Assembly: GCA_016929235.1 (NCBI GenBank)
Contig: JAFGJD010000010.1
Coordinates: 1 to 47,234, forward strand
Reading direction: 5' to 3'
From: Candidatus Babeliales bacterium
GTDB taxonomy: Bacteria > Babelota > Babeliae > Babelales > JABCYS01
Length of the DNA stretch: 47,234 bases
Positions 1 to 47,234 of the stretch are shown one piece after another; position 1 is the stretch's first letter, and every line of letters begins with the position of its first letter. The translations under genes were made by a program, and so were the position numbers. The notes beneath the pieces are model-generated. The model saw nothing but the letters and a program-made list of their open reading frames with translations, was not told the origin of the DNA and did no database searches.

Positions 1-139
1 ATAAGACAAGCTCATCACGCGGAGGACCACGAAAATAGAACACGTTATACAAGAAGCAAAATCAATTTGTGAACTTGGCGCGATTGATTCAATTAATTAT
101 AATAATCCCATTACTTAATTAATAAACACTAGGCACATC

Positions 140-790
140 ATGAAACGATTTCAGTACAACAAACTATGCCGAGATAAAACACTCGATAGGTTAAAGGCTC
201 AAAACTGTATCCCAAAATACAAAATACTATCAGGTAAAGAATATTTTTGGGAACTCAAGCTTAAGCTTAGAGAAGAATCAGAAGAAGTTATCGAAGCACA
301 AACAAAAGATGAACTCATAAAAGAACTCGCTGATGTGAAAGAAGTATATGAAGCTATTTTATCGGAAACCGATACTTCTGAAAACTCGATAGAGAGGTAT
401 AGACAAGAAAAGACTGTTGAACGTGGCACCTTTAAATCTTTTATATATAGCGAATACGAAATATCATCACAAGAAGAGTATCTTGAGAGAATCTTTGATA
501 TGCTTGTAGAAAAATCAGAAGACGTTATCGAAGTAGAATCAAACAAATTTTCCAAAGACATCCTCATAGAAGAACTCGCTGAAGTAAAAGAAATATACGA
601 AGCTATTTTATCGGAAAACAACGTTTCAGAAAACTCAATCGAGAAATATCGACAAGAAAAAATTGCTGAACGAGGTGCATTTAAATCAAGAATTTATATA
701 GAATATGCAGACATGCCACCATCGGCAGCAATGTATGGCTACTGTTTAAAATGGAAAGATAAATATCCCGAACTGCCAATCGATAAATAA
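140..790 (+). CDS. MazG-like / all-alpha NTP pyrophosphohydrolase (COG4997-type) with an internally duplicated core
   Basis: N-terminal YNKLCRD motif, KLREESEEV...KELADVKEV acidic helices and EKxxERGxF motif; the core occurs twice. Confidence 0.75.
   Translation: MKRFQYNKLCRDKTLDRLKAQNCIPKYKILSGKEYFWELKLKLREESEEVIEAQTKDELIKELADVKEVYEAILSETDTSENSIERYRQEKTVERGTFKSFIYSEYEISSQEEYLERIFDMLVEKSEDVIEVESNKFSKDILIEELAEVKEIYEAILSENNVSENSIEKYRQEKIAERGAFKSRIYIEYADMPPSAAMYGYCLKWKDKYPELPIDK
271..707 (+). repeat. Imperfect ~190-200 bp direct repeat inside the MazG-like gene (approx. 271-458 and 508-707)
   Basis: agaactcgctgatgtgaaagaagtatatgaagctattttatcggaaa vs agaactcgctgaagtaaaagaaatatacgaagctattttatcggaaa; protein YEAILSE..SENSIE.YRQEK in both copies. 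Confidence 0.9.
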
Positions 791-890
791 ATAATATCTC
801 TTCTTCTTTCGCGCATCACAAAGTATGTGTATGTTAAAGCAATAAATGCGAAGGAAGTTATATGTTTATCGATCCAAGATCTTTTAACGA

Positions 891-1508
891 CTACTTTGGT
901 CTCTCGATTTCACGTTCAATCTCATCACGCTGACGTTCATAACGTTCACGATTCCTGCGAACCTCATCTCGTGTCACCATACATCTCGGCTCTAACAATG
1001 TTTTTGAAGAACGTAAATTATTGTTAATTGCATGGACAACCCCGAGAGAATAACACTGAGCACTCTTAGCAAGTACAGCAGTACCAGGCTGCTTCGGCAC
1101 AGAATTCAAAACAGCACGCAACTGTTCACAGTACTGTTTTTCGATGACGGATTGGAAAATCCTACCACCGAGACTGCGATCCCTCCCATGTATTGCAAAA
1201 CCGGGTTCATCAGACCATATCATGACGGCTATTTGCTGCATTCGCCAGCAAACCCTCGTACGAAAAACATCACCCTGAGAACGCAACATCAATTTATGAA
1301 GCAATAGAGACAACTTGATACAGCGAAGCTCAAGCTCAGCTTTTCCATCCATGTCATACTGAAGTTTTGCTTGTACATAATCTTCGATCAGTTGGTCTGT
1401 CTGCTGGGACAATAACTCAAACATCGCATCATTTTCCTCAGGATGCATAGAATTTACAGGCAATGCCCATATCATACAAACAAAGAATGACAAGCATCTC
1501 ATATCCAT
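891..1508 (-). CDS. Hypothetical exported protein with a charged R/E-rich C-terminal helix
   Basis: 205-aa ORF, GGAG RBS, signal-like N-terminus MRCLSFFVCMIWALPVNS. Confidence 0.6.
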   Translation of the reverse strand: MDMRCLSFFVCMIWALPVNSMHPEENDAMFELLSQQTDQLIEDYVQAKLQYDMDGKAELELRCIKLSLLLHKLMLRSQGDVFRTRVCWRMQQIAVMIWSDEPGFAIHGRDRSLGGRIFQSVIEKQYCEQLRAVLNSVPKQPGTAVLAKSAQCYSLGVVHAINNNLRSSKTLLEPRCMVTRDEVRRNRERYERQRDEIEREIERPK

Positions 1509-1707
1509 AACAAGCTCCCGCCATAGAATTCTCTCGTGGAGGTAATTTTACCACATACAAAACAGTTAATAAAAAGCATCTAAGGATAATCCCACGGTGC
1601 TCACTACTCCCTCCCGATTCAAGCGACGTACTATATTACCATTACCTTTTGCACCAAGTTCTACTATACTCACACCACACATGAACGGTTGAGTAGAGTG
1701 CGAGTCT

Positions 1708-2808
1708 ATGTTTATTGATCGTCGTTATTTTCGATACTTTGATTGGCTAAGCTTTGGTATTACGGTACTACTGGCATGCCTAAGTCTATTATTTGTATTT
1801 AGTGCAACATACAGACCGGAACAACCCTATTCCCTCTTTTTCAAAAAACAACTGATTGGATTTTGCACAGGTTTGATTGTGTACTTTGTGTTTGCCTCTA
1901 TTGATTACCGAAGCCTGACCCGATTTGGTTACTTTATGTACTTTGGCGTGCTCATTTTGCTTGCTTTTACGATTATCAAAGGCAGTATCGGCATGGGAGC
2001 TCAGCGCTGGATCAATTTAGGTGTTATTAAGTTCCAACCATCGGAACTCGTAAAACTCTTTCTTCCTGCATTTATCACGTATTATTTTTATACACAAAAA
2101 GATATCCCATCGTTTACATGGAAAGATTTTACAACGCCACTCATCGTGCTCTGCATCAGCACGTTCCTTGTTTTAAAACAACCTGATCTCGGAACTGCTA
2201 TTATTATCTTTGCTCTTGGCATGCTAATGTTCTGGATTGCAGGACTATCACGCTGGTTCTTTATCGGCGGACTCATTCTTTTTCTTGTCTCTGCGCCATT
2301 ATCGTGGAATATGTTGAAAGATTATCAAAAAAAACGCATTGCTGTGTTTCTTGGATACGGTGATAGTAAAAATGAACGATACCAAATAGAACAATCAAAA
2401 ATATCGATTGGATCTGGTGGTTTAACAGGTAAAGGATTTTTACAAGGAACACAAAACAAACTTGCCTTCTTGCCAGAAAGCAGAACTGATTTTATCTTTT
2501 CTGTGGTTGCAGAAGAGTGGGGATTTGTTGGCACATGCATTCTCCTATTACTTTATCTCATACTGTTTATTCATCTGCTGCTTGTGATTCGTGAACTACC
2601 ATTTTTCGAATTATTACTCGCCACAGGTTTGCTAACACACATAGGACTTTCTACACTCATTAATGTTGGTATGGTCATCGGATTACTTCCCATTGTTGGT
2701 ATTCCGTTGCCACTCATGAGCTATGGCATTAGTCACACATGGATCACATTGGCAAGTCTTGGCTGGCTTAACGGAATCATAGTTCGACGTTTTTATATTG
2801 GAACATAA
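1708..2808 (+). CDS. rodA: Rod shape-determining protein RodA (SEDS glycosyltransferase)
   Basis: GAQRWINLG, FQPSELVK, KQPDLGTA, LPESRTDFIF, EEWGF and GIPLPLMSYG motifs; polytopic membrane protein. Confidence 0.93.
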   Translation: MFIDRRYFRYFDWLSFGITVLLACLSLLFVFSATYRPEQPYSLFFKKQLIGFCTGLIVYFVFASIDYRSLTRFGYFMYFGVLILLAFTIIKGSIGMGAQRWINLGVIKFQPSELVKLFLPAFITYYFYTQKDIPSFTWKDFTTPLIVLCISTFLVLKQPDLGTAIIIFALGMLMFWIAGLSRWFFIGGLILFLVSAPLSWNMLKDYQKKRIAVFLGYGDSKNERYQIEQSKISIGSGGLTGKGFLQGTQNKLAFLPESRTDFIFSVVAEEWGFVGTCILLLLYLILFIHLLLVIRELPFFELLLATGLLTHIGLSTLINVGMVIGLLPIVGIPLPLMSYGISHTWITLASLGWLNGIIVRRFYIGT

Positions 2809-2939
2809 ACCAGGAAATTTTATTCTTGATTGCACTGTACCAAATTCGCAAAAGCCTCAGTCACACTTATGCTCAGATACACTTGCGCGCTGGTTGTGTC
2901 AACCAGATATCTTGTGGCGTCCTACGAAAAGAGGATTAC

Positions 2940-3320
2940 TTATTCTGAAACATGAGCACGGGATGACCACGCCCAAGCTGAGAGCGCAACTCCAAAAATG
3001 ATAATGGTCCCGCCCACAAACCGCTTCCAGCGGCTTGGTGTTACTTGTGACTCATCAAGAGCTGCTAGCTCTTCTTCGCTGCGTGCCCTCTTTGCACAGA
3101 GCGCACAGACTAACGCTGTCTCAAAGCCATTCTGGAAACAACACCTGCAGACCTTATGCCCACATCCCAAGGGAACCATCACAGAACCATCAGAAACACA
3201 TGAACCGCAGATGCTGCAGCGATGTGATTGTTCATACATTTTTTCTTCAAACGATACGGGCGAATCGGCAACAAGGCTACAACTTGTCAGAGCCACAATA
3301 AGGAGAAAACGTTTCTGCAT
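2940..3320 (-). CDS. C3HC4 RING-finger protein with signal peptide and C-terminal membrane anchor
   Basis: CSIC-x14-CGH-x2-CRCC-x10-CALC matches the RING-HC spacing; N-term MQKRFLLIVALTSCSLVA; C-term hydrophobic FVGGTIIIFGVALSAWAW. Confidence 0.8.
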   Translation of the reverse strand: MQKRFLLIVALTSCSLVADSPVSFEEKMYEQSHRCSICGSCVSDGSVMVPLGCGHKVCRCCFQNGFETALVCALCAKRARSEEELAALDESQVTPSRWKRFVGGTIIIFGVALSAWAWSSRAHVSE

Positions 3321-3402
3321 AGAAAGAACTTTCCAATACGGTTACGTTACGGTAGTATTCACTAATTGGCACATAGAGTACCACGTCACTAAGCCTAGGG
3401 AA

Positions 3403-4440
3403 ATGATCTCCATTATGGAAGAATTACAATCACTTGATCTTCTTTCACTCAGAGAAACAACCGAAGAAACCTCGCATGATTTCGTTCCTAAAACATTCGA
3501 CGACTACCTAGGCCAAAGCGAACTAAAAAAAAAGCTAAGCGTCTATACAAGAGCTGCGCAAATGCGAAAAGAAGCGCTCGATCACATGCTTATCTTTGGC
3601 CCCCCGGGACTCGGTAAAACAACCCTATCTCAAATCATGGCCCACGTCATGGGCGTGGGTATCAAGATATGTAGTGGTCCCATGTTAGAGCGAACTGGTG
3701 ACCTCGTTGCCCTGCTGTCAGGACTCGAACCACGCGACATTCTTTTTATCGATGAAATTCATAGACTTGCGTCCAATGTAGAAGAGGTCCTGTATAGCGC
3801 TATGGAGCATTTTCGTGTCGATGTCATCATCGGCCAAGGCGCTGGCGCAAAATCAGTTAACCTACCTATCAACCAGTTCACACTTATTGGGGCAACAACC
3901 AAAGCAGGCATGATATCAGCACCACTTCGTAGCAGGTTTGGAATCAGCGAACGCATTGATTTCTATACTCCTGATGAACTACAAGAGATTGTTATACAAA
4001 GTGCCAGGTTTCTCGAGCTTAAGCTATCAAGCGAAGCCGCCTTAATGATCGGCGCCTGTGCTCGCGGCACTCCACGTATTGCTAAAAGGATTCTGCGACG
4101 CGTACGAGATTTCGCACAGGTACAAAACAAACCCAATGCCGATGCAGCGCTTGTTCAAGAAGCTCTTTCATTTCTTGGTATTGATAATGATGGGCTCAGC
4201 AAAGTAGACAACCAATTTCTCAAAACAATCATCAACAACTTCAATGGTGGGCCAGTTGGCTTGGAAACATTGTCATCCCTAATCGGCGAAGATAAAGAGA
4301 CGCTCGAAACAGTATATGAGCCATTCCTTTTGCAAAAGGGTTATCTCGAAAAGACTCCACGAGGTCGACAGATTCCGTACAAAACGTTACCTTATCTACA
4401 AAGAAAATTTTTCGGACAGACAACCGTCTTCCCTTCATAG
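3403..4440 (+). CDS. ruvB: Holliday junction branch migration helicase RuvB (start 3403 or 3415, not 2998)
   Basis: GPPGLGKTT Walker A, LFIDEIHRL Walker B, FTLIGATT, PLRSRFG, RGTPRIA, YEPFLLQ, TPRGR. Confidence 0.96.
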   Translation: MISIMEELQSLDLLSLRETTEETSHDFVPKTFDDYLGQSELKKKLSVYTRAAQMRKEALDHMLIFGPPGLGKTTLSQIMAHVMGVGIKICSGPMLERTGDLVALLSGLEPRDILFIDEIHRLASNVEEVLYSAMEHFRVDVIIGQGAGAKSVNLPINQFTLIGATTKAGMISAPLRSRFGISERIDFYTPDELQEIVIQSARFLELKLSSEAALMIGACARGTPRIAKRILRRVRDFAQVQNKPNADAALVQEALSFLGIDNDGLSKVDNQFLKTIINNFNGGPVGLETLSSLIGEDKETLETVYEPFLLQKGYLEKTPRGRQIPYKTLPYLQRKFFGQTTVFPS

Positions 4441-4449
4441 GAGTCCTCC

Positions 4450-5166
4450 ATGTCAGGACATTCAAAATGGGCAACCATAAAACATAAAAAGGCCGCGCTC
4501 GATGCTAAGCGTGGGAAAAAATTTACAAAGCTGATCAAGGAAATTACTGTAGCTGCCCGTACTGGCGGCGGTGATCCTACCAGCAATGCCCATCTCCGTT
4601 TATTGCTTGAAAAGGCCAAGCAAATCAACATGCCTCAAGATAATGCTAACCGCGCCATCAAACGCGGGACTGGAGAGCTACCCGGAATATCGTATGAACG
4701 ATGCATGTATGAAGGATATGGCCCACACAATATAGCAGTACTTGTTGATGTGTTGACTGACAATAAAAACAAGGCTGTTGCAGAACTCCGTCATTTCTTT
4801 TCCAAGCAAAACGGAACTTTTGCCGAATCAGGCGCTGTTAGCTGGATGTTTGAAAAGCAAGGCGTCCTTAAAGGTCCTGCAACTGACATCACTGAAGACG
4901 AACTCATGGAACAATTGATTGATTACGATGTTAGTGATATCACGATTGATGACGGAACTTACATTGTATACTGTGCGCCAACATCGTTAGATAAAATTCG
5001 GCAAGTGTTGACGCAGCTTGGACGCGCGGTAGAACATGCGGAGCTCGAGTGGGTACCAAAAAATTCTCTATCACTCTCTGATGAGCACGCACAGACGGCC
5101 ATGGACTTTTTGAGTGGCCTTGAAGACTTAGATGACGTGCAAAACGTGTATACAAATCTAGAATAA
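4450..5166 (+). CDS. yebC: YebC/PmpR family protein
   Basis: MSGHSKWATIKHKK, YEGYGP, LTDNKN, LEDLDDVQNVY. Confidence 0.95.
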   Translation: MSGHSKWATIKHKKAALDAKRGKKFTKLIKEITVAARTGGGDPTSNAHLRLLLEKAKQINMPQDNANRAIKRGTGELPGISYERCMYEGYGPHNIAVLVDVLTDNKNKAVAELRHFFSKQNGTFAESGAVSWMFEKQGVLKGPATDITEDELMEQLIDYDVSDITIDDGTYIVYCAPTSLDKIRQVLTQLGRAVEHAELEWVPKNSLSLSDEHAQTAMDFLSGLEDLDDVQNVYTNLE

Positions 5167-5178
5167 TCGAGGAAAAGA

Positions 5179-6072
5179 ATGATCCAAAGTATGACCGGTT
5201 TTGCAACAAAAACCGTAACACTCTCCCTGCCCAATGATGAAACCGTTGATCTGACATTTCAGTTAAAGTCTCTAAACTCACGATTCTTTGAGTGTACATG
5301 TAAACTGCCAGTCGCGCTTTCGTCGATGGAAACCGATCTGATTCAACTTCTCAAAAAACATCTCAAGCGTGGCCATGTGTTCTTTTCAGTTACGGCAAAC
5401 AACCAAACTTTACTGCGCGGGCCGATCCAGCCAAGTATGTCAGTTGCAGAGGCATATATTGATGCAGCAAATGCATTACAAGAAGCGTTTGATATCCCTG
5501 GTGATCTTACTGTATCTACCTTACTACAACTACCCAATGTATTGAGCATCCATGATCAAGGGCTCGATCAGTCAGTGACTGAAAAAATTCAGGATATTAT
5601 TCACGATCTCTTACGCAAGCTCATTGAACGTCGTCAACAAGAAGGCGATGCCATGCTTAAGGACCTCGAAGATCGCCATGCCATCCTTCAAGAAGCGATT
5701 ACTGATATTGAGACCCATGCAGAAAAAATTATGGCAGAGAAAAAAGAGTCTATAGCACATATGCTGCATGAACTGAATAAGAGCGATTCAAAAGAATCAG
5801 ACAATCATCGTTCGACGATGTATTACGAACTTAATAAGGTCGACATCAACGAAGAAATTGTTCGATTCAAAAGTCACCTAAAAACACTTCACAAGGTATT
5901 CTCGTCAGCTCAAGTTGAAAAAGGAAAACATCTCGATTTTATCCTCCAAGAGCTAGCTCGCGAAACAAACACAATTGCAGCAAAAGCATCAAGTGCTCTT
6001 TTAAGTGAACGAGCTGTAACAATAAAAGTTGAGTTAGAAAAAATCCGCGAGCAAACACAAAATATCGTATAG
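5179..6072 (+). CDS. yicC: YicC/YloC family endoribonuclease
   Basis: SMTGFA N-terminus, KSLNSRF, DINEEIVRF, GKHLDFILQELARETNTIAAK, EKIREQTQN. Confidence 0.92.
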   Translation: MIQSMTGFATKTVTLSLPNDETVDLTFQLKSLNSRFFECTCKLPVALSSMETDLIQLLKKHLKRGHVFFSVTANNQTLLRGPIQPSMSVAEAYIDAANALQEAFDIPGDLTVSTLLQLPNVLSIHDQGLDQSVTEKIQDIIHDLLRKLIERRQQEGDAMLKDLEDRHAILQEAITDIETHAEKIMAEKKESIAHMLHELNKSDSKESDNHRSTMYYELNKVDINEEIVRFKSHLKTLHKVFSSAQVEKGKHLDFILQELARETNTIAAKASSALLSERAVTIKVELEKIREQTQNIV

Positions 6073-6073
6073 C

Positions 6074-9000
6074 ATGGATACACAGTTCACCCATCTTCAC
6101 CTTCATACAGAGTTCTCTCTGCTTGATGGTGCCAATCGCTTGGACAAACTTGTCGCACTCGCCAAAGAGCAAGGTCTAAAATCACTTGCCATCACTGACC
6201 ATGGCAACATCTTTGGTGCAGTAAAATTTTTTCAACTGTGTAAAAAAGCGGGAATTAAACCAATCCTTGGCATAGAAGCATATTTCACCGAGGATATCAG
6301 TGTTAAATCAGCACATAACAAGTATTATCATCTCCTGTTACTTGTGCAAAACGAACACGGTTACAAAAATTTGTGCAAGCTTATCGCACACTCATACCAG
6401 GACGGCTTTTACTTTAAACCACGTATCGACTATGCATTACTAAAACAACATTCAGATGGGCTCATTGCGTCGACTGCGTGTCTTGGCGGGCACATTCCAC
6501 AATTACTCAAACAAGGTAATCGTGAACAAGCATTAGAAAAAATAGATTGGTTCATTGACATATTTGGCCAGGATCGATTCTTTCTTGAAGTGCAACCCGC
6601 AAAGATTCCCGATGTTGTCTTTGAACGTAGTGAACAAGCACAAGAACAACATGCATTAAATATGCAATTGCTTGAGTTAGCAAAAGAAAAAAATCTCAAA
6701 GTGATTGCTACCTGTGATTGCCATTATCTAACACGCGAAGACCGCGAAGCACATGAAGTGATGTTGTGTATTCAAACACATCACAAAATAACTGATCCTG
6801 ATCGTTTTTCGTTCGGTGATGCACGCGTACATATGCGCACTGTTGAGGAGATGCTTGCAGCATTTCCTGATAATCCAGAGGTTGTGTGGAATACTGGTTT
6901 TGTTGCCGACCAATGTTCCTTTGAGTTTGAAACTGGCAAACTTTTTTTTCCTGATTTCGCAATTCCAGAAGAACACACACCAGAATCATACTTTACAAAA
7001 TTATGCCAAACAGGTCTGGAGACGTTGATTACCAACGGTCGTATTCCAAAACATAATCTTCAAGCATATCGGGATCGGCTCGATGAAGAGATGAAGCTGA
7101 TCATCAATATGGGATTTGTAGGCTACTTTTTGATCGTAAGTGACTTTATCATGTGGGCACGTCGTAACGACATTCCTGTCGGGCCAGGCAGAGGATCGGC
7201 TGCGGGATCGCTTGTTGCATGGACACTCGAAATCACAAACGTTGACCCAATTGAATACAACCTCCTGTTTGAACGGTTTTTAAATCCTGAACGAATCTCA
7301 ATGCCTGATATCGATATTGATTTTTGTATTGAAGGTCGTGAAAAAGTTATTCAATACATTCGTGATTTTTACGGACACGACAAAGTCTGTCAGATCATCA
7401 CGTTTGGAACCATGATGGCTAAGGGTGTAGTTAAAGATGTTGCCCGTGTCTTAGGGATTCCTTTTGAAGACTCCAATATGATCACGGGTATGATTCCAGA
7501 TCAATTAAAGATCTCATTAAATGAAGCACTCGAACAAGAACCTCGGCTACAAGAATTGATCGATAGTAACCCAACAATTGCAAAACTGTTTGACCTTGCA
7601 AAACGGCTTGAAGGCCTAACACGGCATGCATCAAAGCATGCAGCTGGTATTGTGATCTCACCTGATCCTATTGCAGAAATGTTACCCGTCTATGTTCCAC
7701 CAAAAACAACCGAATTGGTAACTCAGTATGCAATGACAGAACTAGAATCGATTGGATTTTTAAAGATTGATTTGTTGGGATTAAAAAACTTAACACTCAT
7801 CAAAAACGCATTGGCGTTGATTGAAAAAAACTACAATATCCAACTTGATATCGACAAGCTACCGCTTGATGATGAAAAAACATTCCAACTGATCTGTGCA
7901 GGGAATACAACAGGAGTATTCCAATTAGAGTCTGATGGCTTGAAAGAAGTGTTACGCAAATTGCAACCGGAGAAATTCGAGGACATCATTGCAGTCAATG
8001 CATTGTACCGACCAGGACCATTGGGGTCGGGCATGGTTGATGATTTTATCGCTCGTCGACACGGCCGACAAAAGATCACGTATCTATTTCCCGAACTGGA
8101 ACCGGTATTACGCGAAACGTACGGCGTCATTGTGTACCAAGAACAGGTCATGAAAATTGCATCCGCCATTGCGGGATACTCGCTCGGGCAAGCAGATATC
8201 CTACGGAAAGCAATGGGGAAAAAGAAGGTCGAAGTCATGGCACAACAACGCGAACTCTTTTTAAAGGGTTCCGTTGAACGAGGTTTTGATGAAAAGAAGG
8301 CCGGAGAACTGTTTGATTTGATGGCATATTTTGCAGGATATGGTTTCAACAAATCACACTCGACTGCATATGCAACCATTGCATACCAAACAGCATATTT
8401 AAAAGCAAACTACGCACCTGAGTTCATGGCGTGTCTGATCTCTCTTGAAGCAACGCACGCAGAAAAAATGTCCTTCTATCTTCAAGAAGCAAAAGATATG
8501 AATATTCCAATCTTACCGCCATCGATCAATCGTTCACGCATTGATTTTGATGTCGAAACTGGAAAAATTATCTTTGGATTACGTGGCATCAAGAACGTTG
8601 GACTTACAGCACTTGAAAATATTATCGCAGAACGAGATAAAGAACCATTCTTTGATTTATTGGATTTTTGCAAACGAATTGATCTACGAACAGCAAATAA
8701 ACGTGTTATCGAAAGCCTCATTTGTGCTGGAACTTTTGATGATCTGGCAGGAAATCGCGCACAACAGATGAATGAACTCCAACTCATAATCGATCGTGCA
8801 AGCGCACATAAAAAATCTGCCGAGACCGGACAGATGGGTTTATTTGAAATGCCAATACAACAGGCTAACTCGCACATAAAAGAAGCATATGCTTACCAAG
8901 CCTTACCAGAATGGGATAACAAAACCAAGTTGGAAAAAGAACAACAAGTCGTTGGGTTCTATTTAAGCGCGCATCCACTTGATTCGTATAAGCAGTATTT

Positions 9001-9556
9001 TACTTGGTTATCACTTTCATCATTTGCAACCACACTCCAAAAAACACAAACATATATGGGTAACAAGGAGCCAATGGTATGTGGTGGTGGACTACTCAAA
9101 ACATCGCGCACTATCACCACTAAAAAAGGTGATCGCATGGCGTTCATACAATTGGAGGATCAAACCTCCAAGGCTGAGATCGTTCTGTTCCCACGTCTTT
9201 TTAAAAAGGTAGAAGTCTGGCTAACACAGTATCATGTGTTCATTGTCAAAGGTGCTATCGATTTAAGTTCGCCACATTTGTGCAAAATTAAGGCAACGGA
9301 TCTTGTTCCAGCAGAGCTGTTCTTTGAACAGTGGCCATCGATTGAACGGGTCACGTTGACACTTCCTGTGCATAATGTTGCTGGAGCGCTCAAGGAACTC
9401 AGTGACGTTGTTACACCTGGGAAAATTCCACTTTCGCTTCGTTTACAAGAAAATGGCAAAACACTACATATTACAACCAAGAAAAAAATCGCGGTCGACC
9501 AGGCAGCACTAGAGAAGCTGCGCACACATCATATCGCTACACAAATAACCATATAA
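6074..9556 (+). CDS. dnaE: DNA polymerase III alpha subunit
   Basis: PHP motif HLHLHTEFSLLDG, GRGSAAGS, FERFLNPERISMPDIDIDF, YGFNKSHS, C-terminal OB fold. Confidence 0.98.
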   Translation: MDTQFTHLHLHTEFSLLDGANRLDKLVALAKEQGLKSLAITDHGNIFGAVKFFQLCKKAGIKPILGIEAYFTEDISVKSAHNKYYHLLLLVQNEHGYKNLCKLIAHSYQDGFYFKPRIDYALLKQHSDGLIASTACLGGHIPQLLKQGNREQALEKIDWFIDIFGQDRFFLEVQPAKIPDVVFERSEQAQEQHALNMQLLELAKEKNLKVIATCDCHYLTREDREAHEVMLCIQTHHKITDPDRFSFGDARVHMRTVEEMLAAFPDNPEVVWNTGFVADQCSFEFETGKLFFPDFAIPEEHTPESYFTKLCQTGLETLITNGRIPKHNLQAYRDRLDEEMKLIINMGFVGYFLIVSDFIMWARRNDIPVGPGRGSAAGSLVAWTLEITNVDPIEYNLLFERFLNPERISMPDIDIDFCIEGREKVIQYIRDFYGHDKVCQIITFGTMMAKGVVKDVARVLGIPFEDSNMITGMIPDQLKISLNEALEQEPRLQELIDSNPTIAKLFDLAKRLEGLTRHASKHAAGIVISPDPIAEMLPVYVPPKTTELVTQYAMTELESIGFLKIDLLGLKNLTLIKNALALIEKNYNIQLDIDKLPLDDEKTFQLICAGNTTGVFQLESDGLKEVLRKLQPEKFEDIIAVNALYRPGPLGSGMVDDFIARRHGRQKITYLFPELEPVLRETYGVIVYQEQVMKIASAIAGYSLGQADILRKAMGKKKVEVMAQQRELFLKGSVERGFDEKKAGELFDLMAYFAGYGFNKSHSTAYATIAYQTAYLKANYAPEFMACLISLEATHAEKMSFYLQEAKDMNIPILPPSINRSRIDFDVETGKIIFGLRGIKNVGLTALENIIAERDKEPFFDLLDFCKRIDLRTANKRVIESLICAGTFDDLAGNRAQQMNELQLIIDRASAHKKSAETGQMGLFEMPIQQANSHIKEAYAYQALPEWDNKTKLEKEQQVVGFYLSAHPLDSYKQYFTWLSLSSFATTLQKTQTYMGNKEPMVCGGGLLKTSRTITTKKGDRMAFIQLEDQTSKAEIVLFPRLFKKVEVWLTQYHVFIVKGAIDLSSPHLCKIKATDLVPAELFFEQWPSIERVTLTLPVHNVAGALKELSDVVTPGKIPLSLRLQENGKTLHITTKKKIAVDQAALEKLRTHHIATQITI

Positions 9557-9558
9557 TA

Positions 9559-10227
9559 TTAGAGTGCTACATTGCCCTGATGCATGTAGTTGAATGCTTC
9601 TGTGTACAGGGGCTTGTTAACCATCTCGAGCATGGTCAAGAACGTTTGTAACAGTCGTTGTTGTTTGGCAAGCAAATAGGTATCAATCAGTTTAGTAACA
9701 TGTACCATAAGTACTGATGTAATACCTGGTTTTTCTTTGGACCAGTTTTGAATCAGTTCTTGATGCACGGTAGAAAACTTGCTTACAGAATCGGTGCCAT
9801 CGACTTTTTGCAGCAACCATGACACCAATTCAAAGTGATGGTTCTCCATGAGCAGACGCATCAGTCGTTCGGTTGCATGTATTAATCTTGGTTCATTCTG
9901 ACCAGCGCTATAGATCTCAAGCATACGCTCAACCGCTTCTTTATCGACAGGTTCCAACATGACTAAATGTTCATACACAGCGATTGCTTCATTCATGCGA
10001 CCTTGCTTCTGGTACAGAAGTGCAGCGTCAACGTAATGATCAAATGCAGTAACATCTTGAAACGAAAGAAGGATATCTCCCTGCAACTGTTCTACAAATG
10101 CTTTATCATCAAGAGAATGAGCAAGAAGACGGTACATAGCAAGAGCTCGCTCCTTTTCTCCCCGCGATACGAACTCAGCTAATTTGAACCATGCGACTGT
10201 ATATTTTTCAGACAAGAGTTGCTTCAT
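9559..10227 (-). CDS. Hypothetical all-helical (TPR-like) protein
   Basis: 222-aa ORF with AGGAG RBS; TPR-like segments ERALAMYRLL and AALLYQKQGRMNEAIAVYEHL. Confidence 0.65.
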   Translation of the reverse strand: MKQLLSEKYTVAWFKLAEFVSRGEKERALAMYRLLAHSLDDKAFVEQLQGDILLSFQDVTAFDHYVDAALLYQKQGRMNEAIAVYEHLVMLEPVDKEAVERMLEIYSAGQNEPRLIHATERLMRLLMENHHFELVSWLLQKVDGTDSVSKFSTVHQELIQNWSKEKPGITSVLMVHVTKLIDTYLLAKQQRLLQTFLTMLEMVNKPLYTEAFNYMHQGNVAL

Positions 10228-10349
10228 TCTCTCCTGCTCCTCTTCACCTTCCAGACCGCAAAACGATATCAGAAGCTTCCTTTTTCAACCGCTACCGCCC
10301 TACCACCATAGTATAATCAGCCCAAGAAAAAAAGGGATAAGAAAAAAAA

Positions 10350-10424
10350 TGGTGCCGGGGGTCGGAATCGAACCAACGACACAGAGCTCTTCAGGCTCCT
10401 GCTCTACCACTGAGCTACCCCGGC
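10350..10424 (-). tRNA. tRNA-Phe(GAA)
   Basis: Cloverleaf GCCGGGG-TA-GCTCAGTGGTAGAGC-A-GGAGC-CTGAAGA-GCTCT...GTTCGATTC...CCCCGGC-ACCA, CCA encoded. Confidence 0.97.
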
Positions 10425-10499
10425 ACATGCGCAATATACGCAAAAAGATGGACTATAATGGTGCCTTTGTCAATAAAGACACCATACCCTCACGTCCCC

Positions 10500-11219
10500 T
10501 TATCTAGAGTTCCTAAGATGGTTGATTAGTTGAGGATAATAGACATCATCTGAAAGCCAGCGCCGACTAAACAAAAACCATGGAAAACATTGAAGCTTGA
10601 TGAGTAAATTGGTCCAAGTAAATCCATGATAATCTCTGTGAGGCTCCCCAAATGCCTTAGCTTCAACTTTCTTCATCCAGCTAATCATATCATGCGTATT
10701 ATCAAGCACCGCTGCAGTCTCGGCAAAGAGCTTGCGACGTCGATAGCGAAAATATCCAGGAACAGCCGCACGAGAAATCGCAAATTTTGCCAAATCATTA
10801 CGACCTGGAGTCACTGCAAGTATAAAAATTTTTGACATGATTCCCGATAAAAAACCTATTAACCACACCTTGCCGAACCCAATACCCTTGATCGATGCAA
10901 TTAAAAGGTAACCAAATAGCGCACGCTTTTCTCGGTCATTGAACATCTTTATAAATTGTTCATGAACATCAACTCTTATGGCATGCTTATAAGACACAAC
11001 ACGTATACCGAGCGGACCAAGGCAATTCGTTCCCGTGTAAATAGTAAGGTCAATAGATCGATCATCAAATCCAAGTTCATTCCTGGTAGTCATAAAAAGG
11101 GCCAAAAGTTGATCTCGAGTCGTATCCACTGCTTCCGTACGCACTTCTACCTTCGCCAAAAGGACCGGGGAGAATATATATGTCGTAAGAACTACCAATG
11201 CCAACATGCTTTTTTTCAT
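10500..11219 (-). CDS. M48/HtpX-like membrane pseudopeptidase (no HExxH), signal peptide
   Basis: VHEQFIKMFNDREKRALFGYLL aligns with VSKYFFTKLPIPLQRFLIGHEL of the HExxH paralog at 33368; LFAETAAVLDNTHDMISWMKKV aligns with ADRMAAERLCNAQDGIAFIKIV; AAGGA RBS before ATG 11219. Confidence 0.55.
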   Translation of the reverse strand: MKKSMLALVVLTTYIFSPVLLAKVEVRTEAVDTTRDQLLALFMTTRNELGFDDRSIDLTIYTGTNCLGPLGIRVVSYKHAIRVDVHEQFIKMFNDREKRALFGYLLIASIKGIGFGKVWLIGFLSGIMSKIFILAVTPGRNDLAKFAISRAAVPGYFRYRRRKLFAETAAVLDNTHDMISWMKKVEAKAFGEPHRDYHGFTWTNLLIKLQCFPWFLFSRRWLSDDVYYPQLINHLRNSR

Positions 11220-11303
11220 ACTCAGATCCTTCACGGCTTGGAGAAAACAACTTAAGGTTGAGATACTACCTATAGAACAAAAATAATCAACTATTACACA
11301 GCT

Positions 11304-11900
11304 TTATTGAAGCAAATATGAAGCACAGACACCACATTCTCTGTTTCCACGCGCAAAGCAATCATCACAAATAAAGTGAGGGTAACGCTCCATATCTTGG
11401 GGCGTTCTTCCCTCAACCCACATCCGCCGCACCTGATTCCACTGAGCATTTTGTGGACATTCACACCAGTGCATTCCACCACGCTCAAAATGCACTGCGC
11501 AATACGGACAACGCTCACTGATTGCGTGGGTAAATGTTTTACCCTGTTGATGGCCACCTTTCGCGGTTATGGTTGTTGTTAGTCTAGGATGGCGACGAGG
11601 CTGTCCTGTAGACATTGCCTGGGGATAAACTTGAGCCACAGTCCCTTCACCACGCCCCCCTCTAGTAACCGCTGATGATTCATCAGCAACCATAAGCAAG
11701 TTCTCACGCTTTCTCCATAAGGCTGCTGCAGCAATACCCAATCCCGTCACGATGGTACCCAGCGTAGCTAGACGATATGATGAACGGCCATGGTTCTCCG
11801 TTGCATATCGTTCTTGATTCTGAGTTGTAATATCGCTATGTGCATCTAGTCCTGCACATGACATGAAACACAAAAGAATTCCTAGATAGTGTTTATACAT
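11304..11900 (-). CDS. Membrane-anchored protein with a C-terminal variant RING finger
   Basis: Signal-like N-term, TM LATLGTIVTGLGIAAAALW followed by RKR, then CPYC-x11-CEC-x26-H-x2-CDDC-x7-CGVC. Confidence 0.65.
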   Translation of the reverse strand: MYKHYLGILLCFMSCAGLDAHSDITTQNQERYATENHGRSSYRLATLGTIVTGLGIAAAALWRKRENLLMVADESSAVTRGGRGEGTVAQVYPQAMSTGQPRRHPRLTTTITAKGGHQQGKTFTHAISERCPYCAVHFERGGMHWCECPQNAQWNQVRRMWVEGRTPQDMERYPHFICDDCFARGNRECGVCASYLLQ

Positions 11901-11909
11901 GATTCATTC

Positions 11910-12611
11910 CTATTCACTATGTATTGTTGATTCTGGGTGTAGGTACTTGTACGAACTTTGTAGTGATTGTGCTCGTTGCGTCCATGAAGGCATTCGCCCA
12001 TAAAGCCCCGATAAAAGACGCGTCAAGAGCCAAGATTGATTTTTCCCTTCTTCCGCTAAAATTGCTCTTCTTGTTAGGTACGCCAAGTATGCAGGGACAT
12101 CTTGAATCTCCGCTGCGATTCTATAATCTCCATAACGAACCCTTGCTCGATTCATTGCACACACCAGTAGCGGCCACACCACAAACAAGAATTTTTTCTT
12201 TAAGCCATACCAATGTAAAAGTGGCAACACTAACAGCCCGCCTACTACAGACATCGTTGTTGATTGTCGAAGTTGTGTAAGCGCCAGCACAAGACATGTC
12301 CACTGTTCCTGAACACTATAGAGGTCCAATACAGAGGGGTTGACGACAAGCTTACTAGATCCAATCATGAAAAAGGGTTCATGTGGATCATGCCAACGTG
12401 CGCTTAACGCTGGAGATACATGCTCAAACTCTAGGTATTCAATATTGTGCTTCGTACACACATCTGCGACAAGATCACACACTTCCTGTGTAAGAGGCTC
12501 TTTATCACTGGAAAGCTCTATGATTATTTTTGAGGAAAAGAGATAGCTCGTGGCGTACACTCCAGAAGAATAAAGCAGTATGAAACTAATGATCTTTATA
12601 GCATATCTCAC
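11910..12611 (-). CDS. M48/HtpX-like membrane pseudopeptidase (no HExxH), signal peptide
   Basis: EPLTQEVCDLVADVCTK vs EKLTSEAEDLVTDVAQK; LVCAMNRARVRYGDYRIA vs LVCAYVSRSSEYKADRMA; GRMPSWTQRAQSL vs SHPTTRERIENL; GTG start. Confidence 0.7.
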   Translation of the reverse strand: MRYAIKIISFILLYSSGVYATSYLFSSKIIIELSSDKEPLTQEVCDLVADVCTKHNIEYLEFEHVSPALSARWHDPHEPFFMIGSSKLVVNPSVLDLYSVQEQWTCLVLALTQLRQSTTMSVVGGLLVLPLLHWYGLKKKFLFVVWPLLVCAMNRARVRYGDYRIAAEIQDVPAYLAYLTRRAILAEEGKNQSWLLTRLLSGLYGRMPSWTQRAQSLQSSYKYLHPESTIHSE

Positions 12612-12615
12612 AAAC

Positions 12616-13818
12616 CTACACCCCTTCTCTACAGAATGGACATTGGTGACGCGCTGCTATGGCGGGAGCACAGGTGTGACAGACAACATGGGCATCGCCG
12701 CCTTGTTCTGGCCTGTGTATTACATGGAAATCGCTTGCGTTATCATACGTGTTCGCACAAAGAATACACTCCAGAGTAGTACCTTCTCCTCGTAGTCTCT
12801 GAAAGTCAGCCTCTGCCAAAACTTGAAAGCCATGATCGGTTCTTCGTGGAGCCGCTACCGTATCTCTCTCGGTGGAAATCATCCCCTCGAATATTCTTGC
12901 AATAGGATCTTGCGCTTCGCGGTTCTGCCTACCCACATCATCTTGCTCAGCCCTCCTGATAAGATCCTGAGCATCATGAAACTCTACGCCTCTTCGTGTT
13001 AATTCACCTAAAATTTCTGCTAGTCTATTACCTTCGTTATCCAGATCGGGATGTAAAATCAACTTTCTAATATCTCGCCTACTCATATTTACCGCTTGAT
13101 ATACTTGCTCTAATCCTTGCATTGTACGAATCCGACGCGTTGCCCGATCCTGCGCTTGTGTCAAACGTACCTGTTCTGCTTCAGAAAGCTGTGCAGGCCC
13201 AGCCGGCAGTACAGGTGCTTGTGCTGCAATGTCCTGTTCAGCCGCCGCTTCTAATGTATGCATGAAAATGGCCATCAAAAACTCATTCGGTTGCCCTTCT
13301 AATACGACACGATCGGCTCTTACCCTAGCACCAGCTAATGCACGCCCAAACAGCTCCAAGTCACGCCATGCCGACGGTAACGCATCTTCCGGCTCAAATT
13401 GCTGCATCGCTAGTTCATCTGACAAATCTGTATCTTCTATATCTGATGGACCTGATTCACTGTCCGCTGCTCGTTCACCTCCTGATCCTGGGGCTACACG
13501 AGAAGCTGGAGCCAGAAGCCTATCTTGATGCCGCTCACTATCTTGTCTTACCCGCGTACTATCGCATCTTTTAGACATTAATGAGCATATACTCAAAACA
13601 CCACCTATAAGGAGAATATCAGTTAATCCCTCACGACATGCCATTACCCAACGCAACAATTTCCAATTATTCTGCACCCCAACATCAGATACTTGCGCAG
13701 TAGCGGCAGCTTCCTGAAGCACTACGATATCTTGTTTAGACACAACGTCCCTGGCTGCTGCGCAAGCAATCCCTAAAGTCGCGAGCACAAAGAAAATAAA
13801 ACGAGACACGAAAGTCAT
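12616..13818 (-). CDS. Membrane-anchored protein with a C-terminal C2H2C4 (MDM2-like) RING finger
   Basis: Signal peptide, hydrophobic ILLIGGVLSICSLM, acidic/low-complexity linker, CILC-x13-H-x8-H-x2-CHTC-x9-CPFCR at the extreme C-terminus. Confidence 0.78.
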   Translation of the reverse strand: MTFVSRFIFFVLATLGIACAAARDVVSKQDIVVLQEAAATAQVSDVGVQNNWKLLRWVMACREGLTDILLIGGVLSICSLMSKRCDSTRVRQDSERHQDRLLAPASRVAPGSGGERAADSESGPSDIEDTDLSDELAMQQFEPEDALPSAWRDLELFGRALAGARVRADRVVLEGQPNEFLMAIFMHTLEAAAEQDIAAQAPVLPAGPAQLSEAEQVRLTQAQDRATRRIRTMQGLEQVYQAVNMSRRDIRKLILHPDLDNEGNRLAEILGELTRRGVEFHDAQDLIRRAEQDDVGRQNREAQDPIARIFEGMISTERDTVAAPRRTDHGFQVLAEADFQRLRGEGTTLECILCANTYDNASDFHVIHRPEQGGDAHVVCHTCAPAIAARHQCPFCREGV

Positions 13819-13866
13819 ATAACAACCACCCTGATGATTTACGCCAAAAAAATAAGACTTTTGCCC

Positions 13867-13896
13867 AGTATAAAGGAAAAATCGCCATTCCGGAAA
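13867..13896 (-). promoter_or_regulatory. Candidate sigma70 promoter of the RING/pseudopeptidase cluster
   Basis: TATACT -10 (13872-13867) about 50 bp upstream of ATG 13818; weak -35 (TTCCGG/TTTCCG). Confidence 0.35.
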
Positions 13897-14257
13897 TACG
13901 AAACTGACATTAGACTACGAACCTCGCAAGCTCCCCCTACTACCCTTCTTGATGCAAGGACTGGTAAGAGAACGTTGCAATGACTCAACAATATCATCAA
14001 GCGGCGGACTAATGTGGTATAAACGCCATATCCGCCTAGGCTAGACGTTCATCATGTGCCACAGAGCACATAACATCTGAAAATATCCCAAGGGACAAAA
14101 TCATTAACAGGAAAATCATACTACGACTTTCAACAACAAATTTTACGAGCAAATCCATTATACAAGGGGAAAGCAACGATTGCTAACAGTAGGATCCTCT
14201 GATACGATAAACGACATTCTGGCATCCGACGACCACCCTTAATACTATGGAAAACTT

Positions 14258-15292
14258 ATGGCGTCTTTAAAGCATGATATAGAAACAACACACAAGGAGT
14301 TTTCGAGAGCCCTTGATCAAGCAACCACACTAGAAGCGCTTGAACAAATCCGTATCACCTTTTTGGGCCGGAATGGATCAATCGCAAATATCATGGCCAT
14401 CTTCAAGCAGCTTCCCATCGAAGAGAAGCGCGCCTACGGCCCGCTACTACAAGAGCTTAAGAAAAAGACTCAAGAACTTTTTGACGCCAAGAAGATCACC
14501 CTAGAATCACAAGCGCATGCATATGAGGAAAAGCTTACACAGCAATTCGATGTAACCGCATACAAATCAGAGCCATCAGCAGGAACACTACATCCGTATT
14601 CCAGTATTCTCGAAGAAATCGAAAACGTTTTTATCTCAATGGGGTTCACGGTTACCGAAGGTCCCGAAGTAGAAACTGATTATCGAAACTTTGAAGCACT
14701 CAACATCCCGAAAGATCATCCAGCTCGCGATATGCAAGATACATTCTGGATCGATGTACCTGGACTACTAATGCGTACACATACATCTACAGTTCAAATA
14801 AAAACAATGGAATCGCAGCAGCCACCGATTGCTATCCTTGCATCGGGACGCGTGTATCGACACGAAGCAACTGATGCATCACACGACTATATGTTTGTAC
14901 AAACAGAAGGTCTTGTCGTTGATAAAAACATCTCAGTAGCGAACTTGTTTGCAACCACAGAAACATTCTTACAAGCAATCTTTAGAAACAAAAGCATCAA
15001 GACTCGTGTGCGGCCAGGATACTTTCCATTCGTAGAACCAGGGATTGAAATTGATATGTCCTGCCCATTCTGCACAACCGGATGTTCCGTCTGTAAAAAA
15101 ACGACTTGGATCGAAGCAGTTGGCGCAGGATTAGTACATCCCAATGTATTGCGTATGAGTGGTATTGATCCTGATGTGTACTCTGGATTTGCATTTGGAT
15201 TCGGAACTATTCGACTTACTATGTTACGACATGGCATCAATGACATTCGATTACTTCATTCCAACAAGCTCGATTTCTTACGCCAGTTTTGA
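14258..15292 (+). CDS. pheS: Phenylalanine--tRNA ligase alpha subunit
   Basis: NFEALNIPKDHPARDMQDTF, MRTHTS, GRVYR, YFPFVEP, GFAFGFG. Confidence 0.97.
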   Translation: MASLKHDIETTHKEFSRALDQATTLEALEQIRITFLGRNGSIANIMAIFKQLPIEEKRAYGPLLQELKKKTQELFDAKKITLESQAHAYEEKLTQQFDVTAYKSEPSAGTLHPYSSILEEIENVFISMGFTVTEGPEVETDYRNFEALNIPKDHPARDMQDTFWIDVPGLLMRTHTSTVQIKTMESQQPPIAILASGRVYRHEATDASHDYMFVQTEGLVVDKNISVANLFATTETFLQAIFRNKSIKTRVRPGYFPFVEPGIEIDMSCPFCTTGCSVCKKTTWIEAVGAGLVHPNVLRMSGIDPDVYSGFAFGFGTIRLTMLRHGINDIRLLHSNKLDFLRQF

Positions 15293-15362
15293 CTTCGCGA
15301 CCTAGGTTCGATAGTCTGTCAAACGTTCATCTGAGTTGCGCATCATCTAAAGGAGTATGATG

Positions 15363-16280
15363 ATGGAAATTACCAAGGCAATTATACCTGCTGCTGGTCT
15401 TGGAACTCGTTTTCTTCCGTATACAAAAGCAATCCCAAAAGAGATGCTACCGCTTCTCGACCGTCCCGCCTTGCAATGGATCGTCGAGGAAGGTGTCGCA
15501 TCGGATATCAAAAACTTTCTTATAATCACATCAAAAGGCAAGGAATCACTTGCGGACCACTTTGATGGTTCACACGAACTTGAACTAATTCTCAAAGAAC
15601 GCGGCAAAGAAAGCTTTCTTTCTTCCTTGAGTAGCATCAATCGAAATGCACAGTTTTCTTATATTCGCCAACAAGATCCACTCGGACTCGGTCATGCCGT
15701 CAGCCTTGCACGGCATGCAATTGGCAAAGAATATTTTGGTGTCTTTTTGCCAGACGATATCATTATTGGCAGGCAACCAGGACTTGCGCAATTGATTCGT
15801 ATCGCTCGTCAAGAAAAAGGCTCCGTTATTGCAGTGCAAGAAGTCCCAGCAGATTGTGTCTCATCATACGGCATCGTTGCGGTAAAAAAACAAATCACTC
15901 CACATTTATATCAAGCATCACATCTGGTTGAAAAACCAGCCAAAAAGGATGCTCCTTCAAATCTTGCCATCATCGGTCGGTATGTACTTTCACATAAAGT
16001 GTTCAACTCTCTCGACGAGATCACTCCGTACGCAGTTGGAGAAATTCAGCTCACCGATGCTATTAGTCACATGATGAAAAACAACGAGAAAGTATTTGCA
16101 TACAAAGTCCAAGGAACACGCTACGATATCGGAAATCCGCTCGGCTGGCTTAAGGCAACGATTGGAATTTCTCTCCAAGACGAATTCTATGGACCACACA
16201 TCAAAAAATACCTGAAGGATCTTGATACGATTAATTCGTTCATCTATGACCCAACTAAACATATCGAACACACGCTCTAG
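15363..16280 (+). CDS. galU: UTP--glucose-1-phosphate uridylyltransferase
   Basis: KAIIPAAGLGTRFLPYTKAIPKEMLP, GLGHAV, LPDD, VEKP, GEIQLTDAI; AAGGAG RBS before an ATG triplet run (15357/15360/15363). Confidence 0.95.
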   Translation: MEITKAIIPAAGLGTRFLPYTKAIPKEMLPLLDRPALQWIVEEGVASDIKNFLIITSKGKESLADHFDGSHELELILKERGKESFLSSLSSINRNAQFSYIRQQDPLGLGHAVSLARHAIGKEYFGVFLPDDIIIGRQPGLAQLIRIARQEKGSVIAVQEVPADCVSSYGIVAVKKQITPHLYQASHLVEKPAKKDAPSNLAIIGRYVLSHKVFNSLDEITPYAVGEIQLTDAISHMMKNNEKVFAYKVQGTRYDIGNPLGWLKATIGISLQDEFYGPHIKKYLKDLDTINSFIYDPTKHIEHTL

Positions 16281-16418
16281 ATCAACCCTGGACCAATAAA
16301 CCCGCTAGTCGCCTAGGCCTTTTGGTGGTTTACCATTAATTCATTGCTATTAGAAAACATCTATTCGTATCATTAAGAGTGAGCCCAGTAAAACATCATG
16401 TTATGAGGGGACCAGGGA

Positions 16419-16682
16419 ATGAAGTACGGGAAATGCTTGAGTCTAGGACTCGTTATTACCTTTATTAGCGGTATAATTGGATGCCCAACCTGTGTTGGTC
16501 TCATTGATCCAGAAGCTCCCGAGCTCTTCAGCCAAGAATTCTATGAAACGCACTCAAGAACAGTGGTTTCCTTAATACAGAATAAGCTGCTAGCCAAAGA
16601 AGGAGAGTGGGATGAAAGCACAGAAGAAGCATCTTTTGATGACAGTGATGCTCACGGCGATCATAATACAACCAAGGATTAA
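16419..16682 (+). CDS. Small hypothetical protein with N-terminal hydrophobic segment, CPTC motif and acidic tail
   Basis: 87-aa ORF with G-rich RBS region; LSLGLVITFISGIIGCPTC. Confidence 0.55.
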   Translation: MKYGKCLSLGLVITFISGIIGCPTCVGLIDPEAPELFSQEFYETHSRTVVSLIQNKLLAKEGEWDESTEEASFDDSDAHGDHNTTKD

Positions 16683-17013
16683 TGGTGCTATTGGCTGTAT
16701 CGATACAAGTTTCCATACCAAAAAAGTTGCCAAGAACTATTACGAGCAGCTTGAACCAAGCTTACGTTCTGGTGTAACAGTTTTAGAAAATCTTGATGCA
16801 TATCCAACCGACTTTAAAGAACCACACCCAGTCTGGTGCACCTGTCCATGTGAACAGTACAAAAAAACATCCAAATCGGGACGCTGCACCAAGTGTCTAC
16901 ATTTTGGCAGAATCGATCGCACATCTCTTCAGAACAACAAAGAGGAAAGCTCTCTACATTTTCCACTTTTATCTGCAATCGTTAAACGAAGAGAAATACA
17001 ACAAAAGCATTAA
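16612..17013 (+). CDS. Hypothetical exported Cys-rich protein (CxCxC...CxxCxH)
   Basis: AGGAG RBS 6 nt before ATG, signal-like N-term, WCTCPC...GRCTKCLH. Confidence 0.6.
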   Translation: MKAQKKHLLMTVMLTAIIIQPRINGAIGCIDTSFHTKKVAKNYYEQLEPSLRSGVTVLENLDAYPTDFKEPHPVWCTCPCEQYKKTSKSGRCTKCLHFGRIDRTSLQNNKEESSLHFPLLSAIVKRREIQQKH

Positions 17014-19391
17014 TATTTCTTGAGTAAAAAAGTTAGCACAGCATCGGGATTGAGTGATAGTGAATCAATTCCCCACTTGATTAAATTTCGTGCTATCTCA
17101 GGATGATCAGAAGGCGCCTGTCCACAAATGCCAATGTACGATTTACTTTGTTTTGCTGTGGCAATCGCTTGCTCCATAAGCGCAAGGACTGCGGTATTAT
17201 TTTCATCGTCAATGTTCGCAACCAATTCAGAATCACGATCAATGCCAAGCGTTAATTGCGTAAGATCATTAGAACCAATCGAAAATCCATCAAACAATCG
17301 CACATACTCCTTGAGATCGTGCACATTGGCAGGCAGCTCACACATCATAAAGATCTTCTGTATCTTACTTCGTTCGAGCCCCTGAGCTGCAATGATTTTG
17401 AGCACTTCTCGTGCTTCTTTGACAGTCCGCACAAAGGGAACCATGACATGCACGTTATCAAATCCCATAACCTCACGCACACGCCTCATCGCCGCACATT
17501 CAAGTACAAATGCATCCTTGTATAAAGGACTATAATATCGTGATGCACCGCGCAGCCCCAACATTGGATTTGCTTCAATCGGCTCAAAAAATTCACCACC
17601 AATTAAATTGCGATACTCATTACTCTTGAAATCAGAAAACCGAACCAAGACAGGCCTAGGATAAAAAGCGGCTGCAATAGTGCCAACCTCTTGTGATAGC
17701 CGCTCAATAAAATATGCTTTACCACTCGTGTATGGCGCTGTAAGAGTATTAATTTTTTTACGGGTTACCACATCCATCTTGCTGATATTCAGTAATGCCA
17801 TTGGATGCACTTTAATTCCGTCGGTAATGATAAATTCAATACGAGCCAATCCAACACCGGCTACCGGCAACGAAGACAGTGCATACGCGCGATCTGGCAC
17901 CCCAAGATTAATCATGATATCAACAGGCGGTTTTTTAAGCTTCTTGATGGCAATTTGTTTTTTTATGAACTTCACAGCACCCTGATACACGTACCCTGTT
18001 TTACCCTGACTACAATCAACCGTAACTTTTTTTGCTTGTTTAAGTTTCTGTAGTGCACCTTCAACGCCAACAAGCGCAGGTATCCCCAACTCACGACTAA
18101 CAATCGCCGCATGACACGTTGCGCCTCCGCTTTCAGTAATGATTGCAGCTGCTTTTTTCATGACAGGAACCCAATCTGGATCAGTCATGCGAGTAACAAT
18201 AATGTCGCCCTGTTTAACTATGTGCATCTGTTTGCTGCTGCGTATCACTCGAGAAGTGCCAGTCGCAATTCCCTGTCCTATACTTGTACCATGCGCTAAT
18301 ATACGAGGTTGCTTACTCTCAAGCTCATATCGCGTATAGGTTACGTCTTTCTTGTTTTGACTATGAATCGTCTCAGGTCGAGCCTGGAGAATATATAATT
18401 TTCCATCTCTTCCGTCTTGCGCCCATTCAATATCCATAGGCATCCAACGCTTATATGCTTCCGTATAACTTTTTTCAATTACTATAGCGTATTCTGCTAG
18501 TTGTAAGATCTGCGTATCGGTAAGACAAAATGCTTGCTGTTTTTGCCGTGATACTGCTACAGGCTTAATCGTTGTAAATCCTCTACGATTCGCATACACA
18601 TATTTTTTTGTTTTTGCACCTAATTTCTTTTTCACAATAGGTTGCTTCTTTTGTACAAGCATTGGTTTGTAGACACAATATTCATCGGGAATAATTTTCC
18701 CCTGAACTAACATTTCTCCAAGTCCATAGGTCGCATCAATAAGAACACTATCTTTAAATCCGCTCTCAGTATCAATCGAAAACATGACTCCAGATGTCGC
18801 CAAATCCGCACGCACCATCTTCTGTATACCCACAGAAATAGCCATACTAAAATGGTCAAAGCCTTTTTCTAGACGATAAACAATTGCACGATCAGTAAAA
18901 AGCGAGGCCATACTTTTTTTACATGCATGAATCACATGTTCAGCACCAGTCACATTCAAAAACGTTTCTTGTTGTCCCGCAAATGATGCTTCGGGAGAGT
19001 CTTCTGCTGTCGCTGAAGATCGTACTGCAACATCGCACTCCTTCATATGATATTGCTTGCACAATGCATGATATGCATCCGTGATCTCTTGCTCTAAATC
19101 CTCTGGGAACATCACCTGTTCAATGAGACGGCGAGCCTTTTTACCTGCAATTCTGACCGCCGATACATTATGTGATGATGCGAGGGGTTTCATGGTGCTT
19201 TGAAGCTGCTCAAGTATTTTATTGTGTTCTATCACATACCAATACGCATCTGCAGTAAGTGCAAATCCATGCGGAACCAACACCCCCTCGCGAGAGAGAG
19301 TTTGGATCATGTACCCCAGCGATGCATTTTTACCACCAACCTTTTTGACATCTTTTAGTGAAATCTGGTCCAATGGTTTTACATAGTTCAT
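17010..19391 (-). CDS. ppsA: Phosphoenolpyruvate synthase (pyruvate, water dikinase)
   Basis: VGGKNASLG, AVRSSATAED, ASFAGQQET, DIEWA, QARPET, TCHAAIVSRE phospho-His, SIGSNDLTQ, GICGQAPSD. Confidence 0.97.
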   Translation of the reverse strand: MNYVKPLDQISLKDVKKVGGKNASLGYMIQTLSREGVLVPHGFALTADAYWYVIEHNKILEQLQSTMKPLASSHNVSAVRIAGKKARRLIEQVMFPEDLEQEITDAYHALCKQYHMKECDVAVRSSATAEDSPEASFAGQQETFLNVTGAEHVIHACKKSMASLFTDRAIVYRLEKGFDHFSMAISVGIQKMVRADLATSGVMFSIDTESGFKDSVLIDATYGLGEMLVQGKIIPDEYCVYKPMLVQKKQPIVKKKLGAKTKKYVYANRRGFTTIKPVAVSRQKQQAFCLTDTQILQLAEYAIVIEKSYTEAYKRWMPMDIEWAQDGRDGKLYILQARPETIHSQNKKDVTYTRYELESKQPRILAHGTSIGQGIATGTSRVIRSSKQMHIVKQGDIIVTRMTDPDWVPVMKKAAAIITESGGATCHAAIVSRELGIPALVGVEGALQKLKQAKKVTVDCSQGKTGYVYQGAVKFIKKQIAIKKLKKPPVDIMINLGVPDRAYALSSLPVAGVGLARIEFIITDGIKVHPMALLNISKMDVVTRKKINTLTAPYTSGKAYFIERLSQEVGTIAAAFYPRPVLVRFSDFKSNEYRNLIGGEFFEPIEANPMLGLRGASRYYSPLYKDAFVLECAAMRRVREVMGFDNVHVMVPFVRTVKEAREVLKIIAAQGLERSKIQKIFMMCELPANVHDLKEYVRLFDGFSIGSNDLTQLTLGIDRDSELVANIDDENNTAVLALMEQAIATAKQSKSYIGICGQAPSDHPEIARNLIKWGIDSLSLNPDAVLTFLLKKY

Positions 19392-19406
19392 AACTATTCC
19401 CCATCG

Positions 19407-19979
19407 TTAATCAATAATTGGATCACCCATCATAGATGTTCTAGTAAACGTGTCTGACGCAATGATATGACCACCCGCAGCATCCATAACCTGCTGTTTT
19501 GTTGCACCCTCTGGCAAGTCTAACATTGTATCAAGTGCGTATAGAGAAAAGTGACAATAATGAATCTGTCCCGATGGAGAACAGGGACCCCGATACCCAA
19601 TAGTCCCAAAACTATTTTTCCCTTGAACCGCTTCCTTGGGAAGGGCAGTGCCCCCCTGTTCTAGCGTCATGGTCATTGCAGGAATATTAAAAACTAACCA
19701 ATGAACAAAGGCATCAGGCCTGTTCTTGATATCGCGATCTTCAACAAGAACAATAAAGCTTTTTGTCCGTAGAGGTACACCCCTCCATACAAGTGCTGGA
19801 GCAATATTTTTACCAATACAGGTAAATTTTTGAGGGATCACCTTGCCCTGTATAAGATCAGGACTTGCTAACGTAAGCTCCGTTTTTTCCATAACGGCAT
19901 CCCTGACCCGATCCCACCACGATGCTTCCACATGTGCAACAGAACATGCCACAATTATTATTTGCAACAAACGTTTCAT
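19407..19979 (-). CDS. YbhB/YbcL (PEBP, Raf kinase inhibitor-like) family protein with signal peptide
   Basis: PALVW, FVHWLVFNIP, QGKNSFG, GYRGPC, FSLYALD. Confidence 0.88.
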   Translation of the reverse strand: MKRLLQIIIVACSVAHVEASWWDRVRDAVMEKTELTLASPDLIQGKVIPQKFTCIGKNIAPALVWRGVPLRTKSFIVLVEDRDIKNRPDAFVHWLVFNIPAMTMTLEQGGTALPKEAVQGKNSFGTIGYRGPCSPSGQIHYCHFSLYALDTMLDLPEGATKQQVMDAAGGHIIASDTFTRTSMMGDPIID

Positions 19980-20164
19980 AGTCACTCCCTTTTGTTTCCT
20001 AACAAGAACTTTGGCTGAGTATACCTCTATCGTTTCTCATTTAGAAAGAGAACCACAAACCAACCTATAGATTTTCAACAAGGCACATGCTACAGTGTCA
20101 CGACTCCACACAATGGCTTATATTGCCGTTGTATCAGGTAGAGTCATTGAAAAGGATCGCTTGT

Positions 20165-21217
20165 ATGCAGCCGCTCATCTTTGTTGTTTATGACGGAATC
20201 AAGAATTCTGTTTTCCACAGCCAGGTACTTGCTCCTTTGCTCAAACGTCTCCAAAAAAATCCCGACCAAAAGATTATCATTGTTAGTTTTGAACGGGCAC
20301 GTCCCTGTAAAATACCATCCTTTTTCGCGAGTGGCGCAAGTAATTATGTACAACTTATTTACCTAAAACGATTACCCTTCCTTAGTAAATTCAGCTTGTG
20401 GCATTCGGTATGGAAATTAAAACAACTCTTGCGACGCTACAACGAATATGAGCTGATTGCACGAGGCCCATTAGCAGGATGGATCTGTGTTCACAGCATG
20501 CATAAAAATGCATGCAAGCACCTTACTATTCAAGCTCGTGGGATCTTAGCTGAAGAATACAAAATGGCACATACATCTCGAAATCTGTTCCATCACTGGC
20601 GCGCTCGTAAGTTGTTCGAAATAGAGCGCGAAGTCTATCATGATTATGCTCATGGCCTTAAGCTGCACATTGAGGCAGTTAGTCCTGCCTTGTGCAAATA
20701 TCTTATCAGTACCTACCACGCACCGTATGAACAAATGGATATTGCTCGCTATGACATTCCCGACCCGATTCCCGTAGAAGACATAATTGCGTGGCGCTAT
20801 AAAATCAGAAAAGAACTCGGAGTCACCGATACAACCCACGTATACTGCTACAACGGATCAACAAAGCCATGGCAATGCCTTGAAGAAACCGTCAATTACT
20901 TTAAGGACGCATATAACCGATATCCTAATAGCTTTCTCTTATTGCTCACCCATGATACCAAGGCATGCAAAGTCATTGTAGGAAAGGCTCGTCTCGATGA
21001 AACGACATATCAGATCATCAGCACAAAACATGAAGATATTTATACATATCTTGCGGCATGTGATGTGGGATTAATTTTCAGAAAAGCATCACCAGTAAAC
21101 TGGGTTGCTCGTCCTACCAAAGCACTAGAATATCAGGCCGCAGGCTTGCGCATCGTTCACAACAATACCGTTGATTGGTTAATCAAACACACTATTTCAC
21201 TTGAGAAGCAGGTATGA
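20165..21217 (+). CDS. GT-B fold glycosyltransferase (GT4-like)
   Basis: YLAACDVGLIFR...PTKALEYQAAGL C-terminal motif; AAAGGA RBS before ATG 20165. Confidence 0.75.
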   Translation: MQPLIFVVYDGIKNSVFHSQVLAPLLKRLQKNPDQKIIIVSFERARPCKIPSFFASGASNYVQLIYLKRLPFLSKFSLWHSVWKLKQLLRRYNEYELIARGPLAGWICVHSMHKNACKHLTIQARGILAEEYKMAHTSRNLFHHWRARKLFEIEREVYHDYAHGLKLHIEAVSPALCKYLISTYHAPYEQMDIARYDIPDPIPVEDIIAWRYKIRKELGVTDTTHVYCYNGSTKPWQCLEETVNYFKDAYNRYPNSFLLLLTHDTKACKVIVGKARLDETTYQIISTKHEDIYTYLAACDVGLIFRKASPVNWVARPTKALEYQAAGLRIVHNNTVDWLIKHTISLEKQV

Positions 21218-21686
21218 GCTCCTGCATATCTTCTTCATTTAAAACACGCATAGCCAGAACATTATCAAAGCTCAATGAAATATCAACATAGCAGACTTCA
21301 GGATCCATCGTATGTTCTTCAAGCGTTATGAAGTCAGCATCATGTCCACAAACTTTCTTAACCTGCAATAAGATGGTTTTACCTTCATCATTAGCAAAGA
21401 TACGATACTCCTTACATATAACCGCTAATGATGTATCTTCTGTCACGCGAAGAGGAAGATATCGACCAATACTCATGTTACCAGCATCAACAACAATCAA
21501 TTGGTCATCTCTGGATGCTCGTGGTGGAACAAGATGAGGATTCGGAGAATCTTTGTATGCAGGAATCACCGCACCCTCTTCAAATAAGATGGAAGCACTC
21601 GTGGATCCGTTTGTAATAGACCGCAAAATCGCAGCTTCCACACCAAAAGTAACGCAAACAAACACAATGGCACAAAGAGTTTTCAT
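21192..21686 (-). CDS. Hypothetical exported protein
   Basis: AAGGAG RBS, signal peptide MKTLCAIVFVCVTFGVEA. Confidence 0.6.
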   Translation of the reverse strand: MKTLCAIVFVCVTFGVEAAILRSITNGSTSASILFEEGAVIPAYKDSPNPHLVPPRASRDDQLIVVDAGNMSIGRYLPLRVTEDTSLAVICKEYRIFANDEGKTILLQVKKVCGHDADFITLEEHTMDPEVCYVDISLSFDNVLAMRVLNEEDMQELIPASQVK

Positions 21687-21742
21687 GCTACTCTCCTTTT
21701 TCAAAAAGTAACATAATCCAATAGCCCAATACAACAAGATCT

Positions 21743-23008
21743 CTAGATAAACAAGCTTGCAATCATTGCTGAAAGTAAATTAGATAACGATCCGCCAAGA
21801 AGCGCACGAAGACCAAGCTCGCTCAACCAGGAGCGCTTACTTGGAACCAATACGCCAATGCCACCAATTTGGATGCCAATGCAGGAGAAGTTCGAGAACC
21901 CACATAACGCATAAGTCACGATAGAAATCGTGCGAGCAGACAAAGTTGTTTTGAGCATTTCACCGTATGCGACAAACTCATTGACCGTCAACTTAGTTCC
22001 CAAAAGCGCACCCACTTGTAATGCTTCATCTCCGGTAAAACCAAGAAGATAACTAAACGGAGCAAACACATATGAGAAAATAGCGTTCAAGCTCAATGTA
22101 GGGACAGCCGCTGTTATGCCTAAAATATTGTATGCCATACCAATACCATCTGAGCACAAAGCAAGAAGTGAATTAATTAAAGCAATCAGCGCAATGAAAG
22201 AGATCAGCATTGCACCAACATTCAGCGCCAAATACATCCCATCCGTTGTCCCTTGCGAGATCGCCTCAAGGACATTACCGGCCGATGATTCAAACGTTAC
22301 ATCCGCGTCTTTTGCGGTCTTAGATCGTTCGGTTTCAGGATATAACATTTTAGCAATAATGAGCGAACCAGGAATTGCCATGACACTGGCAGATAACAAA
22401 TGCTCAGTTGGAACACCCATACTTGCAAATACAACAAGTATAGAACCACTAATCGTTGCCATACCACTGACCATCACCACAAGCATCTCGGACTTGGTCA
22501 TGCTAGCAAGATAGTTTTTTACCAACAGCGGGGCCTCAGTTTGTCCCAAGAAGCTATTCGATATTGCGCACAACGTTTCTGATCCTGACGTACCAAGTAA
22601 TGGACGCACAACAGCACTAATGCCCTTTACTACCCATTGCACAATACCAATGTGAAATAGAAGTGCCATGAATGCGCCAAAAAAAACAATGATCGGAAGC
22701 ACTTGGAAAGCAAAAATAACCCCCAACGATCCATCCCCAACTCCACCAAAAACAAATGATACACCTGCTTGCGCAAATCCATACAAACTTGATACACCGT
22801 CAGCAATCACACCGATGACACTTTTACCGACACTCGTTTTAAGTGCAACAAACGCCAACACAAATTGTAGCAATAAACCCTGAACCACAAGTTTAAAGTT
22901 CACCGCAGAACGTTTTTTTGAGAAGGACCACGCAACACCCAAAATGACCATGATACCAAGTATATTCATGTAACGGTTATACTCCGTCATGTAGGAAAAG
23001 AATGACAT
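21743..23008 (-). CDS. nupC: NupC/CNT family cation:nucleoside symporter
   Basis: FAFQVLPIIVFF, FLGQTEAPL, GMATISGS, NEFVAY, YALCGFSNFSCIGI. Confidence 0.92.
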   Translation of the reverse strand: MSFFSYMTEYNRYMNILGIMVILGVAWSFSKKRSAVNFKLVVQGLLLQFVLAFVALKTSVGKSVIGVIADGVSSLYGFAQAGVSFVFGGVGDGSLGVIFAFQVLPIIVFFGAFMALLFHIGIVQWVVKGISAVVRPLLGTSGSETLCAISNSFLGQTEAPLLVKNYLASMTKSEMLVVMVSGMATISGSILVVFASMGVPTEHLLSASVMAIPGSLIIAKMLYPETERSKTAKDADVTFESSAGNVLEAISQGTTDGMYLALNVGAMLISFIALIALINSLLALCSDGIGMAYNILGITAAVPTLSLNAIFSYVFAPFSYLLGFTGDEALQVGALLGTKLTVNEFVAYGEMLKTTLSARTISIVTYALCGFSNFSCIGIQIGGIGVLVPSKRSWLSELGLRALLGGSLSNLLSAMIASLFI

Positions 23009-23051
23009 AAAGAAACCCTTTGGCTTTGAAAAAGTGATACGAATTAGATGG

Positions 23052-23080
23052 AGTATAGAAGTGTTGTGCGGTTAGCACAA
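23052..23080 (-). promoter_or_regulatory. Candidate sigma70 promoter of nupC
   Basis: TTGTGC-17 nt-TATACT ending 44 bp upstream of the ATG. Confidence 0.5.
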
Positions 23081-23254
23081 GGCGAAAGATATTGTTGAAG
23101 ATTTAGAGATATTTACACTACTTTGCCGTTCTTTTTTCTTTTATTGTGTAGTGCAATCTACCGACGCCATTGTGCCATTGCTAGTAAACGGCCACACCCA
23201 TAATTTGAGATTCGCACTTAGCATGCTCATAGTAAGTATAACAACGATACAAGT

Positions 23255-24328
23255 TTAAGATTTTAAGGCACTTGCGTGCTTACGTCGTTCTTCTTTTTCT
23301 TTTTGCATGAGTGCGTCAATTACCTCATCCATTTCACCGGTAATAAATCGATCAAGGCTTTTAAGAGTTAGATTGACCTGGTGATCAGTTACACGATTTT
23401 GTGGGAAATTATAGGTACGAACCTTTTCTGCACGCATACCAGTACCAACCATTTCTTTACGCTGAGCACTGCGTTCTTGCTGCGCCTTTTCTTGTTGGAA
23501 TGCAAGGATACGCGACTGCAAGATCTTCATTGCTTTTGCTTTATTTTTGTGTTGAGAACGCTCGTCCTGACAACTCACCACGACACCAGATGGAATGTGG
23601 GTAATTCGAACTGCAGAATCGGTTGTATTCACATGCTGCCCACCTGCACCACTAGCACGAAATACATCAATACGAAGATCTTGTGGATTAATTTGGACAT
23701 CAACATCCTCAGCTTCTGGCAATACCGCTACCGTCGCTGTTGAGGTATGAACACGCCCTGATGTTTCTGTTTTAGGAACACGCTGAACACGGTGTACTCC
23801 CGCCTCATGCTTAAGATGTCCATATGCGCCCTTACCTTGGATATGTAGAATTCCTTCCCTGATACCCTTTAAGTCAGTTTCGTTCAAACTGGAGACAGAT
23901 ACTCGCCAATGCTTGAGTTGGGCATAGTTGATATACATTTGCAGCAAATCTGCAGCAAAGAGCGCTGCTTCCTGGCCGCCAGCACCGGCACGAATTTCGA
24001 TAAAGACCGAGCGATCATTGAGGGGATCTGGCGGGAATAGAAGATCATCAATACGATTGAGGACATCAAGCTTCTGACTCGTAAGAGTAGCAACCTCTTC
24101 TTGAAAAAGGATATTGAGCTCAGAATCCTGTTCTTCATTGATCTGCGTTGTAAGTTCTTTGATAGATTGCTCAATCTCATGAACCTGCTTATGGGCAGAT
24201 ATCAACTCACTCAAAAAGGCATATTCCTTTTGGATCTTTTCCCGGTCTTCTCGAGATAGGGTAGCCGTCGTGAGCTGTTCAGAGAGCTCGGCATACCGCG
24301 CTTCAATGTCAGTCCAGTTAATAGCCAC
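23255..24328 (-). CDS. prfA: Peptide chain release factor 1
   Basis: EIRAGAGGQEA, VQRVPKTE (PxT specificity motif), GAGGQHVN, RTYNFPQNRVTDH; follows rpmE. Confidence 0.96.
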   Translation of the reverse strand: MAINWTDIEARYAELSEQLTTATLSREDREKIQKEYAFLSELISAHKQVHEIEQSIKELTTQINEEQDSELNILFQEEVATLTSQKLDVLNRIDDLLFPPDPLNDRSVFIEIRAGAGGQEAALFAADLLQMYINYAQLKHWRVSVSSLNETDLKGIREGILHIQGKGAYGHLKHEAGVHRVQRVPKTETSGRVHTSTATVAVLPEAEDVDVQINPQDLRIDVFRASGAGGQHVNTTDSAVRITHIPSGVVVSCQDERSQHKNKAKAMKILQSRILAFQQEKAQQERSAQRKEMVGTGMRAEKVRTYNFPQNRVTDHQVNLTLKSLDRFITGEMDEVIDALMQKEKEERRKHASALKS

Positions 24329-24343
24329 GATCGGGCCTTTCAG

Positions 24344-24607
24344 CTATTTCGCCTTCTTCTTGGGGACAGCCTTAGATTTAGAAGCGGGTTTTTTAGGTGC
24401 AGCCTGTTTTTGCTTGTTATAGCGCTGTTCAAACTTCTCGATACGGCCTGCGGTATCAATAAACTTTTGGGCACCCGTAAAGAATGGGTGACAGTGTGAG
24501 CAAATAGTGGTCGCAATATCAGTGCTTGTCGATGAAGTCTTGAAAGAATAGCCGCATGCGCAGCTAGCAGTTACTTCATGAAGCTCTGGGTGTAAACCTT
24601 GTTTCAT
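24344..24607 (-). CDS. rpmE: 50S ribosomal protein L31 (Zn-binding type) with Lys-rich tail
   Basis: MKQGLHP, CACG, CSHCHPFFTG, DTAGRIEKF. Confidence 0.95.
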   Translation of the reverse strand: MKQGLHPELHEVTASCACGYSFKTSSTSTDIATTICSHCHPFFTGAQKFIDTAGRIEKFEQRYNKQKQAAPKKPASKSKAVPKKKAK

Positions 24608-24668
24608 ACAAAAATCCTTTTAATCAGGCAAACTTGTAGATATCTCATATCATAGTAGGGATATCAAT

Positions 24669-24697
24669 AGTATCATGCAAAAGGGGGTTTTTGTAAA
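24669..24697 (-). promoter_or_regulatory. Candidate sigma70 promoter of rpmE-prfA
   Basis: TTTACA-17 nt-GATACT. Confidence 0.5.
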
Positions 24698-24832
24698 GGC
24701 AAGTATGGCTTACAACAGAACGGCTTAATGGACGCCTCAATCAGGGAAATCATGCCAAATGAGTTGGCTCTCCCAAGGAAAAGGAGATTACAATCAGCCA
24801 CTATGTACACTAGCGGTAAACAGCCTCAGTTG

Positions 24833-25306
24833 TTACCTTCGATTTCGGCCTTGGCCACGACCTCGCCCATCACCAAGACCATATCCCTGTCCACGCCCTT
24901 GATTCAAACGCCAACCATAGTGATATGGAAAATGATAGTCTAATCCGAATACCTTTCCATACTGTTCAAGAACAGAGACACCGATTGGACGACTAAATCG
25001 AATCCTCATGTAAAATGCATTGCAGTCACGCATACATTGATAAACCTCTACAATAAGGCCACCATTGGTCTTATTCAGCTCTGCAACCCGTTCTAATTGA
25101 TTTTTATACCGAGGAGCTTTAGTCATAAGGTGATTAAGCACTTCATCTCCATCCTTAAGCTCGGCACCCTCAAGACCATTATATAAAGCCTCTGGGATCT
25201 CCAATATAACCATTGTGTCATTCATAGTGACCGCACCTTTCACTGCCAAAACTGTTAACGAAAGAACCAAACCTATTGCACAGAATAGTTTTGATAAACT
25301 GCTCAT
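24833..25306 (-). CDS. Hypothetical exported protein with G/R-rich C-terminal tail
   Basis: GAGGTG RBS, signal-like N-term, ends GRGQGYGLGDGRGRGQGRNRR. Confidence 0.6.
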   Translation of the reverse strand: MSSLSKLFCAIGLVLSLTVLAVKGAVTMNDTMVILEIPEALYNGLEGAELKDGDEVLNHLMTKAPRYKNQLERVAELNKTNGGLIVEVYQCMRDCNAFYMRIRFSRPIGVSVLEQYGKVFGLDYHFPYHYGWRLNQGRGQGYGLGDGRGRGQGRNRR

Positions 25307-25338
25307 ATCACACCTCAAAATTAAACCTACAAAATTTC

Positions 25339-25382
25339 ATTCTAGACTAGCACCTCAATAATTCTAGACTAGCACCTCAATA
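25339..25382. repeat. Perfect 22-bp tandem duplication ATTCTAGACTAGCACCTCAATA x2
   Basis: Identical copies at 25339-25360 and 25361-25382. Confidence 0.97.
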
Positions 25383-25518
25383 ATTTGCAGCAACCCCATT
25401 ACAAAAAATCTTTTATTTTCGCCATTGATTTTGGCATTTTCCAACTATAAGAAGCCATCATTTGGTAAATCGGTATTAGTCTTGTAAGGCATTATCTATG
25501 CCTTCCTATGCGAAAGAG

Positions 25519-26001
25519 TTACGCTTGTAAATGCGCCTCAAGAAACCATAAATTCTTATCAAGCATTCTGACCAGCTCAATGTAAATATCACTGGTTGCC
25601 ATATCACCATTTTTTTCCGATGCCATTATATTATCGCGTACGTATTCACCCAAAATAGCCATATTATGCGCAAGATGCCCTATATGATCTTTCACAGTAA
25701 AAATAGTATTTGGACAAACCCTTAGCTGCGTATTTTCAGCAACATCCTTCAGAGTTCCTAAAGCTGTACCACCTAGACTCGTAATTCTTTCTGCTAAGAC
25801 ATCAGCCATCTCTTCGACTTGTTCAGCAATTTCGTCAAATAACTTGTGCATCGCAATAAAGGTCATACCCTTTACATTCCAATGCGCGTGTTTGCACTGC
25901 ATCATCAAATCGGTTGCTGATGCAAGTGTTGTATTCAACATTGTAATCGATGCCACACGATCCTTTTCTGCAAGACTCATTCGAGTCGCATGCATCTTCA
26001 T
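25519..26001 (-). CDS. dps: DNA starvation/stationary phase protection protein Dps
   Basis: KHAHWNVKG..FIAMHKLFDE, DVLAERI, DKNLWFLEAHL. Confidence 0.93.
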   Translation of the reverse strand: MKMHATRMSLAEKDRVASITMLNTTLASATDLMMQCKHAHWNVKGMTFIAMHKLFDEIAEQVEEMADVLAERITSLGGTALGTLKDVAENTQLRVCPNTIFTVKDHIGHLAHNMAILGEYVRDNIMASEKNGDMATSDIYIELVRMLDKNLWFLEAHLQA

Positions 26002-26104
26002 CAATACTCCTTTTTCTGGTCAATCGACTAATCGCCACCGGGACATCACCCGATTACATACTCTGTAGAAAAACTATAGTACAAGATGTCGGCTAAGCGC
26101 AATC

Positions 26105-27214
26105 TTATCTCACCATATCCGACCCCCTCAGTGCAATCATTACCTGTAGAGGAACCCTACTTGCGGCGGCATCACCCCCCCCATCATCACCTTCGATGTC
26201 TCTATTGTGAGCACTTAGACTTTCGCGATATCTATCCAAATAATGCAGACCAACTCTCCAAGCAATCCAGCGCGGATATGTAACTAGTATGCGAGTCCCA
26301 GGATTCTTAAATGACTGTTCTCCTAGTGGAGCATTCGTCCAACTTGGAGGTAAATTAGTAACAATATCATCAACATCCCAGGAAACTTTGGCCTTATAGA
26401 TATTTACAAACCTTGCCAAAGCTCGCACGCCCATATGTTCATCAAATTCAGTCTTTGCAAAACGATTAAATGGCCTAGGGGCACCAAAGGTCACAACCTT
26501 CACTGGATATCCTGGAACTTTACGTTGACCAGGAAAATAATGTTCGTAAAGTTGAGCGGCAAACAATGTTGCTATCGCCCCGCCTAAGCTATGACCTGTA
26601 AGAACTAATACATTTTGATGAGGTTTATATGCCAATTTTGCAAGAATTGCTAAAACGTCGCGCCGACATGACAGAGCAGCCTTCATGAACCCCCTGTGCA
26701 AGCGAGGCTCGCCCTTTGTAGGTTCCCAAAATTTCCTCATGTCTAAAGTTTCAGGTGATTCGGGAAAGTAGTTTTTAATTCCTTTTCTATCAAACTCCAG
26801 ATCGGTAAAAACCGACGGGTTTGTGATACTCGAAAAATCGGTTCCCTTAAAAGCTACAACAAACTGCCCATTCTTATATGCTACAATACCACAATGATTT
26901 TTTTTCAGGTCCCACGGTACTCCTTTTTCGTTACCCACTGCAATCCCAAATGGCACCACAGTATCCCAATAGGGTTGAAACCCTTTATTCATTATTGCTG
27001 ACAACTTTCCCAGTGGCATTCCGATCTCTTCCTTGTCGTCTGGTAATGCCGCATAGCTCGCTTCGCATGCATTCAACAAAGTTTGTCTCCACCAATAAAA
27101 ACCCTGCTCATTTTTCTGATTAAGAAGAGCTATGGCATCACCTTCACATGCCTTCACAGCAATACCAGCGCATATGAACCACAAGCACAAAAATCGCAGG
27201 AAATACTTACACAT
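26105..27214 (-). CDS. Class 3 (fungal-type) lipase / phospholipase A1, predicted exported
   Basis: VVAFKGT oxyanion region, LHRGF, LTGHSLGGAIA nucleophile, TFGAPR, DDIVTNLP (Asp), LHYLDRY (His); AAGGAG RBS and signal-like N-term. Confidence 0.85.
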   Translation of the reverse strand: MCKYFLRFLCLWFICAGIAVKACEGDAIALLNQKNEQGFYWWRQTLLNACEASYAALPDDKEEIGMPLGKLSAIMNKGFQPYWDTVVPFGIAVGNEKGVPWDLKKNHCGIVAYKNGQFVVAFKGTDFSSITNPSVFTDLEFDRKGIKNYFPESPETLDMRKFWEPTKGEPRLHRGFMKAALSCRRDVLAILAKLAYKPHQNVLVLTGHSLGGAIATLFAAQLYEHYFPGQRKVPGYPVKVVTFGAPRPFNRFAKTEFDEHMGVRALARFVNIYKAKVSWDVDDIVTNLPPSWTNAPLGEQSFKNPGTRILVTYPRWIAWRVGLHYLDRYRESLSAHNRDIEGDDGGGDAAASRVPLQVMIALRGSDMVR

Positions 27215-27296
27215 AAAAACTCCTTTTGTGTTTAGAATCTTATTGGGGGCATGATAAATAGAAAAAAGACACTGTTCAATAGCCCAGTAAGCAGAC

Positions 27297-27327
27297 AATA
27301 AAAGAACCCGGCAGATTTGCCGGATTC
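27297..27327 (-). terminator. Intrinsic terminator downstream of the Fic gene
   Basis: GAATCCGGCA-AATC-TGCCGGGTTC stem followed by TTTTATT. Confidence 0.7.
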
Positions 27328-27386
27328 CTGCATTAATCTTTGATGGATTGACTCAATTAGATTGCATAGTTTTTGTAAAGCTTAAG

Positions 27387-28046
27387 CTACTTCCTTTTTT
27401 GATTGAGGAGAAAACCTTCTAGAAAATCTACAAACGATCTTGGGGCATCTTTATATCCGACATACATGAGTTGACCATCGTCTAAGCTATTATCATATCC
27501 AGCTCTATGTATTTCGATATATTTTTCGAATTGCTCATAGCTCAGGTTCTTGTAACCATGGTCATGTAAAACCCATAAAGCAAGCACTCTTGCCACTCGA
27601 CCATTACCATCATCAAAAGGATGTATTTTCACAAACCCATAGTGTAAATTTGCAGCCCTCTCAATAGCTGAAGCTCCTTGATGATAGTGAACTAGTAACG
27701 CTTCCACTTCTCCTTCTATGCAATAACACTCACTATCCGGCGGCAAAAATCTTACAGTACGCGAGTTACAGATCCTGGGCGCCCCACGCCCTTGTCTGTA
27801 GCCCACCTCCTTGTCAAGTCCCAAAACTGTCGCGTGTAGTTTGTGTATAGTTATGTGATCCATAGGTTGCCCCCTCACTTTATGATAAGCAGCACCACAC
27901 TTTTCTTTACGGTTTCCCATATCTCCTCTAAAACTTCTATCAAGATAAATAACGTGGCTATGGGCCTCTGTCATAGATCGCAATCTCGTTCCAGCAGCTG
28001 TCAAACTAGCAGAATTAAGCTGACGCGCTTTATACCAGCTACTCAT
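27387..28046 (-). CDS. Fic domain protein (putative AMP transferase)
   Basis: Canonical HPFDDGNGRVAR motif; IHKLHA and GYRQ segments. Confidence 0.88.
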   Translation of the reverse strand: MSSWYKARQLNSASLTAAGTRLRSMTEAHSHVIYLDRSFRGDMGNRKEKCGAAYHKVRGQPMDHITIHKLHATVLGLDKEVGYRQGRGAPRICNSRTVRFLPPDSECYCIEGEVEALLVHYHQGASAIERAANLHYGFVKIHPFDDGNGRVARVLALWVLHDHGYKNLSYEQFEKYIEIHRAGYDNSLDDGQLMYVGYKDAPRSFVDFLEGFLLNQKRK

Positions 28047-28094
28047 AGTACACTCGAAGGATTATTTTCATCATTGAGAATTGTACATGACAAA

Positions 28095-28114
28095 TATCAG
28101 CAAAGACGCTGATA
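28095..28114 (-). terminator. Hairpin immediately after the MutS-like gene stop
   Basis: TATCAGC-GTCTTT-GCTGATA followed by TTTGT. Confidence 0.45.
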
Positions 28115-28118
28115 AATT

Positions 28119-30221
28119 TTAATGGCTAAGAACACCTTCAGCTTCTGCAAGGAACGAATCATCAAAACCTTCTTCCTTCAGAATCTTAAACGTTATGGTC
28201 TGATCCGATATGCCACGCTCAAGCTTATAAGGGTACTGAATTTTTTCTGATCCATCCTCAAAAGCCGAAACTTTATAGTTTGAAAACAAGTTTGTTTCCA
28301 GCTCTAGAGCAGGAACTCGTGCAAAGTGTGTTGCTGTCAGACATATGTTACCAGGATTCTTTCCAAGCAATGAAATCATACTATACGCAGCTGCTTCACC
28401 TTCTTTAGGAGTAGTACCATTAAATAGCTCATCAACCGCCGTAAGTGAAAATTCATGGGGAGCAAGATCGTCAGTCATGTTTAAAAGTTCTCGTGCTCGA
28501 AGAACTCCGGCCTTAAAATGAGAATTTCCTGCCGCAATATCGTCCGTAATATTCAGGTATGTCATAATTTTAGCAAAGGGCGTAAACGTTAGGGATCTTG
28601 ATGGTGCAATTCCCAAACTTTGTGCAAGAATAATGTTTACTAAAATCCCACGCATTATCGTAGATTTACCTGCTGCATTAGGGCCGGTGATAATTATATT
28701 TTGAGGAGAATTATACCTCAGGCCTAATGCTAATGAATTTGAGATAGCTGTATCTGGGTTAATTGATGGATTCCAAAAATCTTTGATCTCTATCGATGGA
28801 GTTTCAACATTTCCCTCTACGTATGTGGGAAAGCAAAATGTAACATGTTTTTTTTCATATTCCTTATAGAGGCGTGCAATAGACATATGCATATCAAGTT
28901 CACCTGCAACCAAAGCCAAATCAACCAACATCTCTTTTACGTCATGCATCAATCGATATGCAGAAAAGATTCTTCCTTTATACGAAAAAAAAGAAGCCTT
29001 CCCCTCAAATGTCCTGGTTTCTAGCAGTCTCAACAAGTGAACAAAATCTTCTGACTTTTCTACAAGCGCCTTCATTTTTGCTTCTATACAGCTGAGCGAT
29101 GGCATAGAAGCAAATAAAATATTATTTTCTCTTGCCAGTTTAATCATATCTCTAACAGAATTCACATAGATTGCCGTATATATCAGCTTCTCTTGCATAA
29201 CCTTGTCTATCAAAATGCTTTCGCTCACATTTTTCAACATCCACCACAAATTCAGGGAATTTTTCGTGCCACTCATTGCACTGATAGAACCCTTAGCAAA
29301 AACATTATTATATCTTAGGCCCTGCAAGATCAAATAAAGGCTCCCTATAATGCTAAATTTTGAAAGCCCCGAGAGATTATATTGTTCATTCCATTTTTTG
29401 AATCTATCAATGGAATTGTTTTTTGTAAGATATGAAGCAACAACTAATGGAATTGATATAGCTCCCATTGCTGTGAACACCATTCCAGCCAAACTTGCGC
29501 CAATATTCATCTCATTATTGATTTCTATTGCTAATTCGTTTTTGTTAAGCCAAGAAGATACATACTTCAACCAAGAAAAATGCCGCTCAAATGGAAGTCT
29601 TATAAGGCAATGTGAAACAATCCCTTTGAACATGCTATCGTTCCAAAATGACATAAAAATATTTTCAGGAATTTCCAATCTTCTTAAACGGCTATCAAGT
29701 TCATTAAAAAGTAATTCATTAGCTATAAGTTCTTTTGTAATCCGCTGCTGTTTGCCTAGGTTGTGGGAGGAAGAAACGGGCTGAATAATCTTACGATACA
29801 ACATAAGCCTACCAAGTTCAGTCGAAGTACGATCTACTTGCGCAGCAAGATAATGGGCAGCATCCGATCTCGGGCCACACAAAATCTCAAGATCTTGCCA
29901 CGTCTTTCTATCTAGAATGGCGCTTAGTTCAATTGAATGAGTACGTTCAAACCCAGAAAGAAGAGATAGGGCAAATTGCCTTTTTGAAAGAGTAGAAGGA
30001 GTAAGTTGAAACCGAAAGTTATCTTTTAGAACTTCGTGAAATTCCTTTTCATTATTAATCAGTGCTCCAAGGGTATCACTTGCTGATGACGCAGAAGCCT
30101 TCACCCCAGTAACTGCCTTTAGGTTTTCTCTTCCTATTTCTTGATACAAATTGGCATGGATAACAGGATTAACCAAGATCAGGTCTAACAAAAAGATCAA
30201 CGCTAATGGTTGCTTAGGCAT
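28119..30221 (-). CDS. MutS-related ATPase (domain V type) with signal-like N-terminus and hydrophobic segments; not the mismatch-repair MutS1
   Basis: IITGPNAAGKST Walker A, ILAQSLGIAP, LTAVDELFNGT Walker B, ATHF, YKLERGIS; TWQDLEI and DRTSTELG domain III-like motifs; no domain I motif. Confidence 0.85.
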   Translation of the reverse strand: MPKQPLALIFLLDLILVNPVIHANLYQEIGRENLKAVTGVKASASSASDTLGALINNEKEFHEVLKDNFRFQLTPSTLSKRQFALSLLSGFERTHSIELSAILDRKTWQDLEILCGPRSDAAHYLAAQVDRTSTELGRLMLYRKIIQPVSSSHNLGKQQRITKELIANELLFNELDSRLRRLEIPENIFMSFWNDSMFKGIVSHCLIRLPFERHFSWLKYVSSWLNKNELAIEINNEMNIGASLAGMVFTAMGAISIPLVVASYLTKNNSIDRFKKWNEQYNLSGLSKFSIIGSLYLILQGLRYNNVFAKGSISAMSGTKNSLNLWWMLKNVSESILIDKVMQEKLIYTAIYVNSVRDMIKLARENNILFASMPSLSCIEAKMKALVEKSEDFVHLLRLLETRTFEGKASFFSYKGRIFSAYRLMHDVKEMLVDLALVAGELDMHMSIARLYKEYEKKHVTFCFPTYVEGNVETPSIEIKDFWNPSINPDTAISNSLALGLRYNSPQNIIITGPNAAGKSTIMRGILVNIILAQSLGIAPSRSLTFTPFAKIMTYLNITDDIAAGNSHFKAGVLRARELLNMTDDLAPHEFSLTAVDELFNGTTPKEGEAAAYSMISLLGKNPGNICLTATHFARVPALELETNLFSNYKVSAFEDGSEKIQYPYKLERGISDQTITFKILKEEGFDDSFLAEAEGVLSH

Positions 30222-30543
30222 GGAGTGCCTCCTGAAGCAATATTTGAAGGTTTCGTCCTATGGTACTCCTAAATATCGATCTGAACAACAGAAACATAAC
30301 CAAGATTATAAGCAACGGAGGTTTTTACGAATTGCGCATAAAACGCTAGAGGCAACAGAGCAATTTTTGAAAATGTTATAGGCAGAAATATTAGCCTTTT
30401 TTGTAAGGACTATACCAAAGGAAAGGGATGAGACGGTTTCCTTATCCTATTTCCTAACAAGACCACTACAATAACATAGTGATCCCTTGGTATAGAAAAT
30501 GGCATTAGAAAAACACGATCTGGTAAGATGATTTTTTTCTCAC

Positions 30544-31161
30544 TTAGATGCGATCATCGTTATTGAAACTATTATGAATAGCTCTCACTCTAGGCGAAAC
30601 AAATTCACGATACAAGCCAACGACACCAGAAACAAATAATACAAGGGTAATTGTTGTCATTATGTTGTTTCTGTGTTGCTTAAAGAAAGATTCTTCTTGG
30701 TTTGTGCGATCATGTTCGATGGATAAAAGAAGCTTGGAGCGTTCTACCACTGGAGTATCTGGACAAGCATCTTGCCGCCCTCTTTGGTGTTGTACAGATG
30801 CAGAGGGAATAGGCTTGACATCATCTTCGAGCCTTGATGGTGCCTGTATATCATAGACAGCAAGATGCTCGGCATATCGTTGTGCTGGATACATCGAATC
30901 GCGAGAAGCACCGTCATTGTCTACCAGAAAAACACCATCCTTGTCCATCTGTGTGTGAAGATCTTGGACAGTTTTATCAAGGGCTTGGTGCACTTGTGTA
31001 CGAAGGTCGAGCATAGCCGCAGCTGCAGGTAATCCATGGCTCTCGATGAGGCGCATTCTGCGCTCATGGCCGCTAGCGAGTTCTTCTTTTGAGGCCATAG
31101 CGCTTATAAATCCTGGAAATAAGAACATAAGACTGATACCCATCAATGGTGACTTGTTCAT
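30544..31161 (-). CDS. Hypothetical protein with signal peptide and C-terminal membrane anchor
   Basis: GGAGG RBS; MNKSPLMGISLMFLFPGFISAM; TM IMTTITLVLFVSGVVGLY. Confidence 0.6.
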   Translation of the reverse strand: MNKSPLMGISLMFLFPGFISAMASKEELASGHERRMRLIESHGLPAAAAMLDLRTQVHQALDKTVQDLHTQMDKDGVFLVDNDGASRDSMYPAQRYAEHLAVYDIQAPSRLEDDVKPIPSASVQHQRGRQDACPDTPVVERSKLLLSIEHDRTNQEESFFKQHRNNIMTTITLVLFVSGVVGLYREFVSPRVRAIHNSFNNDDRI

Positions 31162-31393
31162 TGAAGAGCCTCCCATAGTGTTTACGATATAAATCTCTAA
31201 GAGACAAGCTAACTTAAAAAAATGGCGCTAGCAAATGCGTTTACACCTTTTGTAGAGCTCAAAAGAGTCTATCGACAGCATATCAAGCCCATGAATTATT
31301 TATGAGTTTTGATAGTCCGTTACAACGAGCCCTTCTAGACCTTGTGGAGCCTATTTAGGCTGAAAGAGATCTCTGTATGTCTTCTTTTAGAAC

Positions 31394-31471
31394 TGGCGGG
31401 GCTGACGAGACTCGAACTCGCGACCTTTCGCGTGACAGGCGAACGCTCTAACCAAACTGAGCTACAGCCCC
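31394..31471 (-). tRNA. tRNA-Asp(GTC)
   Basis: Cloverleaf GGGGCTG...TTCGC-CTGTCAC-GCGAA...GTTCGAGTC...CAGCCCC-GCCA. Confidence 0.97.
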
Positions 31472-31480
31472 CGTGATTTT

Positions 31481-31556
31481 TGGCTCCTCGGGCTGGACTC
31501 GAACCAGCGACCCAACGATTAACAGTCGTTTGCTCTACCAACTGAGCTACCGAGGA
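31481..31556 (-). tRNA. tRNA-Asn(GTT)
   Basis: Cloverleaf TCCTCGG...AACGA-CTGTTAA-TCGTT...GTTCGAGTC...CCGAGGA-GCCA. Confidence 0.97.
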
Positions 31557-31572
31557 ATAGCTTCTCTAAAAA

Positions 31573-31649
31573 TGGTGGGCGGTGCAGGATTCGAACCTGC
31601 GACCCCCAGTTTGTAAGACTGATGCTCTAACCAACTGAGCTAACCGCCC
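31573..31649 (-). tRNA. tRNA-Val(TAC)
   Basis: Cloverleaf GGGCGGT...TCAGT-CTTACAA-ACTGG...GTTCGAATC...ACCGCCC-ACCA. Confidence 0.97.
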
Positions 31650-31685
31650 ATTATGCCGATTCCTGTTGCTTCTAGGGACCAACAG

Positions 31686-31714
31686 ATTCTAAAGAAAGAA
31701 ATTTTCAAAGTCAA
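31686..31714 (-). promoter_or_regulatory. Sigma70 promoter of the Val-Asn-Asp tRNA operon
   Basis: Near-consensus TTGACT-17 nt-TAGAAT ending 37 bp upstream of tRNA-Val. Confidence 0.75.
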
Positions 31715-31834
31715 AAATCAGTATACCTAATTTTTGCCGCTTGCCCAGCCATTTCTATACCCTGAAGGAATTCGTTGGCTAACACTACTTCCCTGTGCTA
31801 CAAGATATTAGGCCACACATGTCGATTACTATTC

Positions 31835-32548
31835 TTAGGCCCCCACTGGACACATCCCTTCCACAATTGCCTGGGCCTCTCTAATCTCGTTAATCTCCTG
31901 GGCAATTTCTGGATTGTATTCTAGGTAGGGCATAAGAGCTTCTTGATATTTTTTGTAATATTCAATGGCTCCATCATAGACTCCAAGCCGTCTCACCGTA
32001 GCACATAGCAACTTTTTAAAAATGTTTCGGTTAACACGGTTCACGATCACTGATTTTGTTAATAGCGCAACAAGTGCGCCAACTATGCCACTGGTAAAAC
32101 AAAGCAATATGTTATTATCCTTAAAAAGGCCACTTTTTATTACACCAATACCGGAGAGAATGCCTGCAACAACCTGTGTCGCAAACAATCCTATGATCAA
32201 CTTTTTAGCATCATACGCCACACACTGCATGAGCATTCCTATCGCAAATCGCTGCCCTTCGCGACTCAGGGAATCGAACCAGTCGGGATTGATAAATACG
32301 TAATAGGAGCCAGGAATAAAAGCAATCGTATAAAATCGCGGATTGATATGGCAGACCTCCTCGGTAGGAATTCGCACCTCCAACTGCACATTATTAACAC
32401 CCAATGTTTCTGCTACTTCATTTATTATTGTAAGGTACTCAGCAGGAACGGGGCCCCCAGCAAATTTTTCGCATTCTTGATTAATAGTCCCCATCAGAGA
32501 AATATTCTGTAACATGACAGCGATAATCATGGGATATAGACGGCTCAT
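31835..32548 (-). CDS. M48/HtpX-like membrane pseudopeptidase (HExxH replaced by MLMQC)
   Basis: INQECEKF...INEVAETLGVNNVQ and QRFAIGMLMQCVAYDAKKL align with the upstream paralog IDQGVEKF...VTDVAQKMGVESVQ and QRFLIGHELAHIKQHDAKK; ATGA overlap with that paralog. Confidence 0.72.
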   Translation of the reverse strand: MSRLYPMIIAVMLQNISLMGTINQECEKFAGGPVPAEYLTIINEVAETLGVNNVQLEVRIPTEEVCHINPRFYTIAFIPGSYYVFINPDWFDSLSREGQRFAIGMLMQCVAYDAKKLIIGLFATQVVAGILSGIGVIKSGLFKDNNILLCFTSGIVGALVALLTKSVIVNRVNRNIFKKLLCATVRRLGVYDGAIEYYKKYQEALMPYLEYNPEIAQEINEIREAQAIVEGMCPVGA

Positions 32549-33368
32549 GAAACCTCATCTTCTTTGCAAACTGTTCTTAAATTTTCAATGCGTTCTCGTG
32601 TCGTCGGATGACTCAAAAACAATCTTCGTAGTTTTGAAAATGATTCAGGATTTTTCTGGCCGAGGTGAGAATCCTCTACCAGAAGATGTACTATCTTGAT
32701 AAAGGCTATGCCATCTTGGGCATTACATAATCTTTCAGCAGCCATACGGTCTGCCTTGTATTCCGATGAACGGCTAACGTAGGCGCAAACAAGACGGCCT
32801 ATGACAAATGACACTAAAGACAGTAATGGGGTAATAATCCTCAGCATTATTGGATTAATGATATGTGGTTCCCTCCTAAATCGTGCATAAAAGATTCCTC
32901 CACTTAGAAGAGGAATTCCTATAGAAAGACACTCCAACAGTAGCTTTTTTTTGCATCATGCTGCTTGATGTGAGCCAATTCATGGCCAATGAGAAATCTT
33001 TGCAAAGGTATGGGTAATTTTGTAAAAAAATATTTGCTCACAAGGACATAAGCATCTTGCATTGCCACAGCATTGTACAGCCCAAATGTTTGGAGTCCTC
33101 GCAAATTCAAGTAACGAAACTGAACAGACTCGACACCCATCTTCTGAGCCACATCAGTTACAAGATCCTCAGCTTCCGAAGTCAGTTTTTCAGTGCCAAA
33201 TTTCTCAACTCCCTGATCGATAATCTTTTGATAACACCTAGTTGCACCATCAACCAATCTCTCCAATGCACTCAGTTTCGATTGATGTCCCTGTGACGCA
33301 CCCCCTGAAAGAAGCGATTGCCGCAAAATCAGTGCGCAAAGACAAACACAAAAACTAAAACGCCTCAT
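32545..33368 (-). pseudogene. M48/HtpX family Zn metallopeptidase split by a single-base frameshift at an A8 run (32945-32952)
   Basis: 5' part has YNAVA and GHELAH; 3' part has SRSSEYKAD and LFLSHPTTRERI; adding one A gives a continuous 274-aa protein. Confidence 0.85.
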
Positions 33369-33522
33369 ACGCTTCCCATATCTAAACGTGCTACGATAAT
33401 AGCGGATTTTCAGTGTAAGCAAGATCCCCATCAGAAGCAACCAGTATTTTCTGCTTGGAACTTCCCTAAAAACACACTATCCTTTTCTTCGGCCAATCGA
33501 CCCCATAACAAGGATTAAGACC

Positions 33523-34365
33523 ATGAAAGTCTTTGACTTTATCAAAACCCTCTTTTACGTTGTTCTCATATTGTCGTTAGCTCAACCACTCATACGGCAT
33601 AGCAAAGAGTTCTTTCAGCGCAATCTTGACCCAAGCACACAAGTTGGCTACCTCAAAATATCAGGAATGATTACCAATTCATCAAGCTATGTAAAAGCCC
33701 TCCAATCGTACTTCAACAATCCCGATATTAAAGCCATCCTTCTTGAAATTGAATCTCCAGGAGGGGCATCTGGAAGTGCAGCAGCAATGTTTAATGAAAT
33801 CCTAATCATGAAAAAGAAACACCCAAAATCTATTATTGTCCTTGTAGAAAACGTATGCGCCTCTGCGGCATATTGGATCGCATGCGCTGCAGATCATATT
33901 ATCGCATCACCAGCAGCACTGATCGGCTCAATTGGCACATCACTGCCATACCAATTCAATCTCAAGGATCTCTTGACCGAGTATCATATCAAATACGAAA
34001 CCACGTCCACGGAAAAACACAAATCGGCAACGGACCCCTTTGTTGATACCACACCTGAACAGCAGGCTATGTTCCAAAAAATCTGCGACCAAACATACGA
34101 GGAATTCACCAACGATGTTGCACGACAACGAAACAAGGTCTCCATCAAAGATGTCGCCACATGGGCAGATGGCAAAGTATTTAGTGGCAGAGAAGCATTG
34201 GCTCTTGGATTGATTGATGAGATTGGATCACAATCCAATGTCATCGCGTGGCTCAGAGAAGCGATACCGACCGATGGTAAAATAACATGGGTCAAACAAG
34301 ACGCGAAAAGTAGATTAGTGCGGTGGTTTGAAAACGACAGTCCAAGCGACACGGAAAACCTCTAG
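33523..34365 (+). CDS. sppA: Signal peptide peptidase SppA (S49, short form)
   Basis: IESPGG, CASAAYWIA, IGSIG, ADGKVFSGREALALGLIDEIG. Confidence 0.92.
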   Translation: MKVFDFIKTLFYVVLILSLAQPLIRHSKEFFQRNLDPSTQVGYLKISGMITNSSSYVKALQSYFNNPDIKAILLEIESPGGASGSAAAMFNEILIMKKKHPKSIIVLVENVCASAAYWIACAADHIIASPAALIGSIGTSLPYQFNLKDLLTEYHIKYETTSTEKHKSATDPFVDTTPEQQAMFQKICDQTYEEFTNDVARQRNKVSIKDVATWADGKVFSGREALALGLIDEIGSQSNVIAWLREAIPTDGKITWVKQDAKSRLVRWFENDSPSDTENL

Positions 34366-34369
34366 TGCC

Positions 34370-35188
34370 TCATTCAGTGGGCACAGATACACCTTTCTGA
34401 ACAAGGTAGCAATACGCTACTGCCCCAACATCAAGTGCCGGTGTAACGGTAATCGCATAATACATATCCTGCACCCGTGCCGTATCGATTATACCAAGTA
34501 AAAAACCCTGAGGGAAAACAAGGCCATCGCCACTTGAGAGCACTATATCTTGTTCCTTCACACGTTCCAGATGGCTGACATGCTGTATGGTTGTTGCCTG
34601 CGTGTTGCGACATCCAACGTGAATACCAGGTGTTTTTGTTTTCTTGCAATAAACCGCAATCGGACATGCTGGATCAGTAATTAAACGCACTTTGCTGTAA
34701 TATGGATATACTGATACCACGCGCCCAAGAATACAGTTTTTATAGACAGCTACCATATCCTTTTGAATACCATGATATGATCCCCGATCCACAAAATAAT
34801 ACTGCTCATCATTGCTCAAATGTCGAAAAATCACCTGCACTAACTGCGCCTGTTCAAAAGAATAGCGATCTTTGAAAGAGCGAACTTCTTCACTCTCTTG
34901 TACAAAATGTTCCAAGCCTGCACACTCGGCAAGTTGTGCTTTGAGATTCTCATTTTCATGACGAGCACCCTCTAAGTTCTCATGAAGCTCATGCAGAGAT
35001 TTTCGCTGCTGTCTCCAATGTTGAATTGGACGAGCTAACGAATTTTGTAGAGATATGAACGGGTACATGATTCGTGATATCGTTGTTTCAAGCACAGTAG
35101 GAGAAAAAAATAACACTCGATTGATTAAAAAAAAGATAAGTGCACATGCAAGAAAAACAAATAAAATCCTCTGAGACATATCACGCAC
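34370..35188 (-). CDS. mreC: Rod shape-determining protein MreC
   Basis: N-terminal TM, coiled coil ENENLK, VDRGSYHGIQKDMVAV, SKVRLITD, SSGDGLVFPQG. Confidence 0.9.
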   Translation of the reverse strand: MRDMSQRILFVFLACALIFFLINRVLFFSPTVLETTISRIMYPFISLQNSLARPIQHWRQQRKSLHELHENLEGARHENENLKAQLAECAGLEHFVQESEEVRSFKDRYSFEQAQLVQVIFRHLSNDEQYYFVDRGSYHGIQKDMVAVYKNCILGRVVSVYPYYSKVRLITDPACPIAVYCKKTKTPGIHVGCRNTQATTIQHVSHLERVKEQDIVLSSGDGLVFPQGFLLGIIDTARVQDMYYAITVTPALDVGAVAYCYLVQKGVSVPTE

Positions 35189-35190
35189 GT

Positions 35191-36153
35191 TCAGTACTCC
35201 ATCAACTCTTGCAATACTGATTTCACCTCATCCAGCGACTCAGAACGCACTGCCTGATCACGCAAGCGTGAGGCATCAGGTAGATCTTTAATATACCACG
35301 CAAGATGCTTTCTAAACTGATATAGTCCTTGATCCCCATACTGCACTAGCATGTTGTCAAGATGCTGCAATGCCGTAGAAAAAATAAGTCGGGAATCAAC
35401 ATAAAATGGTTTACCTTGTGTTTCCGCTTCTAGCTGCGCAAGTTTCCATGGCTGTGACCACATACCTCTTCCAATCAAAAAGCCATCAACGCCCGTACGC
35501 TCGTATACATACTTGGCATCATCACTGGTGAACACGTTACCTGAAAAAAAGACCGGAATAGAAATAGCTTGTTTTACCTCAGCTGCAAGCGCATAATCAG
35601 GTCGCCCTTTTGACATCTGTGGTTGTAATCTTGGATGAATCGCTAAACCATCGAGTCCGCAATCTTGTGCAAGCTGTGCAACTTCAATGGCATTCTTTGT
35701 TTTGAATCCCGCCCTGATTTTTATGGTTAGCGGCAGAGAAATATTTTTGCGTAATGTTTGTAATATCTTTTTGAGCATAGGAACATTGCCCATCAACGCC
35801 GATCCTGCGCCCTGCTTAACTACCGTTCGTGCAGGACATCCACAGTTCAGGTCAACGGTATCAACACCGGCCTTCATTATGCGCTCACAAGCCTCTTCAA
35901 GAGATTCAAGGTCATGCGCTGCAAGTTGATATGCTAAAGGACGTTCGCTTGGTAGAAAATCAAACGCAGCCTTACCTGTTTCGTCATGCACAATACATCC
36001 AACATGACGCATCTCTGTATACAACAGATTATCTTTAGAAAATTGACGCACTAATTGTCGAAACGATGAATCAAATACACCATCAAGGGGCCCACTCATA
36101 AATCGGGGGAAGTAACAATCGCGCAAAGAAAACTTACTCGTCCAATAACTCAT
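35191..36153 (-). CDS. tRNA-dihydrouridine synthase (DusB-like)
   Basis: YTEM, DLNCGCP, GAGSALM, TIKIRAG, AIHPR, SGNV, LIGRG, FRKHLAWY. Confidence 0.9.
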   Translation of the reverse strand: MSYWTSKFSLRDCYFPRFMSGPLDGVFDSSFRQLVRQFSKDNLLYTEMRHVGCIVHDETGKAAFDFLPSERPLAYQLAAHDLESLEEACERIMKAGVDTVDLNCGCPARTVVKQGAGSALMGNVPMLKKILQTLRKNISLPLTIKIRAGFKTKNAIEVAQLAQDCGLDGLAIHPRLQPQMSKGRPDYALAAEVKQAISIPVFFSGNVFTSDDAKYVYERTGVDGFLIGRGMWSQPWKLAQLEAETQGKPFYVDSRLIFSTALQHLDNMLVQYGDQGLYQFRKHLAWYIKDLPDASRLRDQAVRSESLDEVKSVLQELMEY

Positions 36154-36163
36154 ACTTGTACCA

Positions 36164-36703
36164 TCATTTTGATTTAAACCGCTCAATGAGCTCTTGCAAT
36201 TCTCGGTCATTTTTAATCACAATAAATTCAGTCGTATCCGCATGAGAGCACATAGCATCGTAGATGTGCGGAACCCGTTTTTTATTAAAGCTCCATATAT
36301 ATCGTAAAAACTTACAATCTGGACCTCGCTCCTGGCAACCTTTTGCACTCGAAAAATATACCTTACCAAAATTCGTCAGCGCCCGCCTGAACACTCTAAA
36401 GAAACATGTATGTCGTGGAACATCCAAAAAAATCACCACATCTGCTCGCCGAGCTCGATATGAAAGAAAACGAAGTCCCATGCCATCGATAATCCACGTA
36501 TCAGTATCACACAATTGTTTATGAATTTTCTCAAATTCTGATCGATCTGGCTCCTTCCAGCCAGGTTTCCAAAAATATTGATCTAAATGATAAAGTGGTA
36601 ACTGTAAAATCTGATGGAGCCTTAAGCTAAAATTAGATTTTCCTGCACCAGCATTTCCTATAACCGCGATTCTTTTAAAATCGCTCCGATGTTTCTTTTT
36701 CAT
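36164..36703 (-). CDS. FlaR-like P-loop kinase (topology modulation protein family)
   Basis: RIAVIGNAGAGKS, LYHLDQYFWKPGW, WIIDG, RADVVIFLD. Confidence 0.85.
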   Translation of the reverse strand: MKKKHRSDFKRIAVIGNAGAGKSNFSLRLHQILQLPLYHLDQYFWKPGWKEPDRSEFEKIHKQLCDTDTWIIDGMGLRFLSYRARRADVVIFLDVPRHTCFFRVFRRALTNFGKVYFSSAKGCQERGPDCKFLRYIWSFNKKRVPHIYDAMCSHADTTEFIVIKNDRELQELIERFKSK

Positions 36704-36732
36704 CGTTCAACTTTGTATTTATTAGATCGCGT

Positions 36733-37716
36733 CTATGTCAGTGTATCAAGATACAGTGTATCGAGATACCGCTCTACTGCACAAGCGGCATGACACCCGT
36801 CGCCTGCCGCCGCTATCGCCTGCTTACAACATGATGACGTTACGTCACCAGCTGCAAAAACTCCTGGAACAGACGTATATACATGATCATGAATTGACAC
36901 AAAACCACACATATCACATGCAACCGTATCGCATACCAAGCCCGTAACAGGCTCCATGCCAATGGCAACAAAGACGCCTCGAGTGACAAGGTTTGTAACA
37001 CGGTGTGTAAGCTCATTATATATCTCAACACCTGTTACACCCGTATCATCACCATAAATGCGCCTTACACAGCTATCATAGATAATGTGCACCGCATCAT
37101 CACTAATCACACGAGTGCGCAGAGACGGAGAAGCTGTCATATGGGATAATAGTTGTACAATTGTTACATCATCGGTCCATTGTCGTAGATATGATGCATA
37201 TTCAAGAGCAGCATTACCACCACCTACAATCACAACAGGAAGACCTGCAAATAAGCATCCATCACATACCGCACAAAAACTTACTCCTCTACCTTCATAC
37301 TCTTGCTCTCCAGGACATCCAAGATGACGATGCGATGCTCCCGTAGCCAAAATGACAGAGCGAGCGGTAATCTTGTCATGCTCTTCTGTCTCAACTATAA
37401 AAGGACGGAAATGAACATCAAGATGTACTGCCGTATCTGGCAGTAACGTGCAACCAACAAGCAGTGCATGTTCACGCATACGCTCCATCAATGTTACACC
37501 CTCAATGGCATGAATACCTGGCCAATTTTCAACGATAGATGTTTTTGTGAGCTGTCCACCTGGTGTTGGGCCCTCTAAAATTACAACCGAACGATGGGCA
37601 CGCGCAGCATAGATCCCAGCAGTCAAGCCTGCTGGTCCAGAACCAATAATTACAACATCATAAGTGGGAATGAGAACCCATGGGAACCATATAACCATTG
37701 CTATACGATACCACAT
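36733..37716 (-). CDS. trxB: Thioredoxin reductase-like flavoprotein
   Basis: YDVVIIGSGPAGLTAGIY, GGQL, VENWPG, ILATG, GVSFCAVCDG, GGGN, FAAGDV, QAIAAAGDG; atypical NADPH-binding site. Confidence 0.85.
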   Translation of the reverse strand: MWYRIAMVIWFPWVLIPTYDVVIIGSGPAGLTAGIYAARAHRSVVILEGPTPGGQLTKTSIVENWPGIHAIEGVTLMERMREHALLVGCTLLPDTAVHLDVHFRPFIVETEEHDKITARSVILATGASHRHLGCPGEQEYEGRGVSFCAVCDGCLFAGLPVVIVGGGNAALEYASYLRQWTDDVTIVQLLSHMTASPSLRTRVISDDAVHIIYDSCVRRIYGDDTGVTGVEIYNELTHRVTNLVTRGVFVAIGMEPVTGLVCDTVACDMCGFVSIHDHVYTSVPGVFAAGDVTSSCCKQAIAAAGDGCHAACAVERYLDTLYLDTLT

Positions 37717-37726
37717 GCGTTACCTC

Positions 37727-39190
37727 TCAATCCTTAAACGATGGAGGATGCATAGTGTGCCAGCTCGTATGCTGTTGATACGCATGCGCCGTTTGAAACA
37801 AGAGTTCTTCAGAAAGATGTGGACCCATAAGCTGGAATCCGACAGGGAGTTGCTCTTTGGTAAAACCACATGGCAGTGAAATGGCAGGAGCCCCCGTTAA
37901 GTTAGCAGAACAAGTAAAATAGTCTTGTAAATCCATTTGTAACGGATCCGCATTAAGCTCACCAAGTTTGAATGCAGGTGCAGCATGTACAGGAAGCACA
38001 ATAAGATCAACATCTTGGAACGCATTGATCAATTCATAGCGCATCATGTTTTGTACTTTTTTCGCACTATCATAAAACTCGGCTGCATGTCCTGCCGACA
38101 ATACATAATTACCAATCAAAATTCTACGACGAACTTCATGCCCGAATTCCTCATAACGACTACTTGTATACATCTCATCAAGTGACTGCGCTGCCGCATC
38201 CCTATAGCCATACCGAACACCATCATAACGGGCTAAATTCGAAGCCGCTTCTGCGCGGCTCACGATGAAATAAACCGCTGCTGCATACTCAAATGTTGGT
38301 AAATTCACATGCTTAATCGTTGCGCCAAGCTTTTCATACACCTTGATGGAATCGGAAATCCGCTCTTTGACTTGAGCATCCATACCTTCCGCATTAAGCA
38401 TGTTATCGATTACGCCAATACGCAATCCAGGCTTGATCGAACCATTCAATGTATTTGTATAATCTTTTTTACTTACATCTAATGATGTCGAATCATGAAG
38501 ATCATGTCCCGCAATTGCAGATACCACAGTAGCAACATCAAAAACAGAACGCGCCATTACACCAATCTGATCAACTGATGATGCATAAGCAATTAACCCA
38601 TACCTAGATATAAGGCCATACGTCGGCTTAAATCCGACAATACCGCAAAATGCTGCCGGTTGTCTCACAGATCCACCAGTTTCAGATCCAAGTGCCCACG
38701 GCACAAATCCCGCTGCAACAGCAGCGGCTGATCCACCACTCGAACCACCGGGCACTCGACTTATATCCCACGGATTCGCTGTTTTTTGAAATGCAGATGT
38801 TTCATTAGATGAGCCCATGGCAAACTCGTCACAGTTAGCACGTCCCACCAATAATGCACCCTCTTTTTTAAGGCGACTGATTACGGTTGCGTCATAGACA
38901 GAGGTATAATTTTGAAGTGTTTTTGAAGCCGCAGATGCAATACGACCTTTTTGACAGATATTATCTTTAATCAGCCCAGGAATCCCTTTCAATTGACCAA
39001 GAGTCTCGCTGCAAGCTTCCGCCAAAATAGAGTCACGATCAAACAGTTCTAAGGCTGATTTAAGCTCTGAATCATGTTTTGCAAATCGCTTGAGGGTATA
39101 GTCAAGCAATTCTTGCTCCGATAGCTGTTTTGTGTCTAATTTTTTTCGCAGTTCCTGAATAGATAAAAATGCCAACATCGCTTTAGTCAT
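37727..39190 (-). CDS. gatA: Asp/Glu-tRNA amidotransferase subunit A
   Basis: [58 protein letters not shown]. Confidence 0.97.
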
Positions 39191-39470
39191 TCGTTTCGAT
39201 AATACGTGGTACTACAAAGTAATCTTCTTCACGGTCTGGAGCCTGTTCTAAAATCGGTTCCGCATCCGTGCGGATGACTACATCCTCACGTGTCACATTG
39301 ATACGTCGGTTTGAAGGAAGATGCGCATCTTTTGCAATTTCAGAAACGCGCGATGCATATGCTATTACATCTTCGATTTTTGATATTAAGTCTTCAACCT
39401 CATCGTCATGAACTTTGATATGTGACATGTGTGCAAGCCGCATAAGTTCTTGCTTCGTTATTTTTGCCAT
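39183..39470 (-). CDS. gatC: Asp/Glu-tRNA amidotransferase subunit C
   Basis: ITKQELMRLA, NVTRED, QAPDREEDYFVVPRII; directly upstream of gatA. Confidence 0.9.
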   Translation of the reverse strand: MAKITKQELMRLAHMSHIKVHDDEVEDLISKIEDVIAYASRVSEIAKDAHLPSNRRINVTREDVVIRTDAEPILEQAPDREEDYFVVPRIIETND

Positions 39471-40966
39471 ACAGCTTCTTTCTTCCAAGCTTCTCCACGG
39501 AATCGTCGTATATATACAATGCTCATCAGCGCATTACCCAAATAAAACGACCCGTATACAAGGAAGAACTTAAGAGCCGGTCTATCATCAAGAGGCAATT
39601 GCGTAAAGAGATATGAAACCGGAGCAAAGTATAAAACACAGACAAATAATCGTGTCCACATTACCACCCGTACATTGGCAGCCCCACGCAATGCGCCTGA
39701 GAGAATTAATTGTAACAGGTCAAAAAAGACAAGTACACTCAAATAAGGAAAGACTCGAGCTGAAAAGGCAGTAAACTCACCTTTTCTGTCAAAAAGCGGC
39801 ACCAACTTATCTGTGTAAATGGAAAACAATGCCAAGATGGCAAAGGTCATCCCAGATGATAGAAAGAGAATTTTTTTGATACTACTTTTGATACCACGCC
39901 AATCCTGCATACCATAGGAGTTGCTGACTAAGAAGGTAATCACCTGAGCGAAGGCAATAGCAGGAAGAAAAGCAAACCGCTCAAGGTCTTTAATCACACT
40001 AAAACTAGCAAGCGCAAGCGTACCCATTTTGGCAACCATAGCACCCAACCAAATATAGGCAGCAGCAACCGTAGCTTTATCCAAGATAGTTGGCCAACTC
40101 ACCATGAAGAGCCGTTTAACATCTTCCCACCGTGTAAATGAATCAAACAACCTGATCCCGTATTTCTTGTTCTCTTTATTCAAAAAGGTATATCCCAATG
40201 CCATGATGCTCATTGCAACGTATTGAGCAACAGATGCAATAGCGGAACCCTTAAGACCCAGCGCAGGAAAGCCAAACTTTCCCTTAATTAATACATAATC
40301 AAACAAGACAAAAAATGCTCCTCCACCAGTAAAGATCCACATTGGAACACGAGTATTTTTTATACCTCTAAGGAAACCGATGAACGCCAAGGAAACAAAC
40401 ATAAAAAAGATCCCCCATGCACGTAAACGCAGGTATGGAGTTCCAATCTCAATCATACGCTGTGGCACACCATATGCAGTGTAAATGGCATGGGCACCAA
40501 ATGATAATGCTGCAGCAAATATTCCGCCAACAAGAATTGTCGTCCAAAATGAATCACGTAAAGTTCGACCAACATCAGTCAAACAAGACCGGCCATTGTA
40601 CTGGCCTGTAATAATCACGGTTCCAATCGATAAGCCTTCTGCAACTTTAGACATAAAATGGAAAAAGTTATTAGTAACGTTCAACGTGGTATAGGTCGAG
40701 GTCGATTTCAAATCTGCAATCCAATAGGAATCGATAATTGCGAATGCATAAAAAATGAGGGCAGATATCAACTCAGGAGCCCAGTATTTGAAGATAGTCC
40801 AATAGGTTTCACCATAAGCGAAATCCTGCAGCCCTGCAATAAAACTAGGGATCAATTTTTTTTGGGGTTCTCGCTGTGTAAATGGCGGCTGGTGCTGAGG
40901 CGGCATTTGAATAGGTTGTCCAGTTTCCACCCGCTGCTTTGCCGTTCGGTTCACTTTTTCGATCAC
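39458..40966 (-). CDS. MATE family efflux transporter
   Basis: About 12 hydrophobic segments; GFLRGIKNTRVPM, GKFGFPALGLKGSAIAS, SGALRGA. Confidence 0.9.
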   Translation of the reverse strand: MIEKVNRTAKQRVETGQPIQMPPQHQPPFTQREPQKKLIPSFIAGLQDFAYGETYWTIFKYWAPELISALIFYAFAIIDSYWIADLKSTSTYTTLNVTNNFFHFMSKVAEGLSIGTVIITGQYNGRSCLTDVGRTLRDSFWTTILVGGIFAAALSFGAHAIYTAYGVPQRMIEIGTPYLRLRAWGIFFMFVSLAFIGFLRGIKNTRVPMWIFTGGGAFFVLFDYVLIKGKFGFPALGLKGSAIASVAQYVAMSIMALGYTFLNKENKKYGIRLFDSFTRWEDVKRLFMVSWPTILDKATVAAAYIWLGAMVAKMGTLALASFSVIKDLERFAFLPAIAFAQVITFLVSNSYGMQDWRGIKSSIKKILFLSSGMTFAILALFSIYTDKLVPLFDRKGEFTAFSARVFPYLSVLVFFDLLQLILSGALRGAANVRVVMWTRLFVCVLYFAPVSYLFTQLPLDDRPALKFFLVYGSFYLGNALMSIVYIRRFRGEAWKKEAVWQK

Positions 40967-41047
40967 TGCCAGCCCTTCCTTTTGGCAAGGTTATCATGAC
41001 GGACCGACTAGTTGTAGAAAAAAAGAGGGAAAAAAGCAACTAGAGCT

Positions 41048-41677
41048 CTACGGGCACTGAAGCACAATTAAACGTCGTTTTTTGTGTTCTAAGGTGTACA
41101 AATAATCGCCAGTTATACACGGCGCAACCATCTCTGTCGGTTCCCATGCTTGTGATGCCCAATACACAAGTTGTGCATTCTTATAACGACATCCCGGCTT
41201 AAACATTCTCACTAATTCATCAAACCCAAGTGATGCCCGTGCACATAGAAGATCAAGATCATATGAACTTGTACGTAAGAATGTTCGCCAATCAAGCGAG
41301 AAGATCTCAATATTCTGAAGCCCAAGGGTCGCGATGACTTCTTCGAGAAATGTAATCTTTTTTTTAGTGACTTCAACAAGCACTACGGACAGGTGGGGAT
41401 ACTTAATCTTAAGTGGAATGCCGGGAAACCCACCACCACTCCCAATGTCAGCCAATGATGAGATGGAACTAATATCAAAAACATATTTAAGTGCCAATGA
41501 ATCTTGAAAATGGTCTCTGAGGATCTGTTTCAGTGTTGTCCTAGTCGTAAGGTTATGGATTTCATTCCAGGATTGTAGAAGATCATAGTACATTCTGAAT
41601 TGCTGTGTCTGTTCAAGAGTAAGTTGCTCCTGTGTCATAAAATCCTGCCACAGTTGCTCTTCCTTCGTTAAAACCAT
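41048..41677 (-). CDS. rsmG: 16S rRNA (guanine527-N7)-methyltransferase
   Basis: WNEIHNLT, HFQDSL, DIGSGGGFPGIPL, KKITFL, ARA. Confidence 0.92.
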   Translation of the reverse strand: MVLTKEEQLWQDFMTQEQLTLEQTQQFRMYYDLLQSWNEIHNLTTRTTLKQILRDHFQDSLALKYVFDISSISSLADIGSGGGFPGIPLKIKYPHLSVVLVEVTKKKITFLEEVIATLGLQNIEIFSLDWRTFLRTSSYDLDLLCARASLGFDELVRMFKPGCRYKNAQLVYWASQAWEPTEMVAPCITGDYLYTLEHKKRRLIVLQCP

Positions 41678-41745
41678 AGCTTTTTCTTCTCCAGCTTTTC
41701 TATACTAATAAAAAGATTATGCCCCTTTAACCTGGCAAGGCATAC

Positions 41746-42459
41746 ATGAACAACATGATCCGTAGTGTAGCATGTAACATCTGTATTCTCTTGGGTATGA
41801 CCATACACGCTCAACAACGTATCATCTTTTTTACTCGTGCCTATCCGGCTCTTAGGGATACAATTGATAGCGAAAAATTTCTTCAACAGATCCAAGATCC
41901 TGGAAAAGCTGCTCGTAAAATACTCAAGCAGAGTATCAAAGCATACGCACAACCAGGAGTCTTTTCTACCTACGGTGGCTATATCACTATATCAAACACG
42001 AATGGGCAAACAAGTTTTCCGCGAAAGCATCAACGCCCGTTTATTTATGTATATGTTACACAGGATATTAACCCAGTTATCATGATTGGGAAAACCGTGC
42101 ATCATTGGGAATTGATTCCGAATTTGCCCGTGGAAGTCTATACCATTGAATTGAAACAGGATCCTGACACACAGCTTTATTATTGGGAAACAGCACGTAC
42201 TACAGTTCCTAATGATGATATTGTACCGTTAGATTCTATTGTGATTATTGCAAAACCAAAAAACATTTACGTTCCACTTGGTGCAACCCTAACTGAATCA
42301 TCGTCTCATATGCTTTTGCCTGATATCTATATACGCAAAGGGTTCAGTCCGCTCATCAACTCATTAAATGTACTCAAAACAAAACACTTTTTCCGTCAAC
42401 CAAAAATTGAGTTCAAACAAGCAAACTCCACCTATTGGATGATTCAACAAGGCGATTGA
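41746..42459 (+). CDS. Hypothetical exported protein (beta-rich)
   Basis: 237-aa ORF; signal-like ICILLGMTIHA. Confidence 0.6.
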   Translation: MNNMIRSVACNICILLGMTIHAQQRIIFFTRAYPALRDTIDSEKFLQQIQDPGKAARKILKQSIKAYAQPGVFSTYGGYITISNTNGQTSFPRKHQRPFIYVYVTQDINPVIMIGKTVHHWELIPNLPVEVYTIELKQDPDTQLYYWETARTTVPNDDIVPLDSIVIIAKPKNIYVPLGATLTESSSHMLLPDIYIRKGFSPLINSLNVLKTKHFFRQPKIEFKQANSTYWMIQQGD

Positions 42460-42554
42460 ACCTAACCATATAACCCCATTATTTTCATCTTTACAAAACT
42501 CAGTGCAGTGACATACTTGCTGTCATCATAACACTGCTCCTCATTCCTAAAACA

Positions 42555-42589
42555 ACAGATTGCGCGTCCATTACGGGTGCGCTTTCTGT
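42555..42589. terminator. Hairpin between convergent genes, likely terminator
   Basis: ACAGA-tt-GCGCGTCC-attac-GGGTGCGC-tt-TCTGT with A/T-rich flanks. Confidence 0.55.
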
Positions 42590-42591
42590 AT

Positions 42592-45500
42592 TTATGTCAT
42601 CAGGACCGCCCCACCAGAAAGTTGAGTCATGCGGGCACTAATGCGACTATTAACTTCCACTAATTGTTGATCAAGCGACAAGCCAGCAAGATATGCATTC
42701 GCATAGGTCTGTGTTAATGAGAAGTACATCTTCCATGACCATAAGCTCAATAACGAATATCGAATTGCTGAGTCACTGTTACCTACAAACGTTTCGTATC
42801 CTGCATCAACGAGCGACTGAAATTCTTCATTATCATCAAGCTCCGTCAATTCGATCCCATTGGTTCCTGTCACATATGATCTAAAGGCGGCAAATGCGGC
42901 TCCATCTTCAGTAGGCGGATCCAAGAGATCATCACCTTGCTGAATCAAAGCGGAATATTGTGTGGAATCGCCAACAAGACCCTCGAACATGCTCTTCGTG
43001 TAAAGGAAATACATCAACGCATCAAGAAGCGATACTTCAATCTCACTATACTTAGTCATCTGTTCTTGCGACATGGAAGCAGTACCTGTCATATAGTTGT
43101 TGTATAACTCAACTAACTGAACATAGGTTTTACCATCAATAACATCTGAGGCTTGTTTTGCGGCAATAAACGCAAGCATATTACGTGAAGCAACTTTGAA
43201 ATATGAACCGTACAATAACTGCGTCACACTTGTCATTTCAAGAGTCAAATCTCTACCGGCAAGGCTTCTGATGCCATTATCAATGAATGTTTGATAAATA
43301 TTTTGAGCTCCACCGTAGTACTGTCCTGCATATTCGTAAAACGCAGAAGTCGCCATACATGTATCACCACTTGTTTTGAAAACCTGTGCAATACTATCAA
43401 GTACAGCATTAGAATCCGATATGCTCCATGCATTGGATATACCTTGCCCGCTGTAATATTCAACGTAGTGTTGTCGTGCACTCATATAATCTTGGAACAC
43501 TTCATCGACAGCTGCAGAAAATAATTGTGTATCAGGAGTTCCAACAATAAATGATTTCATAGTTTCTGCCGCACCCGACCACATCTGCGCCATGATCATA
43601 TTCATATACAGCGCATCAGCCGCAAATAGACTTGTTCCAATAAAGTCTCCCTGCTGATGATCTTTTCCATTGAGAAATTCATACGCGCCAACATAGAACG
43701 TATACATATCAATGTATGCTGATCGAATCATATCAAAAAGTTCATATGTTCTATCATTGGCAAGTTGCAAGTTGGGCAAAGTCGTCTGTACATTTCCTGC
43801 TTCTGAAATGAGTGCAAACGCAATATCTTTGCCAACGTTCCATGCCATAGTATCATCTTGCCCAGGAACATAATTTCTTCCATTAAATGACACTAATTGT
43901 GTGCCAACTCTAAACAATTGGAGCGCCGCGACATAGTAACTTGCCGCACATATGGCACCGTTGTACGCAGGCTTAGCAGCAGAAATCATTTTATTCTGCT
44001 CGCGGATGGTTGGCTGTGCACCTTGTTGATCAAACCGCACTTGATATTCAGCAAATCCTCGGACCTCATCATAATAAGCCCGCGCCTCTTGTTCGATCAT
44101 ATCAACAATCGTTTCTTTGTCTGTATCGAGAGTATTGGTTCTTGTTGTTGAATCTGGGGTATAAGCATCTTCATACTCAATACCCTTATCAGCAAGTCGA
44201 TATGCTATTTCAGTGTACAATGCACAGGTTGCTGGATCACCATATGTTGGAACGCCTAAAGGAATAGATCGCACTTGATCACGAATAAAATACGTACGCG
44301 GCACATCAAATCTATTTGCAACATTCTTGGTGCCTTCAGTGTAGATCAGACCATATATCTGTGCCGCGGTCGCTAACGTTTCAGCCTTAAAATAGGCGCG
44401 CCGCAACGTTGTATCATTTGCTTTGTCATCTCGTCCTAACTGATGGTAGCCAACGCGAGCCGTAGCAAGATATGTAAACGCATCTTGATACTCTTTTTGT
44501 TCGAGCTTATAGATTCCCCATGCCTGATAAATATCGTATTGTTTCAGTTGTGCATCGGCAATTTCCTCATTTGTTTTGCCTAAAACAAGTTCATTGGTTT
44601 GTGGATACCGCTGCGTATAGTACACAATCAGGTGCTTCTGCCGATCAAGAGCTTCTTCATAGTTTTCCTGTGCAACAAGTTGATCAATAATCGATGTACT
44701 GAGATTGCTCGTAATGTATGTATTAATTTCATTGATTAGCTGTGCAATGACCGTCTCAAGATCTTGGGCCATAGCTGTATTGTTTTGCCGCTGATATACC
44801 TGTTTTAATTGGCTATACATAAGCACTGCACCAAGAAGAGGATAGTATTCTTGCGGTACATGTTGCTGATATGCATCAGCGTACTCGTGCAAAACATCAA
44901 GAACTTCGGTTTGTGCATCTTCATTTCCAGATTCAAGCGCCACTTGATACAAGTTCAGCGCTCTCTGCCATGCACTATTAGCAATGCTCTCATAGGTAGC
45001 ATCTGATGATTGAGACATCCAGTTTGTTTGTACTGCAGAAAGGTCTACCGCTGCTGCTTTTGCTTGGCGCGCAGCGTTCATAGTATCCACCATAGATTGA
45101 AGTACTGCTAGCTCTGCATCCATATCAACACCGTGTGAAGCAATAGATGAGTAATAATGAAGAGCAACCAGGATTTTATCAGATTCTCCCGACTCAATTA
45201 ATGGCTGGCATGTGTTACGATAGACATCAGCTATGTACTCATTCAATGCCCATTGGTATGTGATGGCAACATCGTTCATGAGGTAACCAGGATATAATGT
45301 CATATCACGAAGCAATTCAGGATCGGTCAGCACTAAATGATCGGCATTAGCACAGATCTGTCGTGCTTGCGTATACAACCGTTCTGCTTGTTGCAAACCG
45401 ACATCACTCGCTTGCGTTGCAAATGTGTCAGCTTGCTGTAATAGACCGTTTACTTTTGTAATGGTCGTAATCAGTTCGTGTGCATCAAATATGGCTTTTA

Positions 45501-47139
45501 GATTTACTTGTCCTGCAGGAATCGCTGCAACATCTTGAGTCACCGATAAGCCTGCTTTTACATAAAACTCTAATGAATTTTGGAATTGTAATGCTGCCTC
45601 TGAAAAAAGCATTCCGTCATCTACTAAGACAATACCACACTGCATTGCAAGTGCTGTGCTTTGTTCTTCACCTTGAGCAGCGTCTTCTGACTGCTGTTTG
45701 TATTCTGCAAGCTTAACCCTCCCTGTATCAACACCAACATCACCCTGTAGCATATTGAGCTGCACGGAAACAATTTCTGCATCGAAACTATCACCTGCTT
45801 TTTGAAATTTTTCATACGCATTGTTAAATAAAAGCACGGCCTGTTGTTTTTCAGTTAATGCTTCAGATGCTCCTTTTTGTTCTGCTTCGCTTTTTTTATC
45901 CCACGCAATATCATAGGAACTTTTTTGAATACCAGCATTTTCTGCACTGGTTTGCATTTGGAATTTCATGCTCATGTCGTTTGCTTGTTCATAACGAGAT
46001 TGAGCATTCGTAAATAATTCTTGTGAACGAATGAATAGCTCATCCATCTCACCTCTCGTTGATGACTGAAACTGATCGGGAATCATGTCCGAAACCTGTT
46101 GCCCTCGGGTTCCATATATGTGTCCCATCACAGAATTATATGATGACTTTGCCTGAGTTGCCGTTTGGAATCCTGTAACAATTAAATCTGGTTGCCATGA
46201 GTCATCACAATATTGGACATATGACTTTGCTCGCTCAAGAATCTCATCTGTATAACCTGTCGTAGCTTGTGAAATCATATTGAGCAGATTATTAAAAATC
46301 GCAAAGATTACCGTGTTCCGAGGCTTCTTATACAGTGTCAAAATTGTTTGCTGTGCAGATGCATCACCCCCCGCAAGCTCTGAGGCCAACGCATTCATTG
46401 AAGTATCATACCGATCAAGCACATCCATTAGTTCTTGCAAAATTCCGGTATAGTCAGCATTAGTTCGCAATGCCTCAGCAATATCTTTGCCTAGTTTTTC
46501 GAATCGGTTGGCACATAACTTTCCAAGATCCGTAAAGGTTCCAACGGTGTAATTTCCTTCATTATTCCAAACAATAGAAACCCCTGCATTTTGGTACGCC
46601 GAAAAAAAGTTACGCACAGCATCTTGATATTTTGTAACAATCTCATCAGCAGATAGACCTAACGAATGTGTTTCATGAAGAAGTTGGCGAGCACGAGCAA
46701 ATTCCGCGCTTAAAACGAGTTGAAGCAATTGCTCTCTTCGAGCAGTATTGGGCGGAAGAATTGTTCCCCAATGTTGCTGCGGACCGGTTATCTCTCCTTG
46801 TTCTGATGAGGGTCCAGATATTGTTCCTGATTCTTGTTGGGTCGGTCCAGCAACCTCCTGATTTTCACTTTGTGATGGTTCAGAAACTTCGCCCCCTTCT
46901 GGTTGGGATGGACCAGAAACAGTCCCGCCACTTTCAGAGGGGCCACTAATACTTCCTCCAGACTGACTTGGACCAGAAGGTCCTTCCTGTTGCTGGCTTG
47001 GTCCAGATATACTTCCACCACTACTTCCTGGCGCACCAATACTTCCACCAGAATGACTACTAGGCCCAGAAGGTCCAGCGCCAAAAAGTAGTCCAACAAA
47101 TAGGCACATTACTAATGATATTGAATATTTCTGTTTCAT
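42592..47139 (-). CDS. Large (~1515 aa) exported protein with an N-terminal S/G/P/Q repeat tether and a predicted helical solenoid body
   Basis: GGAG RBS, signal peptide MKQKYSISLVMCLFVGLLFG, uninterrupted ORF, many A/Y/Q-rich amphipathic helices. Confidence 0.75.
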   Translation of the reverse strand: MKQKYSISLVMCLFVGLLFGAGPSGPSSHSGGSIGAPGSSGGSISGPSQQQEGPSGPSQSGGSISGPSESGGTVSGPSQPEGGEVSEPSQSENQEVAGPTQQESGTISGPSSEQGEITGPQQHWGTILPPNTARREQLLQLVLSAEFARARQLLHETHSLGLSADEIVTKYQDAVRNFFSAYQNAGVSIVWNNEGNYTVGTFTDLGKLCANRFEKLGKDIAEALRTNADYTGILQELMDVLDRYDTSMNALASELAGGDASAQQTILTLYKKPRNTVIFAIFNNLLNMISQATTGYTDEILERAKSYVQYCDDSWQPDLIVTGFQTATQAKSSYNSVMGHIYGTRGQQVSDMIPDQFQSSTRGEMDELFIRSQELFTNAQSRYEQANDMSMKFQMQTSAENAGIQKSSYDIAWDKKSEAEQKGASEALTEKQQAVLLFNNAYEKFQKAGDSFDAEIVSVQLNMLQGDVGVDTGRVKLAEYKQQSEDAAQGEEQSTALAMQCGIVLVDDGMLFSEAALQFQNSLEFYVKAGLSVTQDVAAIPAGQVNLKAIFDAHELITTITKVNGLLQQADTFATQASDVGLQQAERLYTQARQICANADHLVLTDPELLRDMTLYPGYLMNDVAITYQWALNEYIADVYRNTCQPLIESGESDKILVALHYYSSIASHGVDMDAELAVLQSMVDTMNAARQAKAAAVDLSAVQTNWMSQSSDATYESIANSAWQRALNLYQVALESGNEDAQTEVLDVLHEYADAYQQHVPQEYYPLLGAVLMYSQLKQVYQRQNNTAMAQDLETVIAQLINEINTYITSNLSTSIIDQLVAQENYEEALDRQKHLIVYYTQRYPQTNELVLGKTNEEIADAQLKQYDIYQAWGIYKLEQKEYQDAFTYLATARVGYHQLGRDDKANDTTLRRAYFKAETLATAAQIYGLIYTEGTKNVANRFDVPRTYFIRDQVRSIPLGVPTYGDPATCALYTEIAYRLADKGIEYEDAYTPDSTTRTNTLDTDKETIVDMIEQEARAYYDEVRGFAEYQVRFDQQGAQPTIREQNKMISAAKPAYNGAICAASYYVAALQLFRVGTQLVSFNGRNYVPGQDDTMAWNVGKDIAFALISEAGNVQTTLPNLQLANDRTYELFDMIRSAYIDMYTFYVGAYEFLNGKDHQQGDFIGTSLFAADALYMNMIMAQMWSGAAETMKSFIVGTPDTQLFSAAVDEVFQDYMSARQHYVEYYSGQGISNAWSISDSNAVLDSIAQVFKTSGDTCMATSAFYEYAGQYYGGAQNIYQTFIDNGIRSLAGRDLTLEMTSVTQLLYGSYFKVASRNMLAFIAAKQASDVIDGKTYVQLVELYNNYMTGTASMSQEQMTKYSEIEVSLLDALMYFLYTKSMFEGLVGDSTQYSALIQQGDDLLDPPTEDGAAFAAFRSYVTGTNGIELTELDDNEEFQSLVDAGYETFVGNSDSAIRYSLLSLWSWKMYFSLTQTYANAYLAGLSLDQQLVEVNSRISARMTQLSGGAVLMT
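46750..47076 (-). repeat. About 11 degenerate 9-11 aa coding repeats, consensus G(S/T/E)(I/V)SGPSxx
   Basis: GSISGPSQ, GPSGPSQS, GSISGPSE, GTVSGPSQ, GEVSEPSQ, QEVAGPTQ, GTISGPSS, GEITGPQQ. Confidence 0.85.
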
Positions 47140-47234
47140 AGCTTCACTCTCCAAACACGACAGATAGCCTGAGAACTACTCTAGTAGTGCAGGACCCCAG
47201 AAGGCAATAAAAAATCCAGGGTCCATATATATGA

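Follow-up and report, generated by a model that had tools for sequence, protein, structure and literature searches.

The conserved module in the 47,234-nt stretch of DNA analysed here (the window) is an active-type M48 peptidase followed by a dead M48 protein, and not the pairing of RING and dead M48 genes that the original prediction had presented as an ERAD-like ligase and substrate-receptor system. Within the sensitivity of the profiles used, the adjacency of RING and dead M48 genes was not encountered in other genomes, in which the recurring neighbor of dead M48 genes is an active M48 gene. On a slight balance of probability, we read the RING/M48 genes, a block of four, as a genome-specific island of exported, fast-evolving, effector-like proteins in a protist parasite.

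Architecture and insertion site of the four-gene block

The block consists of four open reading frames on the minus strand, namely, RING_a (12616-13818, 400 aa), the M48-fold pseudopeptidase M48L_a (11910-12611, 233 aa), RING_b (11304-11900, 198 aa), and M48L_b (10500-11219, 239 aa from the ATG at 11219; the frame is open to a GTG, 10500-11234, 244 aa). The frames confirm the predicted co-orientation, the order RING, pseudo-M48, RING, pseudo-M48, and the gaps of 4, 9, and 84 nt (RING_a-M48L_a, M48L_a-RING_b, and RING_b-M48L_b), the RING-to-partner gap being 4 nt for RING_a/M48L_a and ~70-84 nt for RING_b/M48L_b. Codon usage and GC3 are native to the genome, with codon score percentiles of 14-74 (n=632 genes). 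As had been proposed, the N-termini are signal-like and the proteins contain internal hydrophobic segments: all four pass a signal-peptide heuristic (305 of 753 genes do so genome-wide), each RING protein has one hydrophobic segment, and both partner types are hydrophobic and signal-bearing. None of the four proteins matches Pfam or NCBIfam, and promoter- and terminator-like sites at the block occur at chance level (7 vs 7.9 and 2 vs 2.9).

The alternating RING/M48 order is not due to chance. Under independent placement within the set of 305 exported-type genes, RING-M48-RING-M48 is expected ~1.3e-6 times per genome, and a single RING/M48 adjacency has a chance of ~0.02 under the same model. 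The claim that the module occurs twice stands by gene class but not as a demonstrated duplication, because the two units have no detectable mutual similarity: pairwise comparison gave z=-0.2 for RING_a and RING_b and z=0.4 for M48L_a and M48L_b, and a search of 10200-14300 revealed neither a long DNA repeat nor an attachment-like duplication. A complex prediction for RING_b (21-198) and M48L_b (23-239, 2-row alignment) scored 0.01, with unfolded controls, and speaks neither for nor against a complex.

The block is inserted between tRNA-Phe(GAA) (10350-10424, minus strand), its downstream flank, and the divergent pheS gene (14258-15292, plus strand), its upstream flank. A conserved TPR-like gene (9559-10227, minus strand), found in 49 of 61 genomes, served as a further flank marker, and tRNA-Phe is kept between this gene and pheS in relatives. 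At the tRNA-Phe/pheS site, the block is missing in all three same-family genomes of a comparison set that includes no same-genus genome. Moreover, no RING or M48 gene of the block was found at any of 43 other TPR-linked loci; in 25 of the 43, no more than 10 kb separates the TPR gene from pheS, and several contain other inserts. Two short profile hits occur at TPR loci L226 (38 columns) and L230 (25 columns).

RING-type domains of RING_a and RING_b

RING_a has a signal-like N-terminus (residues 3-21), a hydrophobic segment (64-82), a long acidic/helical linker, and a C-terminal RING variant (12625-12777) that reads C-x2-C...H-x8-H-x2-C-x2-C...C-P-F-C-R. The third of its eight candidate zinc ligands is His and is followed by an 8-residue loop insertion; in standard RING spacing, C3 is normally Cys and the His lies 1-3 residues further on. 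The same His-insertion variant is present in three relatives (G002, G003, and G060). Pfam gives no RING match for RING_a, and Foldseek of its domain model returned nothing at E<=0.001. Nevertheless, based on the 53-aa model (pLDDT 85.5), the domain is predicted to adopt a RING fold: the top structural rows are RING domains with Z of 4.1-4.6, values that are low at 53 residues and come from a model built with a RING alignment, and the gp78 RING superposes with Z 4.3 and rmsd 2.0 over 44 aligned residues.

RING_b has a signal-like N-terminus, a hydrophobic segment (44-62) with a basic patch, and, at 11319-11519, a degenerate C-terminal RING whose third ligand is followed by an insertion of ~27 aa; its sequence was part of the RING alignment used for searching. 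RING_a has a cationic linchpin, the Arg of C-P-F-C-R, at the position that we take to be directly after the last Cys; RING_b reads C-G-V-C-A and has neither the loop-2 Pro nor the linchpin Arg. The role of the cationic linchpin in RING E3s is treated in section 6 of PMC12326332, according to which the residue is variable among these enzymes, so RING_b could be active despite the missing linchpin. Both proteins retain the zinc-ligand pattern. Collectively, the ligand patterns and the RING_a model support the earlier assignment of both Cys/His domains to the RING type, RING_b being degenerate.

Searches over lengths near the query found no relatives of RING_a among 1.84 billion representatives and no homologue of RING_b. 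Other members of the RING_a cluster were rejected as relatives, being unrelated short peptides. A third RING gene (2940-3320, minus strand, 126 aa) lies between rodA and ruvB, encodes a signal, a RING-HC, and a C-terminal hydrophobic tail, and has no M48-like neighbor.

M48-like partners without a zinc site

At the HExxH position, M48L_a reads LALTQ and M48L_b reads YLLIA. The third-ligand Glu (helix motif R-x2-E-x2-AD) aligns with Val in M48L_a and Lys in M48L_b, the partner alignment being at ~11-16% identity, and the C-terminal HP..R of M48L_a is MP..R. In the family alignment, neither partner retains the catalytic Glu or any zinc ligand, which bears out the predicted loss of the M48 ligands.

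According to structural models, both partners have the M48/M56 gluzincin fold (a helix, three strands, an active-site helix, hydrophobic helices, and a third-ligand helix) without HExxH, in agreement with the M48 fold originally proposed. The Atlas structures, which are single-sequence models, gave a TM of 0.69 to M48 clusters for M48L_a and of 0.62 for M48L_b; M48L_a also has a profile match over 164 columns (E 0.0025). For M48L_b, the top eight structural rows of an AlphaFold model (pLDDT 72.8), built with an M48 alignment and thus biased towards M48, are M48, M56, and minigluzincin proteins, including ZMPSTE24 (Z 9.5, rmsd 5.7, 180 aligned) and BepA (Z 9.3, rmsd 3.1, 139 aligned). Foldseek of this model found nothing at E<=0.001. 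In Pfam, neither partner has a match at E<=0.05 or reaches the PF01435 cut-off. The two partners had been aligned by eye with the peptidase at 33368, which holds for M48L_a (local score z=6.2, 0/300 shuffles) but not for M48L_b (z=-1.5, 298/300 shuffles), whose M48 assignment rests on structure and the family alignment.

Homologues of M48L_a were found neither in 60 relatives nor in a 5.8-billion set covered at lengths near the query. M48L_b has one homologue, P0003, which is 57% identical over the full length, co-linear, gapless, and also without HExxH (YLLIA); the 60 relatives, metagenome contigs, and genome contigs yielded none. The RING_b homologue search turned up no RING_b-like protein from the 1827-base contig of P0003. 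The partner branches are very long (3.1 and 3.2 changes per column). M48L_a and M48L_b are ungrouped in two trees and in 200 bootstrap trees, and a single clade is not rejected (p-AU 0.47). FastTree places M48L_a beside the conserved dead M48 subfamily, whereas IQ-TREE (37 of 60 rows) places M48L_b inside the clade of that subfamily; given this disagreement, the trees do not fix the origin of the partners.

An active/dead M48 pair is the conserved module

Elsewhere in the window, an active-type M48 is encoded on the minus strand as an N-terminal piece (32919-33368, 149 aa, HELAH) and a C-terminal piece in another frame (32545-32937, 130 aa, with the third-ligand Glu helix and HP..R). A frameshift at an A8 run (~32945-32952), soon after which the N-terminal piece stops, breaks the gene; the truncated 149-aa protein is recorded identically in NCBI and Logan, and mapped reads have no depth at 32248-32913 and leave the frameshift uncovered. 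None of the sequencing runs listed for this DNA is from RNA. The gene is overlapped by 4 nt by a third dead M48 gene (31835-32548, minus strand, 237 aa, site MLMQC), which is related to a dead subfamily placed behind active M48 genes across the order and is paired with no RING gene. An active M48 followed by a dead M48 occurs in 15 of 16 genomes, spanning 8 families, with the group defined at E<=1e-9, and in 16 of 19 at E<=1e-6. Searches of the literature found no description of such a pair.

RING and M48 genes are each common throughout the order: the RING family PF13920 is present in 33 of 60 relatives and the M48 family in 58 of 61 genomes, with up to 18 matches per genome, often in arrays. 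Among 111 RING genes of relatives with a visible downstream gene, this gene is another RING in 16 and an M48 in one, an active one. The exception, in relative G031 (locus L194), is a RING gene with an active M48 gene behind it, ~2.4 kb from the same TPR gene. Zinc-less proteins account for 30 of 99 M48 proteins sampled in the order, a sample enriched for them. These 30 genes are preceded by an active M48 (16), a dead M48 (1), other genes (12), or an unseen gene (1), and none of the 29 with a visible neighbor has a RING upstream. Two weak profile hits were rejected as M48, C8:4127-4918 being by eye a coiled-coil protein and L122:6961-8022 a PrsA-like lipoprotein. A profile search of the own genome ranked M48L_a 10th and M48L_b 338th of 596 genes, so equally diverged dead partners beside RING genes of relatives would escape detection. 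Within this sensitivity, a RING/M48 adjacency was encountered once in 111 cases, with an active M48, in 0/29 dead M48 genes, and at 0/43 site loci.

Furthermore, a signal-like start is present in 104 of the 114 complete RING genes from relatives, and 11 of these 104 encode a hydrophobic segment before the RING. Arg or Lys occupies the linchpin position in 62 of 86 pattern-matched RINGs of relatives.

Discussion

The genome (809 kb) is rich in signal peptides and encodes ATP/ADP (TLC) translocases and 3 secretins, and the bacterium is probably a small intracellular parasite of protists, from these traits a putative member of the Dependentiae (Babeliales). The original prediction had remarked that the window holds no E2 or ubiquitin gene; this extends to the whole genome, in which no match was found by a search that had no positive control for E2, so any E3 activity of the RINGs would need host machinery. 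A Sec plus type II secretion route is a plausible means of export.

If the block is an island, its insertion between tRNA-Phe and pheS would have joined members of two families expanded across the order, signal-peptide RINGs and M48-fold proteins, many of the latter having lost catalysis. The four genes would form one transcript, and their products would exit through Sec and then type II secretion or vesicles. The hydrophobic segment of RING_a would anchor it in a host or vacuole membrane, where it may recruit host E2~ubiquitin and work as a stand-alone E3; RING_b would have weak catalytic activity or none. The dead M48s may be non-cutting binders (decoys, scaffolds, or regulators) derived from the M48 expansion of the order, in which dead copies normally accompany active M48s. 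The alternating order could have arisen when a single adjacent pair was duplicated long ago, or when RING genes became inserted among the genes of an M48 pair, and with such a history no obligate RING-M48 complex is needed. Against the island stands the order itself, which is far from chance and has persisted in both units until their mutual similarity became undetectable; together, these facts suggest selection on the order. In addition, diverged dead partners beside RINGs of relatives would be missed, the comparison set includes no same-genus genome, G031 has a RING and then an active M48 near the same TPR gene, and a protein with a signal and one helix would normally have its RING on the cytoplasmic side of the bacterial membrane, in a bacterium whose genome gave no E2 match.

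Because the order is not random, a local functional RING/M48 pair deserves mention as an unlikely alternative. Each RING and the following dead M48 could form a membrane E3 with a substrate receptor, similar to Hrd1/Derlin, aimed at host membrane proteins, recent and restricted to the genus; we consider this improbable. The repeated order with short gaps, the hydrophobic, signal-bearing nature of both partner types, and the E3 hallmarks of RING_a are consistent with it, and the RING/active M48 adjacency in G031 could be a precursor state. However, a dead M48 follows a RING in 0/29 cases and any M48 in 1/111, RING_b is degenerate, the third RING and the third dead M48 of the genome are unpaired, and the two units are not detectably homologous. 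We likewise doubt that a two-part membrane E3 evolved twice in one operon, with the empty cleft of the zinc-less M48 gripping host membrane proteins and passing them to a RING that borrows host E2, and give similarly little credence to such an E3 as a bacterial counterpart of Hrd1-Derlin built from an unrelated protease fold and derived from the order-wide active/dead M48 pairs.

It is equally unlikely that the four proteins all remain in the inner membrane of the bacterium. The dead M48s would then serve envelope M48 proteases as regulatory or structural partners, and the RINGs would be zinc-binding interaction domains in the cytoplasm that take no part in ubiquitin transfer. Standard Sec topology (signal, one helix, and basic patch) does place the RING inside, neither an E2 nor ubiquitin was matched in the genome, and dead M48s have an active M48 as their conserved partner. 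In contrast, the linchpin Arg/Lys kept by 62/86 RINGs of relatives would be expected if eukaryotic E2~ubiquitin were used, and the majority of the 104 signal-bearing RINGs, having no helix ahead of the RING, would be exported.

Less probable still is a metaeffector pair in which the RING, once exported, ubiquitylates the neighboring dead M48 and thereby sets when it is removed, in the manner of LubX and SidH. The gene order fits, and in PMC5199130, LubX is described as an E3 responsible for the destruction of another effector, and effector-effector pairs are immediately adjacent in six cases, nearby in two, and unlinked in six. The RING/dead-M48 pairing, however, does not recur in relatives, RING_b has no E3 hallmarks, and no sign of dead M48 action in a host was seen here. 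Decay of leftover copies that lost their function and drift is very improbable: the active-type M48 is frameshifted and the partner branches are very long, but the block has four intact frames with native codon use, P0003 keeps M48L_b at full length, co-linear, without gaps, and at 57% identity, and both RINGs keep the zinc-ligand pattern.

Several known systems resemble parts of the block. The consulted portion of PMC4378268 describes, for Babela massiliensis of the same inferred lineage, ubiquitin mimics comprising a RING protein as a potential E3, F-box proteins, secreted C19 deubiquitinases, and a partly inactivated Ulp1-like family; signal-peptide eukaryote-like proteins lie in effector-rich islands, and inactivated peptidase paralogues have adjoining membrane proteins. 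That portion reports neither RING-M48 linkage nor a dead M48, and the RINGs of the block differ from the RING it describes in their hydrophobic segment and variant ligand pattern. M48L_a and M48L_b share their predicted fold with the M48/M56 gluzincins HtpX, Ste24/ZMPSTE24, BepA, BlaR1, and minigluzincins, but have no zinc ligands, catalytic Glu, or Pfam/NCBIfam match. Dead homologues are kept with active ones in M16 beta/alpha-MPP and M41 FtsH/FtsHi (main text of PMC11266112, as far as consulted), similar to the 33368-31835 pair; unlike those, M48L_a and M48L_b adjoin RINGs and not an active M48. Eukaryotic ERAD combines a membrane RING E3 (Hrd1/gp78) with a catalytically dead membrane protease fold (Derlins). 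Derlins belong to the rhomboids, Hrd1 spans the membrane several times, and their partnership is conserved; the RING/dead-M48 adjacency, in contrast, was not found again. Legionella LubX-SidH likewise involves an E3 mimic from a bacterium that parasitizes protists, with a second exported protein encoded close by (PMC5199130 and PMC7830128); however, LubX is a U-box protein on the Dot/Icm route, and the block encodes predicted zinc RINGs with Sec-type signals.

A RING/dead-M48 complex, if real, would represent the convergent evolution of an ERAD-like ligase. Read as an island confined to one genome, the block would add to the known theme of protist parasites exporting ubiquitin-system mimics. 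The by-products concerning dead M48s and RINGs matter more than the block itself: signal-peptide RING proteins, including the His-insertion variant, are an order-wide class, and, since M48 is absent from the main text of the review of active/inactive metallopeptidases (PMC11266112), the active/dead M48 pair is a testable candidate for a protease heterodimer or a built-in inhibitor.

A four-gene block of near-orphan proteins

Four minus-strand genes at 10500-13818 were borne out on the sequence in the predicted order RING_a (400 aa), M48L_a (233 aa), RING_b (198 aa), and M48L_b, with gaps of 4, 9, and 84 nt; the last is 239 aa counted from the ATG at 11219. RING_a and RING_b are RING-type proteins, and M48L_a and M48L_b are their M48-fold partners. 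All four genes show native codon use, and their products are near-orphans: none matches Pfam or NCBIfam, a set of 1.84 billion representatives yielded no relative of RING_a, a 5.8-billion sequence set yielded no homologue of RING_b or M48L_a, and one homologue was found for M48L_b (P0003, 57% identity). The two RING-M48 units have no detectable similarity to each other, and trees do not group M48L_a with M48L_b, yet do not reject their grouping. Under independent placement, the alternating order is expected ~1.3e-6 times per genome and a single adjacency ~0.02 times, so the observed order calls for selection, for a single adjacency that was later duplicated, or for interleaving of RING genes with an M48 pair.

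Structural features of the M48-fold and RING proteins

Atlas models of M48L_a and M48L_b match M48/M56 clusters (TM 0.69 and 0.62). When compared with 28 aligned M48-like proteins of the order, M48L_a matches over 164 columns (E 0.0025) and M48L_b over 22 only. The AlphaFold model of M48L_b (pLDDT 72.8), which was derived from an M48 alignment and is hence biased toward that fold, resembles ZMPSTE24 (Z 9.5), BepA (9.3), Ste24p (8.5), and BlaR1 (8.3); Foldseek returned no match for it at E≤0.001. The proposed alignment with the active-type M48 at 33368 is real for M48L_a but not for M48L_b. The predicted loss of zinc ligands is evident in both: HExxH is replaced by LALTQ in M48L_a and YLLIA in M48L_b, and the third-ligand Glu by Val and Lys, respectively. 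Both are pseudopeptidases.

In RING_a (model pLDDT 85.5), the third ligand is His, followed by an 8-residue insertion. The model resembles RING domains at low Z (≤4.6), and Foldseek gave no match at E≤0.001. RING_a ends C-P-F-C-R and thus keeps the cationic linchpin, which we take to be its Arg; RING_b, with an insertion of ~27 aa, terminates in C-G-V-C-A. The linchpin's role in RING E3s is described in the available sections of PMC12326332. No E2 or ubiquitin match was found in the genome, with the reservation that the E2 search found none in control genomes either; putative E3 activity would therefore rely on the host. From a signal and a single helix, the RING would ordinarily be expected to stay in the bacterial cytoplasm.

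The His-ligand variant with its loop insertion also occurs in G002 and G003, in family f1, and in G060 (L086:5843-12129 on G003:C4; L087:5003-5677; L175:3937-4848; L088:6423-7361): three genes are clustered in G003, and one lies between clpB and tpiA-like genes in G002 and G003. At L165:1419-5696 (G002:C21), an array encodes signal-bearing proteins that are related to one another and begin with 'vvdLYxaxK'; two members ending in RING-like domains alternate with RING-less paralogues. A third RING gene of the window (2940-3320, minus strand), with a signal, RING-HC, and C-terminal hydrophobic tail, lies between rodA and ruvB in the opposite orientation, overlapped by an apparent N-terminal extension of the long ruvB ORF.

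The RING/dead-M48 adjacency is not kept in relatives

RING and M48-like classes are both order-wide. PF01435 occurs in 58/61 genomes (HtpX counted; ≤18 matches each, tandem arrays common), PF13920 in 33/60 relatives, and matches to our RING alignment in 40/61, partly by construction. Among complete RING genes in fetched loci, 104/114 begin with a signal-like segment; a hydrophobic segment precedes the RING in 11 of these and follows it in 10. In relatives, active M48 genes with signals also occur in tandem arrays of 4-6 (L074:3710-9622; L075:5657-9558; L080:4252-7720; L081:3120-7011).

Our neighbourhood survey comprised 97 regions with 116 RING genes, leaving out three of the weakest RING-alignment matches (one in G060, two in G013) and PF13920-only matches in G021, G038, and G055. 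A downstream gene was visible for 111, co-oriented in 76 (another RING in 16). M48 followed directly in one of the 111 (L194:5807-7592, G031:C24), with HExxH intact, against a rough chance expectation of ~0.3. Scoring of 710 further genes against four M48 profiles brought out no other candidate, and the 29 co-oriented neighbours of 170-330 aa were also inspected by eye. The reverse survey, which over-represents one dead subfamily that had served as search seed, covered 92 M48-centred loci with 99 distinct M48-like genes, 30 of them without HExxH. Upstream of these 30 lay an active M48 (16), a dead M48 (1), another gene (12), or an unseen position (1), and a RING on neither side.

At the insertion site, between tRNA-Phe plus a TPR-like gene and pheS, the block is absent from three same-family genomes, and 43 other TPR-linked loci gave no RING or M48 match. 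The G031 pair, ~2.4 kb away from this TPR gene, is encoded on the opposite strand behind a gene for a carboxylase; tRNA-Phe is missing there. Among 596 own-genome genes, the profile ranked M48L_a 10th and M48L_b 338th, so partners with the divergence of M48L_b would escape the survey; the sample held no same-genus genome, and the relatives are kin, so these figures are counts, not tests. Within this sensitivity, the adjacency and the block are not conserved, and the original prediction of a conserved ligase/pseudoprotease system is not supported.

Genomic setting and interpretation of the block

The genome (808,977 bases, 10 contigs, 99.27% complete), of which the window is contig C1, encodes TLC ATP/ADP translocases and three secretins, and 305/753 called genes pass a signal-peptide heuristic. 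It probably belongs to Dependentiae/Babeliales. In the available sections of the corresponding papers, Chromulinavorax has putative signal peptides on 44% of CDS and secreted proteinases including M48 (PMC6561590); in Babela, a RING protein and an F-box protein occur along with secreted deubiquitinases, inactivated paralogues of peptidases, and islands rich in effectors, and type II is the sole secretion system (PMC4378268); and the core genes of TM6 include those for type II secretion (PMC4776705).

The window further holds a 1520-aa protein (42592-47154, minus strand) that begins in a signal-like manner, has Ser/Gly/Pro/Glu repeats at its N-terminus and a long helical body, and lacks a Pfam match above cut-off; a 133-aa signal-bearing protein (16612-17013, plus strand) without Pfam match, in which Cys and His residues are clustered (HPVWCTCPC...CTKCLH); a cluster (26105-30221, minus strand) encoding a class 3 lipase and a MutS-like ATPase, both signal-bearing, together with a Fic protein; and a 216-aa protein (140-790, plus strand) of two internally repeated halves, without Pfam above cut-off, which presumably resemble MazG/HAM1-like nucleotide pyrophosphohydrolases.

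We lean toward the block being an island specific to this genome that encodes exported, effector-like proteins. Hrd1-Derlin is the comparison system for a RING paired with a dead protease; a local functional pair of RING ligase and dead M48 receptor seems unlikely here. Legionella has U-box effectors (PMC7830128) and adjacent metaeffector pairs (PMC5199130), as the available sections of these papers describe; that RING and dead M48 form such a metaeffector pair here, next to each other though they are, is quite improbable.

The literature searched (mostly open-access, excluding the Babela/TM6 supplements, which may list both families) contained no report of the RING-M48 pairing or of dead M48s in Dependentiae; a search for RING/ubiquitin ligases in Dependentiae returned no paper, and one for M48 peptidases in Dependentiae returned only Chromulinavorax work. 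'M48' is absent from the main text, in its available sections, of a 2024 pseudopeptidase review (PMC11266112).

A conserved pair of active and dead M48 genes

A third dead M48 (31835-32548, minus strand) overlaps the active-type M48 gene at 33368 by 4 nt. A frameshift in an A8 run (32945-32952) splits the latter, which is either a pseudogene or subject to a slippage switch; NCBI and Logan have an identical truncated protein on record, probably from the same sample. With this gene broken, HtpX (C3:84651-85523) is the one HExxH M48 that was found intact in the genome.

The third dead M48 is related to one in G056 (33% over 84 aa, E 5e-11), and the two, used as subfamily query, matched 23 of 201 genomes of the order at E≤1e-4. 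At E≤1e-9, 16 genomes of 8 families (own genome counted) remain, and a co-oriented HExxH M48 lies directly upstream in 15 of them, all except G049; at E≤1e-6, the count is 16/19. The pairs (window 31835-33368, minus strand; L241-L254, L256) have gaps of -29 to 36 nt in the nine measured. The dead subfamily is homologous to the active one (98% probability over 187 columns), and most dead members carry the motif PKKAGxQINPxN. Other HExxH-less M48-like genes outside this subfamily (L255, L257, L258, L259, L260, L265, L282, L286, L292, L294, L295, L069, L076) suggest repeated loss of catalysis, and three of them (L286, L292, and L294) appear to form a further conserved subfamily of dead M48s.

The conserved active-dead pair was not found in the literature searched. 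It is a candidate heterodimer or built-in regulator, and constitutes a better lead than the RING/dead-M48 block.
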